Below are positions 1 to 64,000 of a stretch of 64,000 bases of DNA, piece after piece (within the stretch, counting starts at the first letter, position 1; every line of letters begins with the position of its first letter). The DNA comes from Nanobdellota archaeon. GTDB taxonomy: Archaea; Nanobdellota; Nanobdellia; Pacearchaeales; GW2011-AR1. Location: NCBI GenBank assembly GCA_030641715.1, contig DAOWGX010000015.1, positions 560-64,559 on the forward strand, in the 5' to 3' direction. The notes beneath the pieces were generated by a model. It was not told the origin of the DNA. It made no database searches and was given only the letters and a program-made list of their open reading frames with translations. Made by a program: the position numbers and the translations under genes.

Positions 1-898
1 ATTCTTCCAACGATAAATCCGTCCCGCCGATAACATTAACCAACGCCCCCTTCGCGTTTTTAATATCGACATCCAAGAGCGGATTATTCAAAGCCTTGTC
101 CACAGCCTCCATAGCCCTATCGTTCGAATCCGATTCCCCCATCCCAATCAAAGAAACACCGCCATCAGCCATAATCGTTTTGATATCAGCAAAATCCAAA
201 TTCACTAATCCAGAACTCGTTACCAGTTCCGTAATTCCTTTCACAGAGTTCGTTAAGATTTCATCCGCAACCTTAAACGCCGTCGGAAGTGGTAAGTCCG
301 GCGCAAGCTCCAATAGCTTATCATTAGGAATCACAATCAAAGTATCAACAATCCCTTCCATCCTCTCAAGACCTTCCATCGCATTCTCAATCCGCTTCGC
401 CCCTTCGACGGTAAACGGCAACGTTACGACACCAATCACTAAGGCTCCTTGTTTCTTTGCGATTTCTGCTATGATTGAAGATGCACCTGTCCCGGTTCCG
501 CCACCAAGTCCGCAAGTCACAAAAACCAAATCAGAATTCCCCAACTTTTTCTTAATTTCCTGCTGCTGTTCCTTCGCAGCCTCCGCCCCAATCCTCGGAT
601 TCGACCCCGCACCAAGACCCTTCGACAACTCCCTCCCAATCAAAATCTTCTGGTCTGCATTCGCATAAAGCAAATCCTGCGCGTCAGTATTTATCGCAAT
701 AATCTCACCACCCTTAATCCCAATTTCCCTCATCCGAGAAACAGTATTCCCCCCAGCCCCGCCGACGCCAACGACCTTAATCCTCGCGGATTGCCTCTTC
801 AAAATCTCCTCTAATTCATGGTCTATCTCCGAATTCGCATCTCTCCGGGGGATGGGATAAATTTCAGAGACACCCCCCTCTTTTAGTATATCTTCCAT
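1..898 (-). CDS. ftsZ: Cell division GTPase FtsZ. The C-terminus is cut by the window edge, and the gene is not in the ORF track because it runs off position 1.
   Basis: Reverse-strand translation from the ATG (rc of 896-898) gives MEDILKEGG...[17 protein letters not shown]...[23 protein letters not shown]..., which carries the tubulin/FtsZ GGGTGTG signature. The frame is open to position 1. Confidence 0.85.
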
Positions 899-1067
899 AA
901 TTAAATTCCGTCATAAGAGTTTTTAAGGATTTAGAGCATTTAGTAGATATAATCCCTGTTAAATATAATTATTGCTCGGGAGAATAATTATCTATTTTTA
1001 AAGTGATAGAAAATGTATATTCTAGAATGATAATTCTTTTAAATAGATTTGATGTCTTATTATAATC

Positions 1068-1556
1068 ATGGTAATAACAACAGAAAAACTTAACAAAATT
1101 GTAAGTCATTACGGTAAGTTGAGCAAACAGAAATGGAGTCCAGATATTATTTTAGAAGATGTAGCGAGGATAGATGTTCAATATGTAGGTAAGGATGAAA
1201 AACTTGTTTCTCATATTAAGTCTATTGAGGGTGATAAACAATTTCTCATAGGGGATGAATTCTATTTTAATACGGCTACCAATAGAAATAGATATTTAGC
1301 CACAGCCCCCTTTGGCATTGTAGCTTCCCGTATCGCAAAAGATAATGGTGTTCAAATTGATTTTAGAACTGAAGATAAATATTGTCATCATGGCAACGTT
1401 TTTTTATTTTATTCAAGTAAGCCTGAAATTTGTAGTCTAACAAAAGAATCCGAAAATTTTAAAATTATTGAAAATCAATTAAAAGGGGTTATCAAGTCTC
1501 AGAATAGATTAAATGAGATAGTAATAAAAGAAGCAGATAGATTATACAATTTATAA
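1068..1556 (+). CDS. Hypothetical protein.
   Basis: A 162-aa ORF with an AT-rich upstream region. I recognise no motif. Confidence 0.35.
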   Translation: MVITTEKLNKIVSHYGKLSKQKWSPDIILEDVARIDVQYVGKDEKLVSHIKSIEGDKQFLIGDEFYFNTATNRNRYLATAPFGIVASRIAKDNGVQIDFRTEDKYCHHGNVFLFYSSKPEICSLTKESENFKIIENQLKGVIKSQNRLNEIVIKEADRLYNL

Positions 1557-1581
1557 CTAATTTTTTGTAATAATAGTTCTG

Positions 1582-2232
1582 CTAATTATCTCTATTCTTC
1601 TCAACAACCTCAGCCCCAACCTTCAACCCCAAAATCTCCTCGAACTTCGGCGCAAACATTTTCACAAACGGCTCCATCTGTTTCTCAACCTTAAACGTAA
1701 CAATCTCGCCCTTCACATCAAACTCAAACTTTTTCCTAAACAAAAATTCCTGAAGCGCATCAACCTTCTCTTTCTCATCAGTTACAATTTTCCCAATCTT
1801 ATACTTATAAGTCACCTTCTTCCCCGCCAAAGGATTATTAAAATCGACCAAAGTTCTTCCCCTGTCGCTTGACAATATTCTCACCAGTTGCCCGTCGAGT
1901 GAAAGTTGCATACCTCGTTGCGGGTCGATTTTTTGCTCATGAAACAACTTCGTCGGAATCATCCGAACCATCTGAGGATTTCGTTTTCCAAAAGCATTTT
2001 CTGGTTGAATATCAATAGAATAAATTTTTCCAATCTCTTTTCCCTCGAGATCCTCATCAAAACCTTTCGGCAACATTTTATGACCCACAGAAAGAACAAA
2101 AGGTTTTATATCCTTAACATCTAACCCAGCCTTCTCAGCATCAGCTTTTATATTCGTATCGAAAACTTCATCAGTACCTGTGATTCCCCCAGTAAACTCA
2201 ACTTCGATAAAATCGTTTTTCTTAATTGCCAT
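1582..2232 (-). CDS. FKBP-type peptidyl-prolyl cis-trans isomerase (long archaeal FKBP/SlyD-like).
   Basis: An FKBP-like N-domain (VEFTGGITGTDEVFDTN) followed by a C-terminal segment LAGKKVTYKYKIGKI. Assignment is from family resemblance. Confidence 0.55.
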   Translation of the reverse strand: MAIKKNDFIEVEFTGGITGTDEVFDTNIKADAEKAGLDVKDIKPFVLSVGHKMLPKGFDEDLEGKEIGKIYSIDIQPENAFGKRNPQMVRMIPTKLFHEQKIDPQRGMQLSLDGQLVRILSSDRGRTLVDFNNPLAGKKVTYKYKIGKIVTDEKEKVDALQEFLFRKKFEFDVKGEIVTFKVEKQMEPFVKMFAPKFEEILGLKVGAEVVEKNRDN

Positions 2233-2299
2233 ATTGGTTTGGAGAAATAGAGGTTTTTAAGTTTATTGTGCAAAGTTTTATAAATGATTTTTTTTTCTG

Positions 2300-2695
2300 A
2301 TGAATATGGTATCTAAAGTTATTGATGCGACGGAAATGCGTGTCGGCACGTACATTATAATTGACGGTGGAGTTTATCAAGTTAAGAAAATGGACGTCTC
2401 TAAAACCGGAAAACATGGACACGCGAAAGTCCGGTTCGAAGCTGTCTCGATTTTAACCGGGAAAAAGAAAGTTCAAGTTGTTCCAGGACACGATAGATTT
2501 GAAGTCCCAATGATTAACAAAAGACAGGGACAAGTTTTGTCAATCAATGGAGAAACAGCGAGCATTATGGATAGCGAGAATTTTGAGAACTATGACTTGA
2601 TAATTCCTGAAGATTTGAAAGATTCCGTTACTGACGGCGTGACTGTCGAATACTGGGATGTTGAAGGCGATAAATTAATCAAGAAGGTGATGTAA
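2300..2695 (+). CDS. eif5a: Translation initiation factor 5A (aIF5A).
   Basis: The hypusine-loop motif SKTGKHGHAK is present, and the 131-aa length fits aIF5A. Confidence 0.85.
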   Translation: MNMVSKVIDATEMRVGTYIIIDGGVYQVKKMDVSKTGKHGHAKVRFEAVSILTGKKKVQVVPGHDRFEVPMINKRQGQVLSINGETASIMDSENFENYDLIIPEDLKDSVTDGVTVEYWDVEGDKLIKKVM

Positions 2696-2859
2696 TGGCT
2701 GTAAAACTTCCAGCTGCGCAAAACAGATTATACAAGAATGCATTTGTATGTAAAGTTTGTAAACACAAAATGAAACTTGAGTCCTTAAAAATTTTGACAG
2801 GAAAAGCGCGATGTCGAAAATGCGGTGGACGAGATTTCCGACCTGTCAGAAAGAAATAA
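2695..2859 (+). CDS. rpl40e: 50S ribosomal protein L40e. This small ORF is not in the ORF track.
   Basis: A 54-aa product, MAVKLPAAQNRLYKNAFVCKVCKHKMKLESLKILTGKARCRKCGGRDFRPVRKK, with a C4 zinc ribbon (CxxC...CxxC) and an LRP-like C-terminal, like L40e. Its ATG overlaps the aIF5A stop. Confidence 0.55.
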   Translation: MAVKLPAAQNRLYKNAFVCKVCKHKMKLESLKILTGKARCRKCGGRDFRPVRKK

Positions 2860-2949
2860 TTGTTTGCCCAAAATTTCTACTTATTACATTCAGATTATTA
2901 AAAATAAAACTGACAGTACCTATATAAACCTTAGAAATAATATTTTAAC

Positions 2950-4329
2950 ATGGTGAGTTTTTGGGTTTATGATGTCGGGTTTATGATTTTGTTTAGCATA
3001 TTTGTAGCCTGGTTTCTTTCCTCTCGGAAAAAAAGTTTAAGTCGTGAAGGAATTATTTTTATGTATCGAACAAAATTTGGGATGAAGGCGATAAATTATG
3101 TCGGAGATAAATTTAAGAGACTATTGCATGGATTAAAATATATCGTTGTTGCCGTCGGTGTTGCGTTGATGGGTGTGATGATTTGGATGCTGGGACAAAC
3201 GCTTTCGATTTATATTATGAATCCAGAGATTACAAAAGTGATTAAAGCCCCTCCGATTGCGCCGCTAATTCCATATTTCCCTAAGCTGTTTGGAATGGAA
3301 AGCTTTTTCCCGCCATTTTATTTTACTTATTTTATTGTAGCTTTAGCGATTGTCGCGATTGTTCATGAATTTTCTCACGGAGTTTTTATGAGACTGTTTA
3401 AGATTAAAATTAAGTCGACAGGTTTAGTTTTTCTCGGTCCAATTTTAGGAGCATTTGTCGAGGAGGAAAAAAAAGGATTTGAAAAAAAGAAAACATTAGA
3501 ACAGATGACAGTTTTAGGAGCCGGGGTTTTCGCGAATCTTATTTTTGCGTTGATATTTTATGGACTTTACGTTCTGTTTTTCTTCTCGTCGTTTGCCGCA
3601 TCAGGATACATATTTAACACCTACGCTTTGTCCGCAGTCCCGTTAGAAAACATCACTGGCTTTGGTTATCAGGATAATTTAACAACAGTCTTAACTACAA
3701 ACGGAACCTTTTATATGGACAAGCGTTTAGAGGTACAATTGAATCAGAGCAATCGAGATTTTTTGATTGTTTATCCCGAAGCACCAGCAATCTTAGCGCA
3801 GATGCGTGGAACGATTATTCAGGCAGACGATGTAAAGATTATGAATCAGGAAAATCTAATAGAGTTTTTACAAAGTAAGGAACCTGGCGACGAAGTTAAG
3901 TTTGTAACAGAAAATGACGACGGAATCCATGAGTATATTTTTAATTTAGGCTCTCACCCTCAAGATAGTAGTATACCCTACCTAGGCGTTGGGAATTCTA
4001 ACGTTGAACCAAAAGGGTTTATTCAGAAAATTTTAATAGGATTTATGTCATTCAAAGATTCTTCTACATTGTATAAGCCGACGTGGGATGGTGAGTTTGT
4101 TTACTTTATCTATCATTTACTTTGGTGGGTGATGGTCCTTAATCTACTTGTAGCGTTATTTAACATGATGCCCCTCGGAATGCTTGATGGCGGAAGATTC
4201 TTTTATCTTACAATCTTATCAATCACCCGCTCAGAAAAAATCGCGAAACAAGCGTTTAAATTTGCAACCTATGCGATTTTGTTTGTGTTCCTTTTATTAA
4301 TGTTCGTTTGGTTTATCAGAATTATTTAA
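2950..4329 (+). CDS. Site-2 protease family (M50) membrane metalloprotease with a PDZ-like region.
   Basis: A multi-TM protein carrying the HEFSHG (HExxH) motif and the downstream NMMPLGMLDGG (LDG) motif typical of S2P/RseP. Confidence 0.75.
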   Translation: MVSFWVYDVGFMILFSIFVAWFLSSRKKSLSREGIIFMYRTKFGMKAINYVGDKFKRLLHGLKYIVVAVGVALMGVMIWMLGQTLSIYIMNPEITKVIKAPPIAPLIPYFPKLFGMESFFPPFYFTYFIVALAIVAIVHEFSHGVFMRLFKIKIKSTGLVFLGPILGAFVEEEKKGFEKKKTLEQMTVLGAGVFANLIFALIFYGLYVLFFFSSFAASGYIFNTYALSAVPLENITGFGYQDNLTTVLTTNGTFYMDKRLEVQLNQSNRDFLIVYPEAPAILAQMRGTIIQADDVKIMNQENLIEFLQSKEPGDEVKFVTENDDGIHEYIFNLGSHPQDSSIPYLGVGNSNVEPKGFIQKILIGFMSFKDSSTLYKPTWDGEFVYFIYHLLWWVMVLNLLVALFNMMPLGMLDGGRFFYLTILSITRSEKIAKQAFKFATYAILFVFLLLMFVWFIRII

Positions 4330-4412
4330 TAAACTATTTAAAGTGACTTATCGTTAATAAATCGGGATGTTTAGTTCAAGGGATCCCTAACTAAATAAAC
4401 TGAGGTGAAAAC

Positions 4413-4592
4413 ATGGCTTTACCAAAAACTCCAAAACAGTGCGACATTAAGATTAAATCTCTTAAAAAACAAGTCACTGCTATGGAAAAAAGAAGGAAGA
4501 CTCTTGCTACTACTAAGAAACCCGTTAAAAAGAAAGTAGTGAAGAGAAAACCTGCTAAGAAAAAAGTAACTCGAAAGAAAAAGAGAAGGTAA
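4413..4592 (+). CDS. Small lysine-rich basic protein (59 aa), hypothetical.
   Basis: An ATG preceded by GAGGTGA 9 nt upstream. The product is MALPKTPKQCDIKIKSLKKQVTAMEKRRK...KKKVTRKKKRR, with a T-rich stretch after the stop. It is not in the ORF track. Confidence 0.3.
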   Translation: MALPKTPKQCDIKIKSLKKQVTAMEKRRKTLATTKKPVKKKVVKRKPAKKKVTRKKKRR

Positions 4593-4657
4593 ATAAACAA
4601 ATTTTTATTTTTATTTTTTTTGATTAATTTTATAAATGATCTCCTTATTTTTTTATT

Positions 4658-5653
4658 ATGGGACCTAGTAGCATTAAAAAAGCCAAGGAGAAACTGGAGG
4701 AAGAAGGTTACGGCATAGTTGGAAATCATAGTGCTGTAAAGATTTGTCTTTGGACAAAGCATGCCATTCGAGGAGACGCGAGTTGTTGGAAAGAAAAATT
4801 TTATGGTATTGGTTCTGCAGGTTGTTGTCAAATGACCCCGAGTTTGTTTCACTGCGAGAACAAATGTCTTCATTGCTGGAGAAATTTAGATTATACTTCG
4901 AACGAAAAAATAAAAGATGTCGACAATCCAAAAGAAATTCTCGACGGGATTGTTGAAGCAAGGAAGAAGTTGTTGACAGGTTTTAAAGGTCGGAAAGGAA
5001 TTGATTTGAAAAAGTTTGAGGATGCACTTGAACCAAAGTTGTATACAATGAGTTTGTCGGGGGAGCCGACGCTTTATCCTCGATTGGGCGAGATGTTCAA
5101 AGAAATCCGTCACCGAAAAGCCGTTTCGTTTCTAGTTACAAACGGTCTGAACCCCGAAGTAATCGCAGAGTTTAGAGACGACGAACTACCAACACAGATT
5201 ACAGTTTCGACGAATGCCCCGAACGAAAAGCTGTTTAAAATTTGGCATCGGTCGACGAAAAAGAATGCTTGGAAGGAATTTAATAAAACTTTGGAAGTGA
5301 TTAAAAATTTAAAAGGAAAGGTTAGAAGAGTGATTCGATTGACGTTGGTTAAGGATGGAGAAGAGGGAGAGTTTAACGAGGTGACGAATATGACTAATGA
5401 GAACGTTGAAGAATATTGTAATTTAATTAGAAAGGCGGAGCCAGATTTTATCCACGTTAAAGGATTCAAAAGCGTAGGCTACTCTAGAAAAAGAATGGGC
5501 TATGATAACCAACCTTGGTTTAAGGAGGTTAAGGGGTATTCCGAGAAGATTAAGGAAGGGTTGGACAGATATGAAATTGCTGGAGAAGACGAGAGAAGTT
5601 GTGTTGTTATGTTAGCAAAGAAAGGGTGTGAGCTGAAGATTATACGAGTCTGA
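4658..5653 (+). CDS. taw1: tRNA 4-demethylwyosine synthase (radical SAM, Taw1/TYW1).
   Basis: The radical SAM cluster CENKCLHC sits alongside the upstream conserved Cys pattern SAVKICLWTKHAIRG...CCQMTP, which is characteristic of TYW1/Taw1. Confidence 0.75.
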   Translation: MGPSSIKKAKEKLEEEGYGIVGNHSAVKICLWTKHAIRGDASCWKEKFYGIGSAGCCQMTPSLFHCENKCLHCWRNLDYTSNEKIKDVDNPKEILDGIVEARKKLLTGFKGRKGIDLKKFEDALEPKLYTMSLSGEPTLYPRLGEMFKEIRHRKAVSFLVTNGLNPEVIAEFRDDELPTQITVSTNAPNEKLFKIWHRSTKKNAWKEFNKTLEVIKNLKGKVRRVIRLTLVKDGEEGEFNEVTNMTNENVEEYCNLIRKAEPDFIHVKGFKSVGYSRKRMGYDNQPWFKEVKGYSEKIKEGLDRYEIAGEDERSCVVMLAKKGCELKIIRV

Positions 5654-5660
5654 GAATATA

Positions 5661-6344
5661 TTAATCTATATCCTTATCTATTACCACAACCCGGAAATTT
5701 GGAGCAGAAGACGCTAAGTTGAGCAAATTGGAGTCCAGGCCTCCTTTTTCTTTGATATACAATCTCGAAAAACCACCATCTCCCGTATAGAGAGTTCTGT
5801 TTCCGTTTTTATCAAAAATTGGAATTCCTCTTTCATCAGTTTTTGAAAACGTCTTTCTATTATTTCGATGGCCTAACTCTGGAGCATCATAAACCTCTGT
5901 TTTATTAGTCGTTTTAAATTTTAATCCATAAACAGATTCTGCAGATTCTTCAATACCTAAATTAGTTACAACTACTGGATTTCTTAAATATTTTTTCCCA
6001 ATTTGTTTTGCTAAGTCCCTTGCTAAAAAATCAACTGACTTACAAGAATCTCCTATCCTCCTCAAAACAACAACAGGAGCATCAACACAAAATCCTGAAA
6101 TCCAATCTTTATTCTCCTCCGCAATAACTCCCAGATCTGACAAACTAGCAACATTAACTCCTTGATTTTGTAATTCTATAATCTTAAATAAATTCGAAGG
6201 CGCTTTCAAAACCCTCCCTCCCCTTTCCGAAAAATATTTTTCATTTACAGTTCTGTTATACTCTGTTTCTTCATCTACAGACAAAAATCTCACATTAGGC
6301 AAAGTCAGATTTCTAGGAGTTACGGTCCTATAATTTTGTCCCAT
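5661..6344 (-). CDS. Conserved hypothetical protein.
   Basis: A 227-aa ORF that is GC-richer than its neighbours. I cannot assign a family. Confidence 0.4.
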   Translation of the reverse strand: MGQNYRTVTPRNLTLPNVRFLSVDEETEYNRTVNEKYFSERGGRVLKAPSNLFKIIELQNQGVNVASLSDLGVIAEENKDWISGFCVDAPVVVLRRIGDSCKSVDFLARDLAKQIGKKYLRNPVVVTNLGIEESAESVYGLKFKTTNKTEVYDAPELGHRNNRKTFSKTDERGIPIFDKNGNRTLYTGDGGFSRLYIKEKGGLDSNLLNLASSAPNFRVVVIDKDID

Positions 6345-6362
6345 AATTTTTAAAGTAATACC

Positions 6363-6716
6363 TCACAACATCACAACCCCGTCTTTAGTCAAAGCCGTGA
6401 ACCTAACACCGACGGGCAAACCCAACAACGCAGACTGCAACGCCATGTGTTCCTTCCCGTTCCCCGACGCTATCGAGAGCGCAACCTCAAGCCCTCCGAA
6501 TTTCCCTTCAAGTTTTTTCGCAAATTCCTTTTTTAACTGTATTAAAGATTTATCCGAATCGAACTCAACGAAATCAAAAGGAACTCCCGGAACACTAAAC
6601 TCCCTCGCGAACGAAGTCCCAACAACTATAATCCTCTCCCACTCACCTTTTTTCATCAGACCAGCGACCTGCCCCCAAGTCCCCTTTCCTGTGGATAGTA
6701 GTGCTACAAGTTCCAT
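6363..6716 (-). CDS. Hypothetical protein.
   Basis: A 117-aa ORF with compact spacing to the upstream gene. I recognise no family. Confidence 0.4.
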   Translation of the reverse strand: MELVALLSTGKGTWGQVAGLMKKGEWERIIVVGTSFAREFSVPGVPFDFVEFDSDKSLIQLKKEFAKKLEGKFGGLEVALSIASGNGKEHMALQSALLGLPVGVRFTALTKDGVVML

Positions 6717-6851
6717 AAACCTTCCCCGAGTAATCCATATTTAAGGATTGTTGTGATGAAAAGTAAGTTTTATAAACTAAACTTTCACCTAAATTACACT
6801 ACTGTTAGTAGTAGACGAAAGTCGAAAATAAATTCTAACAGTTTTAACAAC

Positions 6852-7472
6852 ATGGAGATTAAAAAAGCATTAGCAGAATTACGAAAAGAAAAGAAAAGAA
6901 AGTTTGTCCAAACAGTGGACTTAGTTATGAACCTAAAAAATTTCGATGTTAGAAAAGAAGCCTTAAACACATTCGTTTCGATGCCACATCCTAGCGAAAA
7001 AAAGTTAGCGGCGTTTTTTACAAAGAAGTCAAAGTTAATCGATACGATTACCGAGGAAGATTTCGTTAAATATAAAGAGATGAAAGAAATTAAAAAACTT
7101 GCGAAAAAATATGACGCTTTTATCGCAGTCGCTCCGATGATGGGAAAGATTGCTACTAAGTTCGGCCGAGTTTTTGGTCCAATGAATCGAATGCCAAGTC
7201 CTCAGGCAGGAATCATTCCTCAGGAAAAAGACGAGATGATTAATGCGATGATTGGGAAAATGAAAAAATCTATCCGAGTTAAGAATAAAGAGATGGCAAT
7301 CAAGTTGGCTGTTGGTAAGGAAAATATGGGTGATGAAGAGTTGGAGGAAAATATTACTGCAGTTATCAAAGGACTTGAAAAAGTTTTGCCGAGGGGCAGG
7401 GATAATGTTAAAGAAGTTTTGATTAAGTTTACTATGACTAAACCAATTACAATTGTGGAGGCAAAGAAATAA
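6852..7472 (+). CDS. rpl1: 50S ribosomal protein L1. The start is moved to the internal Met relative to the ORF track.
   Basis: MEIKKALAELRK...FVQTVDLVMNLKNFDVRK...AVAPMMGKIATKFGRVFGPMNRMP is L1-like. The upstream 33 codons of the ORF-track frame look like a non-coding extension. Confidence 0.8.
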   Translation: MEIKKALAELRKEKKRKFVQTVDLVMNLKNFDVRKEALNTFVSMPHPSEKKLAAFFTKKSKLIDTITEEDFVKYKEMKEIKKLAKKYDAFIAVAPMMGKIATKFGRVFGPMNRMPSPQAGIIPQEKDEMINAMIGKMKKSIRVKNKEMAIKLAVGKENMGDEELEENITAVIKGLEKVLPRGRDNVKEVLIKFTMTKPITIVEAKK

Positions 7473-7792
7473 TGGTTGATGAGAACAAGAGAACTCTTTT
7501 GATTGTAGAAGATGATCGGGGCGTATTAGATGCGTATGAAACGGCATTTGGCAGAAAATACAATGTAACCTCTGTTTTTCATCCTAATGAAGATATTCCT
7601 CTAAAGTATTATGATTTGGCCATACTAGACGGTCTAAAGGGGGATTGCATAGATGTGGCGAAAAGAATAAAGGCTGGAAAAACGATTGTTATATCTGGTG
7701 ATCCCAATATGCTCAAGAAGGCAGATGAGGCTGGTTTGATGACTGGGGAGAAACCTATATCTTGTAATAAACTTGAGGAGATGTTAAGATAA
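7472..7792 (+). CDS. Stand-alone CheY-like response regulator receiver domain.
   Basis: LLIVEDD (acidic pocket), AILD (phospho-acceptor Asp), VISG (T/S) and GEKP (K-P) lie at the receiver spacing. The gene overlaps the L1 stop and abuts the L10 start. Confidence 0.65.
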   Translation: MVDENKRTLLIVEDDRGVLDAYETAFGRKYNVTSVFHPNEDIPLKYYDLAILDGLKGDCIDVAKRIKAGKTIVISGDPNMLKKADEAGLMTGEKPISCNKLEEMLR

Positions 7793-8682
7793 TGGTAGCA
7801 CAAAAAGAAACTCACGTAGCAGAAGCGAAGAAGCAGAAGGTCAAAGAGTTAGCTGAACAGATGAAAAGAAAGACCGTTATGATTATCTCAATCAAAGGCT
7901 TGCCGTCAGCACAGTTCCAAGATATTAAAAAGAAATTGAGAAGCAAGGCAAGAATTCAAGTTGCCAAAAAAAGTTCGGTAGATTTCGCACTTGACCATTG
8001 TGGGATAAAAGAACTCCACGGATTAGTTCAGTATGTTGACGACTCGACCGCCTTGCTGTTCTCCGACGTCGACGCATTCGAAATTTCCGGAATTCTCGCC
8101 GACGAAAAAAGTCCGGCGAAAGCAAAAGCTGGACAGATTGCTCCAAGCGATATCGAAGTTAAAGCAGGACCTACAGAACTGATTCCAGGTCCGGATATTT
8201 CTGCGTTGAGTGCCGTGGGGTTAATACCAAAAGTAGAAAACGGAAAAATCGCAGTTATGCAGGACAAAGTCATAGTCAAAGAAGGCGGAGAAATAACAGA
8301 AGCCCTAGCGTCGATTATGGCAAAGCTAGATATCATTCCTTTCGAAGTTGGAGTTGAACCCGTCGCCGCTTACATGGATGGAAAAGTTTATGCGAATATT
8401 AAAATTGATAAAGTTGCGACACTAATTGAACTTGAAGAAAGTTTCGGACGCGCAATTGCATTCTCCGTCGAGCTAGGAATTATAAACGATTCGACAATAG
8501 ATTTTATCATTGGAAAAGCAGGGGTGGAAGGAAATGCCATTGATGTCCTAATTAGCGAAGAGAAAACAGAAGAAGCGTCCACAGAAGACGATAAAAAAGA
8601 AGAAGTCGTCGGGGAAGAAAAGAGCGAAGAGAAAGCAGAGGATAATACTGAAGAAGTAAAAACTTCGGAGGAAACAGAATAA
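7792..8682 (+). CDS. rpl10: 50S ribosomal protein L10/P0.
   Basis: The N-terminal P0 region is ISIKGLPSAQFQDIKKKLRSKARIQVAKKS, with an acidic C-terminal tail, and the gene sits between L1 and L12. Confidence 0.85.
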   Translation: MVAQKETHVAEAKKQKVKELAEQMKRKTVMIISIKGLPSAQFQDIKKKLRSKARIQVAKKSSVDFALDHCGIKELHGLVQYVDDSTALLFSDVDAFEISGILADEKSPAKAKAGQIAPSDIEVKAGPTELIPGPDISALSAVGLIPKVENGKIAVMQDKVIVKEGGEITEALASIMAKLDIIPFEVGVEPVAAYMDGKVYANIKIDKVATLIELEESFGRAIAFSVELGIINDSTIDFIIGKAGVEGNAIDVLISEEKTEEASTEDDKKEEVVGEEKSEEKAEDNTEEVKTSEETE

Positions 8683-8973
8683 ATGGAATACACATATGCG
8701 GCACTTTTGTTGCACAAGGTTGGAAAGGATATCAACGAAGATAACTTGAAGGCTGTTATTTCCGCGACTGGCGCCGAGGTTGACGAAGCGAAGGTTAAGG
8801 TAATGGTAGCGTCTTTAAGTGGCGTCGATATCGCAGACAAACTTGCGAATGCATCCATCGCAGCAGCTCCGGCAGCTGGAAATGCAGAAGCAGCAGAAGC
8901 ACCTAAAGAAGAAAAGAAGAAAGAAGAACCAAAAGCCGAGGCGGCTGAAGGTTTGGCTTCGTTGTTCGGATAG
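8683..8973 (+). CDS. rpl12: 50S ribosomal protein L12/P1.
   Basis: [25 protein letters not shown]... is followed by an Ala/Glu-rich hinge and the C-terminal [11 protein letters not shown]. Confidence 0.85.
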
Positions 8974-9312
8974 ATTCGTAATTGAATTTTGAGATGGCGA
9001 AGTCTTAGTTGGCTTTGCTGTTATTCGGAAGCGAGGTCGTTGTGGCTTGGCTTTCGGAGATGGTGGAGGAATAACATTAGTATGCTTATAACAAAGCATT
9101 CTGTTAAGTGGAATTAAGAGCGTCCACATTTTAACTTAAAAATTCTTGACATTCGACTAACCCACATCACGAGGGAATTAAGATTTTTGAAAGAGAAAGA
9201 ATTGATTGAATGTATTAATCCTAACGAAAGAGTTGGGAGATTATATCAGTTGACTGTTAAAGGTAAGCGATTGAAAAAAGAAATGATTGGTAAAAAGTTG
9301 ATTTAATCTCCC

Positions 9313-9555
9313 TCAATAAACCTTTTTCCTATGTTGACACCGCAAAAAATAAATCGTACTTTTATCAAAAGTGTAAATTATTCTGAAAGGCCAGACATAA
9401 ACCGTTCGTTCACTTTTCAAATTATACCTTAATGGTTTCCCCGTCTCAGGAGTTTGTATAATCTTTTGTATCTGCTTTACAACCTTTTTCTTTACGGAGT
9501 TATCGAATTTTTTAACCTCTTTTTCGAATTTATCTGTGTAGATGATATCTACCAT
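9313..9555 (-). CDS. RelE/ParE-family type II toxin.
   Basis: An 80-aa product whose GKPLRYNLKSERTVYVWPFRIIYTFDKSTIYFLRCQHRKKVY fits the RelE pattern. It overlaps the upstream antitoxin by 7 nt. Confidence 0.75.
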   Translation of the reverse strand: MVDIIYTDKFEKEVKKFDNSVKKKVVKQIQKIIQTPETGKPLRYNLKSERTVYVWPFRIIYTFDKSTIYFLRCQHRKKVY

Positions 9556-9815
9556 TTTTTAACTTCTTCTAAAAAATCTTGAGAACTAGTTTTCTTGAAC
9601 CTACCTTTTTCTATTTCTTCCCACGACTTTTTGATTTCAAAAAATGTTTCTAAATCGTCTTGCTCCATAGGGTTTTCAATTTTTTTCAAGACAATAAGAT
9701 TTTCTTTTTGTAAAACTGTCAAAAATTCCCCGTCTACAAATCCCATTCTTTCCCTAATATTTCGAGGAATTACAATCTGACCTTTTGAACTTAGATGCGT
9801 CATTCCAATTTCCAT
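9549..9815 (-). CDS. AbrB/SpoVT (MazE-like) antitoxin.
   Basis: An 88-aa product with the N-terminal swapped-hairpin motif LSSKGQIVIPRNIRERMG, followed by an acidic C-terminus. It lies 5' of the toxin. Confidence 0.7.
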   Translation of the reverse strand: MEIGMTHLSSKGQIVIPRNIRERMGFVDGEFLTVLQKENLIVLKKIENPMEQDDLETFFEIKKSWEEIEKGRFKKTSSQDFLEEVKKW

Positions 9816-9972
9816 AACTATGTAAGAATTTCTTACTTTATAAATTATTCGATTCCTAAAACGCCCACACCCTACTCAAAAATCACTCTAAAATTTTGTC
9901 AATCTTGTTTTTAATTTTTCAGACAAAATTCGAGCAATTTCTTCGGACATCGAACGTTCGATTCTAAATAAA

Positions 9973-10053
9973 CGCCCACACCAGGAATCGAACCTGGATG
10001 CCCCAAAAGGCCTGGTTTTCAAGACCAGTGCAATACCATTATGCGATGTGGGC
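9973..10053 (-). tRNA. tRNA-Ser (anticodon UGA), type II with a long variable arm.
   Basis: Hand-folded: acceptor GCCCACA/TGTGGGC, a 3-bp D-stem, anticodon stem CTGGT/ACCAG with loop CTTGAAA, a 14-nt variable arm, T-arm CCAGG-TTCGATT-CCTGG and discriminator G. CCA is not encoded. Confidence 0.8.
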
Positions 10054-10075
10054 TTTGCCTGTATATTCAGACCTA

Positions 10076-10156
10076 CGCCTGTACCCCGAATCGAACGGGG
10101 ATGCCCCGAAGAGCCCGGTGTTCGAGACCGGTGCGATACCATTACGCGATACAGGC
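10076..10156 (-). tRNA. tRNA-Ser (anticodon CGA), type II.
   Basis: Hand-folded: acceptor GCCTGTA/TACAGGC, anticodon stem CCGGT/ACCGG with loop CTCGAAC, a long variable arm, T-arm CCCCG-TTCGATT-CGGGG and discriminator G. Confidence 0.8.
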
Positions 10157-10174
10157 CTAATCTGAAAAGAGAGA

Positions 10175-10195
10175 TTTAGTTTTTAAGGCTGTTGG
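10175..10195 (-). promoter_or_regulatory. Candidate archaeal BRE/TATA promoter for the tRNA-Ser pair.
   Basis: On the minus strand the sequence AGCCTTAAAAACT lies about 25-33 nt upstream of the first tRNA 5' end. Confidence 0.3.
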
Positions 10196-10803
10196 AAAAA
10201 GATATAAACTGCTTCCCCCTTTCATTTTCCATGGAAAGAAAAATTGACGACAGAACGATACTAGACAAATTCGTCGAAGAATTTTGCAGTATCGTAGAGA
10301 AACACGTTAAATACATTATCTGTTCCGGATTCGTTGCAATTGCCCACGGAAGAACTCGAGGAACCGAAGATATCGACATGATAATAGAGAAACTCACTGA
10401 AGAGAGATTCATCAAACTTCACAAAGATTTAGAAGATGCAGGATTTGAGTGTATTCAATCAGACGATCCTAGCAAAATCTTTAAGGATTATTTATCCTAC
10501 GGAACAAGTGTTCGATATGTCTGGAAAAGCGAGGGGCACTTCCCTCCTGAAATGGAAATCAAATTCGCAAAAGATGTATTAGATGAAGAACAAATTGCAC
10601 ATAGGACAAAATTTCCGTTAACGGGATTAGATATCTATTTCTCCTCGATTGAAGGAAACATTGCGTTCAAGGAAGAACTTCTGACCGCAGAAAAAGATAT
10701 AGAAGACGCAAAACATTTGAGAATAATTTATTCAGAGGATATAAGCGAGGACAAAATAAATTTAATAAAAGATAAAATTAGGAGATTTAGAAAAAATGAA
10801 TAG
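10192..10803 (+). CDS. Nucleotidyltransferase (pol-beta superfamily) domain protein.
   Basis: GFVAIAHGRTRGTEDIDMII matches the GS...[DE]x[DE] NTase motif. The likely true start is the internal Met (MERKIDD). Confidence 0.5.
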   Translation: MEKDINCFPLSFSMERKIDDRTILDKFVEEFCSIVEKHVKYIICSGFVAIAHGRTRGTEDIDMIIEKLTEERFIKLHKDLEDAGFECIQSDDPSKIFKDYLSYGTSVRYVWKSEGHFPPEMEIKFAKDVLDEEQIAHRTKFPLTGLDIYFSSIEGNIAFKEELLTAEKDIEDAKHLRIIYSEDISEDKINLIKDKIRRFRKNE

Positions 10804-11008
10804 ATGCGAAACTCATGGCGAACAGATTGAACGTTGGGCAAGATTCGTAAAGGAGAATCCTACAAAATGGAAATCAAAAATCAGACCGTTTCTCGACGGA
10901 CAGATTCTCATGTCGAGAAGATTCTACAAAAGATTGGCTGAGGCACCCAATGGATTGAGGAAAATTAAGGAATTAGGTTTGAGCAGATATGGGAATCCTG
11001 CTATTTGA
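10796..11008 (+). CDS. Small hypothetical protein, overlapping the upstream NTase gene by 8 nt.
   Basis: A 70-aa ORF, translationally coupled to the preceding gene. Confidence 0.3.
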   Translation: MNRCETHGEQIERWARFVKENPTKWKSKIRPFLDGQILMSRRFYKRLAEAPNGLRKIKELGLSRYGNPAI

Positions 11009-11047
11009 TGTAGATAGATTTTTAAATTTGATTAAGCAATTTGTTTT

Positions 11048-11608
11048 ATGAAAAACATTCTTAAAAATAAAATAGTAGCAATATTTATAATAGCTGTTTT
11101 ACTTATTGGTTTTACATTATTCATTATAAAAATGGTAGAAAATATTTCCCCTAAGAATGTGAAAGTTAAGTTGGAAACAAATGTAGGAGAGATTGTCATA
11201 GAGTTATATTCGGATATGCCGATCACTACAGGGAATTTTAAAAAATTGGTCGAGGAAGGATTTTACAACGGTGTGATTTTTCATAGAGTGATTAAGAATT
11301 TTATGATTCAGGGAGGCGATCCAAAGGGAACTGGGATGGGGGGTCCGGGATACACCATCGAAGATGAGTTTGGAACCGGACATTCGAATGTTCCAGGAAC
11401 AATTGCTATGGCAAATGCAGGACCAAATACAGGAGGAAGCCAATTCTTTATCAATGTTGCAGATAACTCATTTTTAGATGGAAAGCATCCAGTTTTTGGG
11501 GAAGTTATAGAAGGAATGGATATTGTTCAAGGCATTAGTGAAGCGGCGACGGGAGCTTTAGATAAACCTATTCAAGAGATTAAGATAACTAAAGCGAGTG
11601 TTATCTGA
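11048..11608 (+). CDS. ppiB: Cyclophilin-type peptidyl-prolyl isomerase with an N-terminal membrane anchor or signal peptide.
   Basis: FHRVIKNFMIQGGDPKGTGMGGPGY...GTIAMANAGPNTGGSQFFIN is a textbook cyclophilin core. A hydrophobic N-terminal segment precedes it. Confidence 0.9.
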   Translation: MKNILKNKIVAIFIIAVLLIGFTLFIIKMVENISPKNVKVKLETNVGEIVIELYSDMPITTGNFKKLVEEGFYNGVIFHRVIKNFMIQGGDPKGTGMGGPGYTIEDEFGTGHSNVPGTIAMANAGPNTGGSQFFINVADNSFLDGKHPVFGEVIEGMDIVQGISEAATGALDKPIQEIKITKASVI

Positions 11609-13079
11609 TTTTAATAGGTTTAATTTCTTTAAGGAACTTTAGAGCCTCTTTCATTTTTGTTCTGCTTTCAGTATAAAGTGTTAGAATCGGTTCGGCTTTT
11701 TTTATTTTTCCGACGTGCTTATGGAGATAAACTCCTGAAGAAATAGTTTCCGGAGTTCCGAGGATTCGACATAAAGAATTTATTCCTTCGTTGCTTATTT
11801 CGGTTATCTTCCCCTTTCGTTTTACCTTAATTATTTTTTTGCATTTTGCAAGTGTAAGAGAATTAATTCTTTTGTCAAAATCTTTTTCCCCGTTCTGAGC
11901 GTTGATAATTTCTTTAAATTTTTCATAAGCTTTTCCTGACGATAAAATTTCCTCAGCCTTTTTCCGTGCATTTTTTATTTTACAAAGCTTCATAAGTTCA
12001 GCGGAGAGAAATAAGGATTTTTCTTTTAAATCCCTTGGCAAGTTCGGAGAATTTTGCAATACTGATAAAACATCTAACATTTCCAAAGTCGGTCCGAACC
12101 CATTTCCAATTGGCTCTGAACCTTTTGTGCAAACCACCTTGAGATTTAATTTAAAACTCTTTGAAATTTCTTTAAACTTAACTCCAAGCTTTTTTGCCTT
12201 TTCAAGCGTTTCAATTTTTGCACCTTTTCCATAAGGGATATCAATAATAATATATTTTGAGCCAGCCGCTACTTTCTTTGAAATTATCGACGCAATGAGT
12301 TGGGGTTCGATGTCAAGGTTGAGTAATCGTTCCACTCGAATGATTTTATCGTCGGAAGGTGCAAGCCCCAATGAACCTCCCCAAGCTAAACATGCTCCCG
12401 TTTTTTTAACAGTGGATTTTAAGTTCTCAATAGAAAGTTCAACTTTTGCAAGCGTTTCTATTACATCTGCAGTCCCCGAGGCTGAAGTTATTGCTCGCGA
12501 AGAAGTTTTTGGAATAACCAATCCTGCAGCCGCACAAATAGCTACAACTATCGGAGTAGTTCGGTTTCCCGCGATTCCCCCTATACAATGTTTATCCGCA
12601 ATATACTTTCCCTCAAACTTTAATTTAGCCCCTGTTTTTACCATCGCCTTTGTTAAATTAACAATCTCCCCCCCAGACATTCCGTTGAGCTTTTCCGCAG
12701 CAGTAAAATATGCAATTTCAGCCTCGGTTAAATTATTATGAACTATTTCAGAAATGAGATAATAAATTTCTTTTTTAGTTAATTGCTTACCTTGCATTTT
12801 TTTCTTTATTAAAAAAGTTGCGTCAGAAAGCTCAGAAGTGCTAACCTTGACACAGGATTTATTTTTTAATTTAAGAACACCGCTTAGTTCTTTCGATAAA
12901 CCTATTTGATTTCTTCCGACAACTTTTGGAAAAATATCCACTATAGCGTAAACTTTTTTAGAATTTGTAATGGCAACCCTATCATTGGCAAAAACATTCA
13001 TCTTTTTTGCAGTTTTATCATTAAGTATTGCTACTGGTCTACCGGCTAGCCAATTAAGATTTTTAATTTTTAATTTCAT
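11601..13079 (-). CDS. AMP phosphorylase / thymidine phosphorylase family (archaeal AMPpase-like, 492 aa).
   Basis: The pyrimidine-nucleoside phosphorylase family core GGIAGNRTTPIVVAICAAAGLVIPKTSSRAITSASGTADVIE is present, with an N-terminal extension typical of archaeal AMP phosphorylase. Confidence 0.75.
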   Translation of the reverse strand: MKLKIKNLNWLAGRPVAILNDKTAKKMNVFANDRVAITNSKKVYAIVDIFPKVVGRNQIGLSKELSGVLKLKNKSCVKVSTSELSDATFLIKKKMQGKQLTKKEIYYLISEIVHNNLTEAEIAYFTAAEKLNGMSGGEIVNLTKAMVKTGAKLKFEGKYIADKHCIGGIAGNRTTPIVVAICAAAGLVIPKTSSRAITSASGTADVIETLAKVELSIENLKSTVKKTGACLAWGGSLGLAPSDDKIIRVERLLNLDIEPQLIASIISKKVAAGSKYIIIDIPYGKGAKIETLEKAKKLGVKFKEISKSFKLNLKVVCTKGSEPIGNGFGPTLEMLDVLSVLQNSPNLPRDLKEKSLFLSAELMKLCKIKNARKKAEEILSSGKAYEKFKEIINAQNGEKDFDKRINSLTLAKCKKIIKVKRKGKITEISNEGINSLCRILGTPETISSGVYLHKHVGKIKKAEPILTLYTESRTKMKEALKFLKEIKPIKIR

Positions 13080-13087
13080 TCAAGACT

Positions 13088-14104
13088 TTATTTATTAAAC
13101 AATTCGTTTAGTTTACCTTGTTTATAAAATTCGATGATGATTAAAACATAAGCAAGGATAAGTGGACCGAGAATTAATCCTGCGATTCCGAAGAAATAAA
13201 GCCCTCCGATGGTTCCGATGATACTTAACACAATGGGGAGACTTGATTTTCTTGAAAGAAGATAAGGTCTGAGGATATTATCAATAATTGATACAAAGAA
13301 AAAACCATAGAGCAGTATAAAAGCTCCTGAGAAAGTCTGACCTGTTGTAATTAAGACAACTCCGACTGGAAACCAAACTAACCAGGAACCAAGAACGGGA
13401 ATTACTGAAACTATACAAGCAAGAAAAGTAAAAACTAATGCCTTTGGAACACCAAGGAAAAAAAGACATATTCCGACTGCAAGACCTTGGATTATTCCTA
13501 TTAAAACTTGACCAAAAATAATCGCATTTGTGATTCCCCGAAACTCTTCCATAAATTTTTTCCCAGTAGATTTAGAGAATGGTGAAAGATGAGATAAGTA
13601 TTTTTTTAAGTGATCTAAATCTCTGATTGTAAAGTAGAATACAAAAAGGAAAACTGAAAATTGAAGTAAGAAGGAAGGAAGATTAACCAAGAAGATTGTG
13701 AATTGGTTTAGTATTGTAGAGAAAAATTTTCCGATGATGTTATCGAGGTTCATTGCAATAGAGGTCGCAATATCTCCTTGGACGAATTCTTGGAGTAAAA
13801 TATTAAAATTAAAATTTTGCAGAAGAACATAGGTATCAAATATCTGTTTGACTAATGAAGGGATTATATAAATCAGAGGGATGACGAGTATTGCGGTTAG
13901 CCCCATTATAACCACGAAGGCGGAGAGATTTCTCCATTTAAGATATTTGAGGATTTTTTTATAGACCGGACTAAAGAGATACCCAAAAAGTAATCCAAAA
14001 AGGATGGGAATAACGATAGGCCTTAGAACAAGAAAAGCTATAACAAAAATTCCTAGAATGAGTAAACCTGCTATACCCTGTTTCATAACTTTACTATCTG
14101 CCAT
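13088..14104 (-). CDS. AI-2E/PerM family (UPF0118) transporter-like membrane protein.
   Basis: A 338-aa polytopic protein with the typical architecture. Assignment is from overall resemblance. Confidence 0.55.
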   Translation of the reverse strand: MADSKVMKQGIAGLLILGIFVIAFLVLRPIVIPILFGLLFGYLFSPVYKKILKYLKWRNLSAFVVIMGLTAILVIPLIYIIPSLVKQIFDTYVLLQNFNFNILLQEFVQGDIATSIAMNLDNIIGKFFSTILNQFTIFLVNLPSFLLQFSVFLFVFYFTIRDLDHLKKYLSHLSPFSKSTGKKFMEEFRGITNAIIFGQVLIGIIQGLAVGICLFFLGVPKALVFTFLACIVSVIPVLGSWLVWFPVGVVLITTGQTFSGAFILLYGFFFVSIIDNILRPYLLSRKSSLPIVLSIIGTIGGLYFFGIAGLILGPLILAYVLIIIEFYKQGKLNELFNK

Positions 14105-14222
14105 GATATTATAGTAATTAAGATTTTATAAACGTTGGGAAATTCTTTAAAAATTTCAACGACAACAAAAAATATTTCAAATCTCACAGAAGTTTTATAA
14201 AGGAGTTTTATGTTTTCAAAGA

Positions 14223-14924
14223 ATGACAATGAAGAAAATTTTTGAGGGTGTTTTTGATGAAGAAGTTCACACGAATTTTTTAAAGTTTGGTCGAGGAGAG
14301 CATAAGAATAAGTATTTGATTGAAGGAAAGAAGCAATCGAAGAAATGGGCAATTAAGGCTGGTGCGGAGTATACGAATTTTTTGGTGAAAAGATGTTTAG
14401 AAAAAATTAACGGACTCGTTAATGTTAAAGGAGTTCTCGTCTCGACCTCAGATCTAAGAGATGAAATAAATTTCGAGATAAAAAAAGTCAGTAATTTTCA
14501 AGGTGTTCGAAGACATATAGTCGATACTGAAGTTGAAGCATCGCAGATTTTGGATTTGATGGCTAAGTATCCCCGAGTTTTCTTTGCGTTGAGTTTTAAA
14601 GGAGATGATTTTGTTTTGAAGATTAAGCCGAAAGGACCTAAGAGCGAGAAGAAGGGAAAAGAGGGTGAAGGACTTGTTATAGATTTTTGTTCCTTAAAAA
14701 CAGAGGATAAGACGATTATTAATGAGTTGTTTTTTGAGGTTGGTGATTTTCAGGAAGTTTTTATTAACCACACGATTAATGTTACGGATATCATCTATCC
14801 AGGGAATGTAGAAAATTTAAAACCTACTGAAATTAGGGAATTAGCGAAGAGGAAAGGTATTGTTATCCGTAAAGTTAATGCTGACGGGATTGAAAAAACA
14901 AGTGAAGCTGAATTCGTGATTTAG
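14223..14924 (+). CDS. Hypothetical protein.
   Basis: A 233-aa ORF with no recognised motif. Confidence 0.35.
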   Translation: MTMKKIFEGVFDEEVHTNFLKFGRGEHKNKYLIEGKKQSKKWAIKAGAEYTNFLVKRCLEKINGLVNVKGVLVSTSDLRDEINFEIKKVSNFQGVRRHIVDTEVEASQILDLMAKYPRVFFALSFKGDDFVLKIKPKGPKSEKKGKEGEGLVIDFCSLKTEDKTIINELFFEVGDFQEVFINHTINVTDIIYPGNVENLKPTEIRELAKRKGIVIRKVNADGIEKTSEAEFVI

Positions 14925-14959
14925 AAAAGATTTAAATACAAGAGCTTATTTACCTACTT

Positions 14960-15331
14960 ATGAGAATTGATTGGGTTGCCGTCGGAGGAATTATTATTGT
15001 TGCTCTTCTTTTAGGTGCCGTCCTTTGGGCGGTTCCTAATTATAAAGTTTATGCACGTGAGCTAAATGGTAAGGCTCAATTAAAGGAAGCTGAATGGAAT
15101 CGACAAATTGCGGTTCAGGAGGCAGAGGCGTTGAAAGAGTCGGCGAAATTAAAAGCGGAAGCCGAAGTTATCAGAGCAAAGGGTATTGCTGAAGCTAACG
15201 AAATTATTTCTAAAAGTTTAACCAAAGAATATATTCAGTATAAGTTTGTTGAGGGATTGAACGATGGAAATACTGAAGTGATATACGTACCAACAGAAGC
15301 TAATCTACCAATTTTAGAAGCACGTGGTTGA
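14960..15331 (+). CDS. Membrane-anchored protein resembling only the C-terminal coiled-coil tail of SPFH/band-7 proteins.
   Basis: An N-terminal TM helix followed by an Ala/Glu-rich helix (AEAEVIRAKGIAEANEIISK) and a band-7-like terminus (NTEVIYVPTEANLPIL). Confidence 0.35.
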   Translation: MRIDWVAVGGIIIVALLLGAVLWAVPNYKVYARELNGKAQLKEAEWNRQIAVQEAEALKESAKLKAEAEVIRAKGIAEANEIISKSLTKEYIQYKFVEGLNDGNTEVIYVPTEANLPILEARG

Positions 15332-15333
15332 GT

Positions 15334-15582
15334 TCAAATTTTGAACCAATCCAACTTATCCCATTTATCCAACTTCTTAATTTGACATTCAGCCTTCTGC
15401 GCATCAGACCTACTAACACATTCTCGAACCCGTAAAAGTTTTTTGAATCCCTTAAGACGGACATATTTACTCCCTTTCCCTTCGGCGTGAATTTTCATTC
15501 GTTTATCGATATCATTCGTAACGCCAGTATAGAAAGAACTGTCTTGACATTCCAGAAGATAAACGAACCAAGATTTTTTCAT
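15334..15582 (-). CDS. GIY-YIG nuclease family protein (UPF0213-like).
   Basis: VYLLECQDSSFYTGVTNDIDKRMKIHAEGKGSKY is the canonical GIY-YIG module. Confidence 0.8.
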   Translation of the reverse strand: MKKSWFVYLLECQDSSFYTGVTNDIDKRMKIHAEGKGSKYVRLKGFKKLLRVRECVSRSDAQKAECQIKKLDKWDKLDWFKI

Positions 15583-16244
15583 TGGTTATCCAACCCTTTG
15601 TTTTTGGCACAAGCCGAACAAATCAGGGCAGTATCTTTAAGAGACATATAATATCTATTTCCTTCTTCTAGAATTTCATTGAACTTGCCCCACCCATCCT
15701 CAATTGTCAGTTTTCCTGAAACAACTTTTTCAGGAACCATCGACGCTCTTTCTAAAATGTCCATCCTCTTTCGAAACATATTATAATGGTAGAGGTTTAG
15801 CTTTGCTGTCTTTGAGATTTTTTTGCCGCAAAGTTTGCAATTATCTTGGGTTATAAGAAGTTCCTGTTCCCGAATCGCCCACTGAAGCTGAAAGTCTGCG
15901 TCCTGAATAAGATGCTTATAATTTCCTATACCTCCAAGCCGTCGAAACGTCAAGGTAATTTCCTCATCAGAACTATCCTTATCCTTCACAACAATCTCCC
16001 CAATCTTTTTACTATATCTCCAAATTGGATACTTCTTTCCTTCTCTAGGCGTCGTTGAAGGTTTGCCGATTCGATAACCCCGTGCCCCCGTCCTGATTTT
16101 TCCAATAGTCATCTCCTTCTTTCGAACAGCTTTCCTTACTTTTTTCTCAGTCGCCCTTTTCTCTACCGTTTTCTCTTTCTTGGAAATATATCCTTCTTCA
16201 CCTGGGAGGAAACTCGGGGTTTTTATAGCCATAGGGTGATACAA
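15579..16244 (-). CDS. Lys-rich protein with a C-terminal CxxC...CxxC zinc ribbon (possible HNH-like).
   Basis: CKLCGKK ... LNLYHYN ... CSACAKN. It overlaps the downstream GIY-YIG gene by 4 nt. Confidence 0.35.
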   Translation of the reverse strand: MYHPMAIKTPSFLPGEEGYISKKEKTVEKRATEKKVRKAVRKKEMTIGKIRTGARGYRIGKPSTTPREGKKYPIWRYSKKIGEIVVKDKDSSDEEITLTFRRLGGIGNYKHLIQDADFQLQWAIREQELLITQDNCKLCGKKISKTAKLNLYHYNMFRKRMDILERASMVPEKVVSGKLTIEDGWGKFNEILEEGNRYYMSLKDTALICSACAKNKGLDNQ

Positions 16245-16307
16245 CGAAAATTAGTTTATTAAAGTTATTGTAGAAAAGATTTTATAGGTTGAAATATTGA
16301 ATATATT

Positions 16308-16685
16308 ATGACAGAAAAAAGAACATGGAAAAAAGAAAGTGCAAGAGACCTAATCTCGTTAGGAAGCATCCCGTTTTTCCTCTTAGTCCTCGCGAGAGTT
16401 TACTTACTCAACATCCCAGAATATTTTAATCAGTTTATTTTTTCAGGAGCAGTATTTCTAATATTATTTTTTATTTTTAAGCTGAATCTATATTCAGGAA
16501 TAGGATTAATCGTATTAGTTTTCACTTCATTGTTTTATTCCGAGATGATATTTACTATATTCGGATCAATAGCTTATATTTTGGTCCTCGCTTCTCTTTT
16601 CTACTTGAAGTATGACACGAAAAAAGTCTTCTTAGGAATCTTAGCAGGGATTGTTGGAGTTGCCGCGGGATATTTCCTGGCATAA
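16308..16685 (+). CDS. Small polytopic membrane protein, hypothetical.
   Basis: A 125-aa ORF with four hydrophobic segments. Confidence 0.4.
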   Translation: MTEKRTWKKESARDLISLGSIPFFLLVLARVYLLNIPEYFNQFIFSGAVFLILFFIFKLNLYSGIGLIVLVFTSLFYSEMIFTIFGSIAYILVLASLFYLKYDTKKVFLGILAGIVGVAAGYFLA

Positions 16686-16829
16686 CCTTTAAATACCTCA
16701 ATTTCCCAGTAATTTTAGTTCCATCCAAAACTTAAATGTTTGGATGATGAGAATTTTGTGATTGGTTGGTCACGATAAACGGCAAGTGCTATTGTTGGAT
16801 ATCAGATAGTTAGACTATCAGGAAATACT

Positions 16830-17774
16830 ATGACAGATAACAACGGAATACGAAGCGGAAGTTTGCAGTTTTACCCGAGAGTTCGGGCGAAGAAAGTTAT
16901 ACCCAGTGTGAACTGGAAACCGGTTTCAAAAGAAGGCGTCGGACTCATGGGATTCATAGGATATAAAGTCGGAATGATTTCTATCTGGGCAAAAGATAAC
17001 ACCGAAAATTCTTTAACAAAGAACAAAGGAATTGCTATTCCAGCGACGATTGTCGAATGTCCTATAATGAAAATTTATTCGGTTAGGTTCTATAAAAATG
17101 GAAAGGTAATGAGAGATGTGGTAGTTTCGAACGATAAAGATTTGAAAAAAAGCGTGAAGATTTCTAAAAAATTAGGAGATTTGGAAAACATCGACGGCTA
17201 TGAAGATGTAAGAGTTATTTTATATTCTAACGTAAAAAAAACAGTTGTTGATAAAAATAAAACTGACCTAATCGAAGTCGGTGTTTCCGGTTCTGTCGAG
17301 GAGAAATTGAATTTTATTAAAGAGAAAATCGGAAAAGAAATTTCTGTAAATGAAGTTTTTAACGAAGGGCTAGTAGATATTAGGGCAGTCACGAAAGGTT
17401 ACGGAACTCAAGGACCTATGAAAAGATTCGGCATCGCTCTGAAATCTCATAAGTCTGAAAAAGGAAGAAGACGACCGGGTTCTTTAGCACCCTGGCATCC
17501 CTGTAGAGTTACCTTTAGGGCACCTCAAGCGGGGCAGACAGGATACCATAGTAGGATAGTCTACAATAAGTTAATTTTAGAAACTGGCAAAATTTCCGAG
17601 AAAGATATAAATCAAAAAAGCGGGTTTAAACATTATGGAGTTGTTAAAACAGATTATATGATTTTGAAAGGTTCTATTCCTGGTCCAAAGAAAAGAGGAA
17701 TTATGATAACCACTGCTATTCGGCCAACCAAATATCAAGTTAAGAAAAAGTTCGAGGTGCTTGAATTAAGATGA
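16830..17774 (+). CDS. rpl3: 50S ribosomal protein L3.
   Basis: GTQGPMKRFG ... FKHYGVVKTDYMILKGSIPGPKKRGIM is L3. It is the first gene of the S10-spc-like cluster. Confidence 0.9.
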   Translation: MTDNNGIRSGSLQFYPRVRAKKVIPSVNWKPVSKEGVGLMGFIGYKVGMISIWAKDNTENSLTKNKGIAIPATIVECPIMKIYSVRFYKNGKVMRDVVVSNDKDLKKSVKISKKLGDLENIDGYEDVRVILYSNVKKTVVDKNKTDLIEVGVSGSVEEKLNFIKEKIGKEISVNEVFNEGLVDIRAVTKGYGTQGPMKRFGIALKSHKSEKGRRRPGSLAPWHPCRVTFRAPQAGQTGYHSRIVYNKLILETGKISEKDINQKSGFKHYGVVKTDYMILKGSIPGPKKRGIMITTAIRPTKYQVKKKFEVLELR

Positions 17775-18052
17775 GAGATGAAATTTATTGTGAACATAAA
17801 AGGAAGTGTAAAAATATTGATTGTGATGGGAAAATAAAATATTATGATTCAGTAAAAGAATATTGTGCGGGATTTAAATCTGTGGCAACTAACGAATCTT
17901 GGAGGCCGGAGACAAGGAAGCGTCTTGGCATGAAGCCAGGGACATGTAAAGAATCTTGGGTTAGATGCAATATTACAGAAAATCTAACATTACATCGAAG
18001 ACAAGTTAATCTTCTTGAAAAAATAGCAGATAAAATAGAGATTAAAAAATAA
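17771..18052 (+). CDS. Cys-rich small protein (93 aa) inserted between L3 and L4.
   Basis: Translationally coupled to L3 (ATGA overlap). It has six Cys (C7, C13, C18, C32, C59, C66) and is not a canonical r-protein. Confidence 0.4.
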   Translation: MRDEIYCEHKRKCKNIDCDGKIKYYDSVKEYCAGFKSVATNESWRPETRKRLGMKPGTCKESWVRCNITENLTLHRRQVNLLEKIADKIEIKK

Positions 18053-18053
18053 A

Positions 18054-18839
18054 ATGAAAACAAAACTATTCAACAAAACAGGAAGCGAAAAAGGCACAAT
18101 AGATCTACCAAAGAATTTTTCAGTTAAAATTAGAGAAGATATTTTGTCGAAGGTGTTTGAGGCACAGAGAGGAATTTATGCCCAAGCTTATGGTGCGAAA
18201 GAAGGCGCCGGTGCCCAGTATTCTGCTTCGGGAATCATAAAAAAGAAAAGGCATGACTGGAAAGCCTCTTACGGTAAAGGAATTTCTCGAGTTCCTCGAA
18301 AAGTCATGTCAAGACATGGTGCAAGCTTTAACTGGATTGGTGCCACAGTCTCAAATACTCGGGGAGGACGAAGACCTCATGCACCCCGAAGTGAAAAGAA
18401 TCCTTTTAAAAAAATTAATAAAAAGGAACTTTTGATTGCATTTAATTCTGCTTTAGCAGGGACCATCAACGCGAAGTTTTTAGAGAAGAAGTACGGACGA
18501 AAAGCTGAATCAGGATTCGTCTTCGACGATAAAATCCTAAATATTAAAACTAAAGATTTTATTATGACTATGAAAAAAGTTTTTGGAGACGCATTTGATA
18601 ATGTTTTGAAACACAAATCTATTAGGGCAGGTATCGGAAAGATGCGGGGTCGAAAATATAAATCTAATGCAGGATTATTGTTTGTTCTCGGAAGCGAAGA
18701 GAAGATGAAACAGAAAGGAATAGAAATTGTAAATGTCAATAATTTAACAATTAAAGATTTATCGCCTAATGGAGAACCTGGAAGATTAGTTTGCTATACA
18801 GAAAAAGCAATTAGTGAAATCGGAGGAAGGTTCAAATGA
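18054..18839 (+). CDS. rpl4: 50S ribosomal protein L4 (L1e).
   Basis: Operon position, and GKGISRVPR...GGRRPHAPRSEK. Confidence 0.85.
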   Translation: MKTKLFNKTGSEKGTIDLPKNFSVKIREDILSKVFEAQRGIYAQAYGAKEGAGAQYSASGIIKKKRHDWKASYGKGISRVPRKVMSRHGASFNWIGATVSNTRGGRRPHAPRSEKNPFKKINKKELLIAFNSALAGTINAKFLEKKYGRKAESGFVFDDKILNIKTKDFIMTMKKVFGDAFDNVLKHKSIRAGIGKMRGRKYKSNAGLLFVLGSEEKMKQKGIEIVNVNNLTIKDLSPNGEPGRLVCYTEKAISEIGGRFK

Positions 18840-19090
18840 AGACGATAATTTTAGAAAAGATTAAGTCAACAGAAAAGGTAGTTCGGCAGATAGAAGCAGA
18901 CAATAGTTTAGTTTTCATCGTTGATAGAGCTGTTACGAAGAACGAAATCAAGAAAGAAGTTGAAATACTTTTCAACGTAAAAGTTTCGAAGGTAAGGACG
19001 CACACAATGAAAAATAAGAAATTAGCTTATGTTAAATTAAAAGCAGACTATCCGGCAGTGGACGTCGCGACTAAATTGGGGATGATGTAA
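18836..19090 (+). CDS. rpl23: 50S ribosomal protein L23.
   Basis: Operon position between L4 and L2. Size is 84 aa. Confidence 0.8.
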   Translation: MKTIILEKIKSTEKVVRQIEADNSLVFIVDRAVTKNEIKKEVEILFNVKVSKVRTHTMKNKKLAYVKLKADYPAVDVATKLGMM

Positions 19091-19094
19091 TAAA

Positions 19095-19793
19095 ATGGGA
19101 AAGAGAATTATTCAACAGCGTAGAGGGAAGGGAGGACACACTTACAAAGTTAGACAAAAAGCTGGAAAAGTTAGACCTGGCTACATTAATGATATGGGTG
19201 GAGAATTTAAAGTTGTTAAATTGACGGCGTCGCCAGGACATTCCATTCCGATTGCAAAATTCGTAAACAAAGAAGGAAAAGTCTTTGAAAATTTTGCTGC
19301 GAATCTTTTGTATGTTGGTCAGAATATTAAGATTAGCGGGAACAAACCAGGAGATATTGCAAGGATTGGAGATTTGAAAAACGGAGTTGAGATTTTTAAT
19401 ATTGAAAACAATTTTAAAGATGGTGGAAAGTTTGTTAGAACTGGAGGGAATGCGGCAACGATTATGAATAAAATGGGCAATGTTGTCAAGGTTCGAATGC
19501 CCTCGAAAAAGGAGAAGAAATTTAATGTTAATTGTAGGGCAACCATCGGACGAGCCGCAGGTGATGGTAAAACTGACAAACCGATTTTGAAGGCAGGTAA
19601 AAAATTTTATATAATGAAGACCAAGTCCAAATTATGGCCTAGAGTTTCCGCGGTTAAAATGAATGCAATTGACCATCCATTCGGAAGCGGTCGAGGTAAG
19701 AGAGTAAAAAGCAAAATTGCCAAACGAAATGCGTCGCCAGGTAAGAAGGTTGGTTTATTGAGACCAAGCAGAACAGGGAGGAAGAAAAGATAA
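19095..19793 (+). CDS. rpl2: 50S ribosomal protein L2.
   Basis: MNAIDHPFGSGRGKRV... and the position fit L2. Confidence 0.9.
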   Translation: MGKRIIQQRRGKGGHTYKVRQKAGKVRPGYINDMGGEFKVVKLTASPGHSIPIAKFVNKEGKVFENFAANLLYVGQNIKISGNKPGDIARIGDLKNGVEIFNIENNFKDGGKFVRTGGNAATIMNKMGNVVKVRMPSKKEKKFNVNCRATIGRAAGDGKTDKPILKAGKKFYIMKTKSKLWPRVSAVKMNAIDHPFGSGRGKRVKSKIAKRNASPGKKVGLLRPSRTGRKKR

Positions 19794-19794
19794 G

Positions 19795-20199
19795 ATGGCA
19801 GAAGTATTGGTAAAGAAAAATAAAGATAAATTCTATCGGGGAAAGAATGTGGAAGATCTTAGAACATTTAATACTCGAGAGTTCGCTAAATTGGTCAAGG
19901 CGCGGACTAGAAGATCTCTCTTAAGAAATTACGATGTTATAGAGGCATTCGTTAAAAGATGTGAAGAAAAGGACGCAAAAAATAAAGTGATTAAAACTCA
20001 CGATAGAGCTTTAGTAATCGTCCCTCAATTGGTTGGAAAGACTATTGGAATCTATAATGGAAAAGAATTCATTAAAGTTACGATTACCGAGGAGATGTTG
20101 GGTCACCGATTAGGTGAGTTTTCATTAACGAGAAAAATAGCGAAACATACAAAAGCAGGTATCGGAGCAACTAAATCTACAGTTTCTAAAGCAAAGTAA
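19795..20199 (+). CDS. rps19: 30S ribosomal protein S19.
   Basis: GKTIGIYNGKEFIKVTITEEMLGHRLGEFSLTRK. Confidence 0.9.
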   Translation: MAEVLVKKNKDKFYRGKNVEDLRTFNTREFAKLVKARTRRSLLRNYDVIEAFVKRCEEKDAKNKVIKTHDRALVIVPQLVGKTIGIYNGKEFIKVTITEEMLGHRLGEFSLTRKIAKHTKAGIGATKSTVSKAK

Positions 20200-20200
20200 A

Positions 20201-20731
20201 ATGGAAATACAAGAAACTAAAAAACAACTTGTAAAAGTGAAAGAAGAATCGAAGGTAGATAAATCTTCGGAAGTTGAAAGACAAGCAGAGGTTAAAACTG
20301 AAAAGAAAGTTGTAGAAGTTAAGAAAAATGTGAAGAAGGATGTTGCAGTTGCTAACGGTTTCTCCTTGAGAATCTCTCCTAAACAGTCGGTTTATGTTTG
20401 CAAGGCTATTCGTAGAAAAAGTCCTGAACTTGCGATGATAAGACTCAACGAGGTTATCAGCGAGAAGAGAGCTATTCCGATGGCAGGTTTAGAAGTTGGG
20501 CATAGAAAAGGAAAAGGTTTTGCAGGGGGAAGGTTTCCAAAAAATGCATGTAAAGCTATAATTGAAATTGTGAAACAGGCAGGTGCTAATGCAATCGTTG
20601 CAGGTATCGAGAATCCTATGATTACTATTGCTAAATCAGATAGAGCGTCGGCACCATATCGAAAGGCCGGACGAAAAGCTAAAAGAACACATATCCATAT
20701 TGAGATAAGAAACAAGGGGGTAAAAAAATAA
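20201..20731 (+). CDS. rpl22: 50S ribosomal protein L22 with an N-terminal Lys/Glu-rich extension.
   Basis: ISPKQSVYVCKAIRRKSPELA ... and the position fit L22. Confidence 0.85.
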   Translation: MEIQETKKQLVKVKEESKVDKSSEVERQAEVKTEKKVVEVKKNVKKDVAVANGFSLRISPKQSVYVCKAIRRKSPELAMIRLNEVISEKRAIPMAGLEVGHRKGKGFAGGRFPKNACKAIIEIVKQAGANAIVAGIENPMITIAKSDRASAPYRKAGRKAKRTHIHIEIRNKGVKK

Positions 20732-21417
20732 TGGAAGAAAAAAAGTTTGTCGAAGTAAGGAAAGATGAATATAACATTAAACAGTTCGTAAAGAGGATGT
20801 TTGGAAAAGGAAAGGTCTCAAAAGTTCGAATTGAGTATACTCCTGTTGGTGAAAAGATTGTCGTCTCGACACACAAACCTGGCTGGATTATTGGTCGACG
20901 TGGAGAGAAAATTAACGAGCTAACAGAAATATTAAAAAAGAAGTTTAAGATGGAGAATCCTCATGTTGATATCGATGAAATTATGCACCCCGAATTTGAT
21001 GCCCAGTTAGTTGCCGACGATATAGCCCTAACACTCGAGAGATTTGGGGCGATGAAATATAAGGCATCAAGTTATCGAGCTCTTGGTAAAATTAAAAATT
21101 CTGGAGCTCTTGGAGCAGAGTTAAGAGTTTCTGGAAAGTTGCCTAGCGACAGAGCAAGGTCTTGGAGGTTCGCATTTGGTTATTTGAAAAAGACTGGAGA
21201 TGCTGCAAACGTCGTCGATAGAGCAGAGTCCGTTGCGCAGACTAAACAGGGAATCGTAGGAATCAAAGTTGCGATTTTAGCACCAGGCGTTAAAGTTTGT
21301 GACCAGATTAGCATCGACGAAGACTTTATGAACGAGGTTAAAAAGAACGCGACTTTTGAAGAAGTTGAAGAAACAGTTAAAAAAATTAAAAAGAAAAGGA
21401 AGGTAACTAAGAAATGA
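20731..21417 (+). CDS. rps3: 30S ribosomal protein S3.
   Basis: A KH-domain S3 pattern with GWIIGRRGEKINELTEIL. Confidence 0.9.
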   Translation: MEEKKFVEVRKDEYNIKQFVKRMFGKGKVSKVRIEYTPVGEKIVVSTHKPGWIIGRRGEKINELTEILKKKFKMENPHVDIDEIMHPEFDAQLVADDIALTLERFGAMKYKASSYRALGKIKNSGALGAELRVSGKLPSDRARSWRFAFGYLKKTGDAANVVDRAESVAQTKQGIVGIKVAILAPGVKVCDQISIDEDFMNEVKKNATFEEVEETVKKIKKKRKVTKK

Positions 21418-21605
21418 TGGCAGAAAAAACGAGTACTAAGAAAAACAGCGTCGTACATACAAATGTATCTATAAATGCAGGTAAGAAGCTTATAGATTTG
21501 AAAATTGAATTATTGAAGAGTCCAACGAAAAGGGGAAGGATTAAAAAGGAAATTGCGAGGTTGTTAACAATGGAGAATTTAACTAAATCGGAGAAAAAAT
21601 CGTAA
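21414..21605 (+). CDS. rpl29: 50S ribosomal protein L29.
   Basis: 63 aa, positioned after S3. Confidence 0.7.
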   Translation: MMAEKTSTKKNSVVHTNVSINAGKKLIDLKIELLKSPTKRGRIKKEIARLLTMENLTKSEKKS

Positions 21606-21606
21606 A

Positions 21607-21906
21607 GTGGATATTTGCCCAAAGTGTGGATTACCTGTTCCGGCTTGTGTTTGTAACGAAATAGCGAAGACACAACAACAGATCGACGTTAGAACCGAGA
21701 AGCGACGTTTCGGAAAAATCAACACGATAATAAGTGGCTTCGATGACGGTGTTGATGTAAAAGATATCGCAAAACAGCTCAAAATGAAACGAGCTTGTGG
21801 AGGCACAGTAAAAAATAAAGTCATAGAATTGCAAGGGAATCACCAAGGTCATATAAAACAAATTTTGATTCCGATGGGATTCAATGAGGAACAAATTAAC
21901 GAATGA
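21607..21906 (+). CDS. sui1: Translation initiation factor SUI1 (aSUI1/eIF1).
   Basis: An N-terminal Cys cluster (CPKCGLPVPACVC) plus the SUI1 core RRFGKINTIISGF...ACGGTV. This is the typical archaeal position. Confidence 0.8.
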   Translation: MDICPKCGLPVPACVCNEIAKTQQQIDVRTEKRRFGKINTIISGFDDGVDVKDIAKQLKMKRACGGTVKNKVIELQGNHQGHIKQILIPMGFNEEQINE

Positions 21907-22259
21907 ATAAGATGGTAAAAACGAGAATAGTAAAAGATAATATAAGGGTCAAATGTAAAGATAGACTTTGTCCTATTCATGGAGATAGAAAATTGAAGAG
22001 GAGGGGTAGAACTTTTGAAGGAGTTGTAGTTAAGAAATTATCTGGCAGGGTCACGATTCAATTTGAAAGAATGTTGAAATTGCCTAAATATGAAAGGTAT
22101 GAAAAACGAAAGACCAAGATTCATGCGAGGTTGCCTGATTGCATAAGTGACAATGTAGGAGTTGGAGATTTAATTCAGATCGCAGAAACTCGACCAATTA
22201 GCAAGATGATTCATTTTGTTGTTAGCAAGGTTGTTAGAAAATTGGAGGTGAAGTCATGA
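21903..22259 (+). CDS. rps17: 30S ribosomal protein S17.
   Basis: GVVVKKLSGRVTIQFERMLKLPKYERYEKRKTKIHAR is S17-like. Confidence 0.85.
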   Translation: MNKMVKTRIVKDNIRVKCKDRLCPIHGDRKLKRRGRTFEGVVVKKLSGRVTIQFERMLKLPKYERYEKRKTKIHARLPDCISDNVGVGDLIQIAETRPISKMIHFVVSKVVRKLEVKS

Positions 22260-22483
22260 GAGAAGTAGCATTAGAGTTATATATTGGAGACAGTCTTAAA
22301 TATGCAATTACCGGTGAATACAGCGGAACTGGTGATTTTGGTTTGTCTTCAGAGATTTGTATAAAAGACTGTCACCCTCGCACCATTGAAAAATTATTAT
22401 CTAATCTTGAGATTATAGCATCCACTGCAGACTCGCCAGATAAAACTTACGAAATAAAAATAAAATTAGGAGAGGAGAAATGA
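22256..22483 (+). CDS. Small hypothetical protein (75 aa) inserted between S17 and L14.
   Basis: Coupled overlaps at both ends (ATGA). It shows no Rpp29 or r-protein signature. Confidence 0.35.
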   Translation: MREVALELYIGDSLKYAITGEYSGTGDFGLSSEICIKDCHPRTIEKLLSNLEIIASTADSPDKTYEIKIKLGEEK

Positions 22484-22881
22484 AAGCAATTAGCGGACGA
22501 GCAACGAAGAGCATGAACATTGGAAGTTTGTTAGAAGCATGCGATAACAGTGGAGCAAGAATTTGCAAGATTGTTTCGATTAAACACGGGAAGACGAGCA
22601 AAGGTCGTCAGGGCTACGCAAAGATTGGAGATTGGATTAAAGTTTCAGTCCGAAAAGGAAATCCTCAAATGAAAGGTGAAGTTTTCGACGCTGTTCTTGT
22701 CAGACAAAGAAAACCGTGGAGAAGAAACACTGGAGAGAGAATCTGTTTTAGTGATAATGCAGTTGCACTTTTGAAAGATGAGAAAGGCAATCCAAAAGGG
22801 ACGCAGATTAAAGGCACCGTTGCCCGAGAAGTTCAGGAAAGATGGAAGGAGGTCGCTAAGATAGCGAAGGCAATATATTAA
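22480..22881 (+). CDS. rpl14: 50S ribosomal protein L14.
   Basis: NIGSLLEACDNSGARICKIVSIK. Confidence 0.9.
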   Translation: MKAISGRATKSMNIGSLLEACDNSGARICKIVSIKHGKTSKGRQGYAKIGDWIKVSVRKGNPQMKGEVFDAVLVRQRKPWRRNTGERICFSDNAVALLKDEKGNPKGTQIKGTVAREVQERWKEVAKIAKAIY

Positions 22882-22882
22882 G

Positions 22883-23347
22883 ATGAAATCAGAATTTAAC
22901 AAAACATGGAATTCAAGTAAACAACCTAGAAAACAAATTAAGTTTAGAGCGAATGCACCAAACCACATTAAAAGAACTTTCATGGGAGCAACGTTGGACA
23001 AACCGCTTAGAGAGAAATATTGTCGAAGAAATATTGAAGTTAGAAAAGGCGACGAGGTCAAAATTATGAGGGGTAATTTTAAAGGGAAGCAGGGAAAAGT
23101 TGGGGTTGTAGATATTAAGCGAACGCGGATTCAAGTCGATGGTATTCAAAGAACGAAGCAGGGCGGAGAGAAATTAGAAACATGGTTCCATCCATCGAAA
23201 GTTAAAATTATTATATTAAATGCCGACGATAAAAAAAGATTAAAATCCGGAAAGAAGATTATTAAGACAGAAGTTAAGGAAACAGCACCAGAAAAAATAT
23301 CTACAAAAGTGGATAAAACCAAAACTAAAATGGGGGCGAAGAAATAA
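22883..23347 (+). CDS. rpl24: 50S ribosomal protein L24 (KOW) with a Lys-rich C-terminal extension.
   Basis: IMRGNFKGKQGKVGVVD is the KOW motif. Confidence 0.85.
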   Translation: MKSEFNKTWNSSKQPRKQIKFRANAPNHIKRTFMGATLDKPLREKYCRRNIEVRKGDEVKIMRGNFKGKQGKVGVVDIKRTRIQVDGIQRTKQGGEKLETWFHPSKVKIIILNADDKKRLKSGKKIIKTEVKETAPEKISTKVDKTKTKMGAKK

Positions 23348-23348
23348 A

Positions 23349-24005
23349 ATGCACATAAAGAAAACACAAATGCCGAAGACGTGGCCAGTTCCACGGAAAG
23401 GAAGAGGAAAGAGATTTGTAGCTGTGCCAAGCCACGCAATCAGCAAAGGAATATCTATATTATTCTTGCTTAGGGATGTTTTGAAGATAGTTAAAACTCG
23501 GAAAGAAGCAAGACACATGACATTAAATGAAATGGTTAAAATTAACAATAAAATTCGAAAGGATGTGAATTTTCCAGTGCAGGTTTTTGATACGATTAAT
23601 TTAGAAAAGGCAAGTTTGAATTATAGATTAGAGATTGTTAGCAAGAAATTTAATTTAGTTAAAATTTCTGCTAAAGATGCGGAAAAGAAAGTTATAAAGA
23701 TTGTAGGGAAAAAAACTCTTGGAATTAAAAAAGTTCAGATGAACCTTGACGACGGACAAAATTTTCTAACAAAAGAAAAGTTTTCGGTTGGAGATTCAGT
23801 TGTTTTGAACACTAAGGAAAACAAGATTGAAAAAATCCTTCCATTAACAGAAGGTGCCAAAGTCGAAATCATTACTGGAAAACATGCAGGTGAGAAAGGA
23901 GATCTTACAGGATTTAAAGAATTAGTTCGAGGAAGAGATTATATTATTAAATTAGAGGATAAGACTGTGAGTTTGCCTTACAAAACTATCTTGGTGATTG
24001 AATAA
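23349..24005 (+). CDS. rps4e: 30S ribosomal protein S4e.
   Basis: MHIKKTQMPKTWPVPRKGRGKRFVAVPSHA. Confidence 0.85.
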   Translation: MHIKKTQMPKTWPVPRKGRGKRFVAVPSHAISKGISILFLLRDVLKIVKTRKEARHMTLNEMVKINNKIRKDVNFPVQVFDTINLEKASLNYRLEIVSKKFNLVKISAKDAEKKVIKIVGKKTLGIKKVQMNLDDGQNFLTKEKFSVGDSVVLNTKENKIEKILPLTEGAKVEIITGKHAGEKGDLTGFKELVRGRDYIIKLEDKTVSLPYKTILVIE

Positions 24006-24550
24006 TGGCAGGAAATATGAGGAACAAAATGAAAGAAATCAAATTAGAGAAAGTAATTCTAAATATCGGCGGCGTCGCTGAAAAGCTAGACAAGGGAGTA
24101 ATTTTACTTGAGCATATTAGTGAAAGAAAAGCTGTCCGAGTCAAAGCAACCAAACGAATTCCGACGTGGAATGTTCGGCCTGGTTTGGAAGTCGGGACGA
24201 AAGTTACCCTTCGAGGTAAGGATGCAATTAAGATGGTTGAGAAGTTACTTCCAGCAATTGATAATACATTAAAAGAAAAACAGATTCAGAACAATTGTTT
24301 TTCATTTGGAATTCATGAATACATCGAGATTCCCGGAGTTAAGTACCTTCGAGAAGTTGGAATTATGGGCTTCGAGGTTACAGTTGTTTTCTCTAGGGCG
24401 GGGAAATCTGTCGAAAAGAAAAAGATTAAAAGAGGAAAGGCATGTAGATTAACAGTTACTCGAGAAGAAATTGAGGATTATCTTATAACTAAATTTAATA
24501 CAAGTATTCTGCGAAAGCAGGAGAAGATTATAGAAAATGACAGCGAGTGA
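24005..24550 (+). CDS. rpl5: 50S ribosomal protein L5.
   Basis: NIGGVAEKLDKG...NCFSFGIHEYIEIPGVKY. Confidence 0.9.
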   Translation: MAGNMRNKMKEIKLEKVILNIGGVAEKLDKGVILLEHISERKAVRVKATKRIPTWNVRPGLEVGTKVTLRGKDAIKMVEKLLPAIDNTLKEKQIQNNCFSFGIHEYIEIPGVKYLREVGIMGFEVTVVFSRAGKSVEKKKIKRGKACRLTVTREEIEDYLITKFNTSILRKQEKIIENDSE

Positions 24551-24767
24551 TTGGAGAAAAATAACTAAGCAGCTTCGGAAAAAGCCGGCAGTACTTAGAA
24601 AATTTTTAAAGCACAATAAACCTAAAGCTCGAGAGTTTGGCGTCGCTGCCCAAAAGTGCGAAGTTTGCGGACGACACGGTGCACATATCTCATCTTATAA
24701 TTTAAACTTGTGCCGACACTGTTTCAGAGAGTTGGCAGTTGAACTTGGTTTCAAAAAATACAGTTAA
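24537..24767 (+). CDS. rps14: 30S ribosomal protein S14 (type Z, zinc-binding).
   Basis: CEVCGRHGAHISSYNLNLCRHCFRELAVELGFKKYS. Confidence 0.8.
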   Translation: MTASDWRKITKQLRKKPAVLRKFLKHNKPKAREFGVAAQKCEVCGRHGAHISSYNLNLCRHCFRELAVELGFKKYS

Positions 24768-24933
24768 AATGGAAAATAAAATTTTGTACGTGGGGGATTG
24801 TCCGAATTCAGGAGATTTCGAAAAGGTCCAAGAAAACTTAAAAAGAGTAATTAGAATGCAAGAAGAATTTTATAAATGGAAAAGTGAACAAACCTTTCAA
24901 CCAATTAAATATTATGAAGGGGGTTTAAATTAA
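24739..24933 (+). CDS. Small hypothetical ORF (64 aa, or 54 aa from the MENK start at 24769) inserted between S14 and S8.
   Basis: An open frame that fills the S14-S8 gap. It has no known counterpart at this position. Confidence 0.3.
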   Translation: MNLVSKNTVKMENKILYVGDCPNSGDFEKVQENLKRVIRMQEEFYKWKSEQTFQPIKYYEGGLN

Positions 24934-24934
24934 A

Positions 24935-25312
24935 ATGTCACAAGATGTAGTATCAGACGGATTGAATCAAATCATGAATGCAGAAAGAATAGGAAAGCGA
25001 GAGCTTACAATTAGGAGATACTCTAAAGTTTTAACTAATCTCTTAGAAATGATGAAAGAAAAAGGACACGTTGATTACCATGTTAACGAAGAAGACAAAA
25101 CAGTTACAGTTAAAATTATCAAACTGAACGAATGCAGAGCTATTAAGCCAAGGTATTATGTTAGTGTTGGTAGCATCGATAAATATCTTAGACGATTCTT
25201 GCCTTCGAGAAATTTTGGGAGTTTAGTCATTTCTACAAATAAGGGTTTGATGAATCACAAAGAAGCTATCGCAATTAAAATCGGAGGAAGCGTCGTCGCG
25301 TATTTCTATTAA
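24935..25312 (+). CDS. rps8: 30S ribosomal protein S8.
   Basis: Family pattern and position. Confidence 0.9.
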   Translation: MSQDVVSDGLNQIMNAERIGKRELTIRRYSKVLTNLLEMMKEKGHVDYHVNEEDKTVTVKIIKLNECRAIKPRYYVSVGSIDKYLRRFLPSRNFGSLVISTNKGLMNHKEAIAIKIGGSVVAYFY

Positions 25313-25313
25313 G

Positions 25314-25856
25314 ATGAATAAAGATTTATCAAGAGTTATCGAAATCCCTGAAGGAACTGAAGTTGCAGTCAATGACAATGAAGTTATCGTTAAAGGTAAT
25401 GGCAACGAGCTCATTAAAAAATTCGATAAGGGAAAAATTTCACTTACAGTTGCCGATAATAAAGTTACGATTTCAGCAAAAGGTGCGACTCGAAGAGAAT
25501 CTAGGATGATGGGAACAATTTGGGCGTGTATCAATAATATGATTAAAGGTGTCGGAGAAAATTTCGTTTATACCCTTGAAATTTGCAATGTTCATTTTCC
25601 TATGAATGTTAAAGCAGAGGGAGATAAAATAATTATCAAATCATTCATTGGTGAAACAGTAAACAGAACAGCGAAAATTTTACCAAAAGTAAATGTAGAT
25701 ATTAAAGGAAACAAGATTACCATTTCTTCTTGCAATATCGAAGCTGCTGGACAAACCGCAGCAAATTTAGAAAAGGCAACAAAGTTAACCGGAAGAGACA
25801 GAAGAATTTTTCAGGATGGAATATTTATTACAGAAAAACCGGGGAGGACGATATAA
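25314..25856 (+). CDS. rpl6: 50S ribosomal protein L6.
   Basis: A two-domain L6 pattern, positioned after S8. Confidence 0.9.
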   Translation: MNKDLSRVIEIPEGTEVAVNDNEVIVKGNGNELIKKFDKGKISLTVADNKVTISAKGATRRESRMMGTIWACINNMIKGVGENFVYTLEICNVHFPMNVKAEGDKIIIKSFIGETVNRTAKILPKVNVDIKGNKITISSCNIEAAGQTAANLEKATKLTGRDRRIFQDGIFITEKPGRTI

Positions 25857-26272
25857 TGGATGCAAAAAAAGAAACAACAAAGAGAAGTAAGCCGAAGTTT
25901 TTGAGGAATGATTGGCACAAGAAGATTAGGTTAGGTAGAACTGTAAAGAAAAATAGAAAATGGAGGGGGGCCAAAGGCAGACATAATAAACTTAGATTAA
26001 ATAGAAAAGGACATTCGCAGAGGCCAAAAATTGGGTGGGGAGCAGAATGTAAGATTAAAGGTTTTGTCGGTGGCCTCGAAGTCGTTAGAGTTGAAACATT
26101 GAAAGCATTAGAATCATTAAAGAAGGGTGTAGGAATTATCATAGGTTCTGTTGGAAAAAAGAAAAGAAAAGAAATTATTGTCAAGGCAAATGAAATGAAA
26201 ATTAAAGTTTTAAATAAATACAAAAAAGCTACGCCAGATAGTGTAACTAAAGATATCGAGGACAAAAAATGA
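25856..26272 (+). CDS. rpl32e: 50S ribosomal protein L32e. The start is moved to the ATG that overlaps the L6 stop.
   Basis: MDAKKETTKRSKPKFLRNDWHKKIRLGRTVKKNRKWRGAKGRHNKLRLN... is L32e. The ORF-track start at 25730 lies inside L6. Confidence 0.8.
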   Translation: MDAKKETTKRSKPKFLRNDWHKKIRLGRTVKKNRKWRGAKGRHNKLRLNRKGHSQRPKIGWGAECKIKGFVGGLEVVRVETLKALESLKKGVGIIIGSVGKKKRKEIIVKANEMKIKVLNKYKKATPDSVTKDIEDKK

Positions 26273-26673
26273 ATTTAGCAAAAAAGAAAGAACTAGCCGC
26301 GAAAGTTTTGGGAGTTGGAAAGAATCGAATTATTTTTATGAAAAACAATTTACCAGAAATTAAAGAAGCGATTACTCGAATGGATATTAAAGATCTTCAT
26401 AAATCTGGAGCCATTCAAATTAAAGAAGTTTGTGGTCGAAAGAAGATTGTTAAGAGAAAAAACCGAAGACGAGGCGGGAAGGTGAAGAATAAAGTCAATA
26501 ATAGAAAAACAGAATATGTAATAATTACTAGAAAATTACGGAAACTGGTTAGAGGATTTGTTAGACTTGGTGTGATTGATAAAGATAAAAATCGAGAGAT
26601 TAGAAGGCAAATTCGAAGTAGAAAGTTTAGAAGCAAAAGACACTTAAAGGAAAATTTGGAGGAATTAAAGTAA
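26269..26673 (+). CDS. rpl19e: 50S ribosomal protein L19e.
   Basis: LAAKVLGVGKNRI...IKDLHKSGAIQIK. Confidence 0.85.
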   Translation: MNLAKKKELAAKVLGVGKNRIIFMKNNLPEIKEAITRMDIKDLHKSGAIQIKEVCGRKKIVKRKNRRRGGKVKNKVNNRKTEYVIITRKLRKLVRGFVRLGVIDKDKNREIRRQIRSRKFRSKRHLKENLEELK

Positions 26674-26674
26674 T

Positions 26675-27220
26675 ATGATGCCAAAACATAAAATGAGCAA
26701 ACGGACGTTGAAGCGGAGAAGAAGGGAAAATCGGACAGATTATAAGACAAGACGAATCTTGTTGACGTCGGGAATTCCAAGAATAGTTGTGCGAAGAACC
26801 AATAAATACTTCATCCTTCAGGCCGTTGAAAGTAAAGAGGCACAAGACAAAGTTACTGCAACAGTTACATCTAAAGAACTTTTAAAAAATGGATGGAATG
26901 CCAAAATGGGTGGAAGTCTAAAGTCGATTCCTGCAGGATATCTAACAGGTTTACTTTTAGTTAAGAAACTTAAGGGCAAAAAATATATTGTAGATTTAGG
27001 GATGGCTCGAACAATTGCAGGCTCGAGAGTGTTCGCAGTCGTTAAAGGTTTGGTCGACGGTGGTTTGAATATTTCAGCAAATGAAATAGTTTTTCCATCA
27101 GAAGAAAGATTAAATGGAGAACACTTGAAAAGCGAATTAAAAAGCATGATTGCAAAAATTCGTCAGAATATATCCTCGCCAAAAGATGTAAAGAAGGAGT
27201 TAAAACAAAATGACAACTAA
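26675..27220 (+). CDS. rpl18: 50S ribosomal protein L18.
   Basis: RRRRENRTDYKTRRILL...PRIVVRRTNKYFILQAV. Confidence 0.85.
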   Translation: MMPKHKMSKRTLKRRRRENRTDYKTRRILLTSGIPRIVVRRTNKYFILQAVESKEAQDKVTATVTSKELLKNGWNAKMGGSLKSIPAGYLTGLLLVKKLKGKKYIVDLGMARTIAGSRVFAVVKGLVDGGLNISANEIVFPSEERLNGEHLKSELKSMIAKIRQNISSPKDVKKELKQNDN

Positions 27221-28061
27221 AGACGAAGTAAAAATCAAAGCAAAAGAATTGACTCCTGAAGAACAATTGAAGAGTATGACTGAAAAAGTGGACGCAAAAG
27301 AGAAGATTAAAGAAGACGCTGTCTCGAAAGAAGCGGATGAAACGTTTAAAGTCGAAGAAGGTCGTAGCAAGTTTAAGAGAGAAGATTGGAAAGACAGGTT
27401 TGCCCGTGAAGCTCGGGAGAAATTAGATAATTGGGTTCCTAGGACGCAGTTAGGCAGGGATGTTCGTGCTGGAAAGATTGAAAACATTGACGAAATTTTT
27501 GCTGAAGGTCGGAAGATTATGGAGCCCGAGATTGTAGATTTGTTAATTAAAGATTTGAAGACAGATAGTTTATTTATCGGTCAGGCAAAAGGAAAATTTG
27601 GTGGCGGGAAGAGGAGAGCATTTAGGCAGACTCAGAAGAAAACAAAAGAAGGTAATGTTTTGACTTTTGGTGTTATGGCTGTAGTCGGCGACGGACATGG
27701 ACACGTCGGACTTGGATACGGTCGAGCTTCCGAAACGCTGCCTGCAAAAGAAAAAGCATTTAGAAATGCCAAATTGAATATTGTTAAAATCCCTCGAGGC
27801 TGTGCGAGTTATGATTGTTCATGTGACGAAGAACATAGCATCCCCAATATTGTCGAGGGAAAATGTTCCTCCGTTAGTGTCAAGTTGATGCCAGCTCCAC
27901 AGGGAACTGGTTTGGTAATTGGAGATGAAATGAAAAAGATTTTAGGGGCTGCAGGGATAAAGGACATTTATAGCAAATGTTTGGGAAACACTAAAACGAC
28001 ATTTAATACTGCGAAGGCATGCATGAAGGCATTGAATAAATTGGGAGATATAAAATTATGA
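27210..28061 (+). CDS. rps5: 30S ribosomal protein S5 with a Lys/Glu-rich N-terminal extension.
   Basis: VVGDGHGHVGLGYGRASE and the dsRBD pattern. Confidence 0.9.
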   Translation: MTTKDEVKIKAKELTPEEQLKSMTEKVDAKEKIKEDAVSKEADETFKVEEGRSKFKREDWKDRFAREAREKLDNWVPRTQLGRDVRAGKIENIDEIFAEGRKIMEPEIVDLLIKDLKTDSLFIGQAKGKFGGGKRRAFRQTQKKTKEGNVLTFGVMAVVGDGHGHVGLGYGRASETLPAKEKAFRNAKLNIVKIPRGCASYDCSCDEEHSIPNIVEGKCSSVSVKLMPAPQGTGLVIGDEMKKILGAAGIKDIYSKCLGNTKTTFNTAKACMKALNKLGDIKL

Positions 28062-28399
28062 TATTGGTTTTGAGAATTGTGGGGCAAGTTAAGAATAAAA
28101 AGAAAGATAATGAAACTTTGAAGAGATTGAAATTGAACAAGAAGTTTACATGTATTCTAATTAAAGATGATGACACTGTGAGAGTTGGAATGGTAGAAGC
28201 TGTTGCTCACATAGTTGCTTATGGAAAAGTTGATGACGCATTTATCAAAGAATTGAAATCAGCAAGGAAAGATAAAGAAGGAATTTATTTTTTACATCCG
28301 CCACGAGGAGGATTTAAGAAAAGTTCGAAAGTTGCAACACCAAAAGGAATTCTAGGCGAGCATGAAGATATTGTTAAATTAGTTGGGAGAATGTTATGA
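28058..28399 (+). CDS. rpl30: 50S ribosomal protein L30.
   Basis: Position, plus LVLRIVGQV...TLKRLKLNKKFTCI. Confidence 0.75.
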   Translation: MILVLRIVGQVKNKKKDNETLKRLKLNKKFTCILIKDDDTVRVGMVEAVAHIVAYGKVDDAFIKELKSARKDKEGIYFLHPPRGGFKKSSKVATPKGILGEHEDIVKLVGRML

Positions 28400-28836
28400 A
28401 GACGCACAAGAGAAAAAAGAACTCTAGAATTCGAGGAGCACGAACTGTTGGATGGGGATTCCGGCAAAAGCATAAAGGTCATGGTAACAAAGGTGGGTTC
28501 GGTAAAGCAGGAACAGGGAAGAGGGGAGACCATAAAAAGCAAGTGGCTAGAGATTCAGATGAGAAGAAAAAGTATTTCGGAAAACAAGGAGCGACGTCGA
28601 GGAGAACGGAAAGAGTAAGACGTGAGAATATTAATTTGAGAGATATTAAAAATAATTTTTTCAAGAAAGACGGAGATAAAATTGATTTTTCCAAACACAA
28701 AATTCTCGGAACAGGTGAAGGATTTAAAGCAGAGATTAAAGCCTTGAGTGCATCTGCTTCGGCGATTGAGAAGATGGAAAAAGCTGGTGGGAAGATTGTT
28801 TTGCCAGTTAAAAAAGAGAATAATAAGCTTAAATAA
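28396..28836 (+). CDS. rpl15: 50S ribosomal protein L15.
   Basis: KRKKNSRIRGARTVGWGFRQKHKGHGNKGG. Confidence 0.85.
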   Translation: MKTHKRKKNSRIRGARTVGWGFRQKHKGHGNKGGFGKAGTGKRGDHKKQVARDSDEKKKYFGKQGATSRRTERVRRENINLRDIKNNFFKKDGDKIDFSKHKILGTGEGFKAEIKALSASASAIEKMEKAGGKIVLPVKKENNKLK

Positions 28837-28914
28837 AGTTACGAGTTCTATTATAAATTATCTTATTACTCTAACAATTAAATATATAAAATCGTTTATG
28901 TTTAATTTAACATT

Positions 28915-29394
28915 ATGAATATAAGAGAAGAATTTATGATGAAAGCTATTGAGGCAGCGAAAGAATCTGCAAAAAAAGGAGATTATGCTATTGGAGCCGT
29001 AGTTGTAAAAGATGATGAAGTTATCTCAGTAGGATATGAAACTTTAAAATCTGATAAGGATCCTGTGAATGGCCATGCGGAAATTGATGCCATTCGGAAA
29101 GCGTGCAAAAAATTAAATCAACCATATCTTGAAAATTGTGTTTTATATTCTACTCATGAACCATGTCCAATGTGTGCTTCTGCTTCAGTTTGGGCAAAGA
29201 TAGATACTATTGTTTTTGGAGTTTCTAGAGAAGATATGATTAAAGAAATGAAGAAAAAGTCAAGTGGAAAATTTTCTTGGAGACAAATTGACATTTCTTG
29301 TAAAGAGGTATTAGACAGAGGAATGCCCAAAATAAAATTGGTTTCAGGATTATTAAGAGATGAATGCCTGAAACTTTTTGATTTATCAAGTTAA
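28915..29394 (+). CDS. CMP/dCMP-type (CDA-fold) zinc deaminase.
   Basis: HAEIDAI ... PCPMCASA is the zinc-binding pair. Size is 159 aa. The gene lies between L15 and SecY. Confidence 0.8.
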   Translation: MNIREEFMMKAIEAAKESAKKGDYAIGAVVVKDDEVISVGYETLKSDKDPVNGHAEIDAIRKACKKLNQPYLENCVLYSTHEPCPMCASASVWAKIDTIVFGVSREDMIKEMKKKSSGKFSWRQIDISCKEVLDRGMPKIKLVSGLLRDECLKLFDLSS

Positions 29395-29551
29395 GGTCAG
29401 AACAACAATTTCATTTGATGAATAAACCTACAAAACTTTAAAAACCAAAATCCCTCTTCATAAAATATGATAAATAAAATATCAGGGGCAGCAGATTAGA
29501 TTGTGAAGTGAGTCGTTGCTCACTTGCTCAAAGATCTAAGGATTTTTTCGT

Positions 29552-30919
29552 ATGGGACTCCGAGAGTTGTTACACAATCTGCCTGAAGTCAGAGGACCGA
29601 CGCAGAAGAAAGTTAGTTTCAACATCAAACTCAAGTGGACACTCGTAATCCTCGTCGCGTTTTTCATCCTCGCCAACATCCCCCTGTTCGGAATCGCCGA
29701 GGGTTCGCTTTCTCGATTCGAGTATCTAGCGATTTTACTTGGAACTTCATTCGGCTCGATTATCTCCCTCGGTATCGGTCCTATCGTTATGGCTTCAATC
29801 ATCTTGCAGTTGCTTAGTGGTGCGCAGATTCTGAACATTGATCAAACTACTACTGAAGGTAAAAAGTTTTATCAGGCTATGCAAAAAGTTTTAGTCTTCT
29901 CATTCGTAATTTTCGAGGCATTAGTCTACGTTTTAATGAAAGGTATACAAGCCGATCCAGGATTCACAGGACTTGTAATCTTACAATTATGTCTCGGTGG
30001 TTTTTTAATCGTTTTTATGGATGAGGTTATCCAGAAATGGGGCTTCGGAAGTGGAGTTTCGTTGTTTATCGCGGCAGGTATCGGTTGGAGATTGTTTACC
30101 CAACTATTCCAATTCATAGGAACGCAGGGAACTTTCGAAGCATCGGGAAAAGTTTGGGCATTGATATCGTCGGTAATTGTTGGTGACGGTGCAGGTGCTG
30201 CCTGGGCTATTTTTCCAATCATTGTTACCGTGCTCTTATTCCTGGCGGTCGTTTTCGCCCAAAGTTTAAAAGTTGAGATTCCCTTAGCGTTTGATAGAAT
30301 TCGAGGACATTCTGTTAAATGGCCATTACAATTCTTTTATGTCGGAGTTATCCCAGTAATTCTAGTTTCAGCCTTAGCAGCTAATCTTCAGCTATTCGCG
30401 TCGCTGTTACAGAACTGGCTAGGTCACGCAACATTCCTCGGAGGGTTCGGTTCCAACGGCGTTCCAGTCTCAGGCCTATCCTACTGGATTCATTCCACTC
30501 CACTTTTAGAAACCATAATCAAAGGTAGCTTCAGATGGATTTACGCACTTCAAGCGACAGGTCACGTTTTATTTTACACAGTTTTCTCCGTCTTATTCGC
30601 ATTCTTCTGGGTTAGCACTTCAGGTCAGGATGCCCAAAGTCAGGCGAAGAAAATCATGAGTTCCGGAATGAATATGCCCGGATTTAGAAAAGACGAACGA
30701 GTTCTGGAATCAATCTTGAAAAGATATGTCACCCCCTTGACAGTTATGGGTGGTGCAGCAATCGGTATATTAGCGTCGGTCGCGAACTTATTCGGTGCCT
30801 TAGTGGGCGGAACCGCAATCCTTTTAGCAGTCATGATTCTTTACCAGTTATATCAAAACATCGCACAACAACACGCGGTGGACATGAACCCTGCATTGAA
30901 AGGATTTTTCGGAGCATAA
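29552..30919 (+). CDS. secY: Protein translocase subunit SecY.
   Basis: A 10-TM protein at the canonical post-L15 position, with a SecY-like plug and TM2 region. Confidence 0.9.
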   Translation: MGLRELLHNLPEVRGPTQKKVSFNIKLKWTLVILVAFFILANIPLFGIAEGSLSRFEYLAILLGTSFGSIISLGIGPIVMASIILQLLSGAQILNIDQTTTEGKKFYQAMQKVLVFSFVIFEALVYVLMKGIQADPGFTGLVILQLCLGGFLIVFMDEVIQKWGFGSGVSLFIAAGIGWRLFTQLFQFIGTQGTFEASGKVWALISSVIVGDGAGAAWAIFPIIVTVLLFLAVVFAQSLKVEIPLAFDRIRGHSVKWPLQFFYVGVIPVILVSALAANLQLFASLLQNWLGHATFLGGFGSNGVPVSGLSYWIHSTPLLETIIKGSFRWIYALQATGHVLFYTVFSVLFAFFWVSTSGQDAQSQAKKIMSSGMNMPGFRKDERVLESILKRYVTPLTVMGGAAIGILASVANLFGALVGGTAILLAVMILYQLYQNIAQQHAVDMNPALKGFFGA

Positions 30920-30934
30920 ATTTAAAAAGAAAAA

Positions 30935-31354
30935 TTGAGGATATATAATATGACATTAACAGAGATGGTGAACCAGTATCCATATATTTCTTTAGCAGTG
31001 ATTTCGTTTTTGGTTACTATATTTTCAACTCTTGCTCAGAAATGGTTAACGAATCAGGAGCATATGAAAAGTTTAAAGACGCGGCAGAAGGAAATTCAGA
31101 AAGAGTTGAAAGGATGTAAAGAAGAACATCTACTAAAAGAGTTGAATCTTGAGATGATGAATCTGACAGGCATTATGATGAAGGCTTCAATGAAACCTAT
31201 GTTTGTAACGATTATTCCATTCTTAATTTTATTTAATTGGTTGAAAGGAACGTACGGCGGGGAAGAACCTCTGATTGCAAGTTGGATTTGGTATTACCTA
31301 GGATTCAGCATAGCCTCTTCGATGGCATTAAGAAAAGTTTTGAAAGTCCACTAA
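30935..31354 (+). CDS. DUF106 / EMC3-TMCO1-like (Oxa1 superfamily) membrane protein.
   Basis: A 3-TM protein with a Lys/Glu-rich coiled region between TM1 and TM2, in the archaeal post-SecY neighbourhood. Confidence 0.5.
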   Translation: MRIYNMTLTEMVNQYPYISLAVISFLVTIFSTLAQKWLTNQEHMKSLKTRQKEIQKELKGCKEEHLLKELNLEMMNLTGIMMKASMKPMFVTIIPFLILFNWLKGTYGGEEPLIASWIWYYLGFSIASSMALRKVLKVH

Positions 31355-32172
31355 ATCTTTTTTAATTTTTCCCTTGCCCTCTTTACAAAACTCTCAGAGC
31401 TCAAAACTCCGAACTCACTAACAACTCCCGACAACATTTTTAATTTCGTCTTGTCAAAAGCAGGATTAATAACCTCTATCCCCTCATCGCGTTCATCCCA
31501 AACCTCCCGCGAAGAACGCCTTTCTATCCTGATCTTCTTCGTGAATTTCAACGATACCCCGCAAGAGTACCTCGGAATTTTATGAAACTTCGCCAACTTC
31601 ACTAACGTGCTCGTCCCAATTTTATTCGCCACTTCAGTTTTCGTAAAAGCATCAGCACCGAATAAAAAGACATCACATTTTTTTAAAGATTGTTCCGCAG
31701 CGAGGTCAGGAGCGATGATTACTTTAATATTCGCTTTCGCTAAATCTTTTGCAGTAGTCCGTCCTTGAAGCAACGGTTCGACCTCAGTCGTATAGACTAC
31801 AAATTTTTTCTTCTGTTTCTTCCTCGCATACTTCAAAATATCGATTACCGTCGAGGAATGGCAATGCGTATAAACATTCATATCATTTTTAATCAACTTC
31901 GCCCCACACTTTGCAATTTTTTCGTGAGATTTTTTCAAATCTTTAAGGAATTTTTTCGCAGTTAAACTTGGTAGTTTCGATTTAAGCAAGGTCTTTATCG
32001 CGTTTTGCATCAGAGGTTCGGTAGGTCTTGTTTTGAAAATTTTCTTCGCGGACTTCCTAGTAGGTTCCAATAAAAAAGCCCTAATTCCCGCCCTCGCAAT
32101 ATTTTCCGCACCCTGAATCTTTACAGACACTATATCTGAGAGTATTTTATCTAAATTTTCACCTCTTTTCAT
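31351..32172 (-). CDS. eIF-2B alpha/beta/delta family protein (candidate ribose-1,5-bisphosphate isomerase or aIF2B). The start is moved to the internal Met.
   Basis: IF2B-family core VYTHCHSSTVIDIL...VIIAPDLAA...VFLFGADA. The region upstream of 32172 is an AT-rich promoter shared with the divergent gene. Confidence 0.65.
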   Translation of the reverse strand: MKRGENLDKILSDIVSVKIQGAENIARAGIRAFLLEPTRKSAKKIFKTRPTEPLMQNAIKTLLKSKLPSLTAKKFLKDLKKSHEKIAKCGAKLIKNDMNVYTHCHSSTVIDILKYARKKQKKKFVVYTTEVEPLLQGRTTAKDLAKANIKVIIAPDLAAEQSLKKCDVFLFGADAFTKTEVANKIGTSTLVKLAKFHKIPRYSCGVSLKFTKKIRIERRSSREVWDERDEGIEVINPAFDKTKLKMLSGVVSEFGVLSSESFVKRAREKLKKI

Positions 32173-32271
32173 AAAACTAGCAATAGATTTAAGTATAAAA
32201 GTTTGTCGAATATTATATAAACTAAAATTGTTTAAAAAAACTGATGATAGAAATGTTGAAGTACCAAGGGT

Positions 32272-33162
32272 TTGGTTCATGGAGCAACTCAACAGGAGAC
32301 GAAAATGATTGAGATGCTGATGAAACCGAAGAAGGCAGAGAGGCATCCTTGGGAAATGTTTTTCGTCGGGTTGCTTTATGCTTCAGTTTCGTTCGGTTTA
32401 GTTTCGTTCATTTTTAATAAAGACTCCGTTTTAGGAGAAGGCTCCGGACTTCTGATGGTGATTTTTACCGTGATGTGTTGCCTACCTTTCATGTATTATA
32501 TTATTAAACTTGAAGAGGGAAAAGATATTGAGATTGATGATTCAGGGAGGCTGATTAAAGAACATTCTAAAGCACTCTATGCTCTAATGTGGATGTTCCT
32601 AGGATTCGTCGTCGCGTTTTCAGTGTGGTATGTCGTGCTTCCGGATTCAGCTGGACAGAATTTCAATTTCCAGATAAAAACCTTTTGTGCAATTAATAGC
32701 CCCTTGCATTATTCAAAATGTGTCGAGCATCACGGTGTACCCTTCGCGACCGGAGCAGTTACCGGGATGTATAATTTCTTCGCAATTTTTTCAAATAATA
32801 TCTATGTTCTAATTTTCACCATTTTGTTCTCACTAGCCTTCGGTGCCGGAGCGATATTCATCCTTGTGTGGAACGCGTCGGTAATAGGTGCAGCGATTGG
32901 AATTTTTGCGAAAGGAAGTCTTTCTAATTTGCCTGGAGGGTTATTAAGATATATGGTTCATGGAATCCCTGAAATTAGCGCTTATTTTGTAGGTGCTTTG
33001 GCTGGAGGGATTATCTCCGTTGCAGTTATCCGTAAAGATTTACAAGGGGAACGAACTTGGAAAATTTTGCAAGACTCCTTACTATTGGTAATTATCGCGA
33101 TTGGGATTCTGGTCGTGGCTGCGTTGATGGAAATTTATCTTACACCTGTTTTGTTTTACTAG
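32272..33162 (+). CDS. Polytopic membrane protein, DUF95/SpoIIM-like.
   Basis: A NN...FTILFSLAFGAGAIFILVWNASVIGAAIG pattern. The true start is probably at MIEMLMK. Confidence 0.35.
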   Translation: MVHGATQQETKMIEMLMKPKKAERHPWEMFFVGLLYASVSFGLVSFIFNKDSVLGEGSGLLMVIFTVMCCLPFMYYIIKLEEGKDIEIDDSGRLIKEHSKALYALMWMFLGFVVAFSVWYVVLPDSAGQNFNFQIKTFCAINSPLHYSKCVEHHGVPFATGAVTGMYNFFAIFSNNIYVLIFTILFSLAFGAGAIFILVWNASVIGAAIGIFAKGSLSNLPGGLLRYMVHGIPEISAYFVGALAGGIISVAVIRKDLQGERTWKILQDSLLLVIIAIGILVVAALMEIYLTPVLFY

Positions 33163-33196
33163 ATATATTTTTAAGCAATAAATTACAAGTTAAACC

Positions 33197-34189
33197 ATGA
33201 TATACCCCCCACTAATCTCCATGCTAATCAGCTTCTTCCTTTCCATAACGATTTTACCTCACTGGATTCATAAATGCAAAAAAGCCGGATTAGTATGGGA
33301 AGACATGAACAAATTCGGTCACCCTAAAAACGTCGCCTCGTCAGGAGGAATTTGCGTAGTCATGGCATTCGTCCTCGGAGTTTTGTTTTACGTCGCCCTA
33401 AAGACTTTCGTTTTTGGAGGGACTGTTAGAGCATTAGAAATTTTCTCCCTCCTAAGCGTCATACTCATATTAGGAATCGTCGGACTTACGGATGATCTAT
33501 TAGGATGGAAACATCAAGGACTTTCAATTCGGTTAAGATTAGTTCTTGCATTTGTAGCATCAATTCCTTTAGTGGTGATTAATGCAGGAACCCATGTAAT
33601 GAATTTGCCTTTTGTCGGCGTAGTTAACTTCGGAATTCTATACCCTTTAGTTCTAATCCCTCTGGGAATCGCAGGTGCGACGACATCATATAATTTTTTA
33701 GCAGGATTCAACGGGCTCGAAGCAGGACAGGGAATTCTAATCCTCAGTTTTCTATCTTACGTCGCATACGTTACAGGCTCACCTTGGCTCGCAATCGTCG
33801 GACTTTGCATGGTCGCCTCCCTAATCGGTTTTTATTTCTATAACAAATTCCCCGCGAGTGTTTTCCCTGGAGACATCATGACCTATGCCGTCGGAGCTTT
33901 GATTGCAGGAATGGCGATTTTAGGGAACTTCGAAAAAATTGCTATCGTGATCTTTATTCCATACATCCTAGAGATTATTTTAAAATTACGTGGCGGACTA
34001 AAGAAGCATTCATTCGGAGTTCCTAACAAAAATGGAAATTTAAAAATGCCTCACAAGAAAATTTATGGACTTGAGCATTTAGCGATTAAAATTTTGAATA
34101 AATCTGGACAAGCAACAGAGAGAAAAGTTACTTATATGATTCACGCATTTCAGATATTATTTATTCTAATCGCATTTTTGATGTTGTGA
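33197..34189 (+). CDS. UDP-GlcNAc:dolichyl-phosphate GlcNAc-1-phosphotransferase family (GT4 MraY/WecA/GPT superfamily; AglH-like).
   Basis: A polytopic protein with GLTDDLLGW (the DD motif) and an overall GPT layout. Confidence 0.6.
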   Translation: MIYPPLISMLISFFLSITILPHWIHKCKKAGLVWEDMNKFGHPKNVASSGGICVVMAFVLGVLFYVALKTFVFGGTVRALEIFSLLSVILILGIVGLTDDLLGWKHQGLSIRLRLVLAFVASIPLVVINAGTHVMNLPFVGVVNFGILYPLVLIPLGIAGATTSYNFLAGFNGLEAGQGILILSFLSYVAYVTGSPWLAIVGLCMVASLIGFYFYNKFPASVFPGDIMTYAVGALIAGMAILGNFEKIAIVIFIPYILEIILKLRGGLKKHSFGVPNKNGNLKMPHKKIYGLEHLAIKILNKSGQATERKVTYMIHAFQILFILIAFLML

Positions 34190-34223
34190 AAATGTTTTTA
34201 AACAGAAAAAAATTAGAAACAAT

Positions 34224-35240
34224 ATGGGAAAAAATATCTTGAAGTATTTAGGGAAAATTAGAGGTACACGACTGGGGCAACAGATAGCAAGAGGAATTCT
34301 TTCTACAAAAATAATTGTCAATAGCCCATTATATAAAAAACTCTACAATAAAAAAATTGAATCCGTTATGTCGGCGAGAGAGAAAGTGTTACCTCGAAGT
34401 CTTGAAATCGGAATTACGAATGCGTGTAATGCCAACTGCATCATGTGCCCCCATCATAAATTGGAAAAAATAGGATTCATGGATATGAAACTTTACAAAA
34501 AAATTATCGACGATGCCAGCTCCTCAGGCATTGGTGGCGTAGGACTTTCTTTTTTTGGAGAAGCATTTCTGGATAAGAATTTAATCGAGCGAATAAAATA
34601 TGCAAAATCCAAAGGACTCGGAGTTTCCTTTTTTACAAATGGATCCTTAATGAATAAAGAAAAAGCAGAAGAGATAATTAAAGCAGGACTAGATTCTATG
34701 GTGATTAGCTTGGATTCAATAAAAAAAGAAACTTACGAAAAAATAAGAAGAAACTTAAAATTTGAAGATACAAAAAATAATATTTTAGGATTAATCAAAT
34801 TGAAGGAGAAATTGAAGAAAAACAATCCTAAAATTAATCTCGTTTTTGTTTTAATGGATGAAAACGCGTCGGAATTGAAAGAATATTACAAGGAATGGAG
34901 AAGCAAGGTCAATAGTATTAATGTTATCAACATGAGAAACTGGTCTGGAGAAGTGAACAATAAGACAGAAAAAAGCATTCATTTCAAAAAAGGACTAGAA
35001 AGGACCCCTTGCGGGTTGTTGTGGCAACAATTTAATATCGACTGGGACGGGAAAGTTGTAATTTGTTGTAACGATTGGGGGCACAATGTTGTTTTAGGAG
35101 ATATGAATAAAGAAAGCATAAGCGATGTATGGTTCGGGAAGAAACTAAAAGCTATTCGAGAGGTGCACAAGAGAAGGGAATTTTATAAAATACCATTTTG
35201 TGCAAAGTGCAATAAAAAGACCATCTGGTGGCAGATGTAA
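34224..35240 (+). CDS. Radical SAM enzyme with a C-terminal SPASM/twitch Cys-rich domain.
   Basis: CNANCIMC (CxxxCxxC) is present N-terminally, and the C-terminus carries CGLLW...CCNDWGH...CAKCNKK. Confidence 0.75.
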   Translation: MGKNILKYLGKIRGTRLGQQIARGILSTKIIVNSPLYKKLYNKKIESVMSAREKVLPRSLEIGITNACNANCIMCPHHKLEKIGFMDMKLYKKIIDDASSSGIGGVGLSFFGEAFLDKNLIERIKYAKSKGLGVSFFTNGSLMNKEKAEEIIKAGLDSMVISLDSIKKETYEKIRRNLKFEDTKNNILGLIKLKEKLKKNNPKINLVFVLMDENASELKEYYKEWRSKVNSINVINMRNWSGEVNNKTEKSIHFKKGLERTPCGLLWQQFNIDWDGKVVICCNDWGHNVVLGDMNKESISDVWFGKKLKAIREVHKRREFYKIPFCAKCNKKTIWWQM

Positions 35241-35455
35241 GATGATTCATTAAAGCTAATAAATTATTAGATTTATCTTAAGGTTTAAAAAATATGAGAA
35301 TTTATATAAAAAAGTTTTAGCAGGAGATGTCCCGCGTGAAAAAATAATCGAACGAATGGAATTCGCCGACGAATACAACGTTGCTTCTAAGTCAGCTCAA
35401 AAAAGTTACAAATGTTAATAGTGAAGTTTTTAAATAACAAGAGTTATAAATTTCT

Positions 35456-38119
35456 ATGGATAAAAAAGTTATTACAGATATCTTAAAAGATAAACGATTT
35501 CAATGGATAGCGACGACAATCATCTTCCTAATCATATTATTCATGAGCTCCTCTATCAGAGTTTCTAACTGGGATTTATTAACAGACCAAACCACTGGAG
35601 AGAAGATTCCACTAGCCTTAGACCCTTATTATTTTCTGAGAATTGCCGAAACCATTTCAGAAACTGGCGAAAATATGCCGGAAGTAGATGTTATGAGAAA
35701 TAGCACCCCGTGGCATGCAGAAATCATGCCGAAAGTCGTCGTCGGAATGTATAACTTTGGAAATGTTTTCAATCCAAATTTAACATTAAGAGAAGTGAAC
35801 GTTTTTTCCCCAGTTGCATTTTATTTCGTCGGGTTGATAATATTTTTCTTCTTAGTTTACATTTTAACAAAATCTAAAGTTGCGGGTTTAATCTCGTCGG
35901 GTTTGTTAGCCTTTTCCCCCGCATACCTTTATCGGACAATGGCAGGTTTCTCGGATCACGAATCTATAGGTATGGTCGCCCTCTTCGCTTGCTTTTTATT
36001 TTACACATTGGCACTAAAGAATTTTGAGCAGAATTGGAAAAAGACAGTTCTCTATGGATTAGGTCTAGGATTTTTTACTGCATTCGTTTTAGCGACGTGG
36101 GGGGGTGCTATCACCCTCGTATTGATGGCCGTTCCCCTTTCGTTTTTATTATACTGGCTACTAAAAAATAAAGATAGGGTAAAAGCAATCGCGTTTTATC
36201 TTGCATGGATTATCTCAAGTATTCTGTTCCCGTTAATCTTCAACAACACCTTAGTAAAAGTTATGATTGGTAGATTCTCGACCACATACGGACTACTTAC
36301 TTTTGCAGTTCTTGGATTTATGCTAATTGATTACATCTTTGAGTTATTAATTAAAACAGGGAAAATCAAAATAAAAAAAGAGAATAAGATTTTGTATGTT
36401 CTCGGAAGTTCTGCAGTGATAGGATCCGTCGCCCTAACCTTTTTAGGTAAAAACATTCTGGCACTTTTGAAAGATGTTTGGTATGCAATTTTATTTCCCT
36501 TTGGAACCACCCGTGTAAATTTAACCGTCGCTGAGAATGCACAACCTTACCTGATGGATTGGATTAATCAAAATGGTCCAATGATTTTCTGGCTATTTGT
36601 TTTTGGAATTTTCTTTATGGGATTTGAACTTGGAAAGACCATTAAGTCGAAAAAGCATACCTTACTATTTAGTCTATCTTGGATGTTGATGATTTCTGCG
36701 ATGTTGTTTAGCAGAATTTCATCTTCGTCAATATTTAACGGAGAAAACCTTCTTAGTCAAGCAACATATTTAATGGGCCTTGGAATTTTCCTAGGATATT
36801 TTATTTGGTTGAAAATGCATCAAAAATTTAATGGAGAAAAATTGGATTCTTCTTTAATCCTACTCATCGTCTTGATGTTTGTCGTGGTTCTTAATGGTAG
36901 GTCGGCCATTAGAACTTTCTTTTTGATTACTCCGTTTGTTCTTTTAGGAGTCGGATATTTCGTAATGAAAATTTTCAAATATGCTCGAGAAAGCAAGGAA
37001 GAGATTTTAAAAATAGTCCTTTGGGGATTATTTTTATTTGCGATTGGAGGAGTTTTATTTTCTGTAAACACTTACAAAGAAAATATTACTAATCAGGCCA
37101 AGTATACAGGACCTAGTGCAAACGTGCAGTGGCAGGGAGCGATGTCTTGGGTTCGTAACAATACAGAAGAAAGCGATAAATTCATGCATTGGTGGGATTA
37201 TGGATATTGGGTACAAACACTTGGTGAGAGACCGACGAGTGGCGATGGGGGACACTTCCAAGGGTTCTATAACGGGAACATAAGAATCGGACGGTATCTT
37301 CTAACGACAGATAAGCCAGAAAGTGCATACAGCCTCATGAAAACCCATAATGTTTCATACTTATTGATAGACCCAACGGATTTAGGAAAGTACAGTGCCT
37401 ATTCCAAGATAGGCTCCGACGACGATTGGGATAGATTTTCCATGATTCCCGTGGGAGTTTCCGATGAAAAGAATATAAAAGAGACTGCGGATGGCGTAGC
37501 TCAAATTTATCAGTTGAATAGCATTGTCGACGAGGATATTTATTACGAAGATATTTTCTTGCCAGGTCCGAGTTATGATACCTATGGCAGACCTTCTTAC
37601 AAATCTTATATTATCGGGATCATCCTAAAAGTAGGTTCTGGGGAGAACGGGACAATCGAACAGCCAGAGGCCGTTTATGTTTATAATAATATTCAATATA
37701 AAATTCCCTTAAGAAGAATTTACTTCAATGGTCGGTTGCACGATTTTGATAGTGGATTAAATGCAACCCTTAGATTAATCCCCTCAGTTCAGCAATCGGG
37801 ACAAGGGATGACAGTCAACCCTCTAGGAGCAGCGATATATTTATCTCCGAGAACTGAAAAGACTTTGTTTGCGAAACTATATTTGATGGACGATCCTTTA
37901 AGAGAATATAGCGAGATTTCTTTGGCTCACTCTGAAGATGGTCCTGTCGTCAAAGCGATGAAGATGCAGAATGCCGCGATAAATGACTTCGTTTATTATC
38001 AAGGATTTCGAGGACCTATCAAGATTTGGGATGTTGATTATCCCGTTGGGACCCCAGTCTATGAAGAATTTTTGAAACCTTCTACAGGTTATGGGGATGT
38101 TGATTGGAGGTTTGAGTAG
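35456..38119 (+). CDS. aglB: Archaeal oligosaccharyltransferase AglB (STT3 family).
   Basis: A 13-TM N-terminal region is followed by the WWDYGYW motif and a DK-like segment in a large C-terminal periplasmic domain. Size is 887 aa. Confidence 0.9.
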   Translation: MDKKVITDILKDKRFQWIATTIIFLIILFMSSSIRVSNWDLLTDQTTGEKIPLALDPYYFLRIAETISETGENMPEVDVMRNSTPWHAEIMPKVVVGMYNFGNVFNPNLTLREVNVFSPVAFYFVGLIIFFFLVYILTKSKVAGLISSGLLAFSPAYLYRTMAGFSDHESIGMVALFACFLFYTLALKNFEQNWKKTVLYGLGLGFFTAFVLATWGGAITLVLMAVPLSFLLYWLLKNKDRVKAIAFYLAWIISSILFPLIFNNTLVKVMIGRFSTTYGLLTFAVLGFMLIDYIFELLIKTGKIKIKKENKILYVLGSSAVIGSVALTFLGKNILALLKDVWYAILFPFGTTRVNLTVAENAQPYLMDWINQNGPMIFWLFVFGIFFMGFELGKTIKSKKHTLLFSLSWMLMISAMLFSRISSSSIFNGENLLSQATYLMGLGIFLGYFIWLKMHQKFNGEKLDSSLILLIVLMFVVVLNGRSAIRTFFLITPFVLLGVGYFVMKIFKYARESKEEILKIVLWGLFLFAIGGVLFSVNTYKENITNQAKYTGPSANVQWQGAMSWVRNNTEESDKFMHWWDYGYWVQTLGERPTSGDGGHFQGFYNGNIRIGRYLLTTDKPESAYSLMKTHNVSYLLIDPTDLGKYSAYSKIGSDDDWDRFSMIPVGVSDEKNIKETADGVAQIYQLNSIVDEDIYYEDIFLPGPSYDTYGRPSYKSYIIGIILKVGSGENGTIEQPEAVYVYNNIQYKIPLRRIYFNGRLHDFDSGLNATLRLIPSVQQSGQGMTVNPLGAAIYLSPRTEKTLFAKLYLMDDPLREYSEISLAHSEDGPVVKAMKMQNAAINDFVYYQGFRGPIKIWDVDYPVGTPVYEEFLKPSTGYGDVDWRFE

Positions 38120-38120
38120 G

Positions 38121-38972
38121 ATGATTGTGGTAAGAATTGTAGGGGGACTTGGAAATCAATTATTCCAGTATACGATGGCTAAAGCTTTAGCAGTTAAACA
38201 TAACGTACAGATAGGGGTGGATGCAACCTCGCTCAAAGGAAGAGACAAGGAGGGTCATTTTAGAAGAAAATTTAAATTAAATAGACTTAATGTCGATTTT
38301 GAGGAAATACCTTTGAAAAAAATAAGAAAATATATTTGGATAACGGGGAATAAATATATCGATGATCCTATTATTAGAAGATTCAGACTTTTTGAAAAAA
38401 ATGTTTGGCGAGACAATGGCATAATAAAAGATTTTAATAAATTACCTAATGATATTTATTTGGATGGTTATTTTGGTAATCCAGATTACCTTAAAGGCTT
38501 GCATAAAATACTTCAAAAGGAAATCAGATTAAGAGATACAAAACCTATTAAAGAAATATTAAAAAGTGTTAAGAGCTCCAACTCTGTTTCAATACATGTT
38601 CGCCGAGGAGATTTGTTAAAACTAGAAAATTCATACATCCTCCCATTAAATTATTATAAACAAGCAATTAAAATTATAACAAAGAAAATAAAAAACCCCA
38701 AATATTATATTTTTTCCGATGATATTAATTGGTGTAAAAAAAAATTTAACTTTTTGAAAAACACATGTTTTGTTGAAGGATATGATGTTACGCAAGATTT
38801 TGAATTAATGAAAAATTGCAAACATAACATTTTAGCAAATAGTTCTTTAAGTTGGTGGGTGGGTTATTTAAATTCCAATAGAAATTCTATTATTATTGCA
38901 CCGAAACATTTTGGAGTATGGAAAATTCACCCCGGGAAAGAACCAAGTTTAAAAAAATGGATTGTTATTTAA
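38121..38972 (+). CDS. GT11 alpha-1,2-fucosyltransferase-like glycosyltransferase. The start is moved to the ATG that abuts the aglB stop.
   Basis: IVGGLGNQLFQY, HVRRGD, ANSSLSWWVGYL and IIAPKHF match the FutC/GT11 motifs. GGAGG lies 17 nt upstream. Confidence 0.85.
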   Translation: MIVVRIVGGLGNQLFQYTMAKALAVKHNVQIGVDATSLKGRDKEGHFRRKFKLNRLNVDFEEIPLKKIRKYIWITGNKYIDDPIIRRFRLFEKNVWRDNGIIKDFNKLPNDIYLDGYFGNPDYLKGLHKILQKEIRLRDTKPIKEILKSVKSSNSVSIHVRRGDLLKLENSYILPLNYYKQAIKIITKKIKNPKYYIFSDDINWCKKKFNFLKNTCFVEGYDVTQDFELMKNCKHNILANSSLSWWVGYLNSNRNSIIIAPKHFGVWKIHPGKEPSLKKWIVI

Positions 38973-39022
38973 AATGAAAATATTAATAAAAATAAAATTG
39001 ACTAACGGGAGAGATCGTAGAT

Positions 39023-39994
39023 ATGACCGATAGAACATCTATAGTAGTTACAATTAGAACATCCCTTGGAAATACTCTTAATTTTGTTAGCTACCATCTT
39101 AATATTGGTATAGATCATATCTATCTCTTTTTCGATAATCCTGATGATCCTGCAATAAATTTCCTTTCAAAAAACAAAAAAGTTACCTGTTTCAAATGTA
39201 ATTTAAATCATTGGTCAAAATTAACTAATAAAAAAAAGCTGTCGATAGAAGAAAGACAAAAACTTAATGCAGATATGGCATTTAAGAAAGCTAAAAAAGA
39301 AAGCTATAATTGGATTGCCCACATAGATAGTGATGAATTAATTTATACTAGAGGATCCTTAAAAATTCTTTTGTCCAAAGTTCCAAAGGAGATACAAGTT
39401 CTTCGATTAAGAACCATGGAAGCAGTTCCTGAGAAATGCGAAGACAAAAACTTATTTAGAGAGATTACCTTATTTAAAAACCTGGGGCAGATTTCAAAAA
39501 TTTATTATTCACATAAAAAAATTCTCCAAAAAATAGTTCCTTTGTTAAAAAAATGCGAAGGCAATATTTCCGGAATTTACTTTAGGGCACATGCTGTTGG
39601 AAAATCAATAATACGTACAAACTCAAATATAAATCGTGTCGAAATCCATGAGCCTTCTCCGAAAGAGGGATGTAAATTAAAATGTATGTTCGTTTCTAAT
39701 GCCTCTCTTTTGCATTTTGATTCTTGTTCTTTTGAAGATTGGAAATTAAAATGGATTAGACGACTTGACGGAACTGCTACAGCTAAGGGGCTATGCAATG
39801 TAGAGGCTAGACTATTAGAGGATTTTGCGAAAGCTTACGAAATTAAGGATATAAACAAGATATACAAACTTTATAGAAAACAGTATTTTATGTCTTGGAT
39901 TAAAAAATTTATTTTTAAGCGAGTAGGATTATTAAAGCAAATAAACTTAAATGAGAAATTATTCAGGTTATCAGAAAATTTTAAAGAAGAGTAA
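39023..39994 (+). CDS. GT-A fold glycosyltransferase, GT92 (DUF23)-like.
   Basis: HW...Q...N.D...Y.WIAHIDSDELI resembles the GT92 hW-NDC-DxDEF signature. Confidence 0.4.
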   Translation: MTDRTSIVVTIRTSLGNTLNFVSYHLNIGIDHIYLFFDNPDDPAINFLSKNKKVTCFKCNLNHWSKLTNKKKLSIEERQKLNADMAFKKAKKESYNWIAHIDSDELIYTRGSLKILLSKVPKEIQVLRLRTMEAVPEKCEDKNLFREITLFKNLGQISKIYYSHKKILQKIVPLLKKCEGNISGIYFRAHAVGKSIIRTNSNINRVEIHEPSPKEGCKLKCMFVSNASLLHFDSCSFEDWKLKWIRRLDGTATAKGLCNVEARLLEDFAKAYEIKDINKIYKLYRKQYFMSWIKKFIFKRVGLLKQINLNEKLFRLSENFKEE

Positions 39995-40021
39995 TTTAAA
40001 AAAAATAGATTATTATTTAAA

Positions 40022-40951
40022 ATGAAAAAAATATTAAATAAAATACAAGATGATTATTTGCCTTTGTATACCTTCATGAAACAAATTTATGGGAATACCG
40101 TCGGAATGTGGTTCGCGAAAGAAATGTTTGTTAAATATATCGGATTCTATAACGGCAAAAAGCGTTTGAGGTTACTTAGTAATATCGAAAGTGATAAGAT
40201 TATAGTCGAAAAAGTTAAGTCCGGAAAACCTTTTATGTTAGGAAGGTTTGGTAGTAGCGAAGTCAGGGGAATTTTTAAAAATGAATTTGACATACTATGT
40301 TTTTATGCCGGATTTTTCCCGAGAGACAAAAGCCTATTGAGCAAATTTAAGAAAGTATATCTGGACGCAGCTAAATCTTTAGACATTTTAGCTATTTGGA
40401 ATTATAAAAATCATTTTTTAAATAAAATCAAATTACTCAGAACCTTACCGAATATTGAAAACATCATTCCCCTCCCTGCTGCAGGAGGCATAGATCGTCC
40501 CTGGATAAAAGAGCTAAAAGGAAAGAAGATTCTAGTAATCCATCCATTCAAAAAAACAATTGAAAGCCAGTATAAAAAAAGTGCACAACTAAAGATATTG
40601 CCAACTCTCAAAAGTCTCGAAGTGATAAAAGCAGTTCAAACCCTGGGAGACAACGAGGACAGCAGATTTAAAATATGGTTCGACGCATTGGACTTCATGA
40701 AAAAAGAAATCGATAAAAAAGATTTTGATATCGCATTGATTGCGTGCGGGGCTTATGGTTTACCTTTGGCAGCCCACGTTAAATCTATTGGAAAGCAGGC
40801 ACTGCATGTGGGAGGAGGGTTGCAGTTACTATTCGGAATAAGGGGTAAGCGATGGGATGACAAGATGGAATACAACAAATATTGGGTATCACCGATGAAA
40901 GAAGATTTCCTGAAAGACCATAAAAAGTTTGAAGGAGGATGTTATTGGTAA
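40022..40951 (+). CDS. Hypothetical protein, possibly a GT-D (DUF1792)-like glycosyltransferase.
   Basis: MLGRFGSSEV resembles the RFGDGE motif of DUF1792. Otherwise I recognise nothing. Confidence 0.3.
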   Translation: MKKILNKIQDDYLPLYTFMKQIYGNTVGMWFAKEMFVKYIGFYNGKKRLRLLSNIESDKIIVEKVKSGKPFMLGRFGSSEVRGIFKNEFDILCFYAGFFPRDKSLLSKFKKVYLDAAKSLDILAIWNYKNHFLNKIKLLRTLPNIENIIPLPAAGGIDRPWIKELKGKKILVIHPFKKTIESQYKKSAQLKILPTLKSLEVIKAVQTLGDNEDSRFKIWFDALDFMKKEIDKKDFDIALIACGAYGLPLAAHVKSIGKQALHVGGGLQLLFGIRGKRWDDKMEYNKYWVSPMKEDFLKDHKKFEGGCYW

Positions 40952-41003
40952 AAGAATTTGAGAGTAGAATTAATTATTTATAGCCAATAATCTAAATTTA
41001 GAT

Positions 41004-41807
41004 TCATTTTTTATTTATAGCCAATATATTCTGAAAATTATATATCTCATAATAAGTCTTTTTTGAAAAATCAATCTTTAACAATCCTCTTGGAAGAAGC
41101 CTATATAAATCATAATCTTTTAACAATTCTCTAAAATCTTCCATAAAAACTTTTGAATAAACATTTATCCAATTAAATTCAAATTGAATGATCTTTATTT
41201 TTCCTTCTTCAATTAGTCTTTTTGCTCCTTGAAGAACTGACAACTCATTTCCTTCAACATCTATTTTCATAAAATCAATCTTATTGATATTTCTTTGTTT
41301 GCAAAAATCATTTAACTTTATTAGATGAATTTCCTCTCCTCGCAAATCTTCATTATTTCTAAATACATTATGTATGCTGGCAAGAGAGGATGCACCTTTA
41401 AATTTTGGATAATAAATCATTTCCTTAGAATCTTCTTTGCCTAATCCCCAGGGAATAAGTTCAATATTCTTATTTGTTCCATGAAGTTTTTTGTAGGCTA
41501 TAATATTTTCAGATACTGGCTCAAAAGCATAAATTTTAGAATTTGGAAAATATTTTACTAATTCTTTCGAGTAATGTCCAACATTTGCCCCAATATCAAA
41601 AATAATTTTAGTTTTTTTGCTTGATAATTTTGAAAGAATAAATTCTTCTCCTGTGTCCGATAGGTTGCCATCAAGACTTACGCCCATTCCTTTTAAGGCA
41701 AGGCAAAGGAATAGTTTGTGTAGTTTATAAAAACAACTTCTTGAAAAAATGAAGCGATACAAATGGTCTGCAATCATTTTAGTTTTCATTTTCCTTATTT
41801 CCAACAT
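41004..41807 (-). CDS. FkbM-family SAM-dependent methyltransferase.
   Basis: FDIGANVGHYS ... KIYAFEP ... IDFMKIDVEGNELSVLQGA is the FkbM domain signature. Confidence 0.8.
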   Translation of the reverse strand: MLEIRKMKTKMIADHLYRFIFSRSCFYKLHKLFLCLALKGMGVSLDGNLSDTGEEFILSKLSSKKTKIIFDIGANVGHYSKELVKYFPNSKIYAFEPVSENIIAYKKLHGTNKNIELIPWGLGKEDSKEMIYYPKFKGASSLASIHNVFRNNEDLRGEEIHLIKLNDFCKQRNINKIDFMKIDVEGNELSVLQGAKRLIEEGKIKIIQFEFNWINVYSKVFMEDFRELLKDYDLYRLLPRGLLKIDFSKKTYYEIYNFQNILAINKK

Positions 41808-42172
41808 TTTTATATTTACAGATGATGTCAGTATAAAAAGATATGCATCCTAAGGTAGATATGAATGGAAAATCTATCCCTATTATTATGAAAGAAATTT
41901 TCGGAATATTAAAAAAAGAAAAAGAGTATTCAATTAGAAATTTATCATTAAAGATTAAGTCTTAGTAGATAATATTATATGCTAGTTCATTTTCACGCAA
42001 ACTGAAACAACACAATATTTAAATATAATAAACAAATAAAAGATGATGATAAATATTTATAATCATTTTCTATTAGTTGACAAGTTAGATTTTTTAAAAA
42101 TAAAGTTACCTAAATTGCACAGTCTTAAGAATCATTACGAATTTTATAACAAAATTAATATAAAAATACAAA

Positions 42173-43252
42173 ATGATTAACAAGGTAAATAATCTTAAAG
42201 AGGACTCAGCAATTTTAACTACCATTCGAGGGGGGTTTAACCAATTCTATGCCCAGCAAAAATGGTCCTTAACTGGTCCGAACAAGAAACTAAATGAGAA
42301 ACTTTTAGAAGAAATAAGAAGTAGCACAGTATTTAGAAATGAAGGATACTCGGATTATAAAATGACTTCCTTGCCAAAATCTCCTAGTACAATTACTAAA
42401 AGACAATTAGTTAAAGATATATTTTACCTAGGAGAAAAAGTAGACTTTCCTAAATCAATTGTTAAGAAGATTAGTCAACATCATGCTTGGAAAATAGAAA
42501 GGATTGGAATAAAGAATCCAAAAAAAATATTAGCTGTCGGAGTTTCTAATGGAGGAGAACTTATAGCATTGAGGGCGATGTACCCTCGTGCAGAAATATT
42601 CGTTTGTGATTGGATTATCTCTCTATCAAAAAAAATGATTGATGAACTAAATATAAAAAACGTAAAAAAATCGACAATATGTGAATATTTAAAACATAAC
42701 AATGAATTCGATATAATTTATACCAACCATGTCTTAGAACATATGTTTAATCCCGACGAAACAATTTCATTATTATTTAAATCCTTAAAAAAAGGAGGCG
42801 TGCTAAGTTCAGGAATGCCCTTAGAAGGAGACGTCAGAAATCCTTTAAAAAACAGGACAATTAGACTCTTATCTGGAAAAGCATTCTATAGAAAATTTAA
42901 TATGGGAACTGTAAACATTGGACATCCTTGGAAAACAACTTATTCCGACCTTTGTCTAACCTTAAGACGTTCCGGTTTCAAAAAAATCGAATTCTTTAAA
43001 TTTGATGATTATACCGCCGCATGGCACATTGTAAATCCATTACCAAAAGAAAAAGTTGCTAAAAATTTGAAAATCAGATTAATTTTAGAAAAACTTATTT
43101 TTGGGACTATAAGAAATATTTTCTATAAGATAGACAAAGTTCCGAACATTATTCTTAGAGTATATTATAATTTTATGCATGCTTCCTGGTTCGGAGAGAG
43201 TAGGATTGTGGCTGATTTCACTCCTGAAGTATTTTTTGTAGCAAAAAAATAA
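42173..43252 (+). CDS. Class I SAM-dependent methyltransferase.
   Basis: ILAVGVSNGGE (motif I), DIIYTNHVLEHM and LKKGGVL. Confidence 0.7.
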   Translation: MINKVNNLKEDSAILTTIRGGFNQFYAQQKWSLTGPNKKLNEKLLEEIRSSTVFRNEGYSDYKMTSLPKSPSTITKRQLVKDIFYLGEKVDFPKSIVKKISQHHAWKIERIGIKNPKKILAVGVSNGGELIALRAMYPRAEIFVCDWIISLSKKMIDELNIKNVKKSTICEYLKHNNEFDIIYTNHVLEHMFNPDETISLLFKSLKKGGVLSSGMPLEGDVRNPLKNRTIRLLSGKAFYRKFNMGTVNIGHPWKTTYSDLCLTLRRSGFKKIEFFKFDDYTAAWHIVNPLPKEKVAKNLKIRLILEKLIFGTIRNIFYKIDKVPNIILRVYYNFMHASWFGESRIVADFTPEVFFVAKK

Positions 43253-43307
43253 CCTCATTCCATACAATCCTCGATATCTTTAAATAGATAACATTATCAA
43301 AATATAC

Positions 43308-44234
43308 ATGACAAAAATTTACGATTGTTTCCTATTCTTTAATGAACTTGATTTATTAGAAATAAGACTCAGCGAATTAAATGATTTTGTAGATTATTTC
43401 GTTTTAGTTGAAGCTAGGCAAAACCATCAAGGCAAATCGAAACCACTTTATTTCAAGGAGAACAAAGAGAGATTTAAAAAATGGAATGATAAAATAATTC
43501 ATATTATAGTTGATTTACCAAGATTTAATTTTATGGACAGACTCATGGTTAATTTAGAAAAAGGGAGACTTAGGGAGCCTATCAGAAAAATAAATGGAAT
43601 TGGATTTTTTGGGATGGGATTTGGAGGTTTAAAAATGGATCATTGGCAAAGAAGGCTTATTATCAAAGGATTAAAAAAATGTGGGGATGAGGATATCATT
43701 GTCGTATCTGATTTAGACGATATCCCGCGTTCAGAAAAAATGAGAGAAGTGATAGAATTATTGACAAAGCATAAAGTTGTAACAATAGAAACAGATTTCT
43801 ATAATTATTATATCAATGGAAAGGTGTGTGCCCTAAATGGAAGTCAAATAAAACGGGCTCAGGTACGTGCATGCAAATTTAAAACATTAAAAAAAGAATT
43901 TTTCTCTAATCCGCATTTTCTTAGAAGTCCTTTTGATAGTCCCTTAGGGAGAATAGGGATAATACCTCGAAATAGCTATTTGCTAAAAGATGCTGGCTGG
44001 AGTTTTTGCTCAGTTGGAGGAGCGGAAAAAGTCAAATTAAAAATAGAGTCTTTCTGCCATAGTGGAGAATTTAAAGATAAAGAATATTCAAACATATCCG
44101 AGATATCAAAAAAAATAGAATCTGGTGAATCTCTTGGAAGCGATCTTCACGTAGAATATATCAGAGTAGATAATACTTTTCCAAAGACAGTATTGGATAA
44201 CAAAAAGAAATTTTCACATATTATAAAAGAATAA
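43308..44234 (+). CDS. GT17-like (beta-1,4-mannosyl-glycoprotein GlcNAc-transferase family) glycosyltransferase.
   Basis: The N-terminal YDCFLFFNELDLLEIRLSELNDFVDYFVLVEARQNHQGKSKPLYF matches the GT17 family start. Confidence 0.7.
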   Translation: MTKIYDCFLFFNELDLLEIRLSELNDFVDYFVLVEARQNHQGKSKPLYFKENKERFKKWNDKIIHIIVDLPRFNFMDRLMVNLEKGRLREPIRKINGIGFFGMGFGGLKMDHWQRRLIIKGLKKCGDEDIIVVSDLDDIPRSEKMREVIELLTKHKVVTIETDFYNYYINGKVCALNGSQIKRAQVRACKFKTLKKEFFSNPHFLRSPFDSPLGRIGIIPRNSYLLKDAGWSFCSVGGAEKVKLKIESFCHSGEFKDKEYSNISEISKKIESGESLGSDLHVEYIRVDNTFPKTVLDNKKKFSHIIKE

Positions 44235-45056
44235 TCATAGGTTTATTGTGCTTTGTAAACATTTAGAAATTCCTTCCCTAACTTTAATTTGAGGATTATA
44301 TCCTAGAGCTCTTATTTTTGAGATATCAATTTTTACTTTTTGAGGTTGTTCTATTTCATGAGGCGCAAATCTAATTTTTGATAAACTTTTTGTTTGAGAG
44401 ATTATCTCATTTGCAACATCTATTAATTTCATTTCATCATTTCCTGCAATATCATAACTTTCATTCCACCTTTGCAAAGAAAGTATCACTCCTTCAACAA
44501 AATCATCTACATATGTAAAATCTAGGGTTTTGTCTTTATCTCCAAAAATAACCAACTCTTTATTATTTTTTGCATTATTTATGAAAATACTCATTAATCT
44601 CTTTGTGATATCCTCTCCAGGACCATAAACAGTGCTTGGCCTAATTATGATGTAATCTATCCCGTAACATTTTTTATAGGCTTCACAAAGTTCCTCCCCA
44701 TATAGTTTTGAAGAAGTATAGGTATTTTTTTCAGGACATAAAACTCTTGTAGACGAAAAATAAACTATTTTAGGTATTTTGTTTTTCCTACAAAATTCTA
44801 ATGAATTAAAAATTCCTTCTACATTTTCAAAGGCCCACTCAGGATTATCTACACATTTATTTATCTTACAATTTGAAGCTAAGTGAAACAAAATATCTGC
44901 CTTTGAAATTTCTTTTTTAGAGAGATTCCTTACATCAAGAGGATTACTTTTGTCTCTTAAATCAACACTTAAAATACATTCATTTCCACCCCCCTCTAAT
45001 CTTTGTTTTAATCTCCTCCCAATAAGTCCTTTATGACCTGTAATTATAAAATTCAT
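44235..45056 (-). CDS. NAD-dependent sugar epimerase/dehydratase (SDR). The start is moved to MNFIITG.
   Basis: ITGHKGLIG is the Rossmann motif, and YTSSK is the catalytic YxxxK. Confidence 0.8.
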   Translation of the reverse strand: MNFIITGHKGLIGRRLKQRLEGGGNECILSVDLRDKSNPLDVRNLSKKEISKADILFHLASNCKINKCVDNPEWAFENVEGIFNSLEFCRKNKIPKIVYFSSTRVLCPEKNTYTSSKLYGEELCEAYKKCYGIDYIIIRPSTVYGPGEDITKRLMSIFINNAKNNKELVIFGDKDKTLDFTYVDDFVEGVILSLQRWNESYDIAGNDEMKLIDVANEIISQTKSLSKIRFAPHEIEQPQKVKIDISKIRALGYNPQIKVREGISKCLQSTINL

Positions 45057-45266
45057 TTTATAATAAAAAAACATTATTTATTTGCATAAAATTAAACAAG
45101 ACAAAAAGTATTTAATTGTTTCTATTTAATCGGTTTCGCCAAGAGTTTCAAAATTAAAAACAAAAATTAATTAGATTGAAAAACAAAGAGCAAATCGAGA
45201 TTTCTTTTTTATTGATTCTGAACAATACCCAATTAAGAGTAATTATATAAACTTGAATTAATTTAT

Positions 45267-46169
45267 TTGGAAATGAATAAGTCAAAACTTACAACTCCAA
45301 TACTTTATCTCGCCTTCAATCGTCTAGATTCTGTTAAAAAAACATTCCCTGAGATACAAAAAGCAAAACCGAAACAGCTATTCATTGCATGCGACGGCCC
45401 ACGGAACAAAGAAGAGAAAGAAAAAACAGATTCCGTCAGAAAATACATCTTGAAAAACATCAATTGGAAATGTAAAGTTAAAACTTTATTCAGAAATAAA
45501 AATTTAGGATGCAAATATGCCGTCGCTGGAGCGATTAATTGGTTTTTCAAAAATGTTGAACAAGGGATTATCTTAGAAGACGATTGCTTGCCAGACCAAA
45601 GTTTTTTTAGATTTTGTCAGGAGATGCTGGAGAAATATAAAAATAATGAGAAAATAATACAGATTAGTGGAACTAGTTTTTTTAGTAAAAAAAGAAATAA
45701 ATATTCATATATATTTTCAAGATATGGCAATATATGGGGATGGTCCACATGGAGAAGATCATGGAAGAATTATGACGTGGATTTAAAAAATTATGATAAA
45801 TTCAACCAATTAAAATGGAAAGAAAAAATAAAATTTTTTGATAAAATTTTGAAAAGATATTATTTTTGGCTTGTAAAAAAAAAAGGGATAAATACATGGG
45901 ATTACCAATGGAACATTACTAGATCTAAAGTTGGAGGGTTAAGTATTATCCCCTCAGTCAATTTAATAGAAAATATAGGATTCAATGGATCAGGGACGCA
46001 TACAACAAGAATGGCAAAACTTACAAATAGAGAAAATCTCCACTTCCCAATTACACATCCTAAAAAATTTGAGGAAGATTTTAGATATAATTCACTTTAT
46101 TATATAAAAAAATCTATCCCGTCTGCCATGAAAACATGTGTGCGAATAATTTTAAATTTTTTTAGTTAA
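45267..46169 (+). CDS. HlpA-like (hemolytic-protein-like) putative GT-A nucleotide-sugar transferase.
   Basis: LAFNRLD...KPKQLFIACDGPRNKEE...GIILEDDCLPDQSFFRFCQEMLEKY matches the HlpA-like family pattern. Confidence 0.55.
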   Translation: MEMNKSKLTTPILYLAFNRLDSVKKTFPEIQKAKPKQLFIACDGPRNKEEKEKTDSVRKYILKNINWKCKVKTLFRNKNLGCKYAVAGAINWFFKNVEQGIILEDDCLPDQSFFRFCQEMLEKYKNNEKIIQISGTSFFSKKRNKYSYIFSRYGNIWGWSTWRRSWKNYDVDLKNYDKFNQLKWKEKIKFFDKILKRYYFWLVKKKGINTWDYQWNITRSKVGGLSIIPSVNLIENIGFNGSGTHTTRMAKLTNRENLHFPITHPKKFEEDFRYNSLYYIKKSIPSAMKTCVRIILNFFS

Positions 46170-46196
46170 CTCTTTAAAGAGTAAATCATTTTTACC

Positions 46197-47255
46197 GTGA
46201 TGGAATTACAAAGAAAAATTTCCTCATATTTTAATGGGGAGGAGTTTCCAAAGAATGTGTTAAAAAATAAAATTTCATTACTAAAAAAAAGTATTATAAA
46301 AGAAACTGGAGAAACCAAGTTTTTATCTTTTTCAGCATCTTATCAGAAAAAATATCATAATTTATTTACAAAAGAAAAAGTAATTGTAAAATTTGTAAAA
46401 CCATTCATAAAAACAAAAACCGATAAATTTCTTAAACCACTAAATGAATTTGTTAACTACATAAGAAAAAATTTTAAAAAAGAGGAGTTAGTTGGTGCAT
46501 ATATTCATGGAAGCCTTGCAACAAATGACTATGTAAGTGGATATTCGGATTTTGATGCAATTTTAATCATAAAAGAAGATGTAATGAAAGATGATTTTAA
46601 AATGATAAAAATTAGAAACAAAATAAAAAAAGCAAACACTTTTTTATATCTGCTAGATCCATTACAACACCATAATCTGTTTATTATCACTGAATTAGAT
46701 ATGAAATATTATTTCCAACCTACATTTCCAATAGAGCTTTTTAATTATGCAAGAGAGATTACGAATTATAAAAATATCTTAAAATTTAGATGTTTTTCCG
46801 AAGACGAACATTTAGATAAAATTTTTTTGTATAGGATAGATATGTTTTCCAATCCCAAAAAATATAAACTTGATAAAAAAAATGTATATGATATTAAAAA
46901 TGCTGTCCAAAATATTCTCCTCCTCCCAGCATTATACTTACAAGGAAAAAATAAAAAATATTTATATAAAAAATATTCTTTCAATAAAGCTAAAAAAGAT
47001 TTCTCAAGGAAGGAATGGGAAATAATAGAAAGATGCTCTCAACTTAGAAGAACTTTTTCATTTAAAACATATTATCCTTATTTTTTTAGAAAATTTTTAG
47101 GTACCTATGCTCATTATAAAATATTAAAAGCACTACATCTTTATTTAGATAGAAATAACACTAAAGAGATGATGCAAATACTCGGGGAAAATTTTTTATA
47201 TGATGCAAAAAAATTATCTAAAAAAATGTATGCAAAAATAAAAGATGGAAGATAG
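46197..47255 (+). CDS. Pol-beta superfamily nucleotidyltransferase-domain protein (paralog A).
   Basis: VGAYIHGSLATNDYVSGYSDFDAILII matches the GS-x9-13-DxD NTase motif. Confidence 0.45.
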   Translation: MMELQRKISSYFNGEEFPKNVLKNKISLLKKSIIKETGETKFLSFSASYQKKYHNLFTKEKVIVKFVKPFIKTKTDKFLKPLNEFVNYIRKNFKKEELVGAYIHGSLATNDYVSGYSDFDAILIIKEDVMKDDFKMIKIRNKIKKANTFLYLLDPLQHHNLFIITELDMKYYFQPTFPIELFNYAREITNYKNILKFRCFSEDEHLDKIFLYRIDMFSNPKKYKLDKKNVYDIKNAVQNILLLPALYLQGKNKKYLYKKYSFNKAKKDFSRKEWEIIERCSQLRRTFSFKTYYPYFFRKFLGTYAHYKILKALHLYLDRNNTKEMMQILGENFLYDAKKLSKKMYAKIKDGR

Positions 47256-48408
47256 ATTAATAAGCCTAATGAAAAAATCTACAATGATAGATAAGCCTAG
47301 GTATTACTCAAGAGAAGAATATAATAATGCTTCAAGAGAATATCTGAAGATACTTAATCCTAAAAAAAACAATATTAAATCAGTATATCAGGTAGGGTCT
47401 ATTGGAGTTCCGGGAATTTCCGATATTGATTATTTTATAGTTTATAAAAATGATAAAAATGATTTTTTTGGGAAATACCACATATTAAATCTTTCAAAAG
47501 ATTCTAAATACATGTTCTATCATAATTGTTGGTTCGTAAATGAGAAAGTTATTGAAAACCTTGGATACTGGTTTCCATTTTTTAATTTAGATAAGGTATA
47601 TGGAGATATAATCAATATAAAAAAAATTAAAGAAATTGAGATAGATTTAATTCTTGCCACCCAATATCTAATAAGTAAAATTCCTTATGACCTAATAGAT
47701 TATTCCATTAAGAGAAAAAAATTTTATCAAAGAACAATGCTTGTTTCTATACATTCATTAAGGCATACAGTCAAGCTTATAGATAGAATAGGATATGCTA
47801 AAAAAAATTGGTTAAGTTTTTGTGAAGAATTTGACAGATTCAGAAAAAACTGGTTCAAGGAAAAAAATCGGGAAGACAGATTAATAAAATTTTCAGCTAA
47901 GTCTATACTAATATCTCTCGATATAATAGAAATGTTTGACAAAATTTTAATAGAAAATTTTAATATACAAGCCCCAAAAGATTCATTTAAACTTCACTCA
48001 GGAAATAAAGATTTTTATTTTTTGAATAAATGGGATAAAGACAAAATATTAAAAAAATACATGATTCAGAAATTTAAAGACATTCGATACTACCCATCAT
48101 CTTTTGCATATTATCTCTATTTGAGAAGTATCGACAATGGTAATCTTGGAAAACAAATGAGGAAAAAATTTCCTCGAAACATAAAATATTCTGTTCCAAA
48201 AAATATTAAAACATCTTTTTCAAAGTATGAACAAATACTCAACGAATTTAACGAATTTAACAAGAAAAAATTCTGGATGACTGCTAATGGATATCATACA
48301 CTGTGGGCATCTTATTATGCAGAGAATTCTTCTCTTAATTATATTTATGATAAAATATTCAAAACGAGAGAGCTATCTATAATAATTTTTAAAAAAATTT
48401 TTAGCTAA
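47245..48408 (+). CDS. Pol-beta superfamily nucleotidyltransferase-domain protein (paralog B).
   Basis: VYQVGSIGVPGISDIDYFIVY is the NTase motif. The gene overlaps paralog A by 11 nt. Confidence 0.45.
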   Translation: MEDRLISLMKKSTMIDKPRYYSREEYNNASREYLKILNPKKNNIKSVYQVGSIGVPGISDIDYFIVYKNDKNDFFGKYHILNLSKDSKYMFYHNCWFVNEKVIENLGYWFPFFNLDKVYGDIINIKKIKEIEIDLILATQYLISKIPYDLIDYSIKRKKFYQRTMLVSIHSLRHTVKLIDRIGYAKKNWLSFCEEFDRFRKNWFKEKNREDRLIKFSAKSILISLDIIEMFDKILIENFNIQAPKDSFKLHSGNKDFYFLNKWDKDKILKKYMIQKFKDIRYYPSSFAYYLYLRSIDNGNLGKQMRKKFPRNIKYSVPKNIKTSFSKYEQILNEFNEFNKKKFWMTANGYHTLWASYYAENSSLNYIYDKIFKTRELSIIIFKKIFS

Positions 48409-48430
48409 CATTTCTACAGGTTTTTGTCAA

Positions 48431-48877
48431 CTACCCCTGACTAAAGTCCGGAGCGTGACTAATCCCAATGCTTGCTCTGCGACTCCTCAATATGATACCT
48501 CCCCCTCTTCGTTGTAACACATCCGACACTCCGGGCAAAATAACCCTCGCTCCAAAACTTTTTATCCCACAAAAACTCTTGAAAAATTCAAAATGATTTT
48601 TCCTCATTATCCTCGAAGAGAAACCCTCCAGCAACTGAATAACCTGACAAGGTGCATAATTCTTGCAATTCGTTACAAAAAGGTGGATGTGTCCGGGTCC
48701 AAATTCCAAACAAACAAACTCACCATTTATCTCATTCAGTTTTTCCAGAAGATAAGTCTCGGTTAATTTCAAAACCCCCCCACTAGAGAAGATTTGTCTT
48801 CGATAAGCGACGGTCAACTGAATGTGATAGTTAAATTCACCGACGGCATGGTGGTAGTTACGTGTTTCAAATTCCAT
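48431..48877 (-). CDS. tnpA: IS200/IS605-family transposase TnpA (HUH, Y1 type), possibly degenerate.
   Basis: YHIQLTVAYRRQIF...GPGHIHLFV (HuH) ...EGFSSRIM are present. The C-terminal FGARVILPGV lacks the expected catalytic-Tyr context. Confidence 0.65.
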   Translation of the reverse strand: MEFETRNYHHAVGEFNYHIQLTVAYRRQIFSSGGVLKLTETYLLEKLNEINGEFVCLEFGPGHIHLFVTNCKNYAPCQVIQLLEGFSSRIMRKNHFEFFKSFCGIKSFGARVILPGVSDVLQRRGGGIILRSRRASIGISHAPDFSQG

Positions 48878-49025
48878 TTTAATCCTCCACTAAGTTTATT
48901 TAGTTTCAGAAAGTTACAACTACAATCGTTATTCAAAAAAGTAGGGTCAACTTCCTACTTTTTTAGAATCTTTTTTAGAATATATAATTACCGACGACGA
49001 AGTTCGCCAACAAATAGCACAATTC

Positions 49026-49049
49026 ATCTCTCCACTAAACTGGAGAGAT
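49026..49049. repeat. Perfect hairpin (9-bp stem ATCTCTCCA/TGGAGAGAT, loop CTAAAC), a candidate IS200 left-end subterminal hairpin.
   Basis: Seen directly in the sequence, about 150 nt upstream of the tnpA start. Confidence 0.5.
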
Positions 49050-49070
49050 TTCCTGATGTAGCAAACTTTT

Positions 49071-49094
49071 AAAATGATTATTAAAATGATTATT
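49071..49094. repeat. Tandem direct duplication of the 12-mer AAAATGATTATT.
   Basis: Two exact adjacent copies lie at the junction between the IS-like region and the next gene end. Confidence 0.6.
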
Positions 49095-49979
49095 AAACAA
49101 TAGATTTATTCATACTTAATATACATTCCGAAGAATTTCCCCTTACAATCATACAGTCGAGATTTAGGTTTTCAACCTTTATTTTTTTTAGTTTGAGATA
49201 TTCAAATAGGTGACGTTCTGAAGTGTATCTAAAGTCTCTTGGAGGGGTTATAAATAGAAGATTTCTTAATAGCATAAAATTATGATAAAATAACAAACCT
49301 TTTCTTGTTCCTCTTTTCTTTTTAAATACAAAATTTATGAATTTAGTATAAAATTTCTCTAAGAAAAAAGAAATATGGATAGCTATATTTTTGTTTGGTA
49401 TAAATAATCTTTTTATGACTTCGTCATAATATAGAACTCGCTCAGAATAAACATTCATCAAGTTTTCATTTCCTACTGCTACTATATCATTGTAGACACT
49501 ATCCTGTCCTATAAATTTTGGCGGAATATACACCACCGATTGATCTAATTTGCTATAATCTATTTGATTCAAAGGTAAGATATCAAATCTAATTCTAAAT
49601 ACATGTTTATATTTAACATTCTTCTCATTAGAATAAGACTTTCTTACTTTATCCACTAAAAAAACTTTATTGAGCTGATTCAAATGTCTATTGAATGTCT
49701 CAGCTTCTTCTCTTAAAAAAATTTATTATAATTTAAACTAACAATCTTTTCATGTTTTTTTACTAAATTCTCAGTCTTCACTTTTAATACCTTTGTTGGG
49801 TTCAATAAATTTACCTTATGCGTATCTTTATCGTCTTCTACACAACAAAAAATGTCGTAATCTTTTTTATTTTCTCCAAGAGGATCTAGTAAGTTTTTTT
49901 GAATGTATGGATAGCATAGGTCTAATGATCTTGCCTGTCCAGAAAAGCAAAATGCGACCTTCTTAATCTTAATCTTCAT
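49093..49979 (-). pseudogene. Single gene split by a -1 frameshift in an A7 (T7 on the coding strand) homopolymer. The two ORFs, 49713-49979 and 49093-49683, have unknown function, possibly sugar-transferase-like.
   Basis: The upstream ORF ends at TAA just after the run TCTTAAAAAAATTT (49711-49724). The downstream ORF continues in the adjacent frame and only has a TTG start. Confidence 0.45.
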
Positions 49980-50301
49980 TTTCTACTATATATTTATCTC
50001 CTTTAACGGAAGGTATTTTGACTACGACATTTTTTGAATCTGTTACAGCAGAAAAGGCAACTACTTCTCCAGGCATTATAAGAATTATATCTCCCTTGGT
50101 ATATTCTCTATCATTCATTTTTACAGTACCTTCTAAAATATATGTTATCTCTTTTGCTACCTTGTGGTAATGAGGCTCTTCTAAATCTCCTGCAATATAC
50201 GTCTTCACTGCAACTTCACACTCTTTCGACTGAAGACACGTCGGTTCAAAATCTCCTATAAACCGGCCTTTGATCATATTTTTATGAGAATATTTCTTCA
50301 T
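49969..50301 (-). CDS. Cupin-domain protein (sugar ketoisomerase/epimerase-like small cupin).
   Basis: A 110-aa single cupin with HYHKVAKEITYILEGTVKM...GDIILIMPGEVVAF. Confidence 0.55.
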   Translation of the reverse strand: MKKYSHKNMIKGRFIGDFEPTCLQSKECEVAVKTYIAGDLEEPHYHKVAKEITYILEGTVKMNDREYTKGDIILIMPGEVVAFSAVTDSKNVVVKIPSVKGDKYIVENED

Positions 50302-50351
50302 GTGTGTTTGTGAATATAAATATTTATAAGTCTATTGATGTTTTTTTACAC

Positions 50352-51146
50352 ATGATTAAAGCCGTAATATTTGACCTTGATGGTGTTTTGGTAGATGCTA
50401 CAGAATGGCATTATGGGGCATTAAATAGAGCATTGGCCTTATTCGGATTTAATATCGATAGGGGTCTGCATCTTTCAGAATATAACGGACTTCCAACAAA
50501 AGAAAAATTGAAAAGATTATCCAATCAGAAAGAATTTCCATTATCTTTATTAGAATTTACAAATGAGATGAAACAAAAATATACTATACAAGAAATTGAA
50601 AAAAATTGTAATCCTGTTTTCGAAAAACAATTTATGATATCTAGACTAAAAAAAGATGGTTATGTTTTAGCAGTTTGTTCTAACTCAATAAAAGAAAGTG
50701 TATTTAAAATGTTGAATAATTCAGGCATTTTAGATTATTTTGAGATGACTGTTGGAAATGATGAAGGGTACCCAAATAAACCTAGTCCGGTTATGTATAT
50801 TGAAACTATAAAAAAACTTGGCGTTTCTCCAAAAGAAGTTATTATAGTTGAGGATTCTCCCCATGGAATTAATGCAGCTAAACTTTCTGGAGCTAATGTC
50901 TGTGAAGTAAAAGGATTTTCAGAAGTTAATTATGATTTGATTAAAAAATTTATTAGAAAAATAGAATCACAAAAAAACAAAGGAAGTATCGATAACATAA
51001 GTAATGATACCCTTGAGTTAAAAAATGATAAAGCGGAAAGTATATGTGAGATTTATAATCTCCTTGGAGAGAAGTTAAATACCGATTCTAGTGAAAATAT
51101 TTTGAGAGAAATAAAAGGGATTTTAACGAGGGAAATAAAATGCTGA
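50352..51146 (+). CDS. HAD-superfamily hydrolase, subfamily IA (beta-phosphoglucomutase-like). The start is moved to MIKAVIFDLDG.
   Basis: VIFDLDGVLVD (motif I), CSNS (motif II) and VEDSPHGINAAKLSGA (motifs III/IV). Confidence 0.8.
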   Translation: MIKAVIFDLDGVLVDATEWHYGALNRALALFGFNIDRGLHLSEYNGLPTKEKLKRLSNQKEFPLSLLEFTNEMKQKYTIQEIEKNCNPVFEKQFMISRLKKDGYVLAVCSNSIKESVFKMLNNSGILDYFEMTVGNDEGYPNKPSPVMYIETIKKLGVSPKEVIIVEDSPHGINAAKLSGANVCEVKGFSEVNYDLIKKFIRKIESQKNKGSIDNISNDTLELKNDKAESICEIYNLLGEKLNTDSSENILREIKGILTREIKC

Positions 51147-51880
51147 ATATTATAATTCCGATGGCGGGGAAAGGTTCTAGATTTATAGAAAAAGGATATA
51201 CTTTTCCAAAACCTTTAATCGAGATTAAAGGGAAACCTATGATTCAATTAGTAGTTGAAAACTTAACTCCTAAGGATATTGACCATAGGTTTATTTTTAT
51301 AGTCAGAAAAGAGCATTGTGATAAATATGCCATAAAAGAACTTCTAGGTAGCATTGCTCCAGATTGTATAATAATTCCTATTGATCTAGTGACCCAAGGA
51401 GCTGCATGTACTGTTTTATTAGCGAGCAAGTATATTAATAATAATGATTCTCTTTTAATTGCAAATTCTGACCAGTACGTTGATTTTAATTTTGAAGATT
51501 ATCTTAAATTTTCAGAAAATGGTAACAATGATGGATCAATCTTAACATTTCCTTCAAATCATCCAAAATGGTCATATGCTAGGTTGGATGATGACCTGAA
51601 TGTTATAGAGGTCGCTGAAAAGAAACCAATAAGCGATAAGGCTACTGTTGGGATATATTATTTCAAAAAGGGGAGATTGTTTTGCGAGAGTGTAATGGAT
51701 ATGATTCGTAAAAATATCCGAGTGAATAATGAGTTCTATGTTTGCCCGGCCTATAATGAAGCAATCCTTAACAACAAAAAAGTATCTATTTATAATATAA
51801 CACGGGATCAAATGTGGGGGATTGGAACTCCGGAAGATTTAGAACTTTTTTTGGGCAGTGATATCGCTAATAAAATCTAA
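51140..51880 (+). CDS. Sugar-phosphate/phospho-alcohol nucleotidyltransferase (GT-A NTP_transferase fold).
   Basis: The N-terminal IIPMAGKGSRF...PKPLIEIKGKPMI is the nucleotidyltransferase signature. Size is 246 aa. Confidence 0.8.
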   Translation: MLNIIIPMAGKGSRFIEKGYTFPKPLIEIKGKPMIQLVVENLTPKDIDHRFIFIVRKEHCDKYAIKELLGSIAPDCIIIPIDLVTQGAACTVLLASKYINNNDSLLIANSDQYVDFNFEDYLKFSENGNNDGSILTFPSNHPKWSYARLDDDLNVIEVAEKKPISDKATVGIYYFKKGRLFCESVMDMIRKNIRVNNEFYVCPAYNEAILNNKKVSIYNITRDQMWGIGTPEDLELFLGSDIANKI

Positions 51881-51881
51881 T

Positions 51882-52631
51882 ATGGAAATTTTTGCACATA
51901 GAGGTATTGGTTTTGGTTTGACAGAAAATTCTATTGAGGCTTTTGAGAAATGTCTAGATAATGGGTTCTCTATAGAAGTAGATGTTCAAAAAACTTCTGA
52001 CAATAAATTAATATTACTCCATAATAAATTCATTAAGGATTATAATGGGAAAAATATTAATATAGAGCGATCTTCATTTAATGAAATTAAGTGTCATGTT
52101 TACTCTTTTAATTCTTTGTTAAATATTTTTTCAGGAAAGAAAAATAATTTAAAAATGGCAATTCATATTAAAGACGAAAATCAAGGTGATATTTTAAAAT
52201 TGGTATGTAATGAAATTTTTAATAAAAAGTTAACTGATCGCTGTTTTATTTTTGATGTTACAAAAAATGGGAGGGATAAAATAAAAAAAATCAACCCATT
52301 AATTAATATTGGTTTTTCTGTTGGAGAAAAAAGACACTCAAAAACAATTTTTTTATTGGAAGATTTGGATAAAGAGAACTACGACATTGTTTGGTGGGAT
52401 TGGTGGGGATATGAAAAATTATATACTAAAAAAAATTTAGAAAGGATTAAAAATTCACTGAAAAAAGTATATGTAATTTCTCCAGAATTGCATAAAGAGG
52501 GTAATCATCCCTCTGCTAGAAATTTGAATAGAATAGAAAATGTATGGAATGATTTAATTTCGTTGAATGTCGATGGTATCTGTACCGACTATCCCTCGAG
52601 GTTATTTAATTTTTACAATAAACATCATTAA
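51882..52631 (+). CDS. Glycerophosphodiester phosphodiesterase (GDPD) family protein. The start is moved to MEIFAHRG.
   Basis: FAHRGIGFGLTENSIEAFEKCLDNGFSIEVDVQKTSDNKLILLHN matches the GDPD HR...EN..AF...E.D motifs. Confidence 0.8.
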   Translation: MEIFAHRGIGFGLTENSIEAFEKCLDNGFSIEVDVQKTSDNKLILLHNKFIKDYNGKNINIERSSFNEIKCHVYSFNSLLNIFSGKKNNLKMAIHIKDENQGDILKLVCNEIFNKKLTDRCFIFDVTKNGRDKIKKINPLINIGFSVGEKRHSKTIFLLEDLDKENYDIVWWDWWGYEKLYTKKNLERIKNSLKKVYVISPELHKEGNHPSARNLNRIENVWNDLISLNVDGICTDYPSRLFNFYNKHH

Positions 52632-52665
52632 CTTTGTCCGAATAACAAACAACATGGCGTTTTCA

Positions 52666-53085
52666 TCATCTTTCTACTAATGCCTTTAATCCACCTATAA
52701 AAATAACTGGACTAGACATGTGATACCTGCTCGAAGTTATTTTATTCCAAAAAAGTTTGTTTGCATAGTAAATTGGATAGAATAAATTCCTAATTAAACG
52801 AACTATAAAGCCAAATCCTTCAGTCCCTCGCTTGTCTATAAATTTTATTTTCTTAAAGCCTGCAGCGCATAAAACATAAAGAAGACTGCCTGATGTAAAT
52901 AATGTTTTATGAGTAAAGTCTTCATACATCCAATAGCATCCAGTGTTTGATTGGGCGTTTGGAACTATAACACAAAACTTTCCTTTTTCTGTCAAGGTAT
53001 ATTTTCGGATGGCAATTAATGTTTTAATTATTTCTTCTTTATTTCTTGGACCATCAGTTCCAATAAAAAGTTGTTTGGGTTTCAT
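52666..53085 (-). pseudogene. Chimeric gene remnant. The N-terminal ~20 aa are homologous to the start of the HlpA-like gene at 45267, fused to a C-terminal methyltransferase-like fragment.
   Basis: MKPKQLFIGTDGPRNKEE here matches KPKQLFIACDGPRNKEE at 45267, and the remainder lacks an intact domain. Confidence 0.3.
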
Positions 53086-53287
53086 TTTTTTATCCCCTAG
53101 AATGTTCTTTTACTAAATCTAGCCTATTGAAAACAGTATAAAGTATTGGAATATCGTATTGTTTTCCCATAGTGAATGTTATCCTGAAAAGTTTTTATAT
53201 TTAGTCGAATTAAAAATGGCCATATAAGAAGTACTTTTATTATTTCGTTCTAGACAACTAAGAAGATTATTTTATAAGCCCCCAATC

Positions 53288-53754
53288 TTATCCCACAACT
53301 TGAAAATTTATTCCTTTCTTTCTTGTAAAATCTTGAACGGTATTTAATACCCTAACCATACTAATATCATGACCTGCCAAAATTCCTCCAGCCTTAACTT
53401 TCAGATAATAATTTTCTAAATCTTCCAAAACATTTTTATAACTATGATTTCCATCAATATATATATATAATCTACAGTAGGAACTAAATTTATTGCCTCG
53501 TTTGAATACTTCTTCATCTAATTAACCTCCGAGTATTTTCTTAACCTTTTTTTGGCAATCTTGTTTATCTTATTCAAAAACGATTTCTTCACCTCGCACC
53601 GATCCTCTCTTTCAGAGTTATCGATATAATCATTATAGGGATCAACAAAATATATTTTTTCAATATTAAGATTATTTAGAATGTGTTGTGCATTTACTCC
53701 CCTGGAAGTTTCAATCTCTATTGCAGTAATCTTTTTATTTTTAAATAACATCAT
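53288..53754 (-). pseudogene. Frameshifted class I SAM methyltransferase (Methyltransf_24/TylF-like) pseudogene.
   Basis: The N-terminal part is in the 53518-53754 ORF (ITAIEIETSRGVNAQ...IYFVDPY). The C-terminal part (IDGNHSYKNVLEDLENYYLKVKAGGILAGHDI...) is in another frame. A (TA)5 run at 53461-53470 lies near the frame break. Confidence 0.4.
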
Positions 53755-53839
53755 TACCTCTTGCCTTGTTATATACCTATAATTACCTGCCGTTTTTCAA
53801 TAACTCTATAACCAAGATCCAATTTTTTATAAAATATCC

Positions 53840-54859
53840 TTAGAGATTAGTCTCCATCAGAGCCTTTATAATTTTTCCCCCACAGTTATTCCAATTATAT
53901 TTCTTCATCAATTTGGCCCTAATTCCGATTTTCTGCTTTTTACTTAATTTTATAACCTCGTCCATCGCCCGGAAAACTGATTCCGAATTATAGATATCAC
54001 AAGCACCTGGAAGCCCAACACCAATTTCCTTTAACGAAGTTTTATTGTTAAACACCACGGGAGTTAAATAATTATATGACTCAATTAAAGGTAATCCGAA
54101 CCCTTCTATAGAGGACAAAAAAATTGTAAATTTAGCATCTCTATAGTATCCCGCAAGTTCCTCATCTGTCATTTCCCCATTGGAAAAAATTCCCTTATAA
54201 TTCGTTCCCTTTATCTTATTATATTCTTTCAATAACTCTATAGACCTTTCTAAATTTTTATGAGGGTTTCTGTTTCCAATTATAAAAACATAACAGTCTT
54301 TTTTTATTAGAGGTTTTTTACATTTATATTTCTCAGAGCCCAAAGGAACGACGATAATTTTTTTTGAAGTAAATTTACTAATCTGATGTTTCGAAAAATT
54401 TGAATTTGTAAAGATTAAGTCAAATCTTTTTGCAGAAATAATTAAGAGAATAGAAACAATTAGAAAAGATAACATCCATTTTTTTAAATAATATAATGGT
54501 ATTAAATCATGCATAAATCCAATATATTTTATATTTTTATATTTTTTAAAAGGGACATGTCCTTTCGGAAAAAATAATAAATCCAATTTATTTTTTATTG
54601 CAAATTTATTAGCGGACATTGGATAAAAAAATAATTTATTAAAAACATATTTCCTCCGGTTTTTCTTGATTATAAATTTTTTACATTTAAATTTTTTAAA
54701 ATATTTTTTACTTTCTTCATTCAAAATTAAGATAATTTCCAATCTTTTCTCTTTCTCCAATTCCTTCAAAATATACCTAACAACTTTAAGTATTCCGATT
54801 GATTTTGTTTTTTTGAGATTTATATCTGCACAATAATAACCTATTTTCAATTTTTTCAT
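53840..54859 (-). CDS. GT4-family (GT-B, group 1) glycosyltransferase.
   Basis: The C-terminal FLSSIEGFGLPLIESYNYLTPVV carries the EX7E motif. Confidence 0.8.
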   Translation of the reverse strand: MKKLKIGYYCADINLKKTKSIGILKVVRYILKELEKEKRLEIILILNEESKKYFKKFKCKKFIIKKNRRKYVFNKLFFYPMSANKFAIKNKLDLLFFPKGHVPFKKYKNIKYIGFMHDLIPLYYLKKWMLSFLIVSILLIISAKRFDLIFTNSNFSKHQISKFTSKKIIVVPLGSEKYKCKKPLIKKDCYVFIIGNRNPHKNLERSIELLKEYNKIKGTNYKGIFSNGEMTDEELAGYYRDAKFTIFLSSIEGFGLPLIESYNYLTPVVFNNKTSLKEIGVGLPGACDIYNSESVFRAMDEVIKLSKKQKIGIRAKLMKKYNWNNCGGKIIKALMETNL

Positions 54860-55536
54860 TATCTTATAATCTGAACTTCATTTAAATATCTCAACCCCAT
54901 CAAACTCCTCCAAACCTTCCCCCGCGAATGTCCAAAATCCGTAACCAGTCTATAAAACCATTCCAATCCGACCCCTCTAAAAATCCTCGGCGCCTCTCTT
55001 TTCTTCTCCAACAAAAAATCCATTGCTGCCCCGACATTAAAATAAAAAGTAGAATATTTTTTATATAATTGATTAGCCAGAATCTCTTGTTTAGGATTCC
55101 CAATACAAACCCAAACATAATCAGGTTTAAATTTCCCCAATTGTTCCCCAACTTTTTCAACTTCTTTTTGAGGAAAAACCATACATTTTATATAAGGAGG
55201 ATTGTACGATTTCGCCTTCTTTAATTTAGGAAATTTTTCAATCAGCCCGGCAAGGTCTTCTTCAGAGAGGCCTACAAAAAAATGTTTTTGTTTGCTATTA
55301 AGTTTATCTTGGAAAAAATCTCTTGTAAATGAAGGCCCTCGAATTTGTTTCGTTCTTAAAAAAAAACTTAATATCTTCCCATCTGGAAATATAAAATTCT
55401 CCGAAGACGATACAGCCCTTTTAAAAATTGGCTCGTTGTTAAATAAATAAACCGAATAAAGATTCTGAAAATTTAGAATTCCATCTTTGCTCGATTTTAG
55501 TATCTCTTGCGGAGTTTTTCCCGTAAAATCCATCAT
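54859..55536 (-). CDS. WecB/TagA/CpsF-family (GT26) glycosyltransferase.
   Basis: FPDGKIL...IRGPSFTRDF...FFVGLSEED...GNPKQEILANQL...NVGAAMDFLLEKKREAPRIFRGVGLEWFYRL matches the GT26 signature throughout. Confidence 0.8.
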   Translation of the reverse strand: MMDFTGKTPQEILKSSKDGILNFQNLYSVYLFNNEPIFKRAVSSSENFIFPDGKILSFFLRTKQIRGPSFTRDFFQDKLNSKQKHFFVGLSEEDLAGLIEKFPKLKKAKSYNPPYIKCMVFPQKEVEKVGEQLGKFKPDYVWVCIGNPKQEILANQLYKKYSTFYFNVGAAMDFLLEKKREAPRIFRGVGLEWFYRLVTDFGHSRGKVWRSLMGLRYLNEVQIIR

Positions 55537-55566
55537 GATATTCCTAGATTTATAATATATAAAAAC

Positions 55567-57048
55567 CTACCCCTCCAACAACATCCTTTTCAACTTTATC
55601 CCCGTCATCCCTTCCAAGTGTTCCCTCGCCCGAGACCCAAACTTCTCCCCAATCATCCCAAGATATCTCTCACTTGTAAAATACTCGTCAAAAGCATTAT
55701 CCCTAAACTGAAGCACCTCCTTAGAAGAAAGATGATCCGTCGACAACGGTAAAGAATTATAAGAATGTTGAGAATATCCTTGCCAACCAATATCCTTAAA
55801 ATCCTCGGGCAAAGGCACTTTATTCGCAACAGATTCCGTATGCAACTTCGACCCCGGATACGCCATCGCAGAGTAAAAATTCGCCCACTCACAATTCAAT
55901 TCCTTAGCCATCTCCAACGTCTTCCCCATGCTCCCCATATCGTCGTCAGGCAACCCAAAAATATAATTCCCTCCAACATTAATACCATGATTTTTTATTT
56001 CCCCAACAACCCTATATATTTCTTCTTTCTTAAACCGACCCTTAGAAACCTTTCCCCGAACTTCATTATCCCCAGATTCAATACCCAACGCCAACCAATT
56101 TATCCCTGCCTTCTTAAATTTATCAAGATGCTCCTCCTTTGTGGTATCTACTCTCGCATACGTCCAGATATTCAAGCCATAATCCCTTTCTATCAACCCA
56201 TCCACAATTGGCATAAAATGGCTAGGTTTCAAAACGAATATTTCATCAATTAATTTAAGATTTTTAACGTCGTATTTCTTAACCAAAGTATCTATCTGCT
56301 TAAGAGTCCAGTCAGCATCCCAAGACCTATAAGATGGTCCCCCAAATGGTGCATTAATACAACAAAAAGAACACCCAAACGGGCAACCAAGCGTCGTCGA
56401 GAGTGCGGCATAATTCAACCTTGAATCCAAATCATCAAGCACATGCCAGTTATGCGCCTTATACTTATCCATCGGCAACAAATCCCAAGCAACATCATTC
56501 AATTCAGCCGGCAAATTTTTAATCAACTTCGCAGGAGGACCATTCGAAATAACATCCCCATCTCGATACCACAATCCCGGAATCGTATTTAGCGACGCAC
56601 CCTCGAGCAATCCTTCCAATGTATGAAACCCTTCCCCAACAGAAACATAATCCACAGCCTCCTCCCTAAGCGTCTTCCCAGGAAGCGCCGAAGCATGAAT
56701 CCCCGTAAGAACAACTTTCGAATCCAGATTCGCATCATTTATCTTCCTCGACAATTCTCCAATCCCAGTCATCAACGCCGTCGACGCAGAAGGATGTTGT
56801 CCATAACCGACAATATTAATCAACCGAGGAGAACGCTCTTCAATCGTCCGCACCGTTTCATCAAAATCCAGATTCTCGGCATTCGCATCCAAAATATCAA
56901 CAGAGTAATCCTTTTTTTGCATATAAGAAGCCGTCAACGCAGCCCAAAACGGAGGCTCTATCGCAGAATAATCACTACTCAAATCCTGATATATCTTCTT
57001 TCTCGTCCCGCCGACATTAACGAACAGTAAGTCTAAGTCTTTTGACAT
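55567..57048 (-). CDS. Cobalamin-binding (class B) radical SAM enzyme.
   Basis: An N-terminal B12-binding Rossmann-like region is followed by CPFGCSFC (CxxxCxxC) and a radical SAM core. The gene is markedly GC-richer than its flanks. Confidence 0.75.
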   Translation of the reverse strand: MSKDLDLLFVNVGGTRKKIYQDLSSDYSAIEPPFWAALTASYMQKKDYSVDILDANAENLDFDETVRTIEERSPRLINIVGYGQHPSASTALMTGIGELSRKINDANLDSKVVLTGIHASALPGKTLREEAVDYVSVGEGFHTLEGLLEGASLNTIPGLWYRDGDVISNGPPAKLIKNLPAELNDVAWDLLPMDKYKAHNWHVLDDLDSRLNYAALSTTLGCPFGCSFCCINAPFGGPSYRSWDADWTLKQIDTLVKKYDVKNLKLIDEIFVLKPSHFMPIVDGLIERDYGLNIWTYARVDTTKEEHLDKFKKAGINWLALGIESGDNEVRGKVSKGRFKKEEIYRVVGEIKNHGINVGGNYIFGLPDDDMGSMGKTLEMAKELNCEWANFYSAMAYPGSKLHTESVANKVPLPEDFKDIGWQGYSQHSYNSLPLSTDHLSSKEVLQFRDNAFDEYFTSERYLGMIGEKFGSRAREHLEGMTGIKLKRMLLEG

Positions 57049-57127
57049 TTCGATTTTTAGCTTTTACACTATATATTTATATGTGTGATTTAACACAACT
57101 TGTAAAATTAAGAGGTAACCTATGTAC

Positions 57128-57772
57128 TCAAATATTTTTGATAAGCTCTAATGATTTTAAATCCTTAAACTCATTAATAAAGATATCTGCGTCACTCAAA
57201 TTATTTTCTTGCAATGTTGATCCGATTGCAATGCAAAATGCGTTGGCTGCCTTAGCAGATTTAACACCAAGAGGTGCATTTTCAATAACAACACTTTCAT
57301 TAGGATTTAAATTTAGTTTTTTCATTGCATTTAGATATGGATCAGGATTAGGTTTCCCTTTCTCTGTGTCATCTCCAGATATCAAACAATCGAACTTATT
57401 CAAGAATTCCAACGGAAGAGTTTTATGAAGCTTTTCGTGTGGACTTGCAGAAACTATTGCTATTAACATTCCCTTAGATTTCAAAAAATCAATTAATTCC
57501 ATTACACCCTCATAAAAATTAACTGTATGATTTTTACGATAAAATTGATTTTTAAATTCGACCAATCTTATAAAATCTTCTTCTGCGATATTTTTCCCTA
57601 CACTAAGGGTTTTTGCAATCTCAATTAATTTCATTCCCTCTAGTATAAAATATTCCTCTTTTTGTATCGATTCCCCATATTGCTCAAACGCATTCGCCCA
57701 TGCAAGAAAATTATCTTCCATACTTTTAATGAGAACTCCATCCAAATCGAACAATATGCCTTTTACTCTCAT
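57128..57772 (-). CDS. HAD-superfamily hydrolase IA (beta-phosphoglucomutase/phosphatase-like).
   Basis: ILFDLDGVLIKS (motif I), VSAS and ENAPLGVKSAKAANA. Confidence 0.8.
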   Translation of the reverse strand: MRVKGILFDLDGVLIKSMEDNFLAWANAFEQYGESIQKEEYFILEGMKLIEIAKTLSVGKNIAEEDFIRLVEFKNQFYRKNHTVNFYEGVMELIDFLKSKGMLIAIVSASPHEKLHKTLPLEFLNKFDCLISGDDTEKGKPNPDPYLNAMKKLNLNPNESVVIENAPLGVKSAKAANAFCIAIGSTLQENNLSDADIFINEFKDLKSLELIKNI

Positions 57773-57773
57773 G

Positions 57774-58535
57774 CTAATCTAAATCAAAAATGTTTCTTTG
57801 AATATTTATAATTCTAATGTCTTTTCCCATTTTCATATCGTCCCTAAAATTTATTTTCTCATAGTTAAAAATATCTCCAGGCTGATGAACAATTTTTTCA
57901 TCTATCTCAATTTCTCCAGATATTAAAATATTTATCAATCTTTTATTTATATGTAAATAATTTTTAACAGATTCTATATCTTCAAATTTTTTTATTGAAA
58001 TACTCATGTTTCCAAATTTTTTATGAAGATCGTCACCCTTAAGAAACGTCCGTTCATATTTTGATAAATCGAAACACATCTCTTTTTTTAACTCATATCC
58101 CCTTTTTTCCCTTCCATAATTATCCTTTAATCTTAATAAATCTGTCTTCTGTGGAGGACTCTCAAGTTCCATTACCATTGCTCCATTTTTTGATATCGCT
58201 GTAGTCGAATGGAATTTTCCTTTTTCAAATACAATAACATCACCTTCTTCTAGCTCAAAGTTTTTATCTAAGGTGGATACGCTAACTTCCCCAGATAGAA
58301 CGATAAGGATTGTTTTTTTATTCGCATGACAATGCATAGAAGTCATATTTCCATTATTTAAATGGAGAATCCATATATCAGTCATCTCCCCCTTATAAGC
58401 AAGATACTCTCGTCCCCAAGGTTTTATAACTATAGCCTCCGAAAAGTCAAAATTATCAAGTTCCTTGTTAAAAGATTCCGGAATTTTTGAAATACACTGT
58501 GCATCTATTTCCGTTGTAAACGTTTCATGTATCAT
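57774..58535 (-). CDS. Bicupin protein (phosphomannose-isomerase-type cupin_2-like).
   Basis: The first cupin is KPWGREYL...HLNNGNMTSMHCHANKKTILIVLSGE. The second is INILISGEIEI...QPGDIF. Confidence 0.55.
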   Translation of the reverse strand: MIHETFTTEIDAQCISKIPESFNKELDNFDFSEAIVIKPWGREYLAYKGEMTDIWILHLNNGNMTSMHCHANKKTILIVLSGEVSVSTLDKNFELEEGDVIVFEKGKFHSTTAISKNGAMVMELESPPQKTDLLRLKDNYGREKRGYELKKEMCFDLSKYERTFLKGDDLHKKFGNMSISIKKFEDIESVKNYLHINKRLINILISGEIEIDEKIVHQPGDIFNYEKINFRDDMKMGKDIRIINIQRNIFDLD

Positions 58536-59062
58536 TTTTCCACTTCAAATAGTTCGATGGTTTTTTTCATCCAATCTCCAAGATACTTATAATGTGGACA
58601 AGAAATAATATTCCCATCTACAACAAAAGGTGCATCAACATACTCTGCTCCAGAATTATTAATATCATCTTTAATACTATAGTACCCAGATATTTTTCTG
58701 CCTTTTACAACATTTGATGAGATTAACATCTGCGCCCCGTGACAGATACTCGATATAAGCTTACTTTCACTATTCCATTTACTGATAAAATTTAGAACTC
58801 CCTCTTCTTGCCTTAATTTCTCCATGCATTTTGCTCCACCAGGAACAACTAATAAATCATAATCTTCAATTCTCATATCATCATAATCAATTACCTTAGC
58901 ATCTTTGTCCGAAGGTATCGCTGTGCCTAAAATTCCAACACATTTTTTTGCATCTTTCAACGCAGTAGTTACTTCGAAACCATCTTCCTTTAATCGATAA
59001 TAAGGATAAATAAATTCGTGATCTTGTACTAATGCTCCAGTTATTAACAATGCTTTTTTCAT
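58532..59062 (-). CDS. DJ-1/PfpI family protein (class I glutamine amidotransferase-like).
   Basis: ALLITGALVQDHEFIYPYYRL...ICHGAQMLISS carries the nucleophile-elbow Cys. Confidence 0.8.
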   Translation of the reverse strand: MKKALLITGALVQDHEFIYPYYRLKEDGFEVTTALKDAKKCVGILGTAIPSDKDAKVIDYDDMRIEDYDLLVVPGGAKCMEKLRQEEGVLNFISKWNSESKLISSICHGAQMLISSNVVKGRKISGYYSIKDDINNSGAEYVDAPFVVDGNIISCPHYKYLGDWMKKTIELFEVEK

Positions 59063-59149
59063 ACAATTTTTTAGAGAGGTTTGCTTTTAAAGTTTTTGAT
59101 TAACTAAATATTCATAAAGGAATGGAGAGTATAAAAAATAGGTGAAGAT

Positions 59150-59653
59150 ATGCAAGAAGGAGTGGGAATCATAGTTACAAATGAAACAAGGGATAAATTT
59201 TATGTGCAGCAAAAAGATGAAGAGTATTGGATTAAGGAGTATAGATTAAAACATTGTTTTTTTGGAGGGGGGATAGAGTTAAATGAAAAAAAACTAAATG
59301 CCTTGGAAAGAGAATTAAATGAAGAGTTAACGAATGGGGTTGCAGAAGTTATCTATAAAAATTCAAAAGAAATATTTAATACTTCTTTTGTAAATACTCT
59401 CGGACAAAGCTGTAAATATTTCTTATATGAATCTATATTAACTGAAAAAAGATTAAGGGATATTTCTAAGAGACCTGTAATGGAAGGAAAATGTGGAATT
59501 TTAATAAAAAGAGAAAATCTCAACGAATACAACTTTTTTAATGAAACTTGGAAATTATTAGAACAATACATATATAATAATTCAAAGGATATGAAAGACT
59601 CTTTTTGTAATTCATTGGTATCTAATTTTGATTTCCAAAAAAGGACTATTTAA
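59150..59653 (+). CDS. NUDIX hydrolase.
   Basis: The Nudix box is GGGIELNEKKLNALERELNEEL (GX5EX7REUXEEXGU). Confidence 0.7.
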   Translation: MQEGVGIIVTNETRDKFYVQQKDEEYWIKEYRLKHCFFGGGIELNEKKLNALERELNEELTNGVAEVIYKNSKEIFNTSFVNTLGQSCKYFLYESILTEKRLRDISKRPVMEGKCGILIKRENLNEYNFFNETWKLLEQYIYNNSKDMKDSFCNSLVSNFDFQKRTI

Positions 59654-59655
59654 AT

Positions 59656-60564
59656 TTAGCTTCTTAACAGAATCAACTCCCTCACTTTTTCAACAATTTT
59701 CTTCGTAGTCGGAGTTCCATTCTCATATCTTTCAGCAGTTCCTACAGATCTATCTCCTGCACCTAACGCCTCAACATAAATCTTTGTTTGTTTCATCAAC
59801 TCATACGCTACAGACTGAGATGCCCCAGATATTTCAAACCCTGAATCAACTACAAGTCCTAATTTTGACTGTTTAAGCGGATTTAAAATTCGTTCTGACA
59901 AGTCCAATGGCTTTAGCCATAAGATATTTATAAAATTACATTTTATTCCTTCTCTCGTTAACACATCCGTAGCTTCTTTCACTTTAAATCTAGAATATCC
60001 TATTCCATAGACGGTTATTTGAGCATCCTGATGAATAACATTAGGCATTTCTTCTACTTGATTAAAACTATGCCTATGTTCGCTAACAAACATCGGATCT
60101 TCTCCTGCGAGATAATTTTTCCATACTTCTTCATATTCTCCCGGAGTCATTGGAGAACAAACCTTAAATCCAGGGACATGCATAAATATACTATGTGTTA
60201 TTCCTGAATGAACTGGGCCGGTCCCTTTTTTTTCAGTGGCAAGTGCCCGAATAAAAACAGGAGAACTAACCCCAAATATATCTTTTGATTTTGCAGAGTA
60301 ATTAATTAACATACTTGAATTTAAAAACATGAAATCTTGAAATCTCACTACAAAAATAGGTCTTCGACCAACAATCGCACAACCCGTTGCGATTCCTCCT
60401 CCCGCAACATCAGTCATTGGAAGTTCTACGATATTTTTTGTATCTGGAACAGTATTATTTACCCAGCCTACAGCACTTAGACATTGCCCCAAAATTATTC
60501 CATTATTATTCTCCAAATGTTTTCGAGTAAGCTCCCTTATTGTTTCTGCAAGTGTTTTTTCCAT
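59656..60564 (-). CDS. TPP-dependent dehydrogenase E1 beta-like subunit (transketolase-like Pyr and C-terminal domains).
   Basis: ILGQCLSAVGW...MTDVAGGGIATGCAIVGRRPIFVVRFQDFMF...CSPMTPGE follows the E1-beta/transketolase C-terminal pattern. Confidence 0.65.
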   Translation of the reverse strand: MEKTLAETIRELTRKHLENNNGIILGQCLSAVGWVNNTVPDTKNIVELPMTDVAGGGIATGCAIVGRRPIFVVRFQDFMFLNSSMLINYSAKSKDIFGVSSPVFIRALATEKKGTGPVHSGITHSIFMHVPGFKVCSPMTPGEYEEVWKNYLAGEDPMFVSEHRHSFNQVEEMPNVIHQDAQITVYGIGYSRFKVKEATDVLTREGIKCNFINILWLKPLDLSERILNPLKQSKLGLVVDSGFEISGASQSVAYELMKQTKIYVEALGAGDRSVGTAERYENGTPTTKKIVEKVRELILLRS

Positions 60565-61418
60565 AGCTCCTCCATTTCAATTTTAGTTTTTTCTTGTATC
60601 TTGAATATTTCCGATTGAGAAATTCCTCTTTTTAACAATCCCTCTTCAAATATTTCTAATCTATCTTCGTGAGGAGATCCATCTTGACCTGTACCTACAT
60701 GCCACCTATGTCTACATGTTCTACAATTAATGAATGCTGGAAGATTTGTTTTAAGATTGTTTACTGTAGAGATAATTAATTCAGGGTCATCACATATATC
60801 CTCACAAGGCATACCTACAGCCCTTAGTGCATCTGTCAATTCCCAATTCCGTCTTTCTGATTTTTTCGTCAAAATTGAAAGGTCGTTATCTTCACATATA
60901 AATAATATTGGCAATTTATTTGTTGCCGCAAATGCCATTGCTGTGAAAACATAGTCTTCTTCCGCAGCCCCATCGCCGAAAACACATAGAACAGATTTGT
61001 TTTTTGCTCCAAGTGCTGCACCAACTGCAAGTGGAACGTTTTCTCCAATCAGTCCGTGATGCCCAAACATTCCTATTTCGAAATCCTGTACTCCTGGAGA
61101 TCCACCTTTCCCTTTTGTACATCCTCCATCTCTCCCAAGCAATTCTTCAACTAATTTATCCTTATTTCCCCCAAATGCTATATATGTTGAATGGGCTCTA
61201 TGCTGTGTAAATATAAGGTTTGGATTAAAACTCGATGATACTGATGCAGATATCGCCTCTTGCCCAATAGATAAATAAACAGGGCACAGAATATCTTGTT
61301 CATCATACGCTTTTTTTACTTGCTTTTCGAAATTTCGGATAGAACACATTTTCTCAAAGATATCTAACATTACTTTTTGGTTAAAACTTTCACCTTTCAA
61401 CAGATTGTAATACTCCAT
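60537..61418 (-). CDS. TPP-dependent dehydrogenase E1 alpha-like subunit (E1_dh family).
   Basis: CPVYLSIGQEAISA...HRAH...GKGGSPG...VFGDGAAEEDYVFTAMAFAATNKLPILFICEDN matches the TPP-binding GDG...N motif of E1 alpha. Confidence 0.65.
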   Translation of the reverse strand: MEYYNLLKGESFNQKVMLDIFEKMCSIRNFEKQVKKAYDEQDILCPVYLSIGQEAISASVSSSFNPNLIFTQHRAHSTYIAFGGNKDKLVEELLGRDGGCTKGKGGSPGVQDFEIGMFGHHGLIGENVPLAVGAALGAKNKSVLCVFGDGAAEEDYVFTAMAFAATNKLPILFICEDNDLSILTKKSERRNWELTDALRAVGMPCEDICDDPELIISTVNNLKTNLPAFINCRTCRHRWHVGTGQDGSPHEDRLEIFEEGLLKRGISQSEIFKIQEKTKIEMEELWKKHLQKQ

Positions 61419-61659
61419 AGAACCAAGGTCATAAATCTATTTAAATAGTTTTATGTGTTCTATATCCTTCTTTTTCAGTTGAGTAAATATGAATCTTTTT
61501 CCTGAGGGGGTTTTCGAAAGTAGTCCTAAAATAGTATCTCTATCTTCAAATCTTAAACTGATTAAGGGTATCTAATAAATTATCAAAAAAACTAATGTTG
61601 ATTCTGAACAAGGGTAGAGCTCTCCTTATAATCATCCTTCTTAATCTCTTCAACTGGTT

Positions 61660-63102
61660 TTATTCCAATCCCAATTTTTTATTAGTTAAAAATCTATTTT
61701 GACCCTTATCTATACATTTCATTAATCTATTAACTGTAGCCATAGCCCCCTCTATCCCAAATTTTTTAATTATGGCTTCCCACCTCCACGGGGCCAAAGA
61801 AATACTAGCAAAAGCCTCATTTTGCAAATCAATCAAATCTTCAGGGGAAAGGTCGCCGACCTGCATTACTGCCGCATTATATCTCCTATAATTTGAAAAA
61901 TCCTCAGTTACTAACCTTAATCCATTTTCATGATTTTTTGCCATTTTGTAGAGTTCCGTCCCAGGATAAGGAACTGCGATACTTATATTTGCTTGTCTGA
62001 TCTCCTTTGATTCCCTCAAATATTTCAGAGTTTCTCTAATAGTTTCTTCGGTTTCTCCAGGCAACCCAATCATACAAGAATTAAGTGTTTCAATTCCATA
62101 TTTATTAGTGAGTTTATTTGCAATTCCATAACTCTCTAGTGGAATCTGTTTTCTAATTGTCTTTCTAATGTCTTTATTAACAGATTCAAGACCAAAAGAT
62201 AACCTAATTAATCCAGCATCTCTCATTTTTTTTATTAATCCTTCATCAACTAGATTTGCTCTTGTGCTACCTTCAAAAGTGATATTAAGATTAGAATCAA
62301 TGATTTTATCACAAATATCAGAAATATGTTTTTTATTAAGGGTTAAAGTATCATCTAAAAACATAAAATGCTCTATTGAATATTTTTTAACACATTCTTC
62401 CATTTCCTTAACAACTTTTTCAGGATCTCTCCTCCTAGTATCATTTCCAAAAACTTTAGTACTACAAAAAATACACTTATAAGGACAACCCCTCACAGTC
62501 ATGATGGAGGTCATTTTTTTCCGACCTTCTAATGTTCCGAGAGTATAATTATCATGATTTAGCAAATGTCTTGCAGGAACTGGTAAAGAATTTATATCCT
62601 GTACAGGCTCACAAGGACCTGTGAGTTTAACCCTACTTTGTTCTCTGTAAAGAATCCCCCCAATATCTTTTATATCCCTATTTTTATCAAGAGCATCTAA
62701 AAATTTAGACCAAGAAACTTCAGCTTCTCCAATGAATCCATAATCAAAAGGACTATTAAATACCTTTTCCTTTAAAACAGTTATATGGGCCCCTCCGATA
62801 GTAATGGGGGTCTGAGATCTTTGTTTTAATTTACTTGCGAGATCTGTAGCAATATGGTAAAAAGGAGTTGTTGCGGTAATCCCAATCAAATCAGGATTAT
62901 ATTTTGAGGTCTGATCTACCATACATTCCAAAGATAATCCCTCACTTTCCCCATCAAGAATTCGTACTTCATGACCTTTCTCCTCGGCAATTGCACCCAA
63001 ATAAGCCAAACCTAATGGAGGCCATGTAGCCCCCTTTTTAGCAAAATGAGAAATATTACCATAATCTCCCGTCCAAGAAGGATATAACAATGAAATTTTC
63101 AT
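61660..63102 (-). CDS. Cobalamin-binding (class B) radical SAM enzyme.
   Basis: The N-terminal B12-binding region (GLAYLGAIAEEKGHEVRILDG) and CPYKCIFC precede the radical SAM core. Size is 480 aa. Confidence 0.8.
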   Translation of the reverse strand: MKISLLYPSWTGDYGNISHFAKKGATWPPLGLAYLGAIAEEKGHEVRILDGESEGLSLECMVDQTSKYNPDLIGITATTPFYHIATDLASKLKQRSQTPITIGGAHITVLKEKVFNSPFDYGFIGEAEVSWSKFLDALDKNRDIKDIGGILYREQSRVKLTGPCEPVQDINSLPVPARHLLNHDNYTLGTLEGRKKMTSIMTVRGCPYKCIFCSTKVFGNDTRRRDPEKVVKEMEECVKKYSIEHFMFLDDTLTLNKKHISDICDKIIDSNLNITFEGSTRANLVDEGLIKKMRDAGLIRLSFGLESVNKDIRKTIRKQIPLESYGIANKLTNKYGIETLNSCMIGLPGETEETIRETLKYLRESKEIRQANISIAVPYPGTELYKMAKNHENGLRLVTEDFSNYRRYNAAVMQVGDLSPEDLIDLQNEAFASISLAPWRWEAIIKKFGIEGAMATVNRLMKCIDKGQNRFLTNKKLGLE

Positions 63103-63166
63103 GATTTAGGACCAATTAAGAGTTTTATAAACTTTATTATACTAAAGTTTATCCAAGTTCCTAAAT

Positions 63167-64000
63167 CTATCTAAATATTTTTATATGGTCTAGATACTTC
63201 TTTCTCAACTGTGCAAATATAAACCTCTTCCCAGAAACAGCCTCCAAAAACAAACCATAAACAAATACCATAAATTTTACAGGATGTTTCCTCAACGAAT
63301 AAAGAACCCTTGGAAAATAATAAGTAAAAAACATTTCAGAATTTTTATCAAATTCCTTGCCAAAAAAACCTTTTCTAAAACTAACAATTTTCACCAAAGG
63401 AACTGGGACAAGCACAGTATTTTTTTTATTAGAAAACGTAATCCTCTCAGAGAAATAATCTTTCCTTATCTTTTCAAAATTATTTACAAAGAATTTCTTC
63501 GTCATAAAAAATTGATTAATATTTAAAAATTTAGAGTAGTCAGCGTCAAGATATTTAATCCCTGGAGAAAATCTGAAATAAGAATAATTCCCCAAAATTC
63601 TTGAATAAATAAAATAATCGCAACAACTAACCTCTTTCCCAGTTAATTTTAAAGAATATATCTGTAAATTATTTTTTAATTTGGAGTGGATTGTCTTACT
63701 TCTTGAAAAGGAAATATATTCGTAAGATTTTATTATCTGAAACAATTCCTTTTTAGATAATCGCATATGTTTTTCTTCGAGATTTAAAACTCGATAGTCG
63801 TATTTTGGCATATCCAAATGTGAGATATTATCTTTTGTCCTAATAATAAAATTACTAAGATCTTTTTCAAGATTAAAATTTTTCTTTATTTTTTTGTATG
63901 CTGCTTCAGCTATTTTTTCCCTCTCTTTCTCGTGTTCTAAATAATATTCTATTTTTTCAAAAAGCTCTTTTCGAGACCTAAAAAAAACAATTTCCTCATT
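63167..64000 (-). CDS. C-terminal part of a larger protein. The frame is open to the window end: the upstream segment resembles a GT4 glycosyltransferase C-terminus and is followed by a 216-aa C-terminal domain of unknown function.
   Basis: The reverse-strand frame is continuous from 64000. The upstream portion reads ...RSRKELFEKIEYYLEHEKEREKIAEAAYKKIKKNF..., a GT4-like C-terminal helix. The ORF-track Met at 63817 is internal. Confidence 0.4.
   Translation of the reverse strand, partial: NEEIVFFRSRKELFEKIEYYLEHEKEREKIAEAAYKKIKKNFNLEKDLSNFIIRTKDNISHLDMPKYDYRVLNLEEKHMRLSKKELFQIIKSYEYISFSRSKTIHSKLKNNLQIYSLKLTGKEVSCCDYFIYSRILGNYSYFRFSPGIKYLDADYSKFLNINQFFMTKKFFVNNFEKIRKDYFSERITFSNKKNTVLVPVPLVKIVSFRKGFFGKEFDKNSEMFFTYYFPRVLYSLRKHPVKFMVFVYGLFLEAVSGKRFIFAQLRKKYLDHIKIFR

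Follow-up and report, generated by a model that had tools for sequence, protein, structure and literature searches.

Beside the genes of ribosomal proteins (r-proteins), the archaeal r-protein super-operon contains non-ribosomal passengers such as aSUI1, the RNase P protein Rpp29, adenylate kinase and SecY. Many small archaeal r-proteins bind zinc, and eL37, eL43, eL42, eS27 and eL40 are examples of small zinc-binding r-proteins in archaea and eukaryotes. In T4-like phages, free-standing homing endonuclease genes are located between conserved genes. Neighbouring genes of archaea and bacteria can be coupled in translation by termination-reinitiation at ATGA overlaps (Huber et al. 2019, PMC6728339; Huber et al. 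2023, PMC10666635). An overlap of -4 or a distance of 1 nt led to tight coupling in experiments with an archaeon and a bacterium (PMC6728339; PMC10666635), and with about 20 nt between the two genes, the process is almost lost in both Haloferax volcanii and E. coli (Huber et al. 2023, PMC10666635). In the same studies, overlaps were tied to subunits of heteromeric complexes (PMC6728339; PMC10666635); such a partnership is unlikely for the orphan gene product described here.

In the window, i.e. the whole stretch of 64,000 nucleotides that was analysed, an ORF of 93 aa (protein P0001) extends on the + strand from the ATG at 17771 to the TAA at 18050-18052 between the genes of L3 and L4. The features of this region are as follows.

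16830..17774, + strand: rpl3 (uL3, 314 aa; Pfam Ribosomal_L3 E=9.4e-58, ORF list), the upstream coupling partner
17754..17759, + strand: GAGGTG, a Shine-Dalgarno-like motif within the 3' end of the L3 gene, 11 nt 5' of the ATG of the ORF
17771..17774, + strand: ATGA, the -4 overlap of the ORF start with the L3 stop, equal to the ancestral L3/L4 junction according to insert-free relatives
17771..18052, + strand: the 93-aa orphan ORF (P0001), according to coding potential and homologs in the same slot
17783..17842, + strand: the N-terminal Cys module, residues 5-24 (IYCEHKRKCKNIDCDGKIKY), with the conserved C7, C13 and C18 and a CxGxI motif, according to family alignments
17890..17959, + strand: a window-specific in-frame expansion with a 13-nt direct repeat (TAAMGAATCTTGG), a gap in the alignment with L001
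17966..18052, + strand: the conserved C66 and a predicted C-terminal helix (CNITENLTLHRRQVNLLEKIADKI...), according to blastn against L001, pS/pN by region and AF2 models
18050..18056, + strand: TAA-A-ATG, i.e. ORF stop, 1 nt and L4 start, the hand-over to L4, read from the sequence
18054..18839, + strand: rpl4 (uL4, 261 aa; Pfam Ribosomal_L4 E=6.4e-17), the downstream partner

The stop codon of L3 (TGA, 17772-17774) lies inside the ATGA shared with the ORF start, as had been stated in the earlier note on this DNA. The geometry of translational coupling at the end of L3 proposed there is likewise present as a -4 overlap, and the distance of +1 to L4 at the other end had been missed. With its co-directional genes, the -4 overlap at the 5' end and the distance of 1 nt at the 3' end, the locus resembles gene pairs coupled by termination-reinitiation (PMC6728339; PMC10666635). 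Unlike in the published pairs, a non-conserved third ORF would here bridge two anciently coupled genes. In the window, no Shine-Dalgarno motif is obvious for L4 itself. At the position of the GAGGTG motif of the window, relatives keep TTTGAGGTGCTTGAGTTACGATGA; this element presumably precedes the L4 start in the insert-free relatives and the inserted ORF in the window.

The coding evidence indicates that the 93-codon ORF is a real gene. An open frame of this length is expected by chance with P of about 6.5e-4 at the local base composition. The log-likelihood of the codon usage was +0.155 in the frame of the ORF and below 0 in all five other frames; the genes of L3, L4, L23, L2 and S19 reached +0.17 to +0.28. 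The arrangement L3-ORF-L4 was found in three assemblies. An RNA element in place of a gene was also considered and dropped, since there was no match in Rfam and the predicted RNA fold was unremarkable (z = -1.0). Both the coding-type codon usage and the homologs in the same slot (see below) support the earlier statement that the extra gene between rpl3 and rpl4 is genuine. The combination named in that note as speaking against a gene, i.e. no homologs together with non-coding-like codon usage, was not observed: homologs exist, and the codon usage is gene-like.

Homologs were identified by synteny among 64 loci around L3 homologs (labelled L001 etc.), which were fetched from genomes and metagenomes (MAGs of Pacearchaeota, Woesearchaeota and Nanoarchaeota). 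Locus L001 possesses a 71-aa ORF in the L3/L4 slot (BLASTP E=6e-9 against the window protein), and L032 an 82-aa ORF in the same slot (E=1.6e-4 against the L001 protein). In L006, to which L031 is identical, the slot is occupied by a Cys-rich ORF of 80 aa that shares the motif, with a score that is not significant. When each member was withheld in turn, the HMM of the others ranked it first among 6,361 six-frame fragments (E=6.6e-5, 0.007, 0.016 and, for L006, 1.3). The ORF of L006 is a probable member, statistically not established. Similarity within the family roughly follows the relatedness of the hosts, with window and L001 as the closest pair, followed by L032 and then L006.

Profile searches with three and with four members returned only the four family proteins among 5.8e9 clusters and 1.8e9 representatives, and a word-indexed search of the 5.8e9 clusters with the window protein returned only this protein itself. 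Searches of Pfam, NCBIfam, PHROGs (E>=0.02 throughout) and of PDB sequences and profiles yielded no meaningful match; no relatives were found in viral contigs scanned with the family alignment, and no further copies in the window or the fetched loci. An exhaustive phmmer search of 1.84e9 representative proteins returned five long repeat proteins, i.e. beta-propeller proteins with WRIEKR repeats, proteins with NLNLHPE repeats or C2H2 fingers, and the 2,509-aa protein P0005 without a Pfam family. These were rejected as homologs: they are mutually unrelated, their scores are sums over repeats with a best single HSP of 32.7 bits (about E 3,000 database-wide), most of the similarity falls in the segment specific to the window copy, hhalign with the family profile gave E=0.85, and neither the window nor the fetched loci contain such a gene. 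The searches indicate that the ORF belongs to a new orphan family with three significant members and one probable one, found solely at the L3/L4 junction of one Pacearchaeota subclade.

The alignment of the four members contains the invariant columns M1, I5, C7, C18, G20, I22, C66, L72 and Q78. The window protein has six cysteines (residues 7, 13, 18, 32, 59 and 66), and these had been suggested as a metal-binding pattern to be sought in homologs. This holds for C7, C13, C18 and C66, which are shared by the family although its members are otherwise only 24-42% identical (C13 is present in all four, shifted in the alignment). It does not hold for C32 and C59, which occur solely in the window copy, C59 being part of an in-frame insertion specific to this lineage. 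With C7, C13, C18 and C66, the homologs share four candidate ligands, as in a Cys4 site, and these probably bind a metal ion, probably Zn. Since the spacing is C-x5-C-x4-C...C in the window protein and C-x5..7-C-x5..11-C...C in the relatives, and CxxC zinc knuckles are absent from every family member, a classical zinc ribbon is not indicated.

The window copy contains about 26 extra residues, corresponding to a 26-residue gap in the L001 alignment. In the segment missing from L001, the 13-nt direct repeat TAAMGAATCTTGG occurs in frame at 17890-17902 and 17947-17959, i.e. 57 nt (19 codons) apart. The predicted pI is 9.3 for the window protein and 6.1, 5.8 and 5.3 for the other members. AlphaFold (AF2) modelled the window protein with a pLDDT of 46; the compact L001 protein (P0008) reached a pLDDT of 69 and a pTM of 0.57 and consisted of three short strands and, after them, a long helix. 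In the latter model the conserved cysteines are located at the ends of secondary structure elements, and the confidence in the Cys loop (residues 11-19) is below 50. Foldseek searches with the models gave nothing in the PDB (best E of 4) or in a viral structure library. These weak models suggest that the product forms a small domain with about three beta-strands and a long C-terminal helix.

The evolutionary rates of window and L001 were compared over 67 aligned codons of the ORF and over regions of 33-34 codons each, which are small samples. Null values derive from a codon shuffle, and the N-terminal half comprises the first 33 aligned codons (residues 1-34).

L3: pN 0.066, pS 0.593; null pN 0.72, null pS 0.70
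L4: pN 0.078, pS 0.708; null not available
ORF, all aligned codons: pN 0.361, pS 0.400; null pN 0.67 (sd 0.04), null pS 0.55 (sd 0.08)
ORF, N-terminal (Cys) half: pN 0.38, pS 0.52; null pN 0.67, null pS 0.55
ORF, C-terminal third: pN 0.34, pS 0.31; null pN 0.67, null pS 0.55

The pN of the ORF is about five times that of L3 and L4. The dN/dS was 0.04-0.06 for L3 and L4 and 0.86 for the ORF by its own dS. Given a small sample of 67 codons and synonymous sites that are either saturated or compressed by composition, the latter ratio leaves the strength of protein-level selection uncertain. The Cys half shows a non-synonymous divergence about 8 SD lower than the codon-shuffle null, and its pS is near the saturation null; a pN so far below the null at saturated synonymous sites points to constraint at the protein level. 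In the C-terminal third the synonymous sites are conserved as well, which suggests a nucleotide-level constraint adjoining the L4 start and not specifically one on the protein. By blastn, only the part of the ORF from 17966 to 18052 could be aligned between window and L001 (75% over 81 nt). It appears from these rates that the ORF is far less constrained than the r-proteins, yet does not drift without restraint. As a control for the neutral rate, the region upstream of L3 was unusable, since it proved to be a structured leader of high conservation.

In a neighbour-joining tree of L3+L4, the family is confined to one clade, with the window, L001, L032 and L006 as carriers (four of about 13 genomes of this subclade). 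Interleaved with the carriers are the insert-free L005, L026, L028, L003 and L004 and, from partial loci, also L002, L025, L027 and L060, and in the insert-free genomes L3 and L4 are joined directly by the ancestral ATGA. The nearest relative of the window, L005 (88% identity of L3, 91% of L4), lacks the ORF. A comparison of the same position in related genomes, as had been proposed, thus yielded homologous ORFs in L001, L032 and probably L006, but none in the closest relatives (L005, L025 and L026). This interleaving requires at least four precise losses or at least four gains, and it may reflect either one gain followed by at least four precise losses or repeated transfer. Its distribution and rates indicate that the gene is dispensable, fast-evolving and accessory. 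Like the passengers of the super-operon (aSUI1, Rpp29, adenylate kinase and SecY), it is embedded on the same strand among r-protein genes, with which the passengers are co-expressed, often with overlapping stops and starts. Unlike these ancient and widespread genes of known function, it is restricted to a few genomes within a single subclade, changes rapidly and belongs to no known family; the broad conservation of gene and position typical of a SUI1- or Rpp29-type passenger is not seen, with four members in 5.8e9 clusters. The window also contains, at 21607..21906, a gene which we take to be aSUI1, as recognised by eye from the ORF list.

The insertion of an extra gene into the L3-L4-L23-L2 block had been regarded as unusual, which is not true for this lineage. 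Gaps of more than 40 nt occurred in the non-redundant loci as follows.

L3/L4: 11 of 45 loci
L4/L23: 13 of 38 loci
L23/L2: 10 of 37 loci
L2/S19: 6 of 29 loci

Thus, 24–34% of the L3/L4, L4/L23 and L23/L2 junctions bear an insert, and nearly all of these inserts are orphans. The cargo is diverse and mutually unrelated, and a Pfam domain is missing from about 90% of its ORFs. The exceptions comprise an RNase_T-type exonuclease (L049 and L051), a metalloprotease-like protein with an HExxHxxGxxH motif (L055) and a weak nucleoside deoxyribosyltransferase-like match (L051). Of 31 gaps of at least 150 nt, 28 are filled exactly by a single ORF on the same strand, and the other three contain two ORFs or a longer overlap. 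Of the tiled gaps of this size, 17 have a 5' offset of -4 and the others one of +1, +2 or -1; at the 3' end, distances of -4 and of +1 occur in ten cases each. Even spacers of 44-108 nt are tiled, by mini-ORFs of 14-35 codons. The mini-ORF of L017, for example, has 19 codons, is bounded by ATGA on either side and is accompanied by a duplication of the 5' end of L4.

Junction duplications of 11-13 nt flank four inserts (L055, L010, L017 and L049). Across the inserts the flanking repeats have a median of 6 nt with no case at p<=0.01, and at the window ORF the longest one has 6 nt (p about 0.46); target-site duplication as a signature of transposition is therefore not general, and it is absent at the window ORF. 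A second orphan of the junction type is located in the window at 22256..22483, between S17 and L14. A search of the literature for such junction inserts in DPANN r-protein operons revealed no description.

The ORFs that tile the junctions exactly throughout the lineage are a more interesting result than the single orphan. The L3-L4-L23-L2 string, which is supposedly invariant, has been invaded repeatedly in one DPANN lineage, and nearly all invaders follow one rule: they share the strand of the operon, begin at the stop of the preceding gene and run to the start of the next one. They represent a natural comparative test of the claim that coupling tolerates almost no untranslated spacer, and the junctions are a concrete place to search for proteins that could originate anew or be captured while high expression is forced on them.

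The most likely explanation, which is considered moderately probable, is that the ORF is a genuine accessory gene of a Pacearchaeota-type DPANN archaeon, predicted to be translated, an orphan-family passenger of a highly expressed operon that relays ribosomes to L4 and whose product is a probable metal binder. DNA would have been inserted directly 3' of the ancestral ATGA joining L3 and L4, and with an insertion just past this ATGA the new ORF would have inherited the start codon of L4 together with the upstream GAGGTG. Ribosomes ending L3 at UGA would reinitiate on the overlapping AUG, translate the 93 codons, end at UAA and reinitiate 1 nt further on, at L4. As L4 has no obvious Shine-Dalgarno motif, it presumably now relies on ribosomes that are delivered by translation of the ORF. 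The ORF would have to cover the whole insert, because an untranslated spacer of about 20 nt almost abolishes coupling, and the exact tiling by this ORF and by nearly all other inserts would be due to selection for coupling and delivery to L4. The conserved Cys core suggests that the product acquired or retained a function of its own, most likely metal binding.

More tentatively, and with a chance that is less than even, the r-protein junctions of Pacearchaeota and Woesearchaeota might be a nursery of genes and the Cys4 ORF a young protein caught in the middle of this process. As the essential downstream genes need termination-reinitiation, DNA inserted at a junction would survive only as an exactly tiling ORF, translated at the level of r-proteins, and this forced translation would turn inserts into new proteins. 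The Cys core would already be constrained and the rest still drifting, with in-frame insertions being gained and losses occurring in sister lineages.

If the product is disregarded, the ORF could also be a junk or selfish insert whose frame is kept only to carry ribosomes to L4, with a functionless peptide. This would be in line with the strong distance dependence of termination-reinitiation (PMC10666635), with inserts that tile exactly regardless of their sequence down to mini-ORFs of 14-35 codons (19 codons in L017), and with junction ORFs of which about 90% are orphans without a Pfam domain. Also the dN/dS of 0.86 by the ORF's own dS, the 19-codon in-frame insertion tolerated by the window copy and the patchy presence among close relatives would fit. 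However, members that are 24-42% identical elsewhere agree in three invariant Cys columns and share a fourth Cys, the non-synonymous divergence of the Cys half is about 8 SD below the codon-shuffle null at saturated synonymous sites, and homology is detectable (E=6e-9) although the synonymous sites of L3 and L4 are near saturation between the hosts. This reading is regarded as unlikely.

A lineage-specific ribosomal or ribosome-associated zinc protein, which would join the large subunit and be made in step with L3 and L4, appears quite improbable. It is favoured by the tight coupling inside the r-protein operon, and ORFs of unknown identity in archaeal r-protein operons have historically proved to be r-proteins. 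The product shares small size, cysteines and a position among r-protein genes with eL37, eL43, eL42, eS27 and eL40; its window copy is basic (pI 9.3), and its conserved cysteines resemble those of the small zinc-binding r-proteins of archaea. Unlike those proteins, it shows no CxxC...CxxC and no match to r-protein families, to PDB chains (solved ribosomes included) or to folds, and in place of a lineage-wide presence with a strongly basic charge, it is patchy in close relatives, being missing from the nearest ones, whose L3 and L4 are 88-91% identical, and the other members are acidic (pI 5.3-6.1). Moreover, its pN is about five times that of L3 and L4. Its scattered occurrence, its varying charge and its rapid evolution speak against an r-protein, and the position in the operon does not imply a ribosomal function, since an RNase_T-type exonuclease and a metalloprotease-like protein are among the junction inserts of relatives. 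A ribosomal role, which the earlier note had implied, is unlikely in view of the absence from L005, L025 and L026, the pI range of 5.3-9.3, the fast evolution and the missing r-protein match, and that inference was probably wrong. If the Cys4 protein were ribosome-associated, it would be a lineage-specific addition to the little-known DPANN ribosome.

It is very improbable that the insert is a selfish mobile cassette, e.g. a degenerate gene of the free-standing homing endonuclease type, that targets the L3/L4 junction and spreads horizontally. Like the homing endonuclease genes of T4-type phages, it occurs sporadically between highly conserved genes with precise 'empty sites' in close relatives, the pattern being patchy within the clade. 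In addition, a weak I-HmuI NUMOD-like match (E=0.18) was obtained, junction duplications of 11-13 nt occur at some other inserts (L055, L010, L017 and L049), and flanks of such high conservation would make transfer through homologous recombination easier. Unlike those phage genes, however, it is integrated in the translational coupling of the host and has no nuclease domain, the NUMOD match reaching 11.8 bits versus a cut-off of 27 bits. A significant flanking repeat is found neither at the window ORF nor in general, relatives are absent from the viral contigs, PHROGs and the viral structure library, the window and the loci contain no further copies, and family similarity roughly follows host relatedness.

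A spurious ORF in an enlarged intergenic spacer, to which only the orphan status of the protein without annotated function or family match would point, has next to no probability and is effectively refuted by the low chance of the open frame (6.5e-4), by the coding-like codon usage in one frame only, by the exact boundaries at both ends and by the Cys-conserving homologous ORFs that occupy the corresponding gap of three further genomes.

The orphan open reading frames (ORFs) that tile the junctions of the r-protein operon represent a pattern across the whole lineage. In the 64 loci fetched around L3 homologs (L001-L064), diverse orphan ORFs were found at 24-34% of the L3/L4, L4/L23 and L23/L2 junctions, with exact tiling of the gaps. 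The closest relative of the window (L005) possesses a 65-aa orphan at L4/L23 and none at L3/L4, and in two further loci (L008 and L010) three or four junctions in succession each carry an insert. A second orphan ORF was also detected in the window itself:

22256-22483, + strand: orphan junction ORF of 75 aa (MREVALELYIG...), between S17 and L14

It shows an ATGA overlap at its 5' and 3' ends alike, and the motif GGAGAGGAG precedes the start of L14 there. No match to Pfam was obtained, and relatives were not found in the fetched loci, most of which end short of S17/L14.

Small inserts and changes in length were observed as well:

L017:4954-5013: 19-codon mini-ORF in a 52-nt L3-L4 spacer, with ATGA at either end
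17890-17959: in-frame 13-nt direct repeat (TAAMGAATCTTGG), copies 57 nt apart

The mini-ORF has the 5' end of L4 duplicated over 11 nt (ATGAAAGCAAA) on its flanks and resembles a junction insert in minimal or nascent form; the same kind of L3-L4 spacer occurs in L042 and L044. The 13-nt repeat encloses a 19-codon expansion present only in the window's copy of the 93-aa Cys-rich ORF between L3 and L4, the length of which is still in flux while the frame is retained.

Further ORFs were noted in junctions of other loci:

L049, L4-L23 gap: RNase_T/DEDD-type 3'-5' exonuclease gene, 211 aa (Pfam PF00929, E=9e-11)
L051, L4-L23 gap: homologous exonuclease gene, 229 aa
L055:860-1351, L3/L4 slot: ORF of 163 aa

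The two exonucleases are 54% identical, and their insertion between L4 and L23 shows that a bona fide enzyme can be carried at a junction. The 163-aa ORF contains HELGHVAGLEH, a metzincin-type motif (HExxHxxGxxH), and scored 21 bits against Reprolysin_4, below the cutoff of 22. A 13-nt junction duplication (TTAAGATGAAAAT) lies on both flanks of this insert.

Upstream of rpl3, a conserved stretch was identified:

16686-16829 (core 16715-16829): 144-nt 'intergenic' stretch

Its identity to the corresponding region of L001, L005, L026 and L032 is 92-94%, whereas the L3 gene reaches 73-82% at the DNA level; the stretch is therefore conserved beyond L3 itself. It starts with a TATA/BRE-like sequence (CCTTTAAATACC) and is predicted to fold into 3-4 hairpins, with compensatory changes in 7 of 22 predicted pairs among 11 genomes compared. 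None of the Rfam families matched. The stretch is a candidate for a new RNA of the r-protein operon, a structured 5' leader or an autoregulatory element.

Three other genes were recorded in the window:

28915-29394, + strand: cytidine/dCMP-deaminase-family ORF (MafB19-deam/dCMP_cyt_deam_1, E about 1e-25)
27210-28061: S5, 283 aa (Pfam domain at residues 139-280 only)
22883-23347: L24, 154 aa (Pfam domain at residues 12-120 only)

The deaminase-family ORF lies inside the operon, between L15 and SecY. S5 and L24 are both longer than usual, and the Pfam domains span only part of each protein, which suggests lineage-specific N- or C-terminal extensions or mis-chosen start codons.

Follow-up and report, generated by a model that had tools for sequence, protein, structure and literature searches.

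In the known steps of N-glycosylation and LPS-core assembly, sugars are tailored by NAD-, PLP-, SAM-methyl- or 2-oxoglutarate-dependent enzymes. The archaeal Agl tailoring enzymes, which include the SAM-dependent methyltransferase AglP, NAD-dependent dehydrogenases and epimerases, are encoded in aglB-linked clusters and tailor the sugars of lipid-linked glycans. To our knowledge, no described Agl tailoring enzyme is a radical SAM enzyme, and full-text literature searches returned none in Agl, oligosaccharyltransferase, dolichol, LPS-core or capsule pathways, in agreement with what a first-pass annotation of this DNA had stated for Agl pathways.

Radical SAM chemistry on carbohydrates is described in other settings. 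BtrN, the 2-deoxy-scyllo-inosamine dehydrogenase of the butirosin pathway (PDB 4M7T/4M7S), oxidises the carbinol carbon of an aminocyclitol and has a Cys4-ligated auxiliary cluster (PMC9012708, PMC10337720). Antibiotic pathways also provide the radical SAM sugar epimerases HygY, NeoN and AviX12, whose target is a sugar C-H in a glycoside or oligosaccharide and whose genes lie in secondary-metabolite clusters. HygY is described as a twitch enzyme, and NeoN Cys249, a non-ligand residue, as the donor of a hydrogen atom during sugar epimerisation, in one source (PMC10991966), whose reference list includes a HygY paper reporting in its title that a single-cysteine mutation unmasks latent dehydrogenase activity. 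Cds (calditol synthase) and HpnJ bring radical SAM chemistry to sugars attached to membrane lipids, in archaea and bacteria (PMC13459092); they are a precedent, and their reaction is a ring contraction on membrane-lipid head groups, not on carrier-linked glycans bound for proteins or LPS. As for the auxiliary domains, SPASM proper is defined by the seven-cysteine motif CX9-15GX4C-gap-CX2CX5CX3C-gap-C with two auxiliary clusters, and function is reported to be hard to predict within the SPASM/twitch group, the twitch enzyme SkfB being one that modifies a peptide (PMC6231123).

Here we analysed a radical SAM gene in a 64,000-nucleotide stretch of DNA from a Nanobdellota archaeon (the whole stretch is referred to as the window). 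With moderate confidence, we read its product as a BtrN-type twitch radical SAM enzyme that tailors a sugar in cytoplasmic N-glycan assembly, before transfer by AglB.

Identification of the radical SAM gene

The gene and its immediate surroundings comprise the following features.

32272-33162, + strand: SpoIIM-like membrane protein (Pfam SpoIIM), a conserved backbone gene upstream of GPT
33197-34189, + strand: GPT, a GT4-family polyprenyl-phosphate GlcNAc-1-P transferase (AglH/WecA/MraY-like) predicted to prime the lipid carrier (Glycos_transf_4, PF00953, 103.7 bits)
34224-35240, + strand: radical SAM gene with twitch domain (ATG-to-stop ORF, 338 aa; Pfam Radical_SAM and SPASM)
34224-34391, + strand: N-terminal extension of ~56 aa (from AF2-model secondary structure, charge and hydrophobic moment)
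34425-34448, + strand: CxxxCxxC motif C68-N-A-N-C72-I-M-C75, predicted site of the SAM-cleaving [4Fe-4S] cluster
35010-35210, + strand: twitch (truncated SPASM) domain, C263-X12-G276-X4-C281 ... C326-X2-C329, a predicted single Cys4 auxiliary-cluster site
35311-35418, + strand: decayed 3' remnant of a B12-binding radical SAM gene, last 35 codons and stop (tblastn), in the spacer between the radical SAM gene and AglB
35456-38119, + strand: AglB/STT3 oligosaccharyltransferase, 887 aa, WWDYG motif (Pfam STT3, AglB_core-like and STT3-PglB_core; partial NCBIfam archaeo_STT3)

The first-pass annotation had placed a radical SAM gene between an AglH-like GPT and AglB, and the ORFs and Pfam assignments of all three genes bear this out. 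The ORF is a genuine gene and no chance ORF, because its product has 259 homologs at E<=1e-5, full-length orthologs that are 50-85% identical, and 4,329 representative family clusters (clusters at 50% identity) at E<=1e-30. It belongs to the radical SAM superfamily by its Pfam Radical_SAM match (PF04055; 64.7 bits over residues 64-221, cut-off 29.5) and by its CxxxCxxC motif, whose three cysteines (C68/C72/C75) are invariant in 26 orthologs and 100% conserved across 142 diverse family members. A 'GGE-like' motif, G112-E113, is 96-99% conserved in the same 142 sequences. Family members carry only generic names in the source databases, and no named or characterised relative was found among homolog names or NCBIfam models; the NCBIfam matches (tungsten-cofactor maturase, spiro-SPASM, N-terminal-twitch radical SAM, MoaA and viperin) are all partial and far below their cut-offs.

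An AF2 model of the 338-aa protein reached a pLDDT of 87.5 and a pTM of 0.88. Its N-terminal extension is all-helical, four helices being predicted. With 13 K/R against 2 D/E it is strongly basic, it is amphipathic in part, and it may act as a docking element for membrane or substrate.

The C-terminal domain has the truncated twitch form

The 'SPASM' label of the first-pass annotation was right at the level of Pfam, since PF13186 matches residues 263-330 above cut-off (55.4 bits against 21.5), but that model also covers the truncated 'twitch' form, and it is this form, with four of the seven SPASM cysteines, that the protein has. C263, C281, C326 and C329 are 99% conserved in the 142 family members, while 132 of these have no cysteine after the CxxC pair, and the protein itself ends 9 residues past C329. 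Because only four of the seven SPASM cysteines are conserved, one auxiliary cluster is predicted, not two; the C-terminal domain is thus, as judged from its cysteine pattern, the twitch form with one predicted auxiliary-cluster site. A fifth conserved cysteine, C282, adjoins the ligand C281; it is 93% conserved in the 142 members and absent from three of 26 aligned DPANN-clade sequences.

BtrN is the closest solved relative

BtrN was the best PDB match of the family profile (E=2e-22), spanning core and auxiliary domain, the sole PDB match for the isolated C-terminal domain, with ungapped Cys ligand columns, and the top Foldseek match of the AF2 model (E=1.7e-14). In both proteins a twitch domain follows the radical SAM core, and the auxiliary Cys spacing is identical, C-X17-C-X44-C-X2-C, ungapped over about 60-70 residues. 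C263/C281/C326/C329 thereby align without gaps to C169/C187/C232/C235 of BtrN, which we take, on the strength of the alignment, to be its cluster ligands. By cysteine number, spacing and closest predicted fold, the protein falls in the BtrN-like twitch subclass.

There are also clear differences from BtrN. Identity is just 17-18%, and the family's N-terminal helical extension (~55 aa) is unmatched in the aligned part of the BtrN chain, all of which it precedes, the alignment starting at query profile position 53-55 (residue 6 of 4m7s, 24 of 4m7t). Gly63 of the DPANN clade is Glu in BtrN and in the wider family. The C282 column holds Phe188 in BtrN; C282 occupies the position just after the GX4C ligand, which corresponds to anSME Asp277 and presumably faces the active site. 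BtrN belongs to an aminoglycoside antibiotic cluster, whereas the family is found in N-glycosylation and LPS-core contexts. A BtrN ortholog (DOIA dehydrogenase) was rejected on the 17-18% identity and on the GPT, AglB, GT2, GT4 and methyltransferase neighbours.

By analogy with NeoN Cys249, C282 could serve as a hydrogen donor, a hypothesis of functional equivalence drawn from its position and conservation. This extra conserved cysteine is the reason why we slightly favour an epimerase over a dehydrogenase for most members, including the window protein.

A different radical reaction on a carbohydrate, such as 1,2-diol dehydration or deoxygenation (AprD4-like), decarboxylation of a uronic acid (BlsE-like), deamination (DesII-like) or ring contraction (Cds/HpnJ-like), is the least improbable of the alternatives, and we regard it as unlikely. 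BlsE ranked second by both structure and sequence, and the NCBIfam BlsE model matches the core; DesII also appeared among the Foldseek matches, lower down and behind peptide-modifying enzymes. Cds and HpnJ show that lipid-linked sugars can undergo ring contraction, and no keto-sugar-consuming enzyme is conserved downstream, neither an aminotransferase nor a reductase being consistently linked to the family loci. However, the BlsE match is confined to the core (query 60-173), while BtrN also matches the auxiliary domain, and a fully Cys-ligated, low-potential auxiliary cluster has been tied to electron removal in two-electron oxidations (PMC9012708).

Glycan-assembly context recurs in DPANN archaea and bacteria

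In 16 of 23 DPANN reference loci, no more than 10 kb separates the ortholog from AglB, and five further orthologs (L081, L085-L088) have AglB on their contigs. At least five gene orders were seen for these AglB-linked orthologs, so that the linkage to AglB has outlasted rearrangement. The backbone order SpoIIM>GPT>AglB is conserved in DPANN loci, and the canonical order, found in many genomes, is GPT>AglB>GT4>GT2>GT2>rSAM>GT4>methyltransferase (Methyltransf_23; rSAM, radical SAM gene), with 4-bp overlaps that join the radical SAM gene to glycosyltransferase genes in an operon-like manner. Three loci with long flanks (L002, L008 and L015) have no AglB nearby. A UDP-GlcNAc 2-epimerase gene is directly upstream of the radical SAM gene in two loci (L007 and L013). 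This conserved clustering with aglB and glycan-assembly genes is what would be expected of an Agl-pathway component, and the tie to N-glycosylation that the first-pass annotation had drawn from a single locus is upheld. Its view of the gene as a neighbour of aglB holds for the neighbourhood and fails for the immediate upstream position, which only locus L009 shares (GPT>...>rSAM>AglB); in L020 and L081 the order is AglB>rSAM. Strict adjacency was discarded as a conserved feature, the commonest order placing three glycosyltransferase genes between AglB and the radical SAM gene.

The GPT-rSAM-AglB order in the window shows signs of being a local, apparently recent rearrangement, because the remnant of a B12-type radical SAM gene sits in the spacer before AglB. 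This remnant is 74% identical to the C-terminus of the L009 B12-binding radical SAM protein (tblastn, E=3e-11), and its reading frame is open from 35263 only. Downstream of AglB, Pfam searches defined a glycan-tailoring island with a first block (38091-45074) and a distal block (50304-57048).

38091-38972: GT11 (first block)
39023-39994: GT2/GT92 (first block)
40022-40951: GT-D-like (first block)
41004-41807, - strand: FkbM methyltransferase (first block)
42173-43252: Methyltransf_23, cluster C3 (first block)
43308-44234: GT17-like (first block)
44235-45074, - strand: SDR epimerase/dehydratase (first block)
50304-51146: HAD (distal block)
51140-51880: NTP-transferase (distal block)
51858-52631: GDPD (distal block)
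53840-54859, - strand: GT4 (distal block)
54859-55536, - strand: WecG/TagA glycosyltransferase (distal block)
55567-57048, - strand: intact B12-binding radical SAM gene (distal block)

The first block has a low GC content (0.28-0.35, against 0.38-0.44 for the backbone). Its Methyltransf_23 protein clusters with the methyltransferase that follows the rSAM-GT4 pair in other genomes, and a weak Methyltransf_23 tblastn match was obtained in the window at 42659-42820.

The canonical partners (GT4 at +1, GT2a, GT2b, Epimerase_2 and DUF362) gave no tblastn match in the window. The missing GT4 and GT2 genes are a counterpoint to the BtrN-type reading, and the local pathway may thus differ from that of the canonical operon.

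Beyond the archaea, bacterial LPS-core clusters repeatedly carry a GT2-rSAM-GT4 module, with MsbA-like and WaaF-type genes as neighbours. Glycosyltransferases make up 46% of genes at the ±1 positions, falling to 4-16% at ±5/6, and family members occur as fusions with Methyltransf_23, hexapeptide acyltransferase and GNAT domains. The glycan association extends over the DPANN clade and many bacterial members but not over every profile match, because P0285, a more distantly related bacterial protein encoded on a 4.58-Mb contig, sits outside any glycan cluster.

Lipid, nucleotide and protein substrates

The same context bears on a reading in which the substrate is a lipid, with GDGT-MAS (Tes)-like radical chemistry on the dolichol or polyprenol carrier chain or on archaeal lipids and not on a sugar. 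Lipid modification by radical SAM enzymes is common (PMC13459092), GDGT-MAS is among the PDB matches (E=1.2e-6 by sequence, about 5e-9 by fold), and the basic, amphipathic N-terminal extension resembles that of a peripheral membrane protein. The GDGT-MAS match is nevertheless limited to the common radical SAM core (query 56-183) and far weaker than that to BtrN, which includes the auxiliary domain. About 10 related bacterial loci do have a polyprenyl synthase gene at the second position upstream, but they represent a single lineage in which NuoL genes flank the locus too, so the linkage looks like inherited synteny. The carriers themselves vary, from dolichol in archaea to lipid A in bacteria, whereas the GT2-rSAM-GT4 module is the constant element, and we consider a lipid substrate quite unlikely.

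Just as improbable, in our assessment, is a soluble nucleotide or cofactor reaction (viperin-like dehydration, MoaA-like chemistry or metallo-cofactor maturation) whose place in a glycan island would be incidental. This reading draws on the best partial NCBIfam matches (tungsten-cofactor radical SAM maturase, 127 bits; MoaA, about 71-73; prokaryotic viperin, 56), on the viperins and MoaA in the PDB lists by sequence and fold, on the GPT-AglB slot being a recombination hot spot and on some distant members that lie outside glycan clusters. Those NCBIfam matches, however, cover the generic core only; in MoaA three Cys ligate the auxiliary cluster and an iron site is left open, where the family keeps four cysteines, and viperins are not known to have an auxiliary domain. 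Moreover, an incidental position fits poorly with a glycosyltransferase linkage that is strongest at adjacent positions, with 4-bp overlaps, across archaea and bacteria, or with fusion partners that are domains of the sugar-tailoring type.

A peptide- or protein-modifying maturase, which would carry out anSME-like formylglycine formation, sactionine or other crosslinking, or modification of the AglB acceptor or of AglB itself, is very improbable. The first-pass annotation had started from this classical role of SPASM enzymes, and there is some ground for it in the Pfam SPASM match, in the example of the RiPP maturase SkfB as a twitch enzyme (PMC6231123), in one automatic homolog annotation ('AslB') and in Foldseek matches to anSME, SuiB, SkfB and CteB at E around 1e-10. 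The likeness to anSME (PDB 4K36-4K39) extends to the superfamily fold and to two-electron oxidation chemistry with fully ligated auxiliary clusters, which for the window protein is a prediction. Yet anSME has a full seven-Cys SPASM domain, modifies Cys or Ser residues of proteins and comes with a sulfatase partner, and like most RiPP SPASM enzymes it has two auxiliary clusters; the window protein has one predicted site and lacks the CX5CX3C...C part entirely. It reaches no anSME, PqqE or sactisynthase NCBIfam model near cut-off, and no anSME model (TIGR03942-type) is among the best 25 matches listed, a profile check that the first-pass annotation had proposed. The PDB sequence search gave SkfB as the only such enzyme at E<1e-3, over the radical SAM core alone, and no anSME chain at E<=1e-3.

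Gene content agrees with the profiles. No PqqD/RRE Pfam match was obtained, the N-terminal extension being purely helical, and the flanking spacers contain chance ORFs of 20-24 aa only, with no precursor. A Pfam scan covering 39 window ORFs in the 31-64 kb region found no sulfatase, and the flanking spacers held no RiPP precursor, the other substrate that had been suggested. Clustering of neighbours yielded no conserved small ORF, a weak test in that only ORFs of at least 90 aa were called. Neighbours and fusion partners are instead glycosyltransferases, methyltransferases and acyltransferases, and the bacterial relatives lie in LPS-core clusters, where there is no protein acceptor. An anSME/sulfatase identity was rejected on Cys count, profile scores and gene context, and a RiPP maturase (sactisynthases, PqqE, SuiB, SkfB) on the missing RRE and precursor ORF. 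The picture that had been named as contrary to an N-glycan role, anSME homologs paired with a sulfatase and an unconserved adjacency, is thus not what the family presents. Among the three targets first put forward, the evidence favours the glycan over the acceptor protein and the lipid carrier.

Proposed function and significance

Coming back to the BtrN-type sugar-tailoring enzyme, its most likely function is to oxidise or epimerise, by radical chemistry, a carbinol carbon of a sugar in an N-glycan intermediate in the cytoplasm, a substrate and a reaction that we infer from BtrN similarity and gene context. Following family chemistry, the [4Fe-4S] cluster of the observed CxxxCxxC motif would reductively cleave SAM to a 5'-deoxyadenosyl radical, which would then take a hydrogen from a secondary-alcohol carbon of the sugar. 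That sugar may belong to the dolichol-(pyro)phosphate-linked oligosaccharide that the flanking GT2/GT4 enzymes build, or be their nucleotide-sugar donor. By a BtrN route, the substrate radical would be oxidised to a keto-sugar via the fully Cys-ligated auxiliary cluster; by a HygY/NeoN route, a thiol, most plausibly that of C282, would quench it on the opposite face to give an epimer. Synteny and fusions suggest that the downstream GT4 would extend the modified sugar, or that the co-occurring, sometimes fused Methyltransf_23 would methylate it.

A broader proposal can be put forward only tentatively, and we hold it to be rather doubtful as a whole. The BtrN-like enzyme would provide the first radical SAM step in N-glycosylation, acting directly on the dolichol-linked oligosaccharide after one glycosyltransferase step and before the next, and in-place epimerisation or oxidation of a common sugar would give genome-reduced DPANN archaea, without dedicated nucleotide-sugar pathways, unusual sugars. 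In several little-studied bacterial phyla, the lipid A-core would undergo a comparable modification through the same GT2-rSAM-GT4 module.

For annotation, the lesson is that a Pfam 'SPASM' match does not imply a peptide substrate, and that the count of Cys ligands alters the prediction. A conserved radical SAM step, if true, would be a new class of chemistry for N-glycosylation and LPS-core assembly, and would give a function to a large unannotated family, whose more than 4,300 clusters at 50% identity bear generic names throughout. For the almost uncharted cell-surface glycans of DPANN archaea, episymbionts that rely on surface contact with their hosts, it would also offer a concrete handle.

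Domain architecture of the radical SAM enzyme

The 338-residue frame at 34224..35240 is a real open reading frame whose product exceeds the Pfam gathering cut-offs for Radical_SAM (residues 64-221, 64.7 bits) and SPASM (residues 263-330, 55.4 bits). Its flanking genes are as the first-pass annotation had claimed.

Genes of the GPT-AglB slot in the window
33197-34189: GPT, a Glycos_transf_4 (PF00953, AglH/WecA/MraY-type) phosphosugar transferase
34224..35240 (+): predicted twitch radical SAM enzyme (rSAM)
35311-35418 (+): remnant of a B12-binding radical SAM gene (B12-rSAM), last 35 codons and stop
35456-38119: STT3/AglB, 887 aa, with a WWDYG motif

In an alignment of the query with 25 orthologs (49-85% identity, source names Pacearchaeota or Nanoarchaeota), seven cysteines were invariant, C68/C72/C75 of the radical SAM motif and C263, C281, C326 and C329, the only four invariant ones in the C-terminal domain. 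In a set of 142 diverse family members sampled more widely, each of these four was 99% conserved and a fifth, C282, was 93% conserved; in 132 of the 142, no cysteine lay past the CxxC, the tail being ~13 residues long. The full SPASM motif, CX9-15GX4C-gap-CX2CX5CX3C-gap-C, binds two clusters (PMC6231123), and a truncated version that binds one cluster is known as the twitch domain (PMC6231123; PMC9012708). Because the protein reads C263-X12-G276-X4-C281, later C326-X2-C329, and then ends, its sequence identifies it as a probable twitch enzyme; SPASM proper was rejected, with four of the seven motif cysteines present.

Nearest solved relatives

By every test used, the closest solved relative is BtrN, the 2-deoxy-scyllo-inosamine dehydrogenase of the butirosin pathway, in which a Cys4-ligated auxiliary cluster accompanies oxidation of an aminocyclitol carbinol carbon to a ketone (PMC9012708, PMC10337720). 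The family profile placed BtrN (4M7T/4M7S) top by far in the PDB (E=2e-22), with core and auxiliary domains both aligned, followed by BlsE (1e-8), viperins, GDGT-MAS and MoaA. The isolated C-terminal 84 residues matched BtrN alone in the whole PDB, without gaps, pairing C281/C326/C329 with BtrN C187/C232/C235 and C282 with Phe188, and the profile alignment paired C263 with C169. A confident AlphaFold model built from the ortholog alignment (pLDDT 87.5, pTM 0.88) also found BtrN best in a Foldseek search of the PDB (E=1.7e-14, target-normalised TM 0.74), followed by BlsE, anSME, SuiB, SkfB, MoaA, viperins and DesII.

No NCBIfam equivalog cut-off was reached; the best partial match, to a tungsten-cofactor maturase (127 bits, cut-off 380), covered the generic core, as did those to spiro-SPASM, MoaA, viperin and BlsE. 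Residues 1-56, N-terminal to all of the aligned BtrN chain, form four predicted helices in the model and are strongly basic (13 K/R against 2 D/E) and partly amphipathic. Residue 63 (window 34410-34412), five residues ahead of the first cluster cysteine, is an invariant glycine in the AglB-linked DPANN clade and a glutamate in 96% of the wider family and in BtrN (E11), a clade-specific change.

Among the rival explanations weighed were an unrelated cofactor or nucleotide substrate, lipid modification, a peptide or protein maturase, and other radical chemistry on sugars. The maturase identities failed their defining tests: no anSME or PqqE chain appeared at <=1e-3 in the profile search of the PDB, against an anSME, and Pfam detected no RRE/PqqD signature in the first 56 residues, against a RiPP maturase.

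Linkage to AglB in archaeal relatives

Scanning a single genome for each GTDB species gave 324 relatives, and the best 80 of these 324 loci were analysed. AglB lay within 10 kb of the rSAM ortholog in 16 of the 23 close DPANN loci; the seven misses comprised four on contigs <5 kb (L004, L011, L014, L022) and three with long flanks (L002, L008, L015). Against a 2% chance rate (a 20-kb span in an assumed ~1-Mb genome) this gives p ~1e-22, which overstates independence since the loci are related. Linkage was kept through at least five gene orders.

Gene orders linking rSAM and AglB
L001, L003, L005, L006, L016, L021: SpoIIM>GPT>AglB>GT4>GT2>GT2>rSAM(>GT4>MT23), with 4-bp overlaps (MT23, Methyltransf_23)
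L020, L081: AglB>rSAM
L013: AglB>GPT>UDP-GlcNAc-2-epimerase>rSAM>GT4
L009: GPT>B12-rSAM>rSAM>AglB
L017-L019: Prefoldin>rSAM>HAD<IF2B<SpoIIM>flippase>AglB>GPT

Four more contigs, whose genes were called independently and carried precomputed Pfam annotation, reproduced the canonical operon. Directly 3' of AglB and 5' of the GT4-GT2-GT2-rSAM block, L005 (5931-7031) and L021 encode a DUF362 protein carrying a 4Fe-4S ferredoxin domain, which may be a dedicated electron donor to the radical SAM enzyme. Immediately 3' of the rSAM ortholog, L007 carries a sulfotransferase gene (10998-11939) and L020 an MptE-like/DUF115 gene, which illustrates that the tailoring genes accompanying the conserved rSAM vary. 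In some DPANN glycan clusters the main copy has a divergent rSAM/SPASM-type paralog a few kb away (L087 4709-5857 (-); L013 ~17597-18475; L012 ~3987-4475 (-)).

A rearranged slot and a low-GC glycan island

The gene arrangement local to the window is a REARRANGEMENT. The rSAM-AglB spacer is 215 bp, and the B12-rSAM remnant (tblastn E=3e-11, 74% identity to the L009 C-terminus) encodes KVLAGDVPREKIIERMEFADEYNVASKSAQKSYKC, the intact L009 protein ending in KVLAGDVPREKIVELMEFADKYNSDSKAAHEIYKC. Backbone genes of L009 and the window share ~73% DNA identity and the twitch genes just 65%, the L009 copy sitting 3' of its intact B12-rSAM; the window gene is nearer the L081 allele (70% over full length), which follows AglB. 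Together, the remnant and these allele identities indicate that the GPT-AglB slot is a recombination hot spot in this lineage and that the position of rSAM there is recent and lineage-specific. Thus, the earlier description of the gene as wedged between GPT and AglB is right for the window and does not extend to a conserved placement. The canonical GT4, GT2a and GT2b partners were absent from the window by tblastn, and a Methyltransf_23 belonging to the same protein cluster as that of the canonical operon is present at 42173-43252.

The window opens with a ribosomal-protein/SecY operon, and a glycan island runs from ~33 kb to at least 57 kb, encoding GT11, GT2/92, GT-D-like, GT17-like, GT4 and WecG-type glycosyltransferases, FkbM and Methyltransf_23 methyltransferases, SDR, HAD, an NTP-transferase and a B12-type rSAM. 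Per-gene GC is 0.24-0.35 in the island and 0.35-0.44 in the ribosomal/SecY/GPT/AglB backbone (window 38001-54000 against 18000-34000), which would fit a region that is hypervariable or exchanged horizontally; rSAM, at 0.34, is intermediate when the backbone is put at 0.38-0.44. Putative A/T-rich TATA-like boxes stand ~25 nt 5' of the start codons in both spacers. The GT11 start overlaps the AglB stop by 29 bp (window 38091-38119), suggesting co-transcription. A mechanically listed IF-2B-like frame (31351-32346, 331 aa) overlaps the start of a SpoIIM-like frame (32272-33162); homologs in L085, L086 and L088 are 269-273 aa long, ~60 aa shorter, so translation probably begins at a codon further 3'. 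These DPANN islands repeatedly contain split gene pairs of the TPP-dependent transketolase/E1-like type (window 59656-61418 (-); L086 19195-20398; L087 18637-19832), which may serve synthesis of branched-chain or two-carbon-extended sugars. Two intact B12-binding rSAM genes lie in or beside the island (55567-57048 (-), 61660-63102 (-)) and others near the twitch rSAM in L009, L012, L081, L086 and L088, suggesting repeated use of radical chemistry in DPANN glycan clusters of this kind.

Glycan context across the wider family

The family comprises 4,329 clusters at 50% identity with E<=1e-30, under generic database names throughout. Bacterial relatives (29-41% identity) occur in Gemmatimonadota, Latescibacterota, Omnitrophota, Elusimicrobia, Nitrospinota and CPR, with a recurrent block GT2>rSAM>GT4>ABC exporter>GT9, whose exporter reaches 569 bits with the MsbA model, slightly below the cut-off of 602, and whose GT9 clears the heptosyltransferase II cut-off. 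Four recurrent GT families made up 46% of directly adjacent genes and 4-16% of those five or six genes away, across all the loci examined. Some members are fused to Methyltransf_23, the family found 3' of the rSAM-GT4 pair, and others to a hexapeptide acyltransferase or a GNAT domain, partners typical of sugar tailoring rather than peptide maturation. The association is not universal among profile hits, P0285, a distant bacterial member on a 4.58-Mb contig, lying outside any such glycan cluster.

Proposed chemistry and substrate

Established here are the SAM-cleavage motifs, one auxiliary Cys4 site that matches BtrN geometry at the sequence level, and a glycan-assembly operon context. We propose that the enzyme works like BtrN or the HygY/NeoN-type sugar epimerases, although it is no ortholog of them. 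The 5'-deoxyadenosyl radical would take hydrogen from a sugar carbinol carbon, and the substrate radical would either be oxidised via the auxiliary cluster to a keto-sugar, as in BtrN, or be quenched by a thiol on the opposite face to give an epimer. Cys249 performs the quenching step in NeoN, and in HygY, according to the title of the paper on that enzyme, a single-cysteine mutation unmasks a latent dehydrogenase activity (PMC10991966 and its reference list). The obvious candidate for such a thiol would be C282, conserved in the family and Phe in BtrN. We take the anSME residue equivalent to C282 to be the proposed catalytic base, which would put C282 at the active site.

A lipid-linked oligosaccharide is a plausible substrate because rSAM lies among GT genes, its N-terminus is basic and amphipathic, and Cds and HpnJ are precedents for radical SAM action on lipid-linked sugars (PMC13459092). 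A nucleotide sugar such as UDP-ManNAc is equally possible, since a 2-epimerase gene adjoins rSAM in L007 and L013.

A full-text literature search covering archaeal Agl pathways, oligosaccharyltransferases and LPS-core assembly found no radical SAM enzyme described in any of these contexts. From homology and context, we infer that rSAM acts on carbohydrates as a radical SAM enzyme of the twitch type and that it was recruited to primary cell-surface glycan assembly.

What the first reader, a model, noticed from the sequence alone, without database searches (positions are those of the whole stretch)
38121..44234. Eukaryote-type glycosyltransferase families (GT11, GT92-like, GT17-like) clustered directly downstream of aglB.
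The gene abutting aglB has complete GT11 alpha-1,2-fucosyltransferase motifs (GGLGNQLFQY, HVRRGD, SWW). Further downstream is a GT17-like gene (bisecting-GlcNAc-transferase family N-terminal FLFFNELDLLEIRL...KPLYF) and a DxDE GT-A with GT92-like spacing. Two methyltransferases (FkbM and class I) and an SDR epimerase lie among them. This predicts a fucosylated and methylated N-glycan with eukaryote-like elaboration in an archaeon.
Basis: partly seen in the sequence, partly recalled or inferred. Interest (0 to 1): 0.6.

Follow-up and report, generated by a model that had tools for sequence, protein, structure and literature searches.

The report
Variable sugar-coat gene island beside archaeal aglB
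An uncultured cold-seep archaeon carries, right after its N-glycosylation enzyme gene aglB, a swappable low-GC block of sugar-adding and methylating genes whose families (GT11, GT17, GT92-like) are real but common in prokaryotes and viruses, so this is an ordinary, if nicely preserved, variable glycan locus.

Summary

- **Not eukaryote-type in origin.** The closest homologues are short proteins without membrane anchors, from uncultured archaea, CPR bacteria, plasmids and phages.
- **Hypervariable island.** GC drops from 0.378 to 0.285 exactly at the aglB/GT11 junction. The closest genome (AglB 70% identical) has unrelated GT genes there. Among 33 related aglB loci with at least 5 kb downstream, GT11 occurs in 2, GT17 in 1 and GT92-like in 1.
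- **Link to AglB is real but indirect.** The nearest homologues of each GT again lie just downstream of AglB in sister lineages.
- **Likely mechanism.** Cytoplasmic enzymes probably build a lipid-linked, deoxyhexose-capped, methylated glycan that AglB transfers to protein.
- **Fucose unproven.** No GDP-fucose pathway gene lies in the window.
- **By-product.** GT17 and GT11 (often with FkbM) form a recurrent gene pair in viral contigs and a cyanophage.

This is a new member of a known kind, of modest interest.

The parts
33197..34189 (+). AglH/Alg7/WecA-type polyprenyl-phosphate HexNAc-1-P transferase (Pfam Glycos_transf_4). It is the conserved initiating enzyme upstream of aglB.
   Evidence: PF00953 E 1.2e-29. 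About 9 hydrophobic segments. A homologue sits about 1 kb upstream of AglB in most of 80 related loci.
34224..35240 (+). Radical SAM/SPASM protein between the initiating transferase and aglB. Role unknown; possibly sugar modification.
   Evidence: PF04055 E 1.6e-17 and SPASM E 7.6e-15. Homologues (52-58% identical) lie 1.8-4.1 kb downstream of AglB in L027, L028, L049, L063, L067 and L069.
35456..38119 (+). AglB, the archaeal oligosaccharyltransferase (STT3 family)
   Evidence: STT3 E 1.2e-14 and AglB core E 6.8e-7. WWDYG (W579-G583) is invariant. At least 12 TM segments.
38121..38972 (+). GT11 glycosyltransferase, predicted GDP-6-deoxyhexose (probably L-fucose) alpha-1,2-transferase. Likely translationally coupled to aglB.
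   Evidence: PF01531 E 4.6e-30. Motifs I-IV invariant. One-base gap to the aglB stop, with GGAGG upstream. No TM segment. A 69% homologue abuts AglB in L006.
39023..39994 (+). GT-A fold glycosyltransferase with a DSDE motif, GT92-like/PF13704-like
   Evidence: PF13704 E 8.8e-13 and PF01697 E 9.3e-9. D102, D104 and E105 invariant. The best PDB match by profile is galactan synthase GALS1 (8d3t), E 0.007. AF2 pLDDT 90.5, GT-A fold.
40022..40951 (+). It is the most conserved partner gene of the island.
   Evidence: PF22882 at 23.4 bits (cut-off 27) and NF040628 at 22.6 bits. Identity is 87% in L006, 67% in L010, 57% in L077 and 56% in L011, always next to GT11 or GT92-like. No PDB hit.
41004..41807 (-). 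FkbM-family SAM methyltransferase, predicted sugar O-methylation
   Evidence: PF05050 E 8.8e-20, TIGR01444 E 1.3e-24, and a weak hit to V. cholerae RfbT.
42173..43252 (+). Class I SAM methyltransferase
   Evidence: Methyltransf_23 E 1.7e-8 and Methyltransf_11 above cut-off. No homologue in the related loci examined.
43308..44234 (+). GT17-family GT-A glycosyltransferase, prokaryotic type, soluble. Predicted inverting beta-HexNAc transferase; acceptor unknown.
   Evidence: PF04724 E 2.4e-23. 2871 homologues, nearly all 264-363 aa. DxD invariant. AF2 pLDDT 92.9, GT-A fold. No TM segment.
44235..45074 (-). Short-chain NAD-dependent sugar epimerase/reductase. Not assignable to a specific pathway.
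   Evidence: PF01370 E 1.2e-34. The best NCBIfam hits are far below cut-off: dTDP-glucose dehydratase 87 bits against 365, GDP-L-fucose synthase 65 bits against 500.
45267..46169 (+). GT-A-like transferase with an invariant EDD motif. No Pfam or NCBIfam model.
   Evidence: No family hit. 11,431 representative homologues. E104, D105 and D106 invariant. The only PDB hint is POMGnT1 (GT13), E 0.7, not significant.
46197..48408 (+). Two overlapping ORFs with weak nucleotidyltransferase-fold similarity, function unknown. Conserved as a pair in L011.
   Evidence: Polbeta E 9e-4 and NTP_transf_2 E 0.018. 60% and 69% identical to adjacent ORFs in L011.
48431..48877 (-). IS200-type Y1 transposase gene, frameshifted, with GC 0.42 against a 0.25 background
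   Evidence: PF01797 E 1.8e-11. GC values. The canonical C-terminus reads in another frame.
50304..52631 (+). HAD hydrolase, sugar-phosphate nucleotidyltransferase and GDPD phosphodiesterase; possible precursor or phospho-modification genes
   Evidence: HAD_2 E 1.8e-32, NTP_transferase E 6.8e-16, GDPD E 3.7e-12.
53840..55536 (-). GT4 (Glycos_transf_1) and WecG/TagA-family (GT26) glycosyltransferase pair
   Evidence: PF00534 E 2.4e-9 and PF03808 E 3.2e-27. The pair recurs in L010, with WecG also in L011, L060, L073, L076 and L080.
55567..57048 (-). B12-binding radical SAM enzyme at the far end of the island
   Evidence: B12-binding E 2.5e-14 and Radical_SAM E 1.6e-15. The same family occurs in the L006 and L010 islands.

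Best explanation
The interval is the proximal part of a low-GC, hypervariable surface-glycan island of about 19 kb (38.1 to about 57 kb). It is attached to the conserved aglH-type-GT4/aglB core of an uncultured archaeon, probably DPANN/Nanoarchaeota-like, from a South China Sea cold seep.

Proposed mechanism:
1. The membrane GT4-family enzyme starts a glycan on dolichyl phosphate with HexNAc-1-P.
2. Soluble cytoplasmic glycosyltransferases extend it on the lipid carrier. These are WecG-like GT26, GT4, GT92-like, GT-D-like, GT17 and the EDD GT-A.
3. GT11 caps it with a GDP-derived 6-deoxyhexose, most likely L-fucose.
4. The FkbM and class I methyltransferases O-methylate sugars.
5. An unidentified flippase translocates the product.
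6. AglB transfers it en bloc to Asn of surface proteins.

Shown: gene families, catalytic motifs, absence of TM anchors, tight aglB-GT11 coupling, recurrence of the same modules next to AglB in sister lineages, and the mosaic, variable nature of the island.

Inferred: sugar identities, order of steps, and that the product is N-linked.
For: - **Families and motifs:**
- **Operon-like layout:** aglB is followed by GT11 after a 1-nt gap, then GT92-like after 50 nt and GT-D-like after 27 nt, all co-directional.
- **Cytoplasmic location:** none of the glycosyltransferases in the reported interval nor the methyltransferases has a TM segment. AglB and GT4 are polytopic.
- **Recurrence next to AglB:**
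  - L006: AglB (76%), GT11 (69%), GT-D-like (87%), FkbM, GT17 (66%).
  - JGI 3300072015: STT3, DUF268, GT11 (57%).
  - L008: STT3, then GT11 (46%) further downstream.
  - L004: STT3, GT4, GMD, sulfotransferase, GT17 (46%).
  - L010, L011 and L077: STT3, then GT92-like followed by GT-D-like.
- **Conserved core:** GT4 lies about 1 kb upstream of AglB in most of 80 loci.
- **Variability:**
  - L001 (AglB 70%) has unrelated GT4/GT2 genes downstream.
  - Of 33 loci with at least 5 kb downstream, GT11 is in 2, GT17 in 1 and GT92-like in 1.
  - GC steps from 0.378 to 0.285 at the junction, and a decayed IS200 is present.
- **Deoxyhexose donor supply in relatives:** GMD scores above the curated cut-off in L080 and L008, and reaches 413.9 against 415 in L004.
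- **Precedent:** DPANN N-glycans are HexNAc-linked and contain dHex. Methylated and deoxyhexose-containing archaeal N-glycans and variable agl clusters are reviewed in PMC11407970.
Against: - No biochemical or glycoproteomic data exist for this organism.
- No flippase and no GDP-fucose pathway gene (GMD, Fcl) lies in the 64 kb window. The SDR is generic.
- Some close GT17 homologues (L003, L176) sit in glycan clusters with a Wzx-type flippase and no AglB within 10 kb. The family is therefore not restricted to N-glycan pathways.
- Adjacency to aglB is guilt by association.
- The GT-D-like assignment is below the curated thresholds.
- The phylum was not established by phylogenomics.
Confidence: 0.6

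Rival explanations
1. The island makes a different surface glycoconjugate, such as a glycolipid, lipoglycan, O-linked glycan or exopolysaccharide. It sits beside aglB only because glycan genes congregate in one variable region. AglB would use a simpler glycan made elsewhere.
For: - GT17 homologues at 44-45% identity lie in clusters with a Wzx-like Polysacc_synt flippase, GT2, GT8 and FkbM, with no STT3 within 10 kb (L003, L176).
- In bacteria and phages, GT11, GT17 and FkbM occur in O-antigen/EPS-type cassettes.
- A WecG/TagA-type enzyme is typical of teichoic-acid or ECA-type polymers.
Against: - GT11 is translationally coupled to aglB.
- The nearest homologues of all three GTs are AglB-linked in several independent lineages.
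- No polymerase (Wzy), chain-length or export genes were found in the window.
Confidence: 0.27
2. The genes are eukaryote-type enzymes, acquired from or ancestral to eukaryotes. They elaborate the N-glycan in a eukaryote-like way: bisecting GlcNAc on a trimannosyl core and an H-antigen-like Fuc-alpha1,2-Gal cap.
For: - The Pfam families are those of MGAT3, FUT1/2 and GALT-1/GALS1.
- GT92 members are beta-1,4-galactosyltransferases and GT11 acts on beta-Gal (family knowledge), and the two genes are adjacent here.
- DPANN N-glycans have a HexNAc2Hex3-4 composition.
Against: - The closest homologues are all prokaryotic or viral, at 40-78% identity.
- The proteins lack the type II anchor and stem.
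- GT11 and GT92-like are not an obligate pair in relatives: L006 lacks GT92-like, and L010, L011 and L077 lack GT11.
- Bacterial GT17 members have no known MGAT3 activity.
Confidence: 0.05
3. The island is a decaying, recently imported block, and part of it is no longer functional.
For: - The IS200 tnpA is frameshifted.
- A truncated paralogue of the EDD GT-A lies at 52666-53085, and a split DUF7796 gene at 49093-49979.
- There is a strong GC discontinuity.
Against: - All GT and methyltransferase ORFs in 38.1-46.2 kb are full length with invariant catalytic residues intact.
- The same contig was recovered in two assemblies.
- AF2 models are confident.
Confidence: 0.08

Closest known systems
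Archaeal agl (N-glycosylation) gene clusters centred on aglB, e.g. Haloferax volcanii aglB cluster with the AglP methyltransferase and the variable second cluster giving a rhamnose-containing glycan
   Same: Glycosyltransferases, a sugar methyltransferase and sugar-nucleotide enzymes are clustered with aglB. The glycan is assembled on dolichol phosphate in the cytoplasm. Strain-to-strain variability of the cluster is documented (PMC11407970).
   Different: The GT repertoire here is GT11, GT17, GT92-like, GT-D-like and an EDD GT-A, rather than mainly GT2/GT4. The initiating enzyme is AglH/Alg7-type. The lineage is uncultured and probably DPANN. Nothing has been tested experimentally.
Bacterial GT11 alpha-1,2-fucosyltransferases (H. 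pylori FutC; E. coli O86 WbwK, O128 WbsJ, O127 WbiQ)
   Same: All are soluble, about 280-300 aa, and share the same four motifs. They are encoded in low-GC variable glycan clusters and act on lipid-linked intermediates (PMC4202792).
   Different: Identity to plasmid-borne bacterial members is only 23-32%. Here the gene is coupled to an oligosaccharyltransferase gene, not to an O-antigen ligase or polymerase system.
Eukaryotic MGAT3/GnT-III (GT17), FUT1/FUT2 (GT11), GALT-1/GALS1 (GT92)
   Same: They belong to the same Pfam families, and GT17 and GT92-like share the DxD-containing GT-A core.
   Different: The window proteins have no N-terminal TM anchor or stem and are cytoplasmic rather than Golgi-lumenal. 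They would act before, not after, transfer to protein. The GT17 match begins at Pfam model position 74. The GALS1 similarity is marginal (E 0.007) and was not recovered by Foldseek.
Cyanophage glycan cassette (Synechococcus phage RN05-S, PV261924.1): GMD, RmlC-like epimerase, two SDRs, FkbM, GT17, GT11, DegT, GT-A, methyltransferase
   Same: The family set is the same: FkbM, GT17, GT11, SDR, a GT-A and a second methyltransferase. The GT17-GT11 pairing recurs in 28 of 79 viral GT17 loci.
   Different: Identity is only 24-29%. The context is viral, without AglB. The phage cassette includes GMD, which the window lacks.
N-glycans of cultured DPANN (Nanobdellati) archaea
   Same: They are HexNAc-linked glycans of composition HexNAc2Hex3-4, with or without dHex (bioRxiv 10.64898/2026.06.04.730037). 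This is compatible with an AglH-type start and a deoxyhexose cap.
   Different: The order is different (Nanobdellales). No methylation was reported in the passages read. The genes responsible were not compared here.

Membership tests
CAZy/Pfam GT11 (alpha-1,2-fucosyltransferases) | Profile match above the curated threshold over the full domain | tested here: met
   PF01531 E 4.6e-30, 105.3 bits against 23.9, residues 11-275 matching model positions 1-279 of 298
CAZy/Pfam GT11 (alpha-1,2-fucosyltransferases) | Four conserved motifs: GxLGNQ..Y, HxRRGD, FSDD and NSxxSWW | tested here: met
   G9, G11, Y17; R161, R162, D164; F198, S199, D200; N240, S241, W245, W246 are invariant in 40 homologues. 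The motif strings are visible.
CAZy/Pfam GT11 (alpha-1,2-fucosyltransferases) | Uses GDP-L-fucose; donor supply available | tested here: inconclusive
   No GMD or Fcl gene in the window, and the rest of the genome was not seen. GMD is present in related GT11-bearing islands L080 and L008. Enzyme activity is not testable here.
CAZy/Pfam GT17 (MGAT3 family) | Profile match above the curated threshold | tested here: met
   PF04724 E 2.4e-23, 83.2 bits against 26. All 120 listed homologues carry PF04724.
CAZy/Pfam GT17 (MGAT3 family) | DxD metal/nucleotide-binding motif in a GT-A fold | tested here: met
   D135 and D137 invariant. AF2 model pLDDT 92.9, with GT-A matches only.
CAZy/Pfam GT17 (MGAT3 family) | Bisecting beta-1,4-GlcNAc transfer to the core beta-mannose of an N-glycan | not testable with these tools
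   No prokaryotic GT17 has a demonstrated activity (PMC4202792).
CAZy/Pfam GT17 (MGAT3 family) | Type II Golgi membrane topology of the eukaryotic enzymes | tested here: not met
   The maximum 19-residue hydropathy is 1.01, so there is no TM segment. The catalytic domain starts at residue 3.
CAZy/Pfam GT92 | Profile match above threshold and best among competing GT-A models | tested here: inconclusive
   PF01697 scores 35.7 bits (cut-off 23), but PF13704 Glyco_tranf_2_4 scores 49 bits. The precomputed annotation lists PF01697 for this protein and many homologues.
CAZy/Pfam GT92 | Similarity to the solved GT92 structure (GALS1, 8d3t) | tested here: inconclusive
Archaeal aglB-linked N-glycosylation (agl) cluster | A bona fide AglB with the WWDYG catalytic motif | tested here: met
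Archaeal aglB-linked N-glycosylation (agl) cluster | GT and modification genes physically linked to aglB, with the linkage conserved in relatives | tested here: met
Archaeal aglB-linked N-glycosylation (agl) cluster | Products shown to assemble the dolichol-linked glycan transferred by AglB | not testable with these tools
   This requires genetics, biochemistry or glycoproteomics.
Recent eukaryote-derived genes (inter-domain transfer from eukaryotes) | Nearest homologues are eukaryotic | tested here: not met
   The nearest homologues are unnamed or prokaryote-named metagenome proteins, plasmids and phages. The single eukaryote-labelled hit is for GT92-like: Nymphon striatum, 30% identity, rank 42 of 44.

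The most novel reading that the evidence does not exclude
The aglB-linked GT17 homologue is a cytoplasmic beta-1,4-HexNAc transferase. It acts on a beta-Man(NAc) of a dolichol-linked HexNAc2-Hex core, making it a prokaryotic counterpart (possibly forerunner) of the bisecting-GlcNAc reaction. It would work in series with GT11 and FkbM to install a methyl-fucose-type cap. The GT17-GT11-FkbM trio would then be a mobile 'glycan cap' cassette exchanged among DPANN archaea, CPR and other bacteria, and viruses. That would give the first function for the thousands of uncharacterised prokaryotic and viral GT17 proteins.
Probability: 0.12. Interest if true: 0.6.

Novelty: new member of a known kind. Interest (0 to 1): 0.3.

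Why it matters
The locus adds one more composition to the known diversity of archaeal aglB-linked glycan clusters, in a poorly studied and probably symbiotic lineage where surface glycans may mediate host contact.

Its main value is as a lead. Prokaryotic GT17 proteins are numerous but have no assigned activity. Two patterns give concrete, testable hypotheses for their acceptor and pathway:
- their repeated linkage to AglB in these archaea;
- their tight pairing with GT11 (and FkbM) in viral contigs.

Tried and rejected
- **Sequence and profile searches of the PDB.** GT11, GT17, GT92-like, GT-D-like and ORF45267 gave nothing significant. The only hints were GALS1 at E 0.007 and a non-significant POMGnT1 match.
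- **Trees with eukaryotic sequences.** I could not fetch eukaryotic GT11 or GT17 sequences, so no inter-domain tree was built. Rejection of a eukaryotic origin rests on nearest-neighbour identity and names only.
- **Key DPANN paper.** The DPANN N-glycan paper PMC11411935 is not held.
- **Taxonomy.** The closest GTDB genome is labelled only 'archaeon'. The 'Woesearchaeota' label of GT17 hit P0031 is doubtful, because its contig encodes a sigma-70 factor. The DPANN assignment therefore rests on Nanoarchaeota/Pacearchaeota labels of GT11 hits and is an inference.
- **Chimeric assembly.** I considered and rejected a chimeric assembly at the GC step. The aglB-GT11 junction recurs in L006, and the interior of the island (40-47 kb) was recovered again in a second assembly.
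- **Obligate GT92-like plus GT11 pair.** I considered that these two form a Gal-Fuc pair. This was rejected because they occur independently in relatives.

Full report
**1. What is in the sequence**

The window is archaeal. It carries:
- an archaeal-type ribosomal protein operon at 17-29 kb, followed by SecY;
- L10P, a wyosine-formation radical SAM, an AMP-phosphorylase-like gene and an IF-2B-family gene;
- AglB.

It matches exactly a 76,955-bp public contig. A second ENA assembly, from BioSample SAMN18200493, covers the 40-47 kb part that was fetched. That sample is from the Site-F cold seep in the South China Sea (PMC9357000).

AglB runs from 35456 to 38119 and ends in TAG. The next ATG, at 38121, opens the GT11 gene, and a GGAGG lies 10 nt upstream inside the end of aglB.

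Pfam gives the following:

| Gene | Coordinates | Best family hits |
|---|---|---|
| GT11 | 38121-38972 | PF01531, E 4.6e-30 |
| GT92-like | 39023-39994 | PF13704 Glyco_tranf_2_4, E 8.8e-13; PF01697 GT92, E 9.3e-9 (both above cut-off) |
| FkbM methyltransferase | 41004-41807 (−) | PF05050, E 8.8e-20 |
| Class I methyltransferase | 42173-43252 | Methyltransf_23, E 1.7e-8 |
| GT17 | 43308-44234 | PF04724, E 2.4e-23 |
| SDR | 44235-45074 (−) | PF01370 Epimerase, E 1.2e-34 |

The catalytic signatures are invariant across 40-41 homologues each:
- the four GT11 motifs;
- the GT17 DxD residues D135 and D137;
- the GT92-like residues D102, D104 and E105.

**2.

- ORF 40022-40951 is a putative GT-D-fold transferase. 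Its scores are sub-threshold: 23.4 bits against 27 in Pfam and 22.6 bits in NCBIfam.
- It is nevertheless the best-conserved partner gene across relatives, at 87, 67, 57 and 56% identity.
- The island also continues beyond the reported interval. Beyond the interval it holds:
  - an EDD-motif GT-A with no Pfam model but 11,431 representative homologues (45267-46169);
  - two nucleotidyltransferase-like ORFs;
  - a frameshifted IS200 tnpA;
  - HAD, NTP-transferase and GDPD genes;
  - a GT4 plus WecG/TagA pair (53840-55536);
  - a B12-radical SAM gene.
- Upstream of aglB sit an AglH/Alg7-type GT4-family transferase (33197-34189) and a radical SAM/SPASM gene.

**3. The island is variable and compositionally distinct**

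GC falls from 0.378 in aglB to 0.285 in GT11 exactly at the junction. It averages 0.289 over 38.1-54.9 kb, against 0.369 upstream.

The closest genome in GTDB (L001, AglB 70% identical) keeps the upstream synteny of ribosomal operon, SpoIIM-like gene, GT4 and AglB. Downstream it has unrelated GT4/GT2 genes.

I then examined 80 metagenomic loci whose AglB is 35-81% identical to this one.
- The GT4 gene sits about 1 kb upstream of AglB in most of them.
- Profile HMM scans of the 33 loci with at least 5 kb downstream found GT11 in 2, GT17 in 1, GT92-like in 1 and the EDD GT-A in 2. One further GT11 was found in a shorter locus.
- No locus combined all three families.

**4. The link to AglB is nevertheless real**

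Looking up the contigs that encode the closest homologues of each GT gave AglB-linked contexts repeatedly.
- L006: AglB C-terminus (76%), directly followed by GT11 (69%), GT-D-like (87%), FkbM and GT17 (66%).
- A JGI contig: STT3, DUF268, GT11 (57%).
- L008: STT3, then GT4 and GT11 (46%) further downstream.
- L004: STT3, GT4, GMD, sulfotransferase, GT17 (46%).
- L010, L011 and L077: STT3, then GT92-like and GT-D-like.

The modules are shuffled between lineages. Examples are GT92-like with GT-D-like, WecG with GT4, and the NTase pair. This is the pattern of a mix-and-match glycan island.

Not every relative is AglB-linked. GT17 homologues in L003 and L176 sit with a Wzx-type flippase, GT2, GT8 and FkbM, with no STT3 within 10 kb.

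**5. 'Eukaryote-type' is not justified**

- GT17 has 2871 detected homologues. The 120 listed are nearly all 264-363 aa. Their source names are Taylorbacteria, Flavobacteriales, Bacteroidia and one (doubtful) Woesearchaeota.
- GT11 homologues are already annotated as alpha-1,2-fucosyltransferase in Nanoarchaeota, Pacearchaeota, Promethearchaeota and Parcubacteria MAGs.
- tblastn finds GT17 on Azospirillum, Sinorhizobium and Pantoea replicons and in cyanophages. It finds GT11 on Lactococcus, Phocaeicola and Prevotella plasmids.
- The literature already notes uncharacterised bacterial GT17 members and well-studied bacterial GT11 enzymes (PMC4202792).
- None of these window proteins has a TM anchor. 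The GT17 match starts at Pfam model position 74, so the eukaryotic anchor and stem are absent.
- Identity declines as follows:

| Homologue group | GT11 | GT17 |
|---|---|---|
| AglB-linked archaeal | 57-78% | 46-66% |
| Other archaeal/CPR (named MAG hits) | 37-46% | 36-40% (named hits are bacterial; one doubtful Woesearchaeota) |
| Viral contigs | not scanned | 31-39% |
| Bacterial replicons | 23-33% | 27-34% |

- The GT92-like protein belongs to a small family of 44 hits. One hit is eukaryote-labelled: a KOBITO-like protein from Nymphon striatum, 30% identical. Its relation to the solved GT92 enzyme GALS1 is marginal (E 0.007) and was not recovered by Foldseek.

**6. Mechanism**

The most economical reading is an archaeal agl-type pathway.
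1. The polytopic GT4-family enzyme primes dolichyl phosphate with HexNAc-1-P.
2. Soluble cytoplasmic GTs extend the lipid-linked glycan.
3. GT11 adds a terminal GDP-derived 6-deoxyhexose.
4. FkbM and class I methyltransferases methylate sugars.
5. A flippase not present in this window translocates the product.
6. AglB transfers it to Asn.

Supporting context:
- A bona fide GMD is present in related GT11- or GT17-bearing aglB islands. It scores 433 bits in L080 and 444 bits in L008 against a cut-off of 415, and 413.9 bits in L004.
- N-glycans reported from cultured DPANN archaea are HexNAc-linked and include HexNAc2Hex4dHex.

Limits:
- The window has no GMD, Fcl or flippase gene.
- The SDR cannot be assigned to a pathway.
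- Nothing has been measured, so sugar identities and the N-linkage are inferred.

**7. By-product: a recurrent GT17-GT11(-FkbM) pairing**

Synechococcus phage RN05-S encodes, in one co-directional run, GMD, an RmlC-like epimerase, two SDRs, FkbM, GT17, GT11, DegT, a GT-A and a methyltransferase. These are distant homologues (24-29% identity) of the window genes.

Of 79 IMG/VR loci carrying a GT17 homologue:
- 28 have a GT11 homologue within 6 kb, and in 19 of those the gap is 16 bp or less;
- 17 have an FkbM homologue, and 11 have both;
- the far larger EDD GT-A family appears in none.

This suggests GT17 and GT11 act on the same glycan in many systems. I found no paper describing the pairing.

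**8. Verdict**

The finding is a correctly read but over-interpreted glycan island.
- It is a new member of the known class of variable aglB-linked glycosylation clusters.
- Its GT repertoire is uncommon within its own clade but is built from families that are widespread in prokaryotes and viruses.
- Interest is modest (0.3). The useful lead is the GT17-GT11-FkbM association, as a handle on the function of prokaryotic GT17.

Noticed in passing
L092 (Synechococcus phage RN05-S, PV261924.1 96652-105530); viral loci L096-L174: GT17 and GT11 homologues form a recurrent, often directly adjacent gene pair in viral contigs, frequently with an FkbM methyltransferase. GT11 lies within 6 kb in 28 of 79 loci, and in 19 the gap is 16 bp or less. 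FkbM is present in 17 of 79. The cyanophage has FkbM, GT17 and GT11 downstream of GMD. I found no description of this pairing in the papers searched.
   Followed up: partly
window 48431-48877 (-): This is an IS200-type Y1 transposase gene with GC 0.42 in a 0.25 background. Its canonical C-terminus (LWDKKFWSEGYFARSVG...) reads in a different frame, so the gene is frameshifted: either decay or an assembly error at a homopolymer.
   Followed up: partly
window 52666-53085 (-) and 49093-49979 (-): A 139-aa ORF resembles only the N-terminal part of the EDD GT-A at 45267-46169, so it looks like a truncated paralogue. A DUF7796-like gene appears split into an 88-aa and a 196-aa ORF. Both are signs of gene decay inside the island.
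   Followed up: no
window 45267-46169 (+): This protein has no Pfam or NCBIfam hit, yet it has 11,431 representative homologues (3290 at E 1e-30 or better), often fused into proteins of 500-1900 aa. It has an invariant EDD motif and several invariant Trp residues. Its only PDB hint is the GT13 enzyme POMGnT1 at E 0.7. It is a very large GT-A-like family that these two libraries (Pfam-A and NCBIfam) do not model.
   Followed up: partly
window 34224-35240 (+); L027, L028, L049, L063, L067, L069: A radical SAM/SPASM protein lies between the initiating GT4 and aglB here. In six related loci its homologue (52-58% identical) lies 1.8-4.1 kb downstream of AglB. It is a recurrent but unexplained companion of AglB in this clade.
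   Followed up: no
window 55567-57048 (-) and 61660-63102 (-): Two B12-binding radical SAM enzymes flank the distal end of the island. The same family recurs in the aglB islands of L006 and L010. They may be C-methylases of sugars.
   Followed up: no
L011 6718-8085 (-) and 9252-9980 (+): A related aglB island encodes a UDP-sulfoquinovose-synthase-like protein (NF041015, 335 bits against a cut-off of 575) and a TauE sulfite exporter-family protein. This hints at sulfosugar-containing N-glycans in a sister lineage.
   Followed up: no
P0284: The only eukaryote-labelled homologue of the GT92-like protein is a 550-aa 'Glycosyltransferase-like KOBITO 1' from the sea spider Nymphon striatum, fused to sulfotransferase domains (30% identity). 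It could be contamination or a horizontal acquisition in that assembly.
   Followed up: no
L175 (GCA_019323235.1, JAHWHN010000087.1): The contig carrying the GT17 homologue labelled 'Candidatus Woesearchaeota archaeon' also encodes a sigma-70 factor. The contig is probably bacterial and mis-binned.
   Followed up: no
window 46197-48408 (+); L011 14297-16511: Two overlapping ORFs with faint nucleotidyltransferase-fold similarity and very low GC (0.24-0.25) are conserved as a pair (60% and 69% identity) in another aglB island. Their function is unknown.
   Followed up: no
window 9973-10156 (-): Two tRNA-Ser genes (anticodons TGA and CGA) lie in tandem, 22 nt apart.
   Followed up: no
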